Numbered from the stretch's first letter, positions 1-37,619 are shown. The stretch: DNA of 37,619 bases from Deltaproteobacteria bacterium (GCA_037379765.1 JARRJE010000043.1:865-38483), one strand, 5' to 3'. Notes: generated from the letters alone by a model not told the origin. Numbers and translations: made by a program.

Positions 1-795
1 CTTCAGCTCCCGAGCACATTCCTTGATGATCTTGGCCTTGATCTGTTTGACATCCTCCACGTAGCCGGTCAGCAGAGCCCGGTCGCAGATGATATTGATC
101 AGCCTCGGAAATCCACCTGAATAGAGGTAAATCTGGTGGAGGGCGTCAGGGCTGAACAAAACCTTGCGGGAGCCGGCAATGAGGAGCCGATGCCGGACAT
201 AATCAGCCGTTTCCGCTTCGCTCAAGGTATCAATATGGTAATTGACGCTGATCCTTTGTCGGAGCGCTTTATTGTGCGGGTCTTCAAGCACCTGGTTGAA
301 TTCGCTCTGGCCGATGAAGAAGATGTTGAGCAGCTTGGCCTGCTGCTTTTCTATGTTAGAGAGCAGCCGGATCTCTTCCAACAGCTCGTGGCTCAGGCGC
401 TGGGCCTCGTCAATAATGAGCAGCACCTTCTGTTCTTGCGCTGCCGCCTCTTGCAGAAAGCGGCCAAAATGCATGAGAAAGTCGACCTTGCCGTTGATCG
501 GCTGCCGGATGCCGAAGGAGATGGCGACGTATTGGAAAAATTCGAGACGGCTCAGGGCCGGATCGGAAATAGTGGCCACAATGACGTTTTCATCGAGGCT
601 GTTGAGCAGTGCATTGATCAGGGTGGTCTTGCCGGTGCCGATCTCTCCGGTGAGGAGAAGAAACCCCTTGCTGTCGCGGATGCCGTATTTGAGAGTGGCC
701 AGCGCCTCTTTGTGTTTTTCTCCCAGCCAGAGGAAACGGGGATCGGTATTGATCTGGAACGGCTTGCGCTTGAGATTGTAATAGCTCAGGTACAT
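1..795 (-). CDS. ExeA/GspA-family AAA+ ATPase (secretion / PEP-CTERM-locus type); C-terminus runs off the window start
   Basis: Absent from the ORF track because there is no stop in the window. Hand translation of the minus strand from ATG (cat at 793-795): MYLSYYNLKRKPFQINTDPRFLWLGEKHKEALATLKYGIRDSKGFLLLTGEIGTGKTTLINALL...KVLLIIDEAQRLSHELLEEIRLLSN...GGFPRLINIICDRALL. Walker A is GEIGTGKTT and Walker B is LLIIDEAQ. SD GGAAGGA lies about 7 nt upstream. The frame stays open to position 1. Confidence 0.85.
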   Translation of the reverse strand, partial: MYLSYYNLKRKPFQINTDPRFLWLGEKHKEALATLKYGIRDSKGFLLLTGEIGTGKTTLINALLNSLDENVIVATISDPALSRLEFFQYVAISFGIRQPINGKVDFLMHFGRFLQEAAAQEQKVLLIIDEAQRLSHELLEEIRLLSNIEKQQAKLLNIFFIGQSEFNQVLEDPHNKALRQRISVNYHIDTLSEAETADYVRHRLLIAGSRKVLFSPDALHQIYLYSGGFPRLINIICDRALLTGYVEDVKQIKAKIIKECARELK

Positions 796-910
796 GGATC
801 ATCCTTCCCGGAGGGAAATCGTGGTTTTCATCCTGGTGGCGAGACCGGAAACAGGCAGGCTTGGCATTGTCAACGGCCATTTGTAAATGGAATACGGAAG
901 CTCCTTAAAA

Positions 911-940
911 ATTACACAACAGCGGCTTTTTGCTTGTCAA
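911..940 (-). promoter_or_regulatory. candidate sigma70-type promoter upstream of the ATPase gene
   Basis: Minus strand reads TTGACA (935-940), an 18-nt spacer, then TGTAAT (911-916), in the 203-nt gap upstream of the ATG at 795. Motif match by eye only. Confidence 0.35.
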
Positions 941-998
941 GAGAAAAGGAGGCGGTGCCTCAGGAAAAATTTTAACTTTTTTATGTAATATCAAATAT

Positions 999-3146
999 TT
1001 ATTTTGGAGACGGAGCGAGAACGAGCCCTTGCGGCACACTATCCTCGACCAAGGCGTCGCCGGTCGAAAGAAAACGGCCGCTGCCCCAAGGACCGATGAT
1101 CAGAAGGTCCGCCTTGCCGTCCCGATTGAAATCGCCGATCAATTCACGGTCGAAAGGAGTGAGGTCCCAGCCCCGGAAACGATCGAAACCGAGCCAGGGA
1201 GTGGTGAAGAACCTGCCGCTGGAGACCAGCAGCCCGATCCATTCGTTGCTGCGGATCAGGACGTCGTCCCGGCCGTCGCCGGTAAAGTCGGCGATATGCA
1301 ATCGATCTTGCCAACCCAGATGCCAGGAACCGAGCCGGCCCTGTCGCCGCCATTGGACCTCCATCTTCTCGTCAGCCATTTTCAACATGGCCAATTCCCT
1401 GTCTCGGCGGACAAGGAGCTCGTCGCAACCATCACCGGTGAAATCACCCGCAGCATACTCGTCCTCCGCCGCCAGCCCCCAGAAGCCGATGCGGCCGGCT
1501 GCGGACCAGACCAAATCCAGTCGTTTGCCGCGAGAGAGAAAAAGAGCAGCCTCCGTATCCCGGTGAACCAGAACGTCATCGCGACCGTCACCGTTAAAAT
1601 CGCCGACGGCAAACCGATCCGCCCGACTGAAACGCCATTTGCCGAGATGCCGTTCGCTCAACCAGTTGCCGGTCAATTTGCGGCCGTTGGCTGTAAGCAA
1701 CCCCAGGCGGCGGCCATTAAACATCAGCAGGTCGTCCCGACCGTCACCATTGAAATCTCCAGGCCAGGCCAGATCATTTTTACTGAGCTGCCAGTTGCCG
1801 ATCTGGTCGTGGGCCATCCAGTGCAACTGCGGCTGACCGTCTTTTCCTTTGAAAATCGCCAGCCATTCGGAATTTTCCAAGACCAGCTCATCCGCCCCGT
1901 CGCCGTCGACGTCCACTGCATAGGCCCGATAGCGGCCGGGCAGGTTCCACCGGCCCAGCCATGTCGCCGGCAGCCATTCGATTCCCTGGCCCTCTTCTCC
2001 GCTGGAGAGCAGGCCCAGACGGCCTCCCTGCTGCAGAAAGAAATCACTGGCGCCGTTGCCGAGAGCGAGCAGGCCGCGGCCGAGGCGGAGCGGCTCACAA
2101 GTGGGACAGGCCGCCAACAGCCTTCGGGAGCCGATTCCCACTCCTTTTTTGCCCGAAGAGATTCTGCCGGCCCGAAGCATGGCCACCACACGGCGACTTC
2201 GGAGGCTGATCACCGGGGCGCCGGGCATGTTGATCCCCTCCTCACAGGAGAAGCCGAAATCCCGCCCCCCAGCCGGGCCGCCGGCTCGGCATTCCGTGTA
2301 GATCCGCTTACCGGCCCCGGCCGGATGCCCGATCACCGCCAGGGATTCTCCTTCTGCCGTCCCCTCGTCGGCCAATTCCAGGTAGCCCCAATCATAGCCG
2401 GGCTGGCCAGCCAGCCGCACAAGGCCATAGCCCAGCTTTTGATCGATTTCGAGTATTTCCCGACAACGGTAATCGGCTGCAGCTAAGGGCCGGCCTTTGG
2501 CATCCTCCTGGTCATTGAAACGGGCGACGATTTCTCCGCATGAATCAGGGCCGGTCAGACAACTTGCGGCAGTGAGCAGAAGATCAGGGCCGATCAGAAA
2601 GCCCGTGCATAAAGGTTTCTTGCCCGTTACCAGGACCGCGACCGGAGCGGCGAGGTGAGAGAGAGGACTCTGCGCCGAAAACCGGCCTGGCGAATGCTCC
2701 GGAGGGGACGGCCGTGTTGTCTTTGTCGAATCGACGAACGCCTTGAGATTGGAAACCAGCTGAGAGACGGGATCGGGCTTGATCGAAGGCAGGCCACCGG
2801 GCAGGAGGGCAGGGTCGAGATCAAGGGCCAGAAGGGTTTCCGTATCGAAACGGCCGGTCACCGGCAGATCCCGCTCGGCTTGCAGGCCGCGCAATGCATC
2901 CTGCATGGCAATGCCGTAAACCGGACCGCGCCGATACCGGCCTTGTGCCGCGAGAGCCTTCGCCGCCTTTTCCAGAAGCGCCGGAGAATAATCGATTGTC
3001 CCCGGCGCTTCGTATCCTTCGATATTGTTATCGGCGAGTCGAGAGAAAAACGACGACGACAGGGGAGCACACCCTGTGCCGATCAGCAAAAGGATCAATC
3101 CCGGCCACAGATAAACCGACCGGCTTCTCCTCTCCCCAGAGGACAT
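999..3146 (-). CDS. secreted (possibly lipo-)protein: PG-binding domain + trypsin-fold domain with substituted catalytic positions + FG-GAP/VCBS repeat propeller
   Basis: The ORF track gives 999..3266. I prefer the internal ATG at 3146 (MSSGERRSRSVYLWPGLILLLIGTGCAP), which has SD GGGAGGTGGG upstream and a signal-peptide-like N-terminus. PG_binding_1-like segment: AAQGRYRRGPVYGIAMQDALRGLQAERDLPVTGRFDTETLLAL. Trypsin-like segment: CTGFLIGPDLLLTAASC. At least six FG-GAP-type repeats are present (GDFNGDGRDDLL, GDFTGDGCDELLV, ADFTGDGRDDVLI, GDFNRDGKADLLI, VDVDGDGADELVL). Confidence 0.75.
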   Translation of the reverse strand: MSSGERRSRSVYLWPGLILLLIGTGCAPLSSSFFSRLADNNIEGYEAPGTIDYSPALLEKAAKALAAQGRYRRGPVYGIAMQDALRGLQAERDLPVTGRFDTETLLALDLDPALLPGGLPSIKPDPVSQLVSNLKAFVDSTKTTRPSPPEHSPGRFSAQSPLSHLAAPVAVLVTGKKPLCTGFLIGPDLLLTAASCLTGPDSCGEIVARFNDQEDAKGRPLAAADYRCREILEIDQKLGYGLVRLAGQPGYDWGYLELADEGTAEGESLAVIGHPAGAGKRIYTECRAGGPAGGRDFGFSCEEGINMPGAPVISLRSRRVVAMLRAGRISSGKKGVGIGSRRLLAACPTCEPLRLGRGLLALGNGASDFFLQQGGRLGLLSSGEEGQGIEWLPATWLGRWNLPGRYRAYAVDVDGDGADELVLENSEWLAIFKGKDGQPQLHWMAHDQIGNWQLSKNDLAWPGDFNGDGRDDLLMFNGRRLGLLTANGRKLTGNWLSERHLGKWRFSRADRFAVGDFNGDGRDDVLVHRDTEAALFLSRGKRLDLVWSAAGRIGFWGLAAEDEYAAGDFTGDGCDELLVRRDRELAMLKMADEKMEVQWRRQGRLGSWHLGWQDRLHIADFTGDGRDDVLIRSNEWIGLLVSSGRFFTTPWLGFDRFRGWDLTPFDRELIGDFNRDGKADLLIIGPWGSGRFLSTGDALVEDSVPQGLVLAPSPK

Positions 3147-3305
3147 AACCACCCACCTCCCCCGCGAATTAGGGATCGGGTTGCCCCGCAATCGATGTCT
3201 AATGGAAATACGACGTCTACTGGAATTACGACTTTTATTGTAGGAAATTACAGCCTCCGTTGACAAGCATTAGCCGGCAACTTTCGGCCGACGGCCCATT
3301 TCCAC

Positions 3306-3345
3306 TTGACGGCTTTTTTGTGCCTATTGTATGAATGAATATAAT
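3306..3345 (+). promoter_or_regulatory. candidate sigma70-type promoter(s) for the hypothetical / treT gene string
   Basis: Two overlapping by-eye matches: TTGACG (3306-3311)-N18-TATGAA (3330-3335), and TTGTGC (3318-3323)-N16-TATAAT (3340-3345). Both lie in an AT-rich divergent intergenic region. Confidence 0.3.
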
Positions 3346-3405
3346 TATTTAGAAACTATTCCAGCGGACAAACTCTCTTATGATCGATCAAAAAGGAGAA
3401 GAGCC

Positions 3406-3837
3406 ATGGAAATAACCCGCAACGAGCACAAAAAGCTCCAGGAGATGTGCGACTGTTTTCTGGAAACCGACTATCTGGCCGAAATGGAGAGAATGAGCCG
3501 GAATCCGATCGCCGATCCGGAGGAGGACGCCCGCAAGTACCTGTCGCTGGCCATCATGCACACCATATCGGAAAAGGCCAGGAAGCTGACCTTGAAAAGA
3601 AAGGACGGTGGGCTGGAAGTCAAAGTGAAGAACGAAAGCAAGGAGTTGCTGCCGGCGCCGCCCGTGGAGCTCTTCGAGCCGATGGTCGAAATCATGCGCC
3701 GCATTCTTCATCTCGAAGGGGGTCAGGGCGAGCTGCCGCTGGTTTTGGGCTTGCGCAGCGGCCAGCTCGAAATCACGGTTCAGGTCCGACACGAGGCGGA
3801 CAAGGATTCCCTGAAATTCAAATTCCCCGAGCTGTGA
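3406..3837 (+). CDS. hypothetical protein (143 aa)
   Basis: ORF 3331..3837. The internal ATG at 3406 is preferred because of a strong SD (AAAAGGAGAAGAGCC ATG). The composition looks like a coding region. I recognise no motif securely; there is only a vague resemblance to GspE/PilB N-terminal-type domains. Confidence 0.6.
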   Translation: MEITRNEHKKLQEMCDCFLETDYLAEMERMSRNPIADPEEDARKYLSLAIMHTISEKARKLTLKRKDGGLEVKVKNESKELLPAPPVELFEPMVEIMRRILHLEGGQGELPLVLGLRSGQLEITVQVRHEADKDSLKFKFPEL

Positions 3838-4004
3838 CCGGCAGACGGAGGCCGGCGCCCGGCCCCTCACAGGCCAGGGCGTCGGCCCATCACGCCCAAA
3901 GCCGGCCCGTGACCCCCTTCCCTCCCGACACCCCTTATTTGTCAGGGGTAAAGCAAAAAGGCTACCATGGAGAAGGCCAAGGGATCACGACCCTGGAGAC
4001 CCGA

Positions 4005-4691
4005 ATGACTCAGCAGATCATCACCGCAGCCAAGAATACGGCCTTCGAATTCCGGGATATCGTCACGATTCCGCGCTCGACCGGCCAGAAAGCCGAAACC
4101 CTCTCCGAGCTTCGGGACCTGATCGCCGAGGTGAGCGAGGACTGCATTTTCTATCACACTTACGGATACTTCGCCAAAGGCCATATCCTCGAATACACCA
4201 ACGATTTCGCGCAGTGGGCCGGCAAGGGCCTGGAAGAGGGAATGCTCGCCGAGCACCTGTCCATCATCGACGCCTTCGCCTTTGAATCCGTGGCCGATCT
4301 GCGGGCGGAGCTGCTCCGGGTGATCGATGCTTACACCGCCAACTTTCCCGAACCGCGGCCGGCCATGCCCGGCAATCAGTTCTATTTCAAAGAGGCGGTC
4401 ACTTACGTGTTTCCGGCCGGCTTCCGGGTCATGAATCTGGCCGAGCTCCTCATGGCGCTCAAATTCGTGGATATGAGCTCGATCTATTACCACTTCTATG
4501 AGGCGCGGGTGCGGCTCGGCGCCGGAGAAGACGATTTTTCCAAGTGGGTGGAGGAGGTAGTCGGCGGCCCTGAGATCGCCGCCCGGATCCGGGCCATCGA
4601 CATCTTCATGCACAACCTCGAGGGGATCAGAGAGCTGCTCATCCGGATCATTGAAGAGGAGCTCACCAAAATGATGGAGGTGCTCGGATGA
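4005..4691 (+). CDS. conserved hypothetical protein, translationally coupled to treT (resembles proteins I recall as DUF5752; unverified)
   Basis: This is the 3' part of ORF 3447..4691. The upstream 186 codons are R/G/P-rich low complexity and overlap the 3406..3837 gene, so the start is moved to ATG 4005 (GGAG 7 nt upstream). The stop overlaps the treT start as ATGA (4688-4691). Confidence 0.65.
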   Translation: MTQQIITAAKNTAFEFRDIVTIPRSTGQKAETLSELRDLIAEVSEDCIFYHTYGYFAKGHILEYTNDFAQWAGKGLEEGMLAEHLSIIDAFAFESVADLRAELLRVIDAYTANFPEPRPAMPGNQFYFKEAVTYVFPAGFRVMNLAELLMALKFVDMSSIYYHFYEARVRLGAGEDDFSKWVEEVVGGPEIAARIRAIDIFMHNLEGIRELLIRIIEEELTKMMEVLG

Positions 4692-5911
4692 TTGAACAAT
4701 ATGCCGGCATCTCTCCTAAGCGCGACCTGCTCCTCCTCCAGAAACTTGGCCAGGAACTGGAAGGAAAAACTTTTCTGCACATCAACTCCACCAAGGCGGG
4801 AGGCGGCGTGGCGGAGATCCTTCAACGGATGATTCCCCTGCTCCAGAGCCTGGGCATCGACGCCCGCTGGGAAGTGATCGAAGGGGACCAGAAATTCTTC
4901 GATACCACCAAAAAGATCCACAACGCCCTGCAGGGGGACCCGGAAAAGATCTCCGAGAAGATGTGGGAGCATTATTATGAGATCAACAAACAGAACGCCA
5001 CCAAGCTCGACCTCGCAGCCGATGCCGTTCTCATCCACGACCCCCAGCCGGCGGGCCTGATCAATTTCAAGCCTAAGCGGCCGGGGCAAAAATGGCTACT
5101 GCGCTGCCACATCGACGTTTCCTCCCCCCACCAATCGGTCTTCAAGCATCTCGCCACCTTCTGCGGCAAATACGACGCCGCCATATTTTCCGTGGCCAGC
5201 TTCGCCAAGCCCATGAAGATTCACGAGTACATCGTGCCCCCCTCCATCGATCCGTTGAGCGACAAGAACAAGGAGCTCTCGGAAGAAGAGATCCGGGCAG
5301 TGGCGGAAAAATACGACCTGCAGCGGGACAAACCCATGCTGGTCCAGGTGTCCCGGTTCGACCGTTTCAAGGACCCTCTGGGGGTGATCCGTGCTTACCG
5401 CATGGTCAAAAAATACAACGACTGCAGCCTGGTGCTGGCGGGCAGCCCGGCGAGCGACGACCCCGAAGGGGAAGCGGTGCTCGCCGAGGTGAGGGAGTTC
5501 GCCGCCGGTGATCCGGACATCCATATTCTGCTCCTGCCGCCATACAGCGATCAGGATATTAATGCCCTCCAGCGGCTGGCCACCGTGGTGTTGCAGAAGT
5601 CCCTCAAGGAAGGGTTCGGCCTCACCGTTTCCGAGGCGATGTGGAAAGGCAAACCGGTGATCGGCGGCGCCGTGGGCGGGATCCCCCTGCAGATCACCCA
5701 CGGCAATTCGGGATTTCTCGTCCGCTCGGAGGAGGGGGCGGCTTTCCGCATCCGGCAGCTCCTCAACAATCCCGGAATGGCGACAAGGATCGGCAAAGCC
5801 GCCAAGGCGGTGGTCAGGGACAATTTTCTGATCACCCGGCAGATCCGGGATTACCTGGCCGTCTGGTACGCCACCGAATTCCAGGACCAGGGAACCCTTT
5901 TTGAGCTCTGA
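4688..5911 (+). CDS. treT: trehalose glycosyltransferring synthase TreT (GT4; NDP-glucose + glucose -> trehalose)
   Basis: 407 aa. Matches remembered archaeal TreT along its length: FLHINSTKAGGGVAEIL, KIHNALQG, LIHDPQPAGL, WLLRCHID, PPSIDPLSDKN, VQVSRFDRFKDP, DDPEG, KEGFGLTVSEAMWKGKPVIGGAVGGIPLQI..G.SGFLV. Confidence 0.9.
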   Translation: MIEQYAGISPKRDLLLLQKLGQELEGKTFLHINSTKAGGGVAEILQRMIPLLQSLGIDARWEVIEGDQKFFDTTKKIHNALQGDPEKISEKMWEHYYEINKQNATKLDLAADAVLIHDPQPAGLINFKPKRPGQKWLLRCHIDVSSPHQSVFKHLATFCGKYDAAIFSVASFAKPMKIHEYIVPPSIDPLSDKNKELSEEEIRAVAEKYDLQRDKPMLVQVSRFDRFKDPLGVIRAYRMVKKYNDCSLVLAGSPASDDPEGEAVLAEVREFAAGDPDIHILLLPPYSDQDINALQRLATVVLQKSLKEGFGLTVSEAMWKGKPVIGGAVGGIPLQITHGNSGFLVRSEEGAAFRIRQLLNNPGMATRIGKAAKAVVRDNFLITRQIRDYLAVWYATEFQDQGTLFEL

Positions 5912-5946
5912 GCGGATGGCCTCGAAGCCTCATGACAGGAGAGCTT

Positions 5947-6144
5947 CAAAACCCCATTGACAAGCGGCCGAGCACCGCAGAGGCTGCCGAAAAAGGAGTT
6001 TGAACTGTTTGAGCCCCTGCAAGGGGCGAGTTTTTAAACTCCCGGCAACTGCGAGGGCGTACAGGGAACCCGCCGCAGGCGGGCAAGTGACACGGGGCGC
6101 CCTTTCTTTGGGTTCTTTTCTCTAGGCGAGTAAAGAAAAGAACG
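5947..6144 (+). repeat. structured intergenic repeat, family A, copy 1 (about 198 nt)
   Basis: Its reverse complement aligns by eye at about 80% identity with 26069-26262. It contains hairpins GCCCCT-GCA-AGGGGC followed by GAGTTTTT, CCCGCC-GCA-GGCGGG, and GTTCTTTTCT...AGAAAAGAAC. ORF 5946..6332(-) over it is judged spurious. Confidence 0.8.
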
Positions 6145-6289
6145 TAACTCCAATCATTCTCGCCGGATCGGTAGAAGCTATTCCGGGTCCACAGCCTAGC
6201 GGCGGGAAGAGACAAACTCAGGCTGCGGATCTTTCGTTTGAGCCGAAAGTCCTCTGGCGAGGTCTTTGCGTCACAGCAAACAAAACGCC

Positions 6290-8033
6290 ATGGTCGAGAA
6301 ACTCGGAGCCAACCACCTGGGTAACGGCACATACCACTTTCTGGTATGGGCGCCGCTTAGAAAGGAGGTGGTGCTGAGTCTACTCACCCCCCGGAAGGAA
6401 ACCCTGGCCATGGCTCCCCGGGACAGAGGCTACTTCGAGGCCATGGTCTCCGGACTGGATAAACCCCCGCGCTACCTCTTCATCCTGGGTGGAGAGCTCA
6501 GCCGTCCCGATCCGGCCTCCCGTTTCCAGCCGGACGGGGTTCACCAGGCTTCCCAGGCGGTATGCCATAAGGATTTTCCCTGGGACGATGAGGAGTGGCT
6601 CAATCCGCCTTTTGCCGATTATCTCATCTACGAGCTGCATGTGGGCACCTTCACGCCGGAGGGCACCTTCGAGGCGATCATTCCCCGCCTCGACTACCTG
6701 AAGGAGGAGCTCGGGGTCACCGCCATCGAGATCATGCCGGTGGCCCAGTTTCCCGGCGGCCGAAACTGGGGCTACGACGGGGTTTATCCGTTTGCGGTGC
6801 AGAACACTTACGGCGGGCCGGAGGGTTTCAAGCGACTGGTGGCCGCCTGCCACCGGGCCGGGCTGGCGGTGATTCTGGACGTGGTTTACAACCACCTGGG
6901 CCCCGAGGGCAATTATCTCTCCGACTTCGGCCCTTATTTCACCCCGAAATACCGGACGCCGTGGGGAATGGCGATCAATTTCGACGGCCCGGACAGCGAC
7001 GAGGTGAGGCGGTTCGTGATCGATAACGCCCTTTCCTGGATCAACGACTTCCACATCGACGCCCTGCGGTTGGATGCGGTCCACGGCATCTTCGATTTCA
7101 GCGCCCGCCACATCCTCCTCGAGCTCAACGACGAGGTGGCGGCCCGCGCCACCCACCGGGCCTACCTCATCGCTGAAAGCGACCTCAACGACGTGCGCCT
7201 GATCAATCCACGGGAGATAGGAGGCTACGGGATCGAGGCCCAGTGGCTCGACGACTTCCATCATGCGGTTCACACCTTGCTCACCGGCGAGAGTCAAGGC
7301 TATTACCGCGATTTCGGCTCGATTGCCGATCTGGCTGCGGCCCTGGAGAACGGCTACGTCTATGACGGCAGGTATTCCCTTTTTCGGAGGCGGCGGTTCG
7401 GCACTTCCTCTCGGGAGCGGCCCGCCGGCCAGTTCGTGGCCTTCCCCTTATGTGCCGCTCCTGTTCATGGGCGAGGAATACGGAGAGACCGCTCCCTTTC
7501 AATATTTTGTCAGCCACGGGGACAAAGAGCTGGCGGAAGCGGTCCGCCGAGGACGCCGGGAGGAATTCTCTGAATTTGCCTGGGGAGAGGATCTGCCGGA
7601 CCCCCAGGCCGAATCCACCTTTGCCCGATCCCGGCTCAATCCGGAACTGCGGCATGAAGGCTGGCACCGGGAGTTGTTTGGTTTCTATCGCCGGCTGATC
7701 GACTTGCGCAAGCGCCACCCGTTGCTGCGTCATCCTGACAAATCGAATCTGGAGGTTGCCGCCGACAACACGCGCCGGACCCTCCGCATGCGCCGGCGGC
7801 AATGGGGACGCCAGCTTTTCTATACGGTAAACTTCGATGAGAGGCCGCAGCCTGCAGCGGCCGGCCTGCCCGGGACCTGGCGGTTGCTGATCAGCTCGCC
7901 AGAGCCCGAGGCGGCTGCCTCAGAGCTCCGCAATCTTGAAGGGCCTCTCGAACTGCCACCCCACAGTTTCTTTCTGTACGAGCTGGCTCCTGCGAGCTCC
8001 GCCAGAGTAAGAGCGCGCTCAAAAGCCGGATAA
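6290..8033 (+). pseudogene. treZ: malto-oligosyltrehalose trehalohydrolase TreZ (GH13), disrupted by an internal deletion plus frameshift near 7441-7447
   Basis: Two overlapping ORFs in different frames: 6266..7573 and 7263..8033. The first carries the GH13 regions YELHVGTFT, GYDGV, VILDVVYNHLGPEGN, DALRLDAVH, LIAESDLND, then ...GQFVAF. The second resumes at SPYVPLLFMGEEYGETAPFQYF. The expected region-IV motif (QNHDQVGNR) and about 30-35 aa between them are absent. The frame offset implies a missing length of 3n+2 nt. Confidence 0.8.
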
Positions 8034-8049
8034 CCCTTAAGAGGTTACG

Positions 8050-10488
8050 ATGGACAGCTACGTATGCATCCACGGCCATTTCTATCAACCTCCCCGGGAA
8101 AACCCCTGGCTGGAGGCAGTGGAAATCCAGGACAGCGCCTATCCCTACCATGACTGGAACGAGCGGATCACCGCCGAATGTTACGCCACCAACTCCTCTT
8201 CGCGCATTCTGGATCACGACTTGCGCATCCAGGAGATTGTGAGCAACTACACCCGAATCAGCTTCGACATGGGGCCGACCCTGCTCTCCTGGCTGGAAAG
8301 GAATGCCCCACCCACCTATGAGGCCATTCTGGAGGCAGACCGCCGCAGCCGGAACCTCTATGGCGGCCACGGCTCGGCCCTTGCCCAGGCATACAACCAC
8401 CTCATCATGCCCTTGGCTTCCAGCCGGGACAAGCAAACCCAGATCATCTGGGGCCTGCGGGACTTCGAAAGCCGATTCCGCCGGCCCGCTGAAGGCATGT
8501 GGCTGCCGGAAACCGCAGTCGACCTGGAAAGCCTGGAGCTCATGGCGGAGGCGGGACTCAAGTTCACCATTCTGGCGCCCAACCAGGCTCAGAAGATCCG
8601 CCCGATCGACAGCAAAAAGGAGTGGCAGGACGTGACCGACTCCCGGATCGATCCCACCCGGGCCTACCTGGTCCGGCTGCCCTCCGGCCGGACCATCGAT
8701 TTGTTCTTTTATGACGGCCCCATCTCCCGGGCCATCGCCTTCGAACGGCTGCTGGAGAGCGGCGAGGAATTCGCCCATCGCCTTCTGGACGGTTTTTCCA
8801 AAGATCGGCATTGGCCGCAGCTCATGCACATCGCCACCGACGGCGAGTCGTATGGCCATCATCACCGGCACGGAGAGATGGCCCTGTCCTATGCCCTTCA
8901 CTACATCGAAAGCAACAAACTGGCCAAGATCACCAACTATGGCTGGTATCTCGAGAAAAATCCTCCGACCCACGAAGTGCAGATCTACGAAGACAGCTCC
9001 TGGAGCTGCGTGCACGGCATTGAGCGCTGGCGCAGCGACTGCGGCTGCAACTCAGGTATGCACCCCGGCTGGAACCAGCAGTGGCGGGCGCCGCTGCGGG
9101 AGAGCCTCGACTGGCTTCGGGACCGGTTCGCCGCCATCTACGAACGGCGGGCCCCCACCTATTTCCGTGACTCCTGGGCGGCCCGGGACGATTACATCGA
9201 CGTGGTGCTCGATCGTTCCGAGGCCAACCTCAACGAATTTTTCGACCGCCACAAGGCCAAGAAACTAGCCCGCAACGACTGGGTGAAGGCCATCAAGCTT
9301 CTGGAGATGCAGCGCAACTCCATGCTCATGTATACGAGCTGCGGCTGGTTTTTCGATGAAATTTCAGGTATCGAGACTGTTCAGATCCTACAGTACGCCG
9401 GCCGCGCCATTCAGCTTGCCCAGGAAATCGACGAGTCCTTCGAGAGCATCCCTTTCTTCGATTTGCTGGAAAAGGCTTCCAGCAATATCCCCGAGCACGG
9501 CAACGGAGCGGCCGTCTATAAAAAGTTTGTCGATCCGTCGGTGGTCGATCTGCAAAAAGTGGGGGTCCACTACGCCATTAGCTCGCTTTTCGAAGAGTAT
9601 GCCGAGGACACCCTCATCTACTGCTACGAAATCGAAAAGTTGGATTTCAGAAAGAGCGAAGCGGGCAATGCTGCCCTGGTCACCGGCCGCTGCCTCATAT
9701 CCTCTGAGATCACCGGGAATTCCGAAACGGTCAGCTTCGCCGCCCTGTACCTGGGCACCCATGACATCAACTGCGGCATCCGCCGGTTCAGCGGCGTCAA
9801 GCATTTCAAGATAATGACGGAGGAGCTGCACGCCACATTCGAAAACGGAGCTTTCAGCGATGTTGTGCGGCTGATGGACACCCATTTCGGCACCCACAGC
9901 TATTCGCTGCGTGATCTCTTCAAGGAAGAACAGCGCCGGACCCTCCAGACGTTGCTCAAGGACACCCTGGAGAGCTCTGAGCTCGCCTACCGGAGGCTGT
10001 ACGAAGACAACCGGTTGTTGGTTGCCTTTCTCAAAGAGACCGGCATCCCCATCCCCAAGGTTTTTTATACGGCGGCCGATTTCATTTTGAATCTGGATCT
10101 GAAACGGGAGTTGGAAGGCGAATCGGTAGACGCCGACCGGGTCGATCATCTTCTCAAGGAATGCCGAAAATGGGATGTGGCGCCGCAAGCGGTCGAGCTG
10201 GAGTTTGCCTTGCGGCATACCCTGGAGAAAAACATGGAAGCCCTGGCCGCGAGTCCGGCGGAGCTCCGGCGCATGAAGGTCGTGGAGGGGCTCATCGACC
10301 TGGCCGCTCGCATGCCCTTCGAAGTCAAGTTCTGGACCGTCCAGAACCATTATTACCGGCTGGCGAAAACCGTTTACGGGGAAATTGCTGCCCGCCAGAC
10401 GGGCGATCCCGAAACAAAGGAATGGGTGGCGCACTTCCGCGCCATCGGCGGCAAGCTCAACTTCAACCTCGAATCGGTGCTGAGCTGA
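8050..10488 (+). CDS. glycoside hydrolase family 57 protein with a long C-terminal (DUF3536-like) extension
   Basis: 812 aa. The N-terminus is typical of GH57: CIHGHFYQPPRENPW, HDWNERITAECY, GPTLLSWLE, AYNHLIMPLA, GMWLPETAV, ATDGESYGHH. SD AAGAGG lies upstream. Confidence 0.85.
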   Translation: MDSYVCIHGHFYQPPRENPWLEAVEIQDSAYPYHDWNERITAECYATNSSSRILDHDLRIQEIVSNYTRISFDMGPTLLSWLERNAPPTYEAILEADRRSRNLYGGHGSALAQAYNHLIMPLASSRDKQTQIIWGLRDFESRFRRPAEGMWLPETAVDLESLELMAEAGLKFTILAPNQAQKIRPIDSKKEWQDVTDSRIDPTRAYLVRLPSGRTIDLFFYDGPISRAIAFERLLESGEEFAHRLLDGFSKDRHWPQLMHIATDGESYGHHHRHGEMALSYALHYIESNKLAKITNYGWYLEKNPPTHEVQIYEDSSWSCVHGIERWRSDCGCNSGMHPGWNQQWRAPLRESLDWLRDRFAAIYERRAPTYFRDSWAARDDYIDVVLDRSEANLNEFFDRHKAKKLARNDWVKAIKLLEMQRNSMLMYTSCGWFFDEISGIETVQILQYAGRAIQLAQEIDESFESIPFFDLLEKASSNIPEHGNGAAVYKKFVDPSVVDLQKVGVHYAISSLFEEYAEDTLIYCYEIEKLDFRKSEAGNAALVTGRCLISSEITGNSETVSFAALYLGTHDINCGIRRFSGVKHFKIMTEELHATFENGAFSDVVRLMDTHFGTHSYSLRDLFKEEQRRTLQTLLKDTLESSELAYRRLYEDNRLLVAFLKETGIPIPKVFYTAADFILNLDLKRELEGESVDADRVDHLLKECRKWDVAPQAVELEFALRHTLEKNMEALAASPAELRRMKVVEGLIDLAARMPFEVKFWTVQNHYYRLAKTVYGEIAARQTGDPETKEWVAHFRAIGGKLNFNLESVLS

Positions 10489-10497
10489 GAGCCACCC

Positions 10498-13400
10498 ATG
10501 ACGGAGCACCCTCTTACTCCCAAACGTCTCAAACGTCTGTTCAAAAAATTCGCCGCCGCAGTCCCTCCCCGTCTGCCCGTTTCCACTTACCGACTGCAGT
10601 TCAACAAATACTTCCGGTTTGTCGATGCCTGCCGGATCCTTCCCTACCTCCATGAGCTGGGCATCACCGACATCTATGCCTCTCCCTTCTTTCAGTCTCG
10701 GCCAGGCAGCATGCACGGTTACGACATCACCGACTACTGCCGACTCAATCCCGAAATCGGCACCGAAGAGGAATTCGAAGAATACGTGTCCACCCTCCAC
10801 CGATACGGGATGGGGCAGATACTCGATATCGTTCCCAATCATATGAGCATCGGCGGCAGCAGCAATCGCTGGTGGCAGGATGTGCTCGAAAATGGTCAGA
10901 GCTCACCCTATGCCTCCTATTTCGATATCGACTGGAAGCCGTTGAAGGAAGAGCTGGAGGATAAAGTCATCCTCCCGATCCTGGGCGACCAGTACGGCCG
11001 CGTCCTGGAGAACGGAGAGTTGCATCTTTCTCTGGCCGGCGGCGGTTTTCAGGTCACCTACTACGAGCACCGTCTGCCGCTCGATCCCAAAACCTACCCC
11101 CGCATTTTCGGCAATGACCAGGATCTAGAAGAGCTCGGGGGGAAGATGGGCGCCGAGAATGAAAACTACCAGGAACTGCTCAGCATCATCACCGCCCTCA
11201 ACAACCTCCCGGACCGGAGGGAGACCGATCCCGCCCGAATGGCCGAGAGAAGGCGGGAAAAGGAGGTCATCAAACGGCGGCTCGACGATCTGAATAACCG
11301 CAATGCCGCCATCCGTGAGCTCATCGATATCCGCGTGCAGCTTTATAACGGCGAACGGGGAGTGCCCGCCAGCTTCGACGACCTCGACGCCCTGCTCTCC
11401 GATCAGGCATTCCGCCTCGCTTACTGGCGGGTGGCCACGGAAGAGATCAACTATCGACGTTTTTTCGATATCAATGATCTGGCCGCGGTGCGCATGGAAA
11501 ACCCCGAGGTGTTCCAGGAGGCACACGCCTTAGTGTTCGAATGGGTACGGGAGGGCAAGGTCACCGGGTTGCGGGTGGACCACCCCGACGGTCTTTACAA
11601 CCCCACCGCCTATTTTCGAAGCCTGCAAGAGGAATGTTTCATCCAGCTTTGTCGAGCGGCGCTCGGTCCGGAGCCGAAGGGAAATGAAAAGGACGCGATC
11701 GAAACCATGCGCAGCTGGTACCGGAACGAGATTCTGGAGATCCCAGGCACCCCTTTGAAACGACCCTTCTATATGGTGGGTGAAAAAATCCTTATGGACG
11801 GCGAGCCCATGCCGCCCTATTGGCCGATTTACGGGGCCACCGGTTACGTGTTCATGAACGCAGTGAACGGGATCTTCATCGATCGGGGCAAGGTCCGGAC
11901 CATCAACCGCATTTACACCCGCTTCACCGGAGAGAACAGGCCCTTTGCCGAACTGCAGCTGGAAACCAAAAAGCTGATCATGCGGTCATCCATGGCCAGC
12001 GAAATCAACGTCCTTGGCCGCAGCCTCAATCGCATCTCCGAGAAAGACCGACATTATCGTGACTTTACCCTCAACAATCTCACACAGGCCATCGTCGAAG
12101 TCATCGCCTTTTTCCCCATCTACCGAACCTATATCGATTCCCGGGGCATCGCGGACCGCGATCGGCGCTACCTGGAGGAAGCGATCGCCAGAGCCAAGCG
12201 CGCCAGCCGCGACCTGAGCGGTTCCATCTTCGATTTCTTGCGGGACGTTCTTCTGGGGCGCTATCCCGAACGGTCCGACGAGGCAGTTCAAACTCAGTGC
12301 TTCGAATTCATCATGAAATTTCAGCAGCTCACCGGACCGGTGATGGCCAAAGGGCTTGAGGATACTGCCTTTTACATATACAACCGCTTCGTTTCCCTGA
12401 ACGAGGTGGGGGGCAATCCTGCCCGATTCGGCCTTTCGCCCAATAACTTTCACGCATTAAATGGGGAAAAGATCGGCACCTGGCCCCATACCCTGCTGGC
12501 CACCTCCACCCATGATTCGAAACGCAGCGAGGATGTGCGGGCCCGCATCAACGTGCTCTCGGAAATCCCGGAGCAGTGGCACGAGCACTTGCACCGCTGG
12601 AGCCGCCGGAATCGCCGGTGGAAGACGATGGTGGACGGCGAGGCGGTCCCGGAACGCAATACCGAATATCTCCTCTACCAGACCCTGGTAGGGGCCTGGC
12701 CTCTGACAACTCCAACCGGGGAAGAGTTCGTATCCTTTGTCGAAAGGATCAACCAATACATGCTCAAGGCGGCCCGGGAGGCAAAAACTCATACCAGCTG
12801 GATCAATCAAAACGGGGATTACGAGGAGGCCCTCACCCGCTTTATTGAAAATGTGCTCCGGTCCCGCAGTTTCCTCGACGATTTCCTGTCTTTCCAGAAT
12901 TACGTTTCCCGCTACGGTCTGTTCAATTCCCTGGCCCAAACCTTACTCAAGATCGCCTCTCCCGGCACCCCTGATTTCTTTCAGGGAACCGAACTCTGGA
13001 CCTTGACTCTTGTCGATCCCGACAACCGGACCCCGGTTGATTACGAGGCCGGCGCCACACTGCTTGCGGAACTGAAAGAGCGGGAACGCACCACCGGCCT
13101 GCCCGCCCTTGCCGAGGATTTGACCCGATGGCCGGCCGACAACCGGATCAAGCTCTTTCTCACCCACAAGGCCCTCACTTTTCGCCGGAAGCATCAGCAA
13201 CTGTTCACTGAGGGGGAATATATTCCGGCGACCACCGGCGGTATTCACGGCCGGCGGGTGGTCAGCTTTCTGCGCAGGCTGGACTATACCGCGGTCCTGG
13301 TGGCGGTGCCGCGCCTGCTCATCGGCCTGGGATTGAAGAATGGCCAGCCTCCCATTGGAGAGATCTGGAGCGACACGATCCTGATGCTTCCCGATTCCGA

Positions 13401-13530
13401 GATCAGTGCGTCTTTTAGAAACGTTTTCACTGGCGAAACGGTGACTGCCGGCCGCCGAGAGGGACAAGCAACCCTCATTGCGGCGGAGGTCTTTGCCCGG
13501 TTCCCGATGGCCCTCCTTCAACGGATCTGA
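10498..13530 (+). CDS. treY: malto-oligosyltrehalose synthase TreY (GH13)
   Basis: 1010 aa. Motifs: STYRLQFNKYFRFVDACRILPYLHELGITDIYASPFFQSRPGSMHGYDITDY, DIVPNHM, GLRVDHPDGL, ATSTHDSKRSEDVRARI. Confidence 0.9.
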   Translation: MTEHPLTPKRLKRLFKKFAAAVPPRLPVSTYRLQFNKYFRFVDACRILPYLHELGITDIYASPFFQSRPGSMHGYDITDYCRLNPEIGTEEEFEEYVSTLHRYGMGQILDIVPNHMSIGGSSNRWWQDVLENGQSSPYASYFDIDWKPLKEELEDKVILPILGDQYGRVLENGELHLSLAGGGFQVTYYEHRLPLDPKTYPRIFGNDQDLEELGGKMGAENENYQELLSIITALNNLPDRRETDPARMAERRREKEVIKRRLDDLNNRNAAIRELIDIRVQLYNGERGVPASFDDLDALLSDQAFRLAYWRVATEEINYRRFFDINDLAAVRMENPEVFQEAHALVFEWVREGKVTGLRVDHPDGLYNPTAYFRSLQEECFIQLCRAALGPEPKGNEKDAIETMRSWYRNEILEIPGTPLKRPFYMVGEKILMDGEPMPPYWPIYGATGYVFMNAVNGIFIDRGKVRTINRIYTRFTGENRPFAELQLETKKLIMRSSMASEINVLGRSLNRISEKDRHYRDFTLNNLTQAIVEVIAFFPIYRTYIDSRGIADRDRRYLEEAIARAKRASRDLSGSIFDFLRDVLLGRYPERSDEAVQTQCFEFIMKFQQLTGPVMAKGLEDTAFYIYNRFVSLNEVGGNPARFGLSPNNFHALNGEKIGTWPHTLLATSTHDSKRSEDVRARINVLSEIPEQWHEHLHRWSRRNRRWKTMVDGEAVPERNTEYLLYQTLVGAWPLTTPTGEEFVSFVERINQYMLKAAREAKTHTSWINQNGDYEEALTRFIENVLRSRSFLDDFLSFQNYVSRYGLFNSLAQTLLKIASPGTPDFFQGTELWTLTLVDPDNRTPVDYEAGATLLAELKERERTTGLPALAEDLTRWPADNRIKLFLTHKALTFRRKHQQLFTEGEYIPATTGGIHGRRVVSFLRRLDYTAVLVAVPRLLIGLGLKNGQPPIGEIWSDTILMLPDSEISASFRNVFTGETVTAGRREGQATLIAAEVFARFPMALLQRI

Positions 13531-13873
13531 TCCCCAACAGCTCTTTTTCCACATTTGCCCAACCTCCTTTCTTCTCTCATTACCTTTAGCCCTGACACGG
13601 GCCACCAGAGTACAAACTGAAAGCATTTTCTCCAGCATGAAATCGATTTCGCCTTCCACCTGCCTTTGGCCTACCGCCCTTCCCGGAGGAACCTTGAATC
13701 GCCAGCCGGCCTTTTCCAAAAATATTGCACTAATATTTCGACATATTTCTTGTTTTCACGGGTCCTATTCTCCAGACCATCAACAAAAACAGGCCAATAG
13801 CGGGAAATCTCTTGAAATCTAGAATATTATTTGCTTAACAGAAAGGAACTGAATTTTTTGCGAGGTATCGGCA

Positions 13874-14227
13874 ATGGAACTGGAGCAGGTTATCCGCCAA
13901 ATCTATCGTGTTCCTGTGAAGAAGAGTGACCGCGTGAACATTACGGTCGACGGGAGCGAATACGAGATCGTGAATCTGGGCAGTCACGGAATCGGCATTC
14001 GCCTGCCGAACCCTGCACCATTCAAGGTCAGCGACCACGTCCATGAGATCGGCTTGGAAATCGAGGGGGATCATATACGCCTCTCTGGAAAAATTGTTCA
14101 TGTCACTCCATATGAGACCGATCATTGTTTATGTGGAATCCAACTCATAGACATGGATGAAAAAAGTCAGCAGCGATTGCTTGATTACGTGTACCGGATT
14201 CGTGCCAACTTGTTTACAAAAGGCTGA
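13874..14227 (+). CDS. PilZ-domain protein (putative c-di-GMP receptor, variant motif)
   Basis: 117 aa single-domain protein. It has N-terminal RQIYR (RxxxR) followed about 22 aa later by NLGSHG (a variant of (D/N)x(S/A)xxG with G at the S position). GC is noticeably lower than in the flanking genes. Confidence 0.6.
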   Translation: MELEQVIRQIYRVPVKKSDRVNITVDGSEYEIVNLGSHGIGIRLPNPAPFKVSDHVHEIGLEIEGDHIRLSGKIVHVTPYETDHCLCGIQLIDMDEKSQQRLLDYVYRIRANLFTKG

Positions 14228-14294
14228 AAAAAATTTATATACAGAAAACTGTTTATTCAGCTAACCAACGCTAGGTTGTCCCGAGGACCGGATC

Positions 14295-14753
14295 ATGCCC
14301 AAAAAGGTGGACATTCTTGGAGATGTGCTCACCAATTCTGATGAGAGAACTATCCCAGGCTTGATGGAGCTGAGCGATCTTATAACTCCGGAAAAAACTG
14401 CCCAGCCCAAAAGACCGACTCAGCCGGAAAGCCCCTTCCAACTGGAGAGCCCCGCCCAGCAAAAAAAGCCTGCTCAGTTGGGGACTTGCCTTAAAGTTCA
14501 AAGCTCGAAAGGGAAAGCCCTAAGGAAAAAGAAGGTTTCTCTTTATCTTTCGCCGGAAATTGCCGAAAGCATTGACCGGATTCTGCCCCGAATCCGGAAT
14601 CTCGCTCCTGAAAAAGCGCGAAAGAGGGTTTCGAAATCCAGCCTGGTGAATTTTTCCCTGCAGCTACTGTTGCGGGAGTACGAAGAGAAAGGAAAGGAGA
14701 GCCTGCTCGTCAGGCAGTTCCTACATGACGACCGAGACGGCAATGATTCCTGA
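14295..14753 (+). CDS. hypothetical protein: P/Q/K-rich disordered N-terminal half + ribbon-helix-helix-like C-terminal half (possible ParG/ParB-like partner)
   Basis: 152 aa. SD GAGGA lies 7 nt upstream. The N-terminus is low-complexity (QPKRPTQPESPFQLESPAQQKKPAQL). The C-terminus KKKVSLYLSPEIAESIDRIL...SKSSLVNFSLQLLLREYEEKG has a strand-helix-helix pattern by eye. Confidence 0.5.
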   Translation: MPKKVDILGDVLTNSDERTIPGLMELSDLITPEKTAQPKRPTQPESPFQLESPAQQKKPAQLGTCLKVQSSKGKALRKKKVSLYLSPEIAESIDRILPRIRNLAPEKARKRVSKSSLVNFSLQLLLREYEEKGKESLLVRQFLHDDRDGNDS

Positions 14754-14826
14754 TTTCGTGCAAATTGCTGCTCTCCGGCGGCCCCATCCTGCCATTTTAT
14801 CGTGAACCAGGGAGGCTTCGCGCCAC

Positions 14827-15741
14827 ATGCTTCTGATCTGCCCGCACTGCAATAAACAGTACAACATCGACGAGAAGAAGATCCCGCCGAATGTCAAGAT
14901 GGCCCGGTGTAAATTCTGCGAACAGCAATTCTCCCTTAAGGAGGCGACGCAGAGCGACGAGGCGCCAATCCAGCCTTCGCAACCGGTGCGCAGGATCGGC
15001 GTCTGCATCAGCAAGGGGGGCGTCGGCAAAACCACCACCTCGGTCAACCTGGCCGCCGGCTTGGCTTTTTCCGGCTATAAAGTATTGCTGGTGGATACCG
15101 ATACTCAGGGTCAGGACAGCTTCGTCCTGGGGGTCAAGCCGAAGGGCGGCCTCACCGAGTTCATCGCCGGAGAATTGTCGGCGGAGGAAGCGATCATAAA
15201 GGCCAGGGAACGGCTCTGGCTCCTGGCGGGCGGAAAATCTCTGGCCGGCCTCAAGCGGCTCATCGACCGCAAGGACTTCGGGGGGGAGCTTACCCTGTCG
15301 GAGGCCCTGAAGCCGATCGAAGAGCAGTACGATTATGTTATCGTCGATACCTCACCGGGTTGGGATCCCCTTACCGTCAATGTCCTCTTTTACGTCAATG
15401 AGATCCTCACCCCGGTCTCGCTCGAGATCATGACTTTGCAAGGCCTGGTGGAATTCTTGAAAAGCCTGTCGGCCATCCAGAAACATCGCCAGGAGGTGGC
15501 CCTCAAGTACATCCTCCCGACTTTCCACGACCAGCGGGTCAAGAAGTGCGTCGGCATTCTGGAGAAAATCGAAAAGCTATACGGGCATTTGCTTTGCAAG
15601 CCGATCCGCTATAACGTCAGGCTCTCAGAGGCTCCCTCCTCGGGGCAGACGATCTATGAATTCGCCCCTGGTTCACCTGGTGCCGATGATTACCGGGATC
15701 TGGTGCGGAAGATCGCCAAGAATGAAAATCTTCTGCGATAG
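14827..15741 (+). CDS. ParA/MinD-family ATPase with N-terminal MJ0042-type zinc ribbon
   Basis: 304 aa. The N-terminus CPHCNKQY...ARCKFCEQQF has two CxxC pairs. A deviant Walker A, ISKGGVGKTTTSVNLA, follows, then LLVDTDTQG and YDYVIVDTSPG. Confidence 0.85.
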   Translation: MLLICPHCNKQYNIDEKKIPPNVKMARCKFCEQQFSLKEATQSDEAPIQPSQPVRRIGVCISKGGVGKTTTSVNLAAGLAFSGYKVLLVDTDTQGQDSFVLGVKPKGGLTEFIAGELSAEEAIIKARERLWLLAGGKSLAGLKRLIDRKDFGGELTLSEALKPIEEQYDYVIVDTSPGWDPLTVNVLFYVNEILTPVSLEIMTLQGLVEFLKSLSAIQKHRQEVALKYILPTFHDQRVKKCVGILEKIEKLYGHLLCKPIRYNVRLSEAPSSGQTIYEFAPGSPGADDYRDLVRKIAKNENLLR

Positions 15742-15853
15742 GTGAGCGGTACCGAGGCTCACGCCATCCTCTTCTCCGCATCAGGCTCTATAAGACCCCG
15801 CCTGAAAGAGAGCTTGAACATCAGTCGGTTTCTATTTATGAGAAGAAAGAGCC

Positions 15854-18349
15854 ATGCCGAAAATCACCTCCGCTCAATCGAGCATGATCGTCGAAACCCT
15901 CCGGGGAATCGTGGATCGAATCACCTATCACAATCCTGAAAACGGCTGGTCCGTGCTGCGGGTGCTTCCCTTCGACCGCCCTGGGGCCCAGGAGACGGTC
16001 ATCGTCCACCAGATCAAGGTCTTTGCCGGTGCCACCATGGAGTTTCGCGGCGCCTGGACGGTGCATCCCAGATACGGCCGCCAATTCAAAGCCACGGACG
16101 CGGTCGAGCGCAAACCGGCGACCGCCGCAGCCCTTGAAAAGTACCTGGGGTCCGGCCTGATCAAGGGGGTGGGTCCCAAGACCGCCCGTAAAATCGTTCG
16201 CCATTTCGGGGACAACACCCTGGCGGTGTTCGAAGAGCACATCGAGGAACTCACCGAAGTGCCGGGGATCGCCGTCAGGAAACTGGCCACCATCAGAGAG
16301 GCCTGGCAGGAGCACAGGGCGATCCGCGAGGTGATGATGTTCCTCCAGTCCCACGGCATCAGCACTCTGTTCGCGGTCCGCATTTACAAGCAGTACGGGG
16401 ATGAGGCCATTCGTTTGGTCAACGAAGATCCTTACCGCTTGGCCCAGGATATTTACGGCATCGGTTTCTTCTCCGCAGACCGCATCGCCTTGAGTATCGG
16501 CTTGGCGACGAACAGCCCCCAGCGGATCGTGGCGGGCATCCGACACGTGCTTGCGGCAAGTCGGGAATCGGGCCATTGCTATCTCACCCAAACGCAGATC
16601 GAAACTGAGGTGCAGGAGCTGCTGGGGCTCGATCTTGCGGCACAAATCCCTTCTCTGCTCACCCGCATGGAGAAAGAGGGATTGCTGCGGGTGCGGCTGC
16701 TGCCATCGGCGTCAGGCGCTTTCGAGACGTGCTACTATTCGAAATCGCTTTATTATGACGAATTGGCAGTGGCCGAGCGGATCAAGGCCATGGGGGCGGC
16801 GGCACCCGAGGTGGACCATGGGCGAATCGCCGCCTGGATCGCCCGCACCTGCCGGTCGAAAAACATTGCTCTGAGCGAGGAGCAGGCGGCGGCTGTAGCA
16901 GGGATTGCCGGCTGCCGGTTTGCCGTTCTCACCGGCGGCCCCGGTTGCGGCAAGACCACGACGACTTTGATTCTGGTGCGTCTGTTCGAGGCCATGGATC
17001 TCGAAGTGTTGCTCGCCGCGCCTACCGGCCGCGCCGCCCAGCGGATGAGCGAGGTGATCGGTAGGGAGGCGAAAACCATCCATCGGCTGTTGGAATGGCA
17101 GGGTGGCACCTTCAACAAAAATGAGGCATCTCCTCTCAAGACCGACGTCCTCATCGTTGACGAGTGCTCCATGCTCGACATCAGTCTTACCGCCGCTCTT
17201 CTCAAGGCGGTGCCTGAGGAAGTCCGACTGCTTTTCATCGGCGATGCCGACCAGCTGCCGTCCGTGGGTGCGGGTGACGTACTCCGGGACTTGATCGCTG
17301 CCAAGACGGTGAACTGCTACCGGCTGACTAAGATATTCCGCCAGGCCGAAGAATCGCTCATCATCCGCTACGCGCACCAAATCAACAGCGGCGATCTGCC
17401 GCCCGTCGAGTCGCCTTTCAAGAAGCCGGAGTTATGGCGAAATAAGGCGGATTGCCTTTTTCTCGATGCCGAAGAGGCCACCCGGGAACAGCTTCAGTTC
17501 ATCGCCAGGGCCAAACGACACTTTGACCTCAAGGCCGCCCGCCTGGAAAATGAAAATGCCGAAAGTCCTTATGCTTTCCGCACTGGGGAGACCCTGGTAC
17601 CCTATGAGTCGGAATTCTCCATCCCCAAAAAATTTCAGCACGTCGATCTTGAACGGCTGCTTGCCTCCCGCACGGGCACCGAGGAACTGCGCGCCGTCCT
17701 CAAAAAAGTGCACCCCTGGTCGGCTCTCCATTACGGCCTGGCCGCCGCCGACGTCATCCGCAATCTCTATCTGAAATGGATTCCGCGCTACTTCGGTGCC
17801 GACTGCGAGATCCAGGTGCTTTCCCCCATGACTCGGGGCAGCCTGGGCACGGCGAGTCTCAACCGGCTTTTACAGGAAAGCGCCAATCCGATGGGTGCCG
17901 GCAAGGGCCAGCTCACCGTGGGCGAACGGATCTTCCGGGAAGGAGATAGGGTGATTCACCGCCGGAACAATTACGAGCTCGGGGTGTTCAACGGCGACAT
18001 CGGCATCATCAAGGCCATCGATGCCGAGGAGCTGATCTGCACCGTCGCCTTCTTCCCCTACCGGCGGGAGGTCGCCTACCGCAAGGAGGATATCGTGGAG
18101 CTGGATCTCGCTTACGCCATTACTATCCACAAGTCTCAGGGCAGCGAATTCGAGGCGGTGATCATCCCGGTCCTGAGCCAGCATTTCAAGATGCTCTTCC
18201 GCAATCTGATCTATACCGGTCTCACCCGGGCCCGCAAACTCGCGGTTTTCGTCGGCACCCGCAAGGCTCTGGCCATGGCGGTCAAAAACCGGGACACCGC
18301 CCAGCGGCAGACGGCACTCAGACAGTTGCTTCGGGGTGAAGTGGTATGA
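15854..18349 (+). CDS. recD2: RecD2-type SF1B ATP-dependent DNA helicase
   Basis: 831 aa. The N-terminus is typical of RecD2 (GIVDRITYHNPENGWSVLRV..., HhH region GSGLIKGVGPKTARKIV). Walker A is LTGGPGCGKTT, followed by LLAAPTGRAAQRM, LIVDECSMLD, FIGDADQLPSVGAG, and C-terminal AITIHKSQGSEF and YTGLTRA. Confidence 0.9.
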   Translation: MPKITSAQSSMIVETLRGIVDRITYHNPENGWSVLRVLPFDRPGAQETVIVHQIKVFAGATMEFRGAWTVHPRYGRQFKATDAVERKPATAAALEKYLGSGLIKGVGPKTARKIVRHFGDNTLAVFEEHIEELTEVPGIAVRKLATIREAWQEHRAIREVMMFLQSHGISTLFAVRIYKQYGDEAIRLVNEDPYRLAQDIYGIGFFSADRIALSIGLATNSPQRIVAGIRHVLAASRESGHCYLTQTQIETEVQELLGLDLAAQIPSLLTRMEKEGLLRVRLLPSASGAFETCYYSKSLYYDELAVAERIKAMGAAAPEVDHGRIAAWIARTCRSKNIALSEEQAAAVAGIAGCRFAVLTGGPGCGKTTTTLILVRLFEAMDLEVLLAAPTGRAAQRMSEVIGREAKTIHRLLEWQGGTFNKNEASPLKTDVLIVDECSMLDISLTAALLKAVPEEVRLLFIGDADQLPSVGAGDVLRDLIAAKTVNCYRLTKIFRQAEESLIIRYAHQINSGDLPPVESPFKKPELWRNKADCLFLDAEEATREQLQFIARAKRHFDLKAARLENENAESPYAFRTGETLVPYESEFSIPKKFQHVDLERLLASRTGTEELRAVLKKVHPWSALHYGLAAADVIRNLYLKWIPRYFGADCEIQVLSPMTRGSLGTASLNRLLQESANPMGAGKGQLTVGERIFREGDRVIHRRNNYELGVFNGDIGIIKAIDAEELICTVAFFPYRREVAYRKEDIVELDLAYAITIHKSQGSEFEAVIIPVLSQHFKMLFRNLIYTGLTRARKLAVFVGTRKALAMAVKNRDTAQRQTALRQLLRGEVV

Positions 18350-18366
18350 TTTCTAGAAGAACCTGA

Positions 18367-18462
18367 GAATTGACCACAGAGAACACAGATGGCACAAAGA
18401 TTTTTTATCGAAAGGATTTTACTCTGTGATCTCTGTGCACTCTGTGGTGGAATAAGGAATTC
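18367..18462. repeat. CACAGAG-type hairpin repeat, family B, copy 1
   Basis: The left arm has three 9-nt units: cCACAGAGa aCACAGATg gCACAAAGa. The right arm has three complementary units: aCTCTGTGa tCTCTGTGc aCTCTGTGg. The outer arms are GAATT/AATTC. It lies between the recD2 stop and the rnz start. Confidence 0.8.
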
Positions 18463-18472
18463 AGAATATTAT

Positions 18473-19414
18473 ATGTCCATGTCCACCCGTAGATTGATTG
18501 TGCTGGGCACGGCCAGCCAGGTCCCCACTCCCCGCCGCCACCACAACGGCTACTTTCTTTTCTGGGACGGGGAGGGGATCCTGATGGACCCCGGCGAGGG
18601 GACCCAAGGGCAGCTGGCCCGGCTCGGCATCGCCGCATCGGCCGTCACGAGGGTCCTCATCACCCACTTTCACGGCGACCACTGCCTGGGTCTGGCCGGG
18701 GTCATCCAACGGATTTCCCTGGACCGGGTGGCCCACACGGTGAAAATATATTTTCCGGCCTCCGGCCGCCGCTTTTACCAAAATCTGCGGGATGCAGCCA
18801 TTTATCACCGAACGGCCCGACTGGAAGAACATCCTGTCTCCGAACCGGGAGTAATCGACGCCGACGACCGCTTCATCCTGGAGGTCCAACCCCTGGACCA
18901 CTCGGTGGAGACATGGGGCTACCGCATCAAGGAACCGGATGGAGTCACTCTCTTTCCCGACCGGCTGCAGGCGGCGGAGATCGAGGGGCCGGCGGTGGGC
19001 AGGCTGCTTCGGGAGGGAAAAATCGAATCCGCCGACCGCACCGTGACCTTGGCGGAGATGAGCACCCCCCGTCCCGGTCAGGTTTTCGCCTTGGTCATGG
19101 ATACCCGTCCCTGCCCCGGCGCTCTTGTCCTGGCCGACGGAGCGGATCTCCTGCTTTGCGAGGCCACCTATCTTTCCGATCGTGCCGATCTCGCCGCAAA
19201 GTATGGCCACATGACCGCTGCCCAGGCAGCACAGCTCGCCTCCGCGGCCGGGGCCAGGAAGCTGGTTCTCGGTCACTTTTCTCAGCGCTATCAGGAAAAT
19301 GAAGCTTTCCGGAAGGAGGCCTCCGCCATCCACCCGGAGGTGCTGGCCCCCGCAGAGGGAGAGCGGATCGAGGTACCGAAGAGAAGGAGGTTCGAAAAGA
19401 TTACAACCCGCTAA
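18473..19414 (+). CDS. rnz: ribonuclease Z (MBL-fold tRNA 3' endonuclease)
   Basis: This is the 3' part of ORF 18389..19414. The start is moved to ATG 18473 because the upstream codons lie on the hairpin repeat. Motifs: LITHFHGDHCLGL (HxHxDH), LLCEATY, GHMTAAQAAQLA, LVLGHFSQRY. Confidence 0.85.
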   Translation: MSMSTRRLIVLGTASQVPTPRRHHNGYFLFWDGEGILMDPGEGTQGQLARLGIAASAVTRVLITHFHGDHCLGLAGVIQRISLDRVAHTVKIYFPASGRRFYQNLRDAAIYHRTARLEEHPVSEPGVIDADDRFILEVQPLDHSVETWGYRIKEPDGVTLFPDRLQAAEIEGPAVGRLLREGKIESADRTVTLAEMSTPRPGQVFALVMDTRPCPGALVLADGADLLLCEATYLSDRADLAAKYGHMTAAQAAQLASAAGARKLVLGHFSQRYQENEAFRKEASAIHPEVLAPAEGERIEVPKRRRFEKITTR

Positions 19415-19462
19415 GTGGATAGATACGGTGTTTTGGCAAAAAAATTGATCTGCCTTCTTTCC

Positions 19463-20053
19463 CTAAATCGCTTGCCGATAAATGATTCCCCATCCCTGCC
19501 CGGGATTTTCCCGCCGGTGTTCCTGCTGGTATTGCCTGTTCCGTTCTTCCGCATCGATCCGCTTCCGCAGATTTCGGTAATCCTCAGGCGAGACGTCGGG
19601 CAATTCCTCAAGAAAGGCTACGATATCCCAGATCTCCTCGTCTGGCTGAGTAGTGCCGAAACTGGGCATGCCGGTGAATGTGAAGCCGTGTTTGACGATC
19701 CAGAAAAGCTCGGCCGTCGACCAGTCGCCGACATGCATTGAGAGGTCGGGCGGCTCCGGCCGCAGGCCCCGGCCGATCTCGGAGGGGACGACCCCCGGGG
19801 CGCCGTGACAAAGGACGCACATCTCATCGAAATATTTGAACCCTTTGTCCTTATTCTGCCCATACAGGGGCGGGGCCTTGATAGCGCCGGCACGGGCCCG
19901 CACCGAATTCTTCAGAGTGGTTTGAAGAATCCACTGAAGCGGGCCATAACGGTGATCCGAAGCGGCGATATTATAAGCACCCGAATGGATGTAAACGAGA
20001 AAACCCGTTGCAGCCAGGACCAGCGTGAGCAGCATGACCGCGATCGTTTTCAT
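19463..20053 (-). CDS. membrane-anchored monoheme c-type cytochrome
   Basis: 196 aa. It has an N-terminal TM/signal anchor (MKTIAVMLLTLVLAATGFLVYI), a single CVLCH heme motif, a downstream GMPSFG (probable Met ligand), and a strong SD (GGGGGAGGGGAG) upstream. Confidence 0.8.
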   Translation of the reverse strand: MKTIAVMLLTLVLAATGFLVYIHSGAYNIAASDHRYGPLQWILQTTLKNSVRARAGAIKAPPLYGQNKDKGFKYFDEMCVLCHGAPGVVPSEIGRGLRPEPPDLSMHVGDWSTAELFWIVKHGFTFTGMPSFGTTQPDEEIWDIVAFLEELPDVSPEDYRNLRKRIDAEERNRQYQQEHRRENPGQGWGIIYRQAI

Positions 20054-20085
20054 GAGCTCCCCTCCCCCTTTTTCGTCGCAGCGCC

Positions 20086-20463
20086 CTATTCGGAGTAAGC
20101 GATGGTGCTGAGCAGAGCATTTTCCGCCTGGCGGCTGTCGAGCCTCGAATGCTGGACCACGATGGGCACGTCCGATTCGAAGACCGAGGCATAATCGGTA
20201 TCCTTGGGGACGGGTTCCGGTTCGCGTAATTCATTGAAACGCATATGAAGGGTACGGCGGGCCGGGACCATGATCTCATAAGGGCCTGCGGGTTCCCGGT
20301 TGCTGAAATAGATGGTCAGGCGCACCCGAGCGTCCCGGTCGGTGGTGTTCAGGAGACAGGCGGTTTCGTGGCTTTCCATCTGGGGCCCCACGCCATGGCT
20401 CCAAGCAGGAATATACCCCTCGGCAATGGCCCAGACCTTGCGGCCGATGGGATGGCTGGTCAT
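20086..20463 (-). CDS. sensory rhodopsin transducer (ASRT) family protein
   Basis: This is the 3' part of ORF 20086..20589. ATG 20463 is preferred (SD AGGAGA upstream) and gives 125 aa, the length I recall for Anabaena ASRT. Strong by-eye match to the remembered ASRT sequence: VWAIAEGYIP, SHETACLLN, VRLTIYFSNREPAGPY, VPARRTLHMRFN, VPIVVQHSRLDSRQAENALLSTIAY. Confidence 0.8.
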   Translation of the reverse strand: MTSHPIGRKVWAIAEGYIPAWSHGVGPQMESHETACLLNTTDRDARVRLTIYFSNREPAGPYEIMVPARRTLHMRFNELREPEPVPKDTDYASVFESDVPIVVQHSRLDSRQAENALLSTIAYSE

Positions 20464-20705
20464 GCATCTATCTCCTCTTGTTGACTTTTTCTGATGCTCA
20501 CAAAATGAATTGCCGCAAAAGGCTCGTTGAGGGAGGTTGCTCATATGGCCCGCGCCCCGTTGAGCAGGCGCCGATCCCAGCGGCCGCATGGGGCGCCATC
20601 CCGAAATGTCGCCAAGCCGGTAAAATCTACAGGGCCTTGCAGGCCATATCTTTCCAGGACAAGATTAGTGTCCTGGTGAATGCACGCACATACGTTTCCG
20701 CCTTT

Positions 20706-23700
20706 TCATCGTCCTCCCGGGGCCAAGCGGATGATGCGGCCCATACGGGCAGGCCGCTCCTCTCTCACCCGGTGTTGGTGATATCCGGTCATGGGATGAC
20801 GACGGTGAGGAAGGCTCCTCTTTTTTTGCTGGTTGGTGGCGGCCAGCAAAGCGGCTGCCCCGAGCAGGCTGCCGGCCAGCAGGCTCAAGCCCACCGAACG
20901 CCGATTCTCGGAAAGCCAGAGAATAGGGCTCGCCTCGGAAGCCTGGACGTCAAAAGCGCCATGCGCCCCAGGATCGCCCGGCACCGGCGCAAAGAGATTG
21001 TCCGGGCGGTTGGGATCCTCGGCTTCTTCGGTCTGCTGCATCTCATAGCCGGAGCTGGCGAATTTCTTGTCCAGCAGGCTGGGGATGAACTTATCGGCCC
21101 AGATGGCCTCGACAGTGGATCGGCCCACGTAGATTTCGCGCCGCCGATGATGGCCGGCCCAGACGATGGCGTCCGCAGCCACTTCCGGCTGGAAGACGGG
21201 AGGCACCGGCTTTACCCTACGGGCGAGCTTGGAGCGCACCCAGCCGAACTGGGGAGTGTTCAAGGCCGGCAGCTGCACCATGGTGAGATGCACCTTGCTG
21301 TGATCGTGAAGGAGCTCGGTGCGGATGGCGTCGGTAAAACCGCGGATCCCGCTTTTGGCCCCGCAATAGGCGGATTGAAGCGGGATGGAGCGGTCGGCAA
21401 GGGCCGAACCTACTTGAACGACGGCCCCCCGGTCGCGGGGCAGCATCCGCTTCAAGGCGGACATGGTGCCATAGACCTGGCCCAGATAAGTCACCTCGGT
21501 GACCCGCTTGAACTCTTCGGGGGTGATCTCCTTAAATGGGGCGAAGACCGCGGTCATGGCGTTGTTGACCCAGACGTCGATGGGCCCGAAGGCTTTTTCC
21601 ACCTTTTCCGCCGCCCCTTCCACCTGCTCGGGATCAGCAACGTCGGTGGGAATGGCCAACGCCTGGCCCCCCAGCCGTTCGACCTCCTCTTTGGTGCGTT
21701 CCAACCGTTCGCGGTCCCGGGCCAGCAATCCGATCCGGGCACCCTGCCGGGCAAAGGCATGGGCCGTGGCCCGGCCCACCCCGGCCGAGGCGCCGGTGAT
21801 CACCACCACTTCCTGCCGACCCTGGTCGTTCGTGCCGGTTGATTTGAATCTCTCCCGCGCGGCCAACAACCGCTGCTTGCCGCGTTGCCATCGAGTCCGT
21901 ACCTCCGCAAGGGAAACGATCTTTCTTTTTTCGGTCATTTCTTTTTCCCTCCTAGCCTGCATGAAGGCCTGATGGACGAGCTCGGCCAGATGCAGCGCCT
22001 CCCGGCCGGTGCCCTCCTTGATTTGGGTCCGGCAGCTGAAGCCGTCGGCCACGATAAAGGTTGCCGCACTCGCGTGACGGACTGCCGGCAGAAGTCCTTC
22101 CTCGCCGATGGCCATGGAGATGGCGTAATGCTTCCTTTCCAGGCCGAAGGACCCGGCCATTCCGCAGCAGCCTTTCTGCGGCTCCTCGATCTCGAGACCC
22201 ATTCGCGCCAGGACGTTTTTGGCCGCCTGGACCTTAAGCACCGCCTTCTGATGGCAGTGGCCGTGGAAGATCACCTTGCCTTCGAGCTTCGGCAGCTCGA
22301 GACCCCGCTCGTCCACGAATTCGCTGAAAAGGGTGCTCAGCCGGGTCAGACGCTGTCCGTCCCGGTCCGTCGGGAAAAGGCCGGGCAGCTCGTCCCGGAA
22401 GACCGAGACGGTACTCGGCTCGGTGAAAATCACCGGCACGCCGTCGGTGATGAAGGGGCGGAGAAGATCAATCGTTCGCTGCAGCTCTTTTTTGGCCTGA
22501 TCGAGCATGCCGTAGTGGATGAGGGGTCGGATGGCCCCCGGCCGCTCGGAAGGCAGCAGCACCCGAAAGCCCCAGTGCTCGAGATTGAGGACTGCGGCTT
22601 CGAGGGTCTGCGGGAAGAAACAGTCGTTGAAGAGATCGGGATAGAGGACGACCTGCTCCCCCTCCGGATTGGCTGGCGGCCTGTCCCGGAACCAGTCCCG
22701 GAAGGTTCGGGTGGCGAACGCGGGCAGATTCCGCTCCTGGGCCACCCCGCCCGCGAATTTGGCAACGTTGCGCAAAAGAGGGGCCTGGGTGAGGAAATTG
22801 GCGGTGCGGGGCAATAGGGCCCCCAGCCGGCCGGTGATGCCGATGAGTCCCATGGCATAGGCAGGAAGGGGCCGCCGTTTTTTCCGATAATAGTGTGACA
22901 GAAACTCGGCCTTGTAAGTGGCGAGATCAACATCCACGGGGCATTCCTTCTTGCATCCCTTACAGCCGAGACAGAGCTCGAGGGATTCGAACACCTCCTC
23001 GCTTTCCCAGCCGTCCTTCAGAAAGTCGCCGCGCAGCATCTCGAAGAGCAGATGGGCCCGGCCCCGGGTGGTGTCCTTCTCCTCGCGGGTGGCCAGAAAG
23101 CTCGGGCACATGAAAGCGTCCTTGGTCCGGCGGCACTTGCCCACCCCCACGCAGCGCAGGGTGGCCCGGGAGAAACTTCCCTCATCGTCGGGGAAGCGGA
23201 AATGGGTGGCCGGCTGCCAGGGGTCGTAGCTCACCCCCAGCCGCAGGTGCTCGTCGGGCCGATAAGCGTCGACCACCTTGCCCGGGTTCATTTTCCACTC
23301 CGGGTCCCAGGCGGCCTTGAACTCCCGGAAGGCCTCCATCAGCTCCGGACCGTACATCTTGGGCAGCAGAGCCGCCCTGGCCTGCCCGTCGCCATGCTCG
23401 CCTGAAAAGGAGCCGCCGTAGCTGTTGACCAGATCGGCGGACCGATCGATGAACTGCATATAAGTATCGATGCCTTCCCAGTGACCGTAAAGGGAGGCCT
23501 CATAACCGAATTCGTGGAGAAGCTTGCGAAAATCCCGCAGGTAGTCGCCGGCCCGCTCCGGCGGCACGGCAGCGTCCTCCCAGCCCGGCCAGGTGAGGGG
23601 CATGCCCGGAACATTGGCGGTGGCGCCAAGGCCCGACTCCCGGATCTCCCAGACCAGCGCCTCTTCTTCCGGATCGGTGAAGAGTTTCATGCTGGGCGGT

Positions 23701-24812
23701 TGGTCAGTTTCTTTGAGGGCCTCCATGGCCTCCCGGGCCTTATTGCGGGCCTCGTCCTGGTTCCTGCCGCCGAATTCCACCAGCAGCCAGCCTTCGCCAT
23801 CCGGAAGCAGCTGGATGTCCTGGGGGTGCAGCCCTTTCTTTTTCATGTAGCCGATAAGAAGGTGATCGAGCCCTTCCAGGCCGATTGGGCCGTAAGTCAT
23901 GATCTGCGGCACGTGGTCCGCTGCGGTGTAAACATCCGGGTAGCCCAAGACCAGCAGCGCGGTGCCTTGGGGCTGCTCCACCAGCCGCAGAGTCGCCTCG
24001 AGAACGGTCACGCAAGTGGCCTCGCTCCCCACCAGGGCCCGGGCCACGTTGAAGCCGTTTTCGGGCAGCAACTCGTCCAGATTGTAGCCGGAGACCCGAC
24101 GGGGAATCTTGGGGTAGTGCGCCCGGATGAGATCCCCGTATCGGTCCCGGACCTCCTTCATTTTGCGGTAGATCTCGCCCTTTCGGCCGCCCTCGGCGAT
24201 GATCTTTTCGAGCTCCTCCTCGCTGGTGGGGCCCACCCGCATGCGAAGGCCGTCGTAAGTGAGGATCTCGAGCTCGTGGACGTTGTCCACGGTGCGGCCG
24301 GCCATGACCGAGTGGATGCCGCAGGAGTTGTTGCCGATCATGCCGCCCAGAGTGCAGTGGTTATGGGTGGCCGGGTCCGGGCCGAAAGTAAGATGGTGCT
24401 CACGCCTGGCCTTCTCCCGCAGATGGTCGAGGATGGTGCCGGGCTCCACCGTTGCCGTCTTGGCCCCCGGATCGATGGCCAGGATTCGGTTGAGATATTT
24501 GGAGAAATCTATGACCACCGCCGCGTTGACGGTCTGGCCGGCAAGGGCGGTGCCGGCGCCCCGGGAAACGATAGGCGCGCCGTAGCGGCGGCAGACGGCC
24601 ATTGTCTCTTCTACCGCTTCCCGGGTGCGGGGAACCACCACGCCAACCGGGATGAATCGATAGTTGGAACCATCACTGGCGTAAAGGGCCCGGCTGGCGC
24701 GGTCGAACCGCACCTCCCCGTCCACTGAGGCAGTCAGTTCCCTGGCCAGGGCGTCGGCATCGAGCTCCTGGACGACGAACCGTTCGTGATCCTTGAGATA
24801 TTCCCTGGTCAT
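20706..24812 (-). CDS. YdiJ-like FAD-binding (PCMH) / 4Fe-4S / CCG-domain oxidoreductase fused in frame to an SDR-family dehydrogenase with a C-terminal TM segment
   Basis: ORF 20706..24884. The start is set at ATG 24812 (SD AAAGGAGG). FAD_binding_4 region: VVVPRTREAVEETMAVCRRYGAPIVSRGAGTALAGQ. Fe-S motifs: CVGVGKCRR...MCPS and CLGCKGCKKECP. CCG motif: HGHCHQ...GCCGMAGSFG. After a linker of about 50 aa comes the SDR: VVVITGASAGVGRA, NNAM, S...YCGAK. The C-terminal hydrophobic stretch is VGLSLLAGSLLGAAALLAA. An internal ATG at 21938 is preceded by AGGAGGG. Confidence 0.8.
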   Translation of the reverse strand: MTREYLKDHERFVVQELDADALARELTASVDGEVRFDRASRALYASDGSNYRFIPVGVVVPRTREAVEETMAVCRRYGAPIVSRGAGTALAGQTVNAAVVIDFSKYLNRILAIDPGAKTATVEPGTILDHLREKARREHHLTFGPDPATHNHCTLGGMIGNNSCGIHSVMAGRTVDNVHELEILTYDGLRMRVGPTSEEELEKIIAEGGRKGEIYRKMKEVRDRYGDLIRAHYPKIPRRVSGYNLDELLPENGFNVARALVGSEATCVTVLEATLRLVEQPQGTALLVLGYPDVYTAADHVPQIMTYGPIGLEGLDHLLIGYMKKKGLHPQDIQLLPDGEGWLLVEFGGRNQDEARNKAREAMEALKETDQPPSMKLFTDPEEEALVWEIRESGLGATANVPGMPLTWPGWEDAAVPPERAGDYLRDFRKLLHEFGYEASLYGHWEGIDTYMQFIDRSADLVNSYGGSFSGEHGDGQARAALLPKMYGPELMEAFREFKAAWDPEWKMNPGKVVDAYRPDEHLRLGVSYDPWQPATHFRFPDDEGSFSRATLRCVGVGKCRRTKDAFMCPSFLATREEKDTTRGRAHLLFEMLRGDFLKDGWESEEVFESLELCLGCKGCKKECPVDVDLATYKAEFLSHYYRKKRRPLPAYAMGLIGITGRLGALLPRTANFLTQAPLLRNVAKFAGGVAQERNLPAFATRTFRDWFRDRPPANPEGEQVVLYPDLFNDCFFPQTLEAAVLNLEHWGFRVLLPSERPGAIRPLIHYGMLDQAKKELQRTIDLLRPFITDGVPVIFTEPSTVSVFRDELPGLFPTDRDGQRLTRLSTLFSEFVDERGLELPKLEGKVIFHGHCHQKAVLKVQAAKNVLARMGLEIEEPQKGCCGMAGSFGLERKHYAISMAIGEEGLLPAVRHASAATFIVADGFSCRTQIKEGTGREALHLAELVHQAFMQARREKEMTEKRKIVSLAEVRTRWQRGKQRLLAARERFKSTGTNDQGRQEVVVITGASAGVGRATAHAFARQGARIGLLARDRERLERTKEEVERLGGQALAIPTDVADPEQVEGAAEKVEKAFGPIDVWVNNAMTAVFAPFKEITPEEFKRVTEVTYLGQVYGTMSALKRMLPRDRGAVVQVGSALADRSIPLQSAYCGAKSGIRGFTDAIRTELLHDHSKVHLTMVQLPALNTPQFGWVRSKLARRVKPVPPVFQPEVAADAIVWAGHHRRREIYVGRSTVEAIWADKFIPSLLDKKFASSGYEMQQTEEAEDPNRPDNLFAPVPGDPGAHGAFDVQASEASPILWLSENRRSVGLSLLAGSLLGAAALLAATNQQKKRSLPHRRHPMTGYHQHRVREERPARMGRIIRLAPGGR

Positions 24813-24880
24813 GCGACCTCCTTTGATCAATGAGAAATGAAAAGCATCCACTGTCGTTCTCCACTTTGCATTCTCAATAT

Positions 24881-25975
24881 TCATACCTTGAATCGCTCCG
24901 CATCACGGCTCTTCAGTTCGATGCCGAGGCCGGGCCGCGAGAGATCGGGAGCCAATCGCCCAGCTGCCGGCTCCCGAATCCCGTCGAAAAGCATCCCCTC
25001 GATGCGGACATGATCGTGGAAATACTCCAGGTGACGTACCGGAAGGGCCGCACAGCAGGGATGAAGATGGGTGGCCGGCGCCGTGTGCGAGGAAAGCGGC
25101 ATCCGATGCGCTACGCATAGAGCGGCCACTTGAAGAAAGACAGTGATGCCGCAGCGGGTGGCATCCGCCTGCAGAACATCCACCGCCTGGGTTGCGAGCA
25201 GCTCGTGGAAGTAGCCGATCTGAAAGCCGTATTCTCCGGCAGTGATCTCCATGCCGTCCGGGGCTCTGTCCCGCAGCAGACGCAAGCCCTGGCGATCACG
25301 GTGGCAGACCGGCTCCTCGAACCAGGTCACATTGTAGTCGGCCAAAATCCCGGCCATGGTCAGCGCCTGCTTGCGGTCATAGCCCCCGTTGGCGTCTGCA
25401 AAAAGTTCCGCATCGTTCCCGATGGCCAGGCGGGCGGCGTCCACCCGGGCCGGGTCGGCATCTGGCTGCCGGCCGATTTTCATCTTCACCCTGGGAATCC
25501 CTGCTGCCACCCAGCCGCCGAGCTGCTCGGCAAGCTCCTTGTCTGAATAGGAAGTGAAGCCTCCGGAGCCGTAAATCGGGACCTCGGACCGGGCCCGGCC
25601 GAGAAGAAGGGCCAGAGGCAGGTCGAGCAACTTGGCCTTGAGGTCCCAGAGTCCGTTGTCCACTGCGGCCACCGCCATCATGCAGAGACCGGTATCGCCC
25701 AGGTTGCGGATGGCGTTGGTGAGGGATCGCCAGCAGTCAGGCAGATCCAAGGCGTTGCGCCCGATGAGAAGAGGAGCGAGCTTATCATCGATCAACCTGG
25801 CTGCTGCGGCATGGGTGTACGAATAACCCACACCCTTTCTGCCGCCGGCGGTGATGTGGGCCACCACCACCGTGGTAGCCTCCCACTCCAGGGTGCCGTC
25901 CGATTCCGGCCGGTCGGTGGGAATGGTGTAAGCCGCGACCTCGACCTTTTCGATCTTGATCTGCTCCACGCGCAT
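24881..25975 (-). CDS. enolase-superfamily enzyme (mandelate racemase / muconate lactonizing enzyme family)
   Basis: ORF 24881..26044. The start is set at ATG 25975 (MRVEQIKIEKVEV). Motifs: VKMKIG (KxK), FADANGGY, WFEEP, and the ...DATRCGGI-type segment DATRCGIT. Confidence 0.8.
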   Translation of the reverse strand: MRVEQIKIEKVEVAAYTIPTDRPESDGTLEWEATTVVVAHITAGGRKGVGYSYTHAAAARLIDDKLAPLLIGRNALDLPDCWRSLTNAIRNLGDTGLCMMAVAAVDNGLWDLKAKLLDLPLALLLGRARSEVPIYGSGGFTSYSDKELAEQLGGWVAAGIPRVKMKIGRQPDADPARVDAARLAIGNDAELFADANGGYDRKQALTMAGILADYNVTWFEEPVCHRDRQGLRLLRDRAPDGMEITAGEYGFQIGYFHELLATQAVDVLQADATRCGITVFLQVAALCVAHRMPLSSHTAPATHLHPCCAALPVRHLEYFHDHVRIEGMLFDGIREPAAGRLAPDLSRPGLGIELKSRDAERFKV

Positions 25976-26068
25976 ATTCCTTTTGTAAGAACCAAGCCTT
26001 GATGACCGGAAGTTTCTAAGCCGGCAGCCGTATTCGGCTAACACCCGAGTCTTATGATAAGCCTCTCC

Positions 26069-26262
26069 CGTTCATTTTCTTTGTTCGCCCAATGAAAACG
26101 AACCCAAAAGAAAGGGCGCCCGTGCTACTTGCCCGCCTGCGGCGGATTCCCTGCGCGTCCTCGAAGCTGCCGAGAATTTGCAAACTCGCTCCCTCCAGGA
26201 GCTCAGACAGTGCAAACTCCTTTTAGCTTCTGTGGTGCTCGGCTGCGTGCCAATGGGTTTGG
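26069..26262 (-). repeat. structured intergenic repeat, family A, copy 2 (about 194 nt)
   Basis: Inverted relative to copy 1 on the chromosome, but in the same orientation relative to the flanking genes, which here are on the minus strand. Hairpins are retained with changed sequence: GCTCC..GGAGC replaces GCCCCT..AGGGGC, and GTTCATTTTC..GAAAACGAAC replaces GTTCTTTTCT..AGAAAAGAAC. Confidence 0.8.
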
Positions 26263-26316
26263 TTCACCCTAACCTTCAGAAGGCTTTATGGAGCCCACCA
26301 GCTTTTGGAAAAGAAT

Positions 26317-28107
26317 TCACTCGGCGGTCACCAACGTTTTGCTCATCATCTGCTTCACCGTCTGCCGAATGGTGGCCAGTGCTTCGGGATCACCCTTGTA
26401 CAGGGCGGACATGTAGCCCTTGGCCTGCTCGAAGGTGATGTGGGGCGGCAGCGGCGGCACTTCCGGATCGCAGTGGGCGCAGATGATCGTGGGCCGATCC
26501 GCTTTAAGCGCCTTTTCGTAGGCGGGCCGGATCTGCTTGGGCTTGTCCACGTCGATGCCGTTCAGATCGAGCAGCTCGGCGTAATCGGCAAAGGAGAAAT
26601 CTGGGATCTCCTGGGAGGCCTCGAACTTGGGATCGCCGGCCATGACCCGCTGCTCCCAGGTCACCTGGTTGAGGTCGAGGTTGCGGAGCACGAGCACGAT
26701 CAGCCGCGGATCCCGCCACCGCCGCCAATACTTGGCGATGGTAATCAGAGCGTTGTTGCCGAGCATCTGCATGGCACCGTCGCCCACTGCGGCGATCACC
26801 ATCCGGTCAGGGTGGGCGAACTTGGCGGCCAGGGCGTAAGGGACACCGGGGCACATGGTGGCCAGCTGCCCGGAAAGAGAGGCCATCATCCCCCGCCGGA
26901 TCCTGATGTCCCGGGCGAACCAGTTGGCTGCCGAGCCGGAGTCACTGGTGATGATGCAATTGTCGGGCAGAAACGGCGAAAGGTCCCAGAATAGCCGCTG
27001 GGGATTGATGGGATTGGCCTTGAGCATGGCCCGCGCCTCCATGATCTCCCACCACTCGACGACCCCTTTTTCGATCTCTTCCTGCCAATCCCGCTCCCGT
27101 TTACTGACAAGCAGCGGGATAAGGGCGCGCAGGGTGAGCCGGGCGTCTCCCTGCAGATGGACCTCCATGGGAAAGCGCAGCCCCAGCATCCGGGGGCTGA
27201 TGTCGATCTGAACTCCCCGGGCCTGCCCTTCCTTGGGCAGAAACTCCGAATAGGGGAAGCCGCTGCCGATCATGAGGAAGGTGTCGCAGTTTTTCATCAG
27301 GTCCCAGCTCGGCTTGGTGCCGAGCAGGCCGATGGGGCCGCAGTTGTAAGGCAGATCGTCGGGCAGTGCCGCTTTACCAAGCAAGGCCTTGGCTACTCCT
27401 GCCCCAAGCAGCTCGGCCACCTCCATCACTTCGTCGGTAGCATTAAGCGCCCCGGCGCCGATCAGGATGGCCACCCGTTTGCCGGCATTGAGCACCTCGG
27501 CGGCGTGGTGCAGATCTTTTTTCTTGGGGATGATGTCGGGCTCGGAGTAGCCGACACTGGTGAAGGCGGTGCCGTGGATGCGGGGCGGCGACTCCACCGC
27601 ATCCATCTCCTGGACGTTGGCGGGGATGATGATGCAGGTCACCGTGCGCTCCGCCTTGGCGATGCGCATGGCCCGGTCCACCAGATGGCGGATCTGCTTC
27701 GGATCCGAGGCCATGTGCACGAAGTGATGCGCCACATCCTTGAACAGCGAGATAAGGTCCACCTCCTGCTGGTAATCGGTTCCCATGGCGGAGGTCAGGG
27801 TCTGGCCGACGATGGCCACCACCGGCTGGTGGTCTCCTTTAGCGTCGTACAATCCATTCAGCAGGTGGATCGCTCCGGGTCCGGACGTAGCCATACATAC
27901 GCCGACTTCTCCGGAGAACTTGGCGTGGGCGCAAGCCTCGAAGGCGGCCAGCTCCTCATGCCGGGCCTGGATGAAATCGATGTTGCCGTGGGCACGGTTC
28001 AGCGCCCCCATGATGCCGTTGATGCCGTCTCCGGGATAGCCGTAAACGCGCCGAACACCCCAGTCATAGAGTCGTTGCACCAGAAAATCGCTTGCAGTCG
28101 GGCTCAT
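26317..28107 (-). CDS. PoxB-family thiamine-pyrophosphate enzyme (pyruvate oxidase / pyruvate:quinone oxidoreductase-like)
   Basis: ORF 26317..28149. The start is set at ATG 28107 (MSPTASDFLVQRLYDWGV). Motifs: YGYPGDGINGI, RHEELAAFEA, ATSGPGAIHLLNGLYDA, TPP motif GDGAMQMLGNN, and a C-terminal PPHITFEQAKGY resembling the E. coli PoxB C-terminal region. Confidence 0.8.
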   Translation of the reverse strand: MSPTASDFLVQRLYDWGVRRVYGYPGDGINGIMGALNRAHGNIDFIQARHEELAAFEACAHAKFSGEVGVCMATSGPGAIHLLNGLYDAKGDHQPVVAIVGQTLTSAMGTDYQQEVDLISLFKDVAHHFVHMASDPKQIRHLVDRAMRIAKAERTVTCIIIPANVQEMDAVESPPRIHGTAFTSVGYSEPDIIPKKKDLHHAAEVLNAGKRVAILIGAGALNATDEVMEVAELLGAGVAKALLGKAALPDDLPYNCGPIGLLGTKPSWDLMKNCDTFLMIGSGFPYSEFLPKEGQARGVQIDISPRMLGLRFPMEVHLQGDARLTLRALIPLLVSKRERDWQEEIEKGVVEWWEIMEARAMLKANPINPQRLFWDLSPFLPDNCIITSDSGSAANWFARDIRIRRGMMASLSGQLATMCPGVPYALAAKFAHPDRMVIAAVGDGAMQMLGNNALITIAKYWRRWRDPRLIVLVLRNLDLNQVTWEQRVMAGDPKFEASQEIPDFSFADYAELLDLNGIDVDKPKQIRPAYEKALKADRPTIICAHCDPEVPPLPPHITFEQAKGYMSALYKGDPEALATIRQTVKQMMSKTLVTAE

Positions 28108-28353
28108 GATCGTACCCCCTACGGGTTGGATTGACGAAAAAAATGACAACCGCCCCGACCGGGTCGGGATTCGTTATTCAGGGGAAGACGTTTTGCTGGA
28201 CAAGGCCGCGAGATCGCTCGGGCCTGAAAGGTTGAAGTCTTCGTGAGGAAGAGCAGATCCTACACTCCATTCTAGGCCGACCAAAAGGATCAAGTCAATT
28301 TCGGCTGCCGAGGGCAACACGACGCACTGGCGAAGAGGAGACTCGACAGAAAT

Positions 28354-28383
28354 TTGACGTGCAGCCGAACGAGATGATAGGAT
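28354..28383 (+). promoter_or_regulatory. candidate sigma70-type promoter of the N-ATPase operon
   Basis: TTGACG (28354-28359)-N18-TAGGAT (28378-28383), about 80 nt upstream of the atpD ATG, in a lower-GC 350-nt divergent intergenic region. Weak by-eye match. Confidence 0.25.
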
Positions 28384-28424
28384 TTTAAAAAAATAGAGCG
28401 AAATTTCAAATAGTTCCACACTAG

Positions 28425-29861
<1,437 letters not shown>

Positions 29862-29871
29862 TACGCTTTTT

Positions 29872-29952
29872 CACCACAGAGAACACAGAGAGAGAAAGAG
29901 AGCCTTATTCAACATATTATCTCTGTGACTTCTGTGCTCTCGTGGTCAATTC
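29872..29952. repeat. CACAGAG-type hairpin repeat, family B, copy 2
   Basis: CACCACAGAGAACACAGAGAGAGAAAGAG ... CTCTGTGACTTCTGTGCTCTCGTGGTCAATTC. It has the same three-unit architecture as 18367-18462 and is flipped relative to it (the GAATTGACC end). It lies between atpD and atpC. Confidence 0.8.
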
Positions 29953-29970
29953 CGGATCTGCGAGTTTATC

Positions 29971-30363
29971 ATGATGCACCTGAAAATCCTCTTGCCCACC
30001 GAGGTGCTGCTCGATCGGGACGTTTCGAAGGTCTTGGCCGAGGGGACCAACGGCTCGTTCTGCCTCTTGCCCCGGCACCAGGATTTCGTCACCGCCCTGG
30101 TGCCGGGGCTGCTCTCCTTTGTGGCCGACGCGCGGGAGGAGTTCGTAGCCGTGGACGAGGGGGTGCTGATTAAAATCGGAAATGAGGTCCTGGCCTCCAC
30201 CCGACGTGCGGTCCGCGGCCCGGACTTGGGTATGCTGCGGCAGACCGTGGAAAGGGAGTTCCTGGAGCTCGATGAGCGGCAGCGGCTCACCCGCTCGGCC
30301 ATGGCCCGACTCGGGGCCGATTTCGCCCGCAGATTATACGAGTTGGGGAAAGAGCATGAATAA
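29971..30363 (+). CDS. atpC: F-type ATPase epsilon subunit
   Basis: 130 aa. MMHLKILLPTEVLLDRDVSKVLAEGTNGSFCLLPRHQDFVTALVPGLLSF is typical of the epsilon N-terminal beta-sandwich. Its position after atpD matches N-ATPase operons. Confidence 0.85.
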   Translation: MMHLKILLPTEVLLDRDVSKVLAEGTNGSFCLLPRHQDFVTALVPGLLSFVADAREEFVAVDEGVLIKIGNEVLASTRRAVRGPDLGMLRQTVEREFLELDERQRLTRSAMARLGADFARRLYELGKEHE

Positions 30364-30470
30364 AAACGTCCACAGGCACTGCATGTACTTCGTCATCGGC
30401 CTGTTCGCGGAACACGAGTCCGGCTCGCAGGCCTCTTCCTCATATCTGGAGCACCTGTGAACGTTTTTAT
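30360..30470 (+). other. about 110-nt inverted-repeat-bounded structured spacer between atpC and atpQ (also contains a 34-codon ORF)
   Basis: ATAAAAACGTCCACAGG (30360-30376) pairs with CCTGTGAACGTTTTTAT (30454-30470) at 16/17 positions. Nested GGCCTG/CAGGCC and CGAG/CTCG stems lie inside. Confidence 0.5.
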
Positions 30471-30514
30471 AAAAAAGCTGACGGAAAGTCGACGGCCATC
30501 GCGAGAGGTTAAGC

Positions 30515-30820
30515 ATGAACGATCCCCGTGATCGCCGAAAAGCCAACGGCGAGAAATTCGGCCGCGAGATCCGGAAGAAGGAGGAGCGGAAGATCAAGGG
30601 CCGACAGGAGAAAGACAAAAGCGTCTGGTTCGGCTTGGGAATGTTCGGCCTTATCGGTTGGGCGGTTGCCATTCCCACTCTCATCGGCATCGCCATCGGA
30701 TTATGGCTCGATGCGAAATTCAAGAGCCACATTTCCTGGACCCTCACCTTTCTCATCATCGGGGTGGTGCTGGGCTGCCTCAATGCCTGGCACTGGCTCA
30801 ACAAGGAGGGTCGGGAGTGA
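30515..30820 (+). CDS. atpQ: N-ATPase accessory membrane protein AtpQ (AtpI/AtpZ-like)
   Basis: 101 aa. It has a basic N-terminus followed by two TM helices (WFGLGMFGLIGWAVAIPTLIGIAIGLWL and WTLTFLIIGVVLGCLNAW). Its position after atpC is as in described N-ATPase operons. Confidence 0.8.
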   Translation: MNDPRDRRKANGEKFGREIRKKEERKIKGRQEKDKSVWFGLGMFGLIGWAVAIPTLIGIAIGLWLDAKFKSHISWTLTFLIIGVVLGCLNAWHWLNKEGRE

Positions 30821-32034
30821 CTACGCTGGTGCCGCTGGAAATCTTCCTGACCGGAATCGTGGTAGTCCTGGCCATCTTGATCAAGTATGGCCTGACCCGT
30901 TTAAAGCTGCCCTCCCTGGTCGGCTTTCTCCTCCTCGGTTTCTGCCTGCGGGTGATCGGTGAAGCAGCTGGTTTTCTCTCCGAGCCCCTCCTTGACTTGT
31001 TCGAGTTCCTCGGCAGCATTGGCTTGTTCATCCTGCTTTTCCGGGTGGGGCTGCAGAGCAACCTGGCGGCCCTGCTCCGTCAGCTCCGGGAGGCATCCGC
31101 CATCTGGATCGGCGATATTCTGGTCAGCGGCACGTTTGGCTTTGCCGTCGCCCGCTTCTGGCTGGGGCTCGAATTGATCCCCTGCCTGTTCGTGGCCGCA
31201 GCCCTCACCGCCACCAGCGTCGGCGTATCGGTCGCGGTCTGGCAGGAGATGCAGGCCTTGGCTTCTGCCAATGGCTCCATCCTGATCGACGTCGCCGAGT
31301 TGGATGACATTTCGGGCATCTTTCTGCTGTCCCTGCTGCTGACCCTGGCGCCGACTCTGCACGAAGGTGCCGCAGCCAGGTCTCTCGAAGTCCTCCTTGG
31401 CGGTGCCGCCGGAATCCTCATTGTCAAGGCCCTGGCCTTCGGGCTTCTGTGTGTGCTTTTCTCCCGTTACGCCGAGGAGTCGGTGACCACCTTCTTCCGC
31501 AGGATCAAGCCCGCTCCGGACCCCATGCTGCTCGTCACCGGCACCGGCTTCATCATCGCCGCCCTGGCCGCCTGGTTGGGACTTTCGGTAGCGGTGGGCG
31601 CGCTGTTCGCCGGTCTGGTCTTCAGCCGCGATCCCCGGGCGGTCCATGAAGAGGCCTCATTCGGCGCGCTGTACGATTTATTCACCCCCTTTTTCTTCAT
31701 CGATATCGGCCTGAAGATCCCTCCGGAGTCCTTGACGGCCGCGGTGGGCATCGGCGGAGCGCTTCTTTTGGCGGCCACGGCGGGCAAATTTCTCGGGGCG
31801 GGCACTCCCACTTTGGTTTTAAGCGGCTGGGATAGTGCGGCCCTGATCGGCACGAGCATGATCCCCCGGGCCGAAATCGCCATGGTCATCATTCAGCAGG
31901 GTCGGGAGCTGGGGAACTGGGCGGTCCCCCCTCCCGTCTTCTCCGGCATGGTCCTGGTCTCAGCCGTTACCTGTATCCTGGCGCCGTTCATGCTCCGGCT
32001 ACTGCTTGCCAAATGGCCCCAGTACCCCGCTTGA
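30817..32034 (+). CDS. CPA2-type cation:proton antiporter (Na_H_Exchanger fold, no RCK/KTN tail), paralog 1
   Basis: This is the in-frame 3' part of ORF 30658..32034. A GTG start at 30817 overlaps the atpQ stop (GTGA), with AAGGAGGG 6 nt upstream. The protein is about 405 aa and polytopic. Kef/NapA-like segments: LPSLVGFLLLGF, EFLGSIGLFILLFRVGLQ, AAALTATSVGVS, VAELDDISGIFLL, GALFAGLVFS, FTPFFFIDIGL, MIPRAEIAMVI. Confidence 0.85.
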   Translation: MTTLVPLEIFLTGIVVVLAILIKYGLTRLKLPSLVGFLLLGFCLRVIGEAAGFLSEPLLDLFEFLGSIGLFILLFRVGLQSNLAALLRQLREASAIWIGDILVSGTFGFAVARFWLGLELIPCLFVAAALTATSVGVSVAVWQEMQALASANGSILIDVAELDDISGIFLLSLLLTLAPTLHEGAAARSLEVLLGGAAGILIVKALAFGLLCVLFSRYAEESVTTFFRRIKPAPDPMLLVTGTGFIIAALAAWLGLSVAVGALFAGLVFSRDPRAVHEEASFGALYDLFTPFFFIDIGLKIPPESLTAAVGIGGALLLAATAGKFLGAGTPTLVLSGWDSAALIGTSMIPRAEIAMVIIQQGRELGNWAVPPPVFSGMVLVSAVTCILAPFMLRLLLAKWPQYPA

Positions 32035-32053
32035 GGGAGAAGGGAAACGTATC

Positions 32054-33347
32054 GTGGATACCGTGATTCCCCTGGAGGTGACCCTGGCCGGCATCGCCAT
32101 CGTGCTGGCCCTGCTGCTGAAGCATGCGTTCATCCGGCTCAGGATCCCTTCCCTGATAGGCTTCATGGCATTGGGTCTTCTGATCCGGATCGGGGGAATG
32201 GAAGCGAAGGTTCTGTCCGAGCCGGTACTCGGGATCTTCGAGTTCCTGGGCAATATCGGCCTGATCGTCCTTCTCTTCCAGGTGGGGCTGCACAGCAACC
32301 TGGCCGGACTCCGGAAACAACTGAGGCACGCCAGCTTCATCTGGCTGGGCAACGTCCTTTTTTCAGGCGGACTCGGCTATGTGGCCGCCGGGTTTGATCC
32401 CCAGCCTGTTCCTGGCCACCGCCCTCACCGCCACCAGCGTGGGAGTCTCCATCGCCGCCTGGCAGGAGGCCCGGTCCTTGGACTCGGTCAATGGCTATCT
32501 CTTGATCGATGTGGCGGAAATGGACGACATCTCGAGCATCCTGCTGCTCTCCCTGCTCCTGGCTGTGCTGCCGGTGCTCAAAGGGGCCGAGAAGCTGCCT
32601 CTGTCTCTGGTGGCCGCTGAAACTACGGTGCTGCTTCTGGTGAAAATAGGCCTGTTCGGGGCATTTTGTCTGCTTTTTTCCCGCTATGCCGAAGAGCGGC
32701 TGATGAGCTTTTTCAGCCGGATGCGCCCGGCTCCCGACCCCATGCTGCTGGTGGCCGGCACTGGCCTGGTCATCGCCGGCGCGGCCGGTTGGCTCGGGTT
32801 TTCAGTGGCAGTGGGCGCGCTTTTCGCCGGGCTGGTCTTCAGCCGGGATCCCCGCTCCATCCGGGATGAAACAGCCTACGGGGCCCTGTTCGAGTTCTTC
32901 ACCCCCTTTTTCTTCATCGACATCGGCCTCAGGGTCGATCATGCCTCCATCAGCTCCGCCGCCCAATTGGGTCTTGTCTTGCTTCTTGTCGCCATCATTG
33001 GGAAAATAATAGGGACCGGTCTGCCGACCTTGCTGGTGAGCGGTTGGACGAGCAGCGTGCTCGTTAGTCTGAGCATGATCCCCCGGGCCGAGATCGCCAT
33101 GGTGGTCATGCAGCAGGGGCACAAGCTCGGGAGCTGGGCGGTGCCGCCCCATGTTTTTTCAGCCATGGTGCTGGTATCCGCTGCCTCCTGCCTGCTCACC
33201 CCGCTTGCGCTCCGCCCCTTGCTCAGCCTCTGGCCCCAGATCTCTGGTGGACGGTGCGCAGGCTGCCCATCACGCCCCGTCCCGTGCTCTGGACCGTTGG
33301 CAGCTATTATCTGCGCCTGGCGGCACTCGGCCTGGGATTCTATGTAG
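32054..33347 (+). pseudogene. CPA2-type cation:proton antiporter, paralog 2, with a frameshift/short deletion near 32385-32395
   Basis: Two ORFs in different frames: 32006..32620 and 32379..33347. Together they are collinear with paralog 1. The proposed GTG start at 32054 aligns with the paralog 1 N-terminus. At the break, paralog 1 reads SGTFGFAVARFWLGLELIPCLF, whereas here SGGLGYVAAG switches frame to GLIPSLF. About 5 codons are missing and the missing length is 3n+2 nt. The C-terminus runs about 35 codons past the point where paralog 1 stops, into atpR. Confidence 0.75.
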
Positions 33348-33475
33348 CAGGCGCCGGCAGCTTTCCCCGGTTGGCCGCGACCTTTGCGGGCTTTCTTCTG
33401 GCCCGCCTGCTCATCCTCCGGTCGATGAAACCTCCGACGGAGGATGAGCCCGAACTTGCAAAGGAGAACCGGTAG
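33254..33475 (+). CDS. atpR: N-ATPase accessory membrane protein AtpR, apparently lacking its first TM helix
   Basis: 73 aa from GTG 33254. VLWTVGSYYLRLAALGLGFYVA and LAATFAGFLLARLLILR match the Arg-containing TM helices I recall for AtpR. The in-frame upstream codons read DLWWTVRR (the conserved end of TM1) but are preceded by non-hydrophobic sequence. The stop abuts the atpB ATG (TAGATG). Confidence 0.65.
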   Translation: MRRLPITPRPVLWTVGSYYLRLAALGLGFYVAGAGSFPRLAATFAGFLLARLLILRSMKPPTEDEPELAKENR

Positions 33476-34183
33476 ATGGAAATCACTCCGGACGCTTTCA
33501 TCTTCTGGCAGCACGGCATCTTCAAGCTCAACGCCACCATTGTGGTCACCTGGGCCATCATGGCCTTGCTGGTGATTGCCTCCTGGCTGGTGACCAGAAA
33601 GCTTTCGCCCGCCGCCGAGATGTCCCGCTGGCAGAACCTGCTGGAGACCGTCGTCGAGTTGCTCCGCAGGGAGATTCGGGAGGCGAGCCAGCAGGAAGCC
33701 GAGCAGTACCTGCCGCTCATTGGCACACTGTTTCTCTTTATCGTCACCGCCAATATCCTTACCATCTTCCCGGGCTACTGGCCCCCCACGGGATCGCTAT
33801 CCACCACCGCCGCCCTGGCCCTTTGCGTGCTGGTGGCGGTGCCGGTTTACGGCATCGCCAGCCAGGGGCTGGTCGGCTATCTCACCCAATACGTCCGGCC
33901 CACCCCGATCATGCTGCCTTTCAACATCATCGGCGAGTTCTCCCGGACCCTCGCCCTGGCCGTCCGCCTCTTCGGCAACATCATGAGCGGCACCATGATC
34001 ATCGCAGTGCTCCTGGCGGTTACCCCTTTCTTCTTCCCGGTAATCATGCACGTCCTGGGACTGCTCACCGGTGTGATCCAAGCTTACATCTTCGCCATTC
34101 TGGCCATCGTCTACATCGCGTCCGCCACCCGGACGCATCAAATCGCAGAAGAAAAGAACAAGGAGGAACAAGCGCATGGATAA
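33476..34183 (+). CDS. atpB: F-type ATPase a subunit
   Basis: 235 aa. It contains the essential-Arg helix LALAVRLFGNIMSG and the C-terminal helices VIQAYIFAILAIVYI. Confidence 0.9.
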   Translation: MEITPDAFIFWQHGIFKLNATIVVTWAIMALLVIASWLVTRKLSPAAEMSRWQNLLETVVELLRREIREASQQEAEQYLPLIGTLFLFIVTANILTIFPGYWPPTGSLSTTAALALCVLVAVPVYGIASQGLVGYLTQYVRPTPIMLPFNIIGEFSRTLALAVRLFGNIMSGTMIIAVLLAVTPFFFPVIMHVLGLLTGVIQAYIFAILAIVYIASATRTHQIAEEKNKEEQAHG

Positions 34184-34454
34184 CCTGACCTGGATTGCCG
34201 TCGCCTCGATCATCTCCGCCGGTATCTGCATGGGGATAGGCGCCGTGGGCCCGGCCTTGGGCGAAGGCCGGGCCGCGGCCCAGGCCCTGAGCTCCATCGC
34301 TCAGCAGCCGGACATGACCACCACCATCACCCGCACCCTGTTCGTGAGCCTGGCCATGATTGAGTCCACGGCCATCTATGCTCTGGTGGTAGCGATGATC
34401 GTTCTCTTCGCCAATCCCTTCTGGAGTTATATGGTGAGCCGGGTCGGGGGATGA
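34176..34454 (+). CDS. atpE: F-type ATPase c subunit with a two-carboxylate Na+-type ion-site signature
   Basis: 92 aa hairpin. Helix 1 reads GIGAVGPALGEGRAA and helix 2 reads LAMIESTAIYALVVAMIVLF. It overlaps the atpB end by 8 nt. Confidence 0.9.
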   Translation: MDNLTWIAVASIISAGICMGIGAVGPALGEGRAAAQALSSIAQQPDMTTTITRTLFVSLAMIESTAIYALVVAMIVLFANPFWSYMVSRVGG

Positions 34455-34492
34455 ACGGAAGCCTCCACCAGCACCGCATCTGCTTTATCATC

Positions 34493-34533
34493 GGTCTGTC
34501 CGCATAGCGGGCTATAGCGGACAGGCCTCTTTC
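34493..34533 (+). terminator. GC-rich hairpin plus pyrimidine/T-rich tail downstream of atpE (possible partial terminator/attenuator)
   Basis: GGTCTGTCCGC (34493-34503) pairs with GCGGACAGGCC (34517-34527), 11 bp including one G-U. The tail that follows is TCTTTC. This hairpin is nested inside an outer stem, CGGAAGC (34456-62) / GCTTCCG (34557-63). Confidence 0.35.
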
Positions 34534-34644
34534 GCGCATCTGCAGCACTGGTGAAAGCTTCCGGAATTGTTGGAAACAAATAGAGAATTCAATGCACTCG
34601 ATCACAGGGGGAACATCTTTAAATCCAAATTACTCCCAACCTAT

Positions 34645-34675
34645 AAGCCTTCAGATGTGCTGCATCTGAAGGCTT
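34645..34675 (+). promoter_or_regulatory. perfect 13-bp hairpin abutting the atpF Shine-Dalgarno
   Basis: AAGCCTTCAGATG-tgctg-CATCTGAAGGCTT, followed immediately by CAGGAGAG (SD) and the ATG at 34689. Confidence 0.5.
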
Positions 34676-34688
34676 CAGGAGAGTATCG

Positions 34689-35534
34689 ATGCTGATTGAC
34701 TGGTTCACGGTGGCGGCTCAGATCGTCAACTTTCTCATCCTCATTTTCTTGCTCAAGCATTTCCTCTACGGGCCGATCATCCGGGCCATGGACCGGCGGC
34801 AGGAAATGGTGGTCTCCCGCCTGCAGGAGGCAGACGAGAAGTGGCAGGAGGCAGAGGGAGAAAAGGAACGGCTGGCTGCCCAACAGCGGGAGCTCAAACA
34901 CCAGCGTGAAGAGCTCTTGGCCGAGGCCCGGCAGGAGGCGGAGGAGCTGCGCAAACAGTTGACCACTCAGGCCCGGGAAGAAGTGGCCCGATTGCAGGAG
35001 CGCTGGCAGGCGTCCCTGCAAAGCGAACAGGAATCTTTTCTGAAAGAGCTGCAGCGCCGGGCCGGCCTCCAGGTTTACGCTGTGGCCGGCAAGGCCCTGG
35101 CCGAGCTGGCCGACGCAGATCTCGAGCAGAGGATGGTGGATTCCGCGCTCGGCCGTCTGGAAAAGCTGGAAGGAGAACCCCGGGACCGATTGCAGGAATC
35201 GGCCCGGAACGCGACCGCCCTGGTCGTGCGGAGCGCCTTCGCCATTCCGGACAAAGACCGCCAGCGACTCACCAAAAGGTTGCACGAAGTCCTGGTGGCC
35301 AAGCCCGAGGTGCGTTACGAAACCGCGCCCGAGTTGCTGTGCGGCATCGAAATCGATGCCCACGGCTGCATGATAGGGTGGAACCTGGGGGAATACCTGC
35401 GCGAGCTGGAGGAGGACTTGGGCCGGGCGCTTGAAGTGGGATCTCGCACGGTGAGACTAAAAGGAACGGAGAATGAAAAATGGAGAATGAAAAGAAGGGT
35501 CCTCCATTCTTTAATCATAATTCTTCATTCTTAA
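34689..35534 (+). CDS. atpF: F-type ATPase b subunit with delta-like C-terminal extension (b/delta fusion typical of N-ATPases)
   Basis: 281 aa. An N-terminal TM helix ([18 protein letters not shown]) is followed by a long charged coiled coil. The C-terminal part, ...[34 protein letters not shown], resembles the delta/OSCP C-terminus. No separate atpH is present. The last ~20 codons lie in an AT-rich insert and may not be native. Confidence 0.8.
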
Positions 35535-35540
35535 TTCCAC
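35455..35540. repeat. AT-rich quasi-palindromic insert at the atpF/atpA junction
   Basis: Tandem GGAGAATGAAAA at 35468-35479 and 35482-35493. These are opposed by CCTCCATTCTTT / TTCTTCATTCTTAATTCC. GC drops sharply relative to the surroundings. The insert supplies both the atpF stop (35532-34) and the atpA ATG (35480). Confidence 0.6.
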
Positions 35541-36921
35541 TTCTCGACAACGCCTTCGATCTCTTCGACCGCACCCTGGAAGCCCATGAAATGCGGCTCC
35601 ATCTGCGGGAGGTGGGGATGGTCTTCAATCTGGATCCGGATGAGATCGGGGTGATCATGCTCGATGCAAGCGACGAGGTGGGGGCAGGCGCAAAGGTTTC
35701 CCGCACTGGCCGGGTGATGGACGTGCCGGTAGGAGAAGCGCTTCTCGGGCGGGTGGTGGATGCCACCGGCCGGCCGCTCGACGAACAAGGGCCGATGCGG
35801 GCCAGAGAGCGGCGGCCCATTGAGCGGGAGGCCGCAGGGATCATGGACCGCGACCCGGTCACCGTGCCCCTGCAGACCGGGCTCAAGGTGACGGATGCCC
35901 TCATCCCCATCGGCCGGGGCCAGCGAGAGCTCATCCTGGGCGACCGCCAGACTGGGAAAACCGCCATTGCTCTCGACACCATCATCAACCAGCGGGACAA
36001 GAACGTGCTCTGCGTGTACTGCGCCATTGGCCAGCGCAGCTCGGCGGTTTCCAAGCTCATTGCCGACCTGGGCGAGCGGGGCGCCATGGGCTACACCATC
36101 GTGGTGAACGCGGCCGGCGAGGAACCGCCGGGCATGAAGTTCATCGCCCCGTATGCTGCCACCACCATGGCCGAATACTTCATGGAGCAGGGGCGCGACG
36201 TGCTCATCGTCTATGACGACCTCACCCATCATGCCCGGGCCTACAGGGAGCTGTCGCTTCTCCTCCGCCGGCCGCCCGGCCGGGAGGCCTTTCCGGGAGA
36301 CATCTTCTACATTCATTCCCGGCTGCTCGAGCGCTCGACCCCGGCGGCTCGCTTTCGGCGCTCCCCATCGTGGAGACCGAGGCCCAGAACGTCTCTGCCT
36401 ACATCCCTACCAACCTGATCTCCATCACCGACGGCCAGATCTATCTCTCCCCGAATCTCTTCCAGAAGGGGCTGCTGCCGGCTGTGGACGTGGGCAGGTC
36501 GGTTTCCCGGGTGGGCGGCAAGACCCAGCTCCCCTCTTACCGGATGGTGGCCGGCGACCTTCGATTGTCTTACTCTCAGTTCGAGGAGCTGGAGAAATTC
36601 GCCCGGTTTTCCACCCGCCTGGACGAGGCGACCAAGAAGACCCTGGAGCGGGGCAGGCGGGTGCGGGAGGTGCTCAAGCAGGAACAATATGCCCCTCTCC
36701 CGGCGCATCAGCAGATCGCGGTGCTGCTGGCAGTAAACAACGGCCTGTTCGACGATCTTCCCATCGAAAAAATAGGGGCGGCCCAGCAGGCCATTTACCG
36801 GATGGTGGGAGAGGAGCTTGCCGAGCTCGGCCGCAAGATCGAAGAAGGCCAGAAGCTCACTGATGGAGACCGGGAGCGGCTGCTGGCTGCCGCCCGCCGA
36901 GCGACTGAGCCTTTTAGTTGA
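35480..36921 (+). pseudogene. atpA: F-type ATPase alpha subunit with an in-frame N-terminal-domain gap of about 31 aa and a frameshift/short deletion near 36335-36342
   Basis: Two ORFs in different frames: 35480..36418 and 36370..36921. Walker A is [18 protein letters not shown], followed by LIVYDDLT and [27 protein letters not shown]. The frame then switches to (A)[38 protein letters not shown]. The distance from REVG to the Walker A is about 31 aa shorter than in E. coli alpha, so the beta-barrel strands between REVG and MVFNLD are missing. Confidence 0.8.
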
Positions 36922-37029
36922 AACCGTTCAAATGGTTGAAATTGTTTGAATTAGTGGCACTTGTTGAACCGATCAAACAAACCAAACCAGTCAAACAAAT
37001 AAAACGAGTCCAACCAATCCAACCAGCCC
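36922..37029. repeat. low-GC strand-asymmetric spacer (GTTGAA/GTTTGAA units followed by TCAAAC/CCAACC units) between atpA and atpG
   Basis: GGTTGAAATTGTTTGA (36934-49) is imperfectly complementary to TCAAACAAACCAAACC (36973-88), 12/16 by eye. CCAACC-type units repeat up to the atpG ATG. Confidence 0.5.
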
Positions 37030-37619
37030 ATGCAAACCCTTGAATCCCTCGAAAGAAGCATTCGGAGCGCCGAGGATCTTTACGCCATCGTGCGCACCAT
37101 GAAGACCATCGCTGCGGTCAACATCCGCCACTACGAAAAAGCGGTGGAGTCTGTGGCCGAGTATTTCCGGGCCGTGGAACTGGGATTGCAAGCGGTCCTC
37201 CGGGGTCGATCCGCCGCTTTTATGCGCCGGGCAGCGGGCACGCCGCCCGGCGGCCTGGGAGCGGTGGTCTTTGGCAGCGATCAGGGCCTCGCCGGCGGCT
37301 TCAACGACCAGATCGTCTCCCTGGCCATGGACCAAATGGAGCGGCGCGAACCGGAGGCCGGCAGGCGGGCGGTGCTTTGCGTGGGCGGCCGGGCGGCCGC
37401 CCTGCTCGGTGGCCGCGGCCAGCCCAGCGAAGAGGTCATTTCGGTGCCGCCGACCTTGGGCGGGGTCACCTCGGCGGTGGAGCAGCTTGTCCTTGCCATT
37501 TCCGCTTGGCAGGAGAAAAGGCTGGTCGGCCGCGTGATGCTTTTTCACAACCGGCCGGTTTCATCGGCCGCCTACGAGCCGCGTCAGACCTTGCTTCTGC
37601 CCCTTGATCCCGAGTGGCT
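37030..37619 (+). CDS. atpG: F-type ATPase gamma subunit, 3' end beyond the window
   Basis: Absent from the ORF track because there is no stop in the window. Hand translation from ATG 37030: MQTLESLERSIRSAEDLYAIVRTMKTIAAVNIRHYEKAVESVAEYFRAVELGL...AVVFGSDQGLAGGFNDQIV... These are typical gamma motifs (TMK..AA, SD.GL.GGFN). Confidence 0.85.
   Translation, partial: MQTLESLERSIRSAEDLYAIVRTMKTIAAVNIRHYEKAVESVAEYFRAVELGLQAVLRGRSAAFMRRAAGTPPGGLGAVVFGSDQGLAGGFNDQIVSLAMDQMERREPEAGRRAVLCVGGRAAALLGGRGQPSEEVISVPPTLGGVTSAVEQLVLAISAWQEKRLVGRVMLFHNRPVSSAAYEPRQTLLLPLDPEW

Follow-up and report, generated by a model that had tools for sequence, protein, structure and literature searches.

The window (the whole 37,619-nt stretch of DNA analysed, from a Deltaproteobacteria bacterium) encodes an N-ATPase operon at 28461-37619, in the order atpD-atpC-atpQ-CPA2-CPA2-atpR-atpB-atpE-atpF-atpA-atpG and with no atpH (Table 1). 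The genes for beta and epsilon come first, and the order is that of the N-type (beta-epsilon-Q-R-a-c-b-alpha-gamma), save for two CPA2-family antiporter genes, referred to here as paralogs 1 and 2, between Q and R. Each of the eight "alternate F1F0" NCBIfam models passes its cut-off. Three of these scores were taken on intact proteins from another assembly of the same organism (L088), namely AtpR, the product of the tell-tale N-ATPase gene (TIGR03165, 60.5 against a cut-off of 55.5), the b subunit encoded by atpF (TIGR03321, 253 against 224.7), and the alpha subunit encoded by atpA (TIGR03324, 825.6 against 750.5). For beta, alpha, a and c, the alt_F1F0 models score highest, so the enzyme is N-type and not F-type. 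A scan combining the CPA2 model with models for nine N-ATPase subunits, none of them for delta, labelled only those genes. The gamma model was our own, built from Pfam/RefSeq-annotated gamma genes of five reference loci, and the start of atpG was mapped from the L088 gene at 15194-16087.

Table 1. Features of the window's N-ATPase operon (positions counted from the first nucleotide of the window)
Feature	Coordinates	Strand	Evidence
atpD, N-type beta subunit, 466 aa, intact	28461..29861	+	TIGR03305 alt_F1F0_F1_bet 812 bits vs cut-off 752; Pfam ATP-synt_ab
atpC, epsilon subunit, 130 aa	29971..30363	+	TIGR03166 139.8 vs cut-off 100.1; PF02823
Structured repeat copy A, ~110 nt, atpC/atpQ spacer	30356..30465	+	likeness to copy B, fold z-score
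atpQ, accessory membrane protein, 101 aa	30515..30820	+	PF09527 E = 7e-16; TIGR02230 139 bits vs cut-off 46.7
Antiporter paralog 1, NapA-type CPA2, 405 aa, intact	30817..32034	+	PF00999 E = 1e-42
Antiporter paralog 2, disrupted in window (intact form 407 aa)	32054..33241	+	split ORFs; PF00999 on both pieces
atpR remnant (intact form 100 aa)	33242..33475	+	PF12966 E = 1.7e-10, profile positions 26-84 of 86
atpB, a subunit, 235 aa	33476..34183	+	TIGR03306 345.7 vs cut-off 302.1
atpE, c subunit, 92 aa, putative Na+-type ligands	34176..34454	+	TIGR03322 144.7 vs cut-off 130.85; motifs in sequence
Structured repeat copy B, start of 234-nt atpE/atpF spacer	34451..34560	+	likeness to copy A, fold z-score
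atpF, b-delta fusion, C-terminus altered by deletion (262 aa if intact)	34689..35534	+	PF00430 + OSCP tail
atpA, N-type alpha subunit, disrupted (518 aa if intact)	35480..36921	+	split ORFs; HMM coverage gaps
atpG, gamma subunit, continues past window end	37030..37619	+	own gamma HMM, positions 1-195 of 295

The b subunit carries PF00430 and PF00213 on one protein, the OSCP-like tail matching at E = 3.7e-6. The c subunit has a Glu in helix 1 (ALGEG) and the ESTxxY motif (MIESTAIY); by these ligands it is of the Na+ type, a predicted specificity. In gene order, the absence of atpH, the delta-like tail of b, the presence of both AtpQ and AtpR, and a c subunit with two carboxylates and ESTxxY, the operon resembles the atpDCQRBEFAG operon of Dibrova, Galperin and Mulkidjanian (2010, PMC2881411), from which it differs in the NapA-type antiporter genes (one in related genomes, two here) between atpQ and atpR. 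A preliminary reading of the window, made from the sequence alone (hereafter the sequence-only reading), had recognized both this N-ATPase signature and the Na+-type c subunit, and both are borne out.

The junctions described in that reading can be seen directly in the sequence. The element AAGGAGGG is located at 30803-30810, ahead of the GTG of paralog 1, which at 30817 overlaps the atpQ TGA (GTGA, 30817-30820); the stop of paralog 1 ends at 32034 and is separated by 19 nt from the GTG of paralog 2 at 32054; and the atpR TAG (33473-33475) directly abuts the atpB ATG at 33476. The further claim that paralog 2 runs into atpR reflects a deletion, most likely artefactual (see below), as in intact assemblies paralog 2 has its stop codon and atpR its start codon, with an ATGA overlap. 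Terminator-like sites in the operon were not above chance (10 observed, 8.6 expected), with no internal signals.

The two structured repeats share 68% identity over 106 nt, and each has a fold z-score of -4.9. Of the 39 pairs in their common structure, 10 show compensatory changes. Copy A can also be read as a 34-codon ORF, and copy B is conserved in a second species (L092, at 5025-5144).

Deletions in the window copy

Intact versions of the operon are found in six further, independent assemblies of this organism (L001, L002 and L088-L091), which otherwise match the window exactly or almost exactly; we mapped deletions in the window against L001 and L088. In paralog 2, 17 nt are missing after 32389, and the frame breaks there, leaving ORFs 32006-32620 and 32379-33347 in different frames that match PF00999 profile positions 5-94 and 100-373. 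A second deletion, of 84 nt after ~33240, removed the stop codon of paralog 2 together with atpR codons 1-25, hence the partial AtpR profile match in Table 1. A 1-nt deletion at 35436 changes the C-terminus of the atpF product, the exact form of which in the window is not on record, and atpA has lost 96 nt in frame after 35617 as well as 19 nt after 36341, where the frame shifts. The sequence-only reading, which described two antiporter genes of about 400 codons between atpQ and atpR, was therefore right about their position and about paralog 1, but overlooked that paralog 2, along with atpR, atpF and atpA, is disrupted in the window.

Four operon genes affected within 4 kb could suggest that the deletions are real and that the operon copy in this strain is decaying into pseudogenes. 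The paralog 1 protein is present in NCBI (MEJ2032050.1, from a Deltaproteobacteria MAG) and one 90% cluster of paralog 2 has no NCBI entry, which would fit a pseudogene call in the MAG. We nevertheless regard decay as unlikely. Compared over 15.5 kb with the other assemblies, the window has six deletions (48, 17, 84, 1, 96 and 19 nt) and only six base substitutions; no microhomology flanks any of these deletions; one lies outside the operon, in an unrelated gene at 23479; and the six other assemblies, made from different samples, all show the intact sequence. This pattern fits a consensus or assembly artefact better than recent natural decay, and the deletions in paralog 2, atpR, atpF and atpA are most likely assembly artefacts. 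Intact paralog 2 (P0006) occurs in four JGI contigs and, by a separate look-up, in two Logan contigs, and the paralog 1 protein is identical in the six other assemblies.

The architecture itself is neither chance nor chimera: it recurs in these six assemblies and in the second species L092, and its single-copy form is found in dozens of genomes. The concern, raised with the original observation, that the atpQ-antiporter or antiporter-atpR joins might be chimeric is thereby answered.

The antiporter proteins and their ion site

Both antiporter ORFs match PF00999 only and have no RCK/KTN domain, in agreement with their earlier assignment to the Na_H_Exchanger family without an RCK tail, and the peptides quoted with that assignment as shared (e.g. 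TATSVGVS, FTPFFFIDIGL and MIPRAEIAMV) occur in both paralogs. Paralog 1 aligns over its full length with T. thermophilus NapA (4BWZ/5BZ2, E = 2.8e-22), and the best Foldseek match of its AF2 model (pLDDT 86) is NapA 5BZ2 (TM 0.79/0.83). Judging from this model, paralog 1 is predicted to have the NhaA/NapA fold, with 13 TM helices and crossed unwound helices. NapA (4BWZ, 5BZ2, 5BZ3) is an electrogenic Na+/H+ antiporter of the CPA2 family, similar in length and likewise without a cytoplasmic regulatory domain. Unlike NapA, to which they are only ~25-27% identical, the window antiporters are embedded in an ATPase operon, and their transport activity is predicted; we know of no such operon setting for NapA.

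The DD pair, the TM10 Lys and the TM11 Arg (D163, D164, K324 and R351) are invariant among 25 clade members and align with NapA counterparts, which for D163/D164 and K324 we take to be D156/D157 and K305. The NapA ATS motif is likewise aligned in paralog 1 (A-T-S-V in TM4). The clade differs from NapA in an additional invariant Glu (E161), which precedes the DD pair by two residues and stands at a site that is Ile in NapA, and the CPA motif's position 5 is not Glu, residue 159 being Val. Motif positions 2-4 are Thr133-Ser134-Val135, and the alignment gives the same reading for NapA (VATSV). According to Masrati et al. (2018, PMC6181914), electrogenic CPA2 proteins are marked by Asp at motif position 6 and Lys at position 8, and K+-selective ones by Ser-Ala-Thr at positions 2-4, specificity in the family being difficult to predict from sequence. 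From the NapA-like residues at this site (the DD pair, the Lys of TM10, and A-T-S-V in TM4) we predict electrogenic exchange, with more H+ moved than Na+; for ion selectivity (Na+, Li+ or K+), as for stoichiometry, the prediction comes from motifs only.

Databases name such proteins "Kef-type K+ transport system membrane component KefB". E. coli KefC and KefB (8BXG, 8BY2) share the CPA2 transmembrane fold with them (TM 0.75-0.78), and KefC is the second-best structural match. The window antiporters nonetheless have a DD site, unlike some Kef-type proteins with a Gln/Asn-Asp type site (PMC6181914), and we rejected their identification as a Kef-type K+ efflux system (KefB/KefC/YbaL): the C-terminal KTN/RCK domain is absent from both (405 and 407 aa), the TIGR00932 score is far too low (96 bits, with 238 required), as is that for the YbaL model (33 bits, with 700 required), and the TM4 motif is Thr-Ser-Val instead of the K+-type Ser-Ala-Thr.

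These same features bear on whether the exchanger has another ionic role. It could be a converter working in reverse (Na+ in, H+ out), by which ATP-driven Na+ export would yield a proton-motive force, or it could exchange K+ for H+, keeping K+ and pH in balance as the membrane is hyperpolarised by the pump. The database name, the structural match to KefC and a weak match of paralog 2 to the YbaL K+ efflux model would be in keeping with such a role; E161, specific to the clade, could alter the chemistry of the site, and sequence is a poor guide to CPA2 specificity (PMC6181914). The NapA-like TM4 motif, the missing regulatory domain and the low model scores argue against it, however, and a reverse electrogenic exchanger would presumably oppose the membrane potential built by the pump. 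We therefore consider another ionic role doubtful.

Distribution of the antiporter-bearing operon

The sequence-only reading had proposed surveying genomes for the variant and placing the antiporters in a tree. The variant recurs: among the best 80 antiporter relatives in one-genome-per-species contigs, 55 adjoin N-ATPase genes and 44 lie exactly between atpQ and atpR. The linked relatives span ~12 phylum-level groups (Cyanobacteria, Brocadiales, Desulfobacterota, Bacteroidota, Ignavibacteria, Zixibacteria, Calditrichota, KSB1, Nitrospirota, Alpha-/Gammaproteobacteria and Abyssubacteria), with estimated atpQ/CPA2 and CPA2/atpR gaps of median ~1 nt. Nearly all linked operons (53 of 54) encode c subunits with ESTxxY; by contrast, about half of the N-ATPases counted in ProAD are H+-type (PMC11738941). 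Divergence of the antiporter tracks that of AtpD (Mantel r = 0.83, p = 0.001, n = 47), a correlation that could come partly from shared species phylogeny. A Na+-type N-ATPase operon with a NapA-type (CPA2) antiporter gene between atpQ and atpR is a conserved variant, and in the Desulfobacterota-like lineage of the window the antiporter gene is duplicated in tandem.

In the tree, the two paralogs form one clade (bootstrap 100/100), and the tandem pair is intact in the six assemblies and in L092 (83% identity). With dN/dS at 0.19 in paralog 1 and 0.17 in paralog 2, values close to those of the atp genes, both copies are under purifying selection, which favours both being functional. The duplication is specific to this lineage and is in itself a minor elaboration.

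The sequence-only reading knew of no described N-ATPase variant of this kind. This holds in part: the available portion of Dibrova et al. (PMC2881411) records an insertion, which is this antiporter gene, lying between AtpQ and AtpR on plasmid pREB4, but that portion contains no analysis of it, and we found none elsewhere in the literature. The operon of Acaryochloris marina MBIC11017 pREB4 (AM1_RS34055-34100) shares the order atpD-atpC-atpQ-antiporter-atpR-atpB-E-F-A-G, with an antiporter ~51% identical to paralog 1; unlike the window operon, it is single-copy, plasmid-borne and cyanobacterial. A 2022 comparative study does not mention the antiporter in its passages on the A. marina Na+-ATPase genes (PMC8949462). 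The one-copy layout, though widespread in bacteria, is unstudied.

Pump and antiporter also occur apart. Among the 80 close relatives, 25 have no atp genes in their vicinity, and the antiporter can thus function in the absence of the pump. On the pump side, 80 N-type c-subunit loci sampled from metagenomes have atpQ and atpR directly adjacent in 44 cases and the antiporter between them in one, which implies that the pump usually works without the antiporter. In single-gene NJ trees, antiporter-bearing and antiporter-less operons interleave. The antiporter gene lies upstream of atpD at two loci (L005 and L036) and is divergently oriented at two others (L027 and L042).

This mobility weighs against a physical partnership, in which the antiporter would dock on the membrane sector of the N-ATPase, possibly via AtpQ/AtpR, in a supercomplex with local ion channelling. 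Its fixed place between two N-ATPase-specific accessory membrane proteins in 44 genomes, with junctions that overlap or lie ~1 nt apart, and its divergence in step with AtpD would suit a docked protein, but a true subunit is not normally so dispensable, as the unlinked relatives and the many antiporter-less operons would require, or so mobile. We think docking improbable.

The patchy distribution could also mean that the antiporter is a mere passenger, which entered a laterally mobile operon in a single insertion and has since travelled with it, functionally uncoupled from the pump; N-ATPase operons are transferred laterally as units (PMC2881411). Such a gene would hardly be expected, however, to keep the same junction across ~12 phylum-level groups, with tight spacing, intact ion-site residues and purifying selection, to pair almost exclusively with Na+-type c subunits, or to be duplicated with both copies retained in two species. 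This makes a passenger gene very unlikely.

A probable pump and exchanger in one operon

The reading that best explains the data as a whole, in which we have moderate confidence, is that the operon co-expresses an ATP-driven Na+ pump and an electrogenic Na+/H+ exchanger for salt and alkaline-pH homeostasis, with the deletions in the window being artefacts. The antiporter genes are probably co-transcribed and translationally coupled with the pump genes, in which case pump and exchanger would be made together. ATP hydrolysis by the N-ATPase would drive Na+ out and build a membrane potential and a Na+ gradient; the membrane potential would in turn drive the exchanger, bringing H+ in and moving further Na+ out. 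Together they would make up a module, powered by ATP, that extrudes Na+ and controls the pH of the cytoplasm, independent of the respiratory proton-motive force and suited to saline or alkaline settings and to anaerobes. If both export Na+, pump and antiporter would be partly redundant, and the net benefit, retrieval of H+, is an argument and not an observation. The two paralogs probably form separate dimers or a heterodimer, with diverged kinetics or pH set-points.

The sequence-only reading had suggested such a pump-plus-exchanger module, and the suggestion gains support from the atpQ-CPA2-atpR arrangement in species genomes of many phyla, with its close junctions and AtpD-correlated divergence, from the near-exclusive pairing with c subunits of the Na+ type, and from the purifying selection that acts on each paralog. 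A stronger version would make the antiporter an obligate partner of a Na+-type N-ATPase sub-class, perhaps docked via AtpQ/AtpR, so that the two operate as one ATP-driven Na+-out/H+-in machine with heterodimeric paralogs. We consider this version quite unlikely; if true, it would amount to an "ATP-powered antiporter system" and indicate a physiological role for N-ATPases.

That role is unsettled: N-ATPases may pump Na+ or H+ and could aid salt, acid or alkaline tolerance. Transcript data from Synechococcus PCC 7002 failed to fit a simple salt-response role (PMC3468840). A conserved, almost exclusively Na+-type sub-class that carries a NapA-type exchanger provides a concrete, testable hypothesis about the ion cycle these enzymes serve. 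The variant also matters for annotation, as ProAD recognises an N-ATPase operon where exactly two genes separate epsilon from a (PMC11738941), a rule that could misclassify antiporter-bearing operons. Culturable carriers of the single-copy form, among them Acaryochloris marina MBIC11017, Anabaena sp. ATCC 33047 and Mastigocoleus testarum BC008, offer ready experimental material.

The N-ATPase operon and its disruption in the window

Pfam matches in the operon, which lies on the + strand of the window, cover the beta and epsilon subunits, the accessory membrane proteins AtpQ (PF09527) and AtpR (PF12966), the a and c subunits, and a b subunit with an OSCP-like tail. Scores exceed the curated cut-offs of the NCBIfam "alternate F1F0 ATPase" models (beta, epsilon, a, c, b and alpha) and of TIGR02230 (AtpQ) and TIGR03165 (AtpR). 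The c subunit carries the helix-1 glutamate and the Na+-type motif ESTxxY, and the closest relatives of AtpD are found in operons of Desulfobacterota MAGs (76-79% identity). Both ORFs between atpQ and atpR (paralogs 1 and 2) match PF00999 (Na_H_Exchanger) only. The N-ATPase operon with two inserted antiporter genes, reported in a sequence-only reading of this DNA, is real, and that reading's account of the junctions is correct when checked directly against the sequence: the GTG of paralog 1 overlaps the atpQ TGA, with AAGGAGGG seven bases upstream, paralog 2 begins after a gap of 19 nt, and the atpR TAG abuts the atpB ATG (see table).

The same reading misdescribed paralog 2 and atpR, both of which are disrupted in the window. 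Paralog 2 is split over two reading frames, and the Pfam match of AtpR is confined to the final two thirds of the profile. Looked up as an exact protein, paralog 1, which is identical to NCBI protein MEJ2032050.1 of a "Deltaproteobacteria bacterium" MAG, retrieved two Logan contigs that stem from separate sequencing runs, and intact paralog 2 retrieved four JGI metagenome contigs; the window is identical or nearly identical to all six. Over 15.5 kb the window differs from one of them, the JGI contig L088, by six substitutions only, yet six stretches are absent from the window, none with flanking microhomology. An intact paralog 2 in the window is therefore rejected, given its split ORFs and these deletions, and its apparent run into atpR results from the 84-nt deletion. 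The deletions are likelier to be assembly artefacts than real, because deletions are in excess over substitutions, the deletions extend beyond the operon, and the six other assemblies agree. The 1-nt deletion in atpF accounts for the look-up with the window atpF product, which returned no match. Chimeric assembly at the atpQ-antiporter or antiporter-atpR joins is rejected, since the six other assemblies, a second species and dozens of genomes have the same joins. The intact operon encodes AtpQ (101 aa), paralog 1 (405 aa), paralog 2 (407 aa), AtpR (100 aa, with an ATGA overlap), a (235 aa), c (92 aa), b-delta (262 aa), alpha (518 aa) and gamma (297 aa).

Features of the window and of compared loci (window coordinates unless a locus is named)
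Feature	Position	Length	Remark
N-ATPase operon	28461-37619		
Paralog 1 start (GTG)	30817		
Paralog 1 E161 codon	~31297-31299		
Paralog 1 stop	32034		
Paralog 2 start (GTG)	32054		
Paralog 2 ORFs	32006-32620; 32379-33347		
atpB start (ATG)	33476		
Deletion 1	23479	48 nt	unrelated gene (FAD-oxidase/SDR fusion), outside operon
Deletion 2	after 32389	17 nt	paralog 2 frameshifted
Deletion 3	~33240	84 nt	paralog 2 stop and first 25 atpR codons lost
Deletion 4	35436	1 nt	atpF C-terminus
Deletion 5	after 35617	96 nt	atpA
Deletion 6	after 36341	19 nt	atpA frameshifted
Structured element, copy A	30356-30465	~110 nt	atpC-atpQ spacer
Structured element, copy B	34451-34560	~110 nt	just after atpE
Structured element in L092	5025-5144		second species with tandem pair
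atpE-atpF spacer	34455-34688	234 nt	first 110 nt are copy B
TreT_GT1 gene with DUF5752, amylase/GH57 genes	3447-5908		~23 kb upstream of operon
TreT-like GT1 and PfkB genes, Loosdrechtia L004	14917-17078		directly downstream of operon
TreT-like and PfkB genes, Abyssubacteria L006	1627-2856 and 15996-16958		
baeRF-family gene, Abyssubacteria L006	13906-15078		between atpA and atpG

Recurrence of the antiporter between atpQ and atpR

An insertion in the N-ATPase operon of A. marina was reported by Dibrova et al. 2010 (PMC2881411). In the RefSeq annotation of plasmid pREB4 the inserted gene is a "cation:proton antiporter", flanked by an "AtpZ/AtpI family protein" (AtpQ) and an "ATP synthase subunit I" (AtpR). 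The N-ATPase passages of later papers, on Synechococcus 7002, Nitrospira, Futiania, Methylacidiphilum, Ferrigenium, A. marina strains and ProAD, either describe the standard nine-gene order or do not mention an antiporter. Our literature search brought up no functional or comparative study of antiporters inside N-ATPase operons, although most subscription journals lay outside the search and absence is not proof.

Four hand-picked homologues, from Anabaena sp. ATCC 33047 and from Ca. Loosdrechtia, Aminicenantes and Abyssubacteria MAGs, are all linked to an N-ATPase, three of them exactly between atpQ and atpR. A scan of one-genome-per-species contigs with an antiporter alignment yielded at least 402 relatives, the best 80 of which were annotated with our own HMMs. 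Among these 80, the order atpQ-antiporter-atpR is present in 44; the remainder comprise atpQ-antiporter at a contig end or in a truncated cluster (7), antiporter-atpR at a contig start (1), an antiporter adjoining atpD (3), and loci with no atp gene within the flanks (25). Linked antiporters occur in Cyanobacteria, Brocadiales, Desulfobacterota, Bacteroidota, Ignavibacteria, Zixibacteria, Calditrichota, KSB1, Nitrospirota, and Alpha- and Gammaproteobacteria, and, from the hand-picked homologue, in Abyssubacteria. The single-copy architecture is thus recurrent and common, and it was glimpsed in 2010.

The median estimated gap is ~1 nt at both junctions of the linked operons, and 53 of 54 antiporter-linked operons encode ESTxxY c subunits; ProAD counts roughly half of N-ATPases as H+-type (PMC11738941). 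Pairwise distances of antiporter and AtpD are correlated (Mantel r = 0.83, p = 0.001, n = 47), to which shared species phylogeny may contribute.

In a reverse sample, 80 metagenome loci drawn with an N-type c-subunit alignment, atpQ and atpR are adjacent in 44, the order is odd in 3, one locus contains an antiporter, and 32 are uninformative. By this sample the antiporter-bearing form is a minority of N-ATPase operons, the frequency of 1 in 48 being biased because the loci were ranked by similarity to a single c subunit from an operon with adjacent atpQ and atpR. In single-gene NJ trees of AtpD and of the a subunit, antiporter-bearing operons are intermingled with those that lack the gene, and a single origin of antiporter-bearing operons is not supported; the data fit either one ancient insertion with many losses or several transfers.

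Several loci depart from this layout. In a few genomes the antiporter lies outside the operon: upstream of atpD on the same strand, adjacent to it in L005 and ~4.5 kb away in L036, or in divergent orientation in L027 and L042; linkage therefore persists without the atpQ-atpR slot. A cyanobacterial clade of Pleurocapsales-like organisms and Spirulina has split operons, with atpC-atpQ-antiporter and no atpR-B-E-F-A-G within 10 kb in L043, L053 and L077, and atpD 4.6 kb upstream of atpC in L082. These might be related to the "two-gene insertion" described for Cyanothece (Dibrova 2010, PMC2881411). The Abyssubacteria operon carries a further gene, of the baeRF family (bacterial eRF1-like).

Identity and possible role of the antiporters

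Paralog 1 can be aligned over its whole length with NapA of Thermus thermophilus, an electrogenic Na+/H+ antiporter (4BWZ, 5BZ2, 5BZ3; E = 2.8e-22), and matches its ion-site residues: the A-T-S motif of TM4, the D163-D164 pair, K324 and R351. These are present in both paralogs and invariant across an alignment of 25 clade members. An AlphaFold2 model of paralog 1 (pLDDT 86, pTM 0.86) has NapA as its best structural match (TM 0.79/0.83), followed by KefC (0.75-0.78). In the eight-position CPA motif, electrogenic CPA2 clades have Asp at position 6 and Lys at 8, without Glu at 5 (Masrati et al. 2018, PMC6181914). We accordingly classify the proteins, on motif evidence, as predicted electrogenic Na+(Li+)/H+ exchangers. 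The score against the generic CPA2 model TIGR00932 is far below its cut-off, which places the clade outside every curated family. Two residues before the DD pair, E161 of paralog 1 is likewise invariant in the 25 members. The corresponding residue of NapA is Ile, and the Glu, peculiar to this clade, may help to determine stoichiometry or selectivity.

The evidence shows what the genes are, how they are arranged and conserved, their coupling signals, their ion-site residues and the selection on them. Beyond this, the operon most likely co-expresses an ATP-driven electrogenic Na+ pump with a Na+/H+ exchanger driven by the membrane potential. The pump would expel Na+ and build up the membrane potential, at the expense of which the exchanger would retrieve H+ and expel further Na+; Na+ and pH homeostasis would then run on ATP and not on the respiratory proton-motive force. 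A less likely alternative is that the antiporter acts in reverse or is K+-specific. K+-selective CPA2s have Ser-Ala-Thr at positions 2-4 of the CPA motif (PMC6181914); the residues here, as read from the alignment, are Thr-Ser-Val, like those of NapA (VATSV), and Pfam detects no KTN/RCK domain in either antiporter. Less likely still, the antiporter and N-ATPase may form a physical supercomplex, which the sequence-only reading had offered beside a pump-exchanger module, or the antiporter may, with the lowest probability, be a passenger gene carried along in the operon. The interpretation given in that reading is partly supported overall.

Tandem duplication and other features of the locus

Two antiporter copies occur in none of the 80 best genome relatives and none of the 80 metagenome loci; the pair is seen only in the window organism (including its six other assemblies) and in the related species L092, whose two paralogs have 83% and 86% protein identity to those of the window organism. 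Separate acquisition of the paralogs is rejected, as they form one clade (100/100 NJ bootstrap), sister to Brocadiales sequences. The tandem form is a lineage-specific elaboration. A single-copy relative (L093, protein P0003) groups with paralog 2, which suggests that paralog 2 has changed less and that paralog 1 is the diverged, faster-evolving copy. The dN/dS values calculated between the two species, 0.19 (paralog 1) and 0.17 (paralog 2), fall inside the span of 0.07-0.26 seen for the neighbouring atp genes, indicating that selection maintains both copies.

Internal promoters or terminators in the operon show no excess over chance. Rfam gave no match to known regulatory RNAs, such as ion riboswitches, at the gathering threshold across the whole window, and none even at E <= 1 upstream of atpD (28100-28500). 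Two copies of a structured element flank the membrane-protein block atpQ-P1-P2-atpR-atpB-atpE, and a further copy is present in L092. The copies share 68% identity and like folds (z = -4.9, -4.9, -3.9), with compensatory changes in 10 of 39 common pairs. Copy A can also be read as a 34-codon ORF, which is broken in copy B of the window species. The element was not found beyond the lineage of the window organism and has no Rfam match. Copy B occupies the start of an atpE-atpF spacer that is unusually long, the other annotated loci having ~2 to 75 nt.

Genes for a TreT-like GT1 glycosyltransferase and a PfkB kinase directly follow the antiporter-bearing operon in Loosdrechtia. In Abyssubacteria, a PfkB kinase gene follows atpG and a TreT-like gene lies ~4 kb upstream on the opposite strand, and the window itself has a TreT_GT1 gene. 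Such neighbours may represent a compatible-solute and salt-stress neighbourhood.
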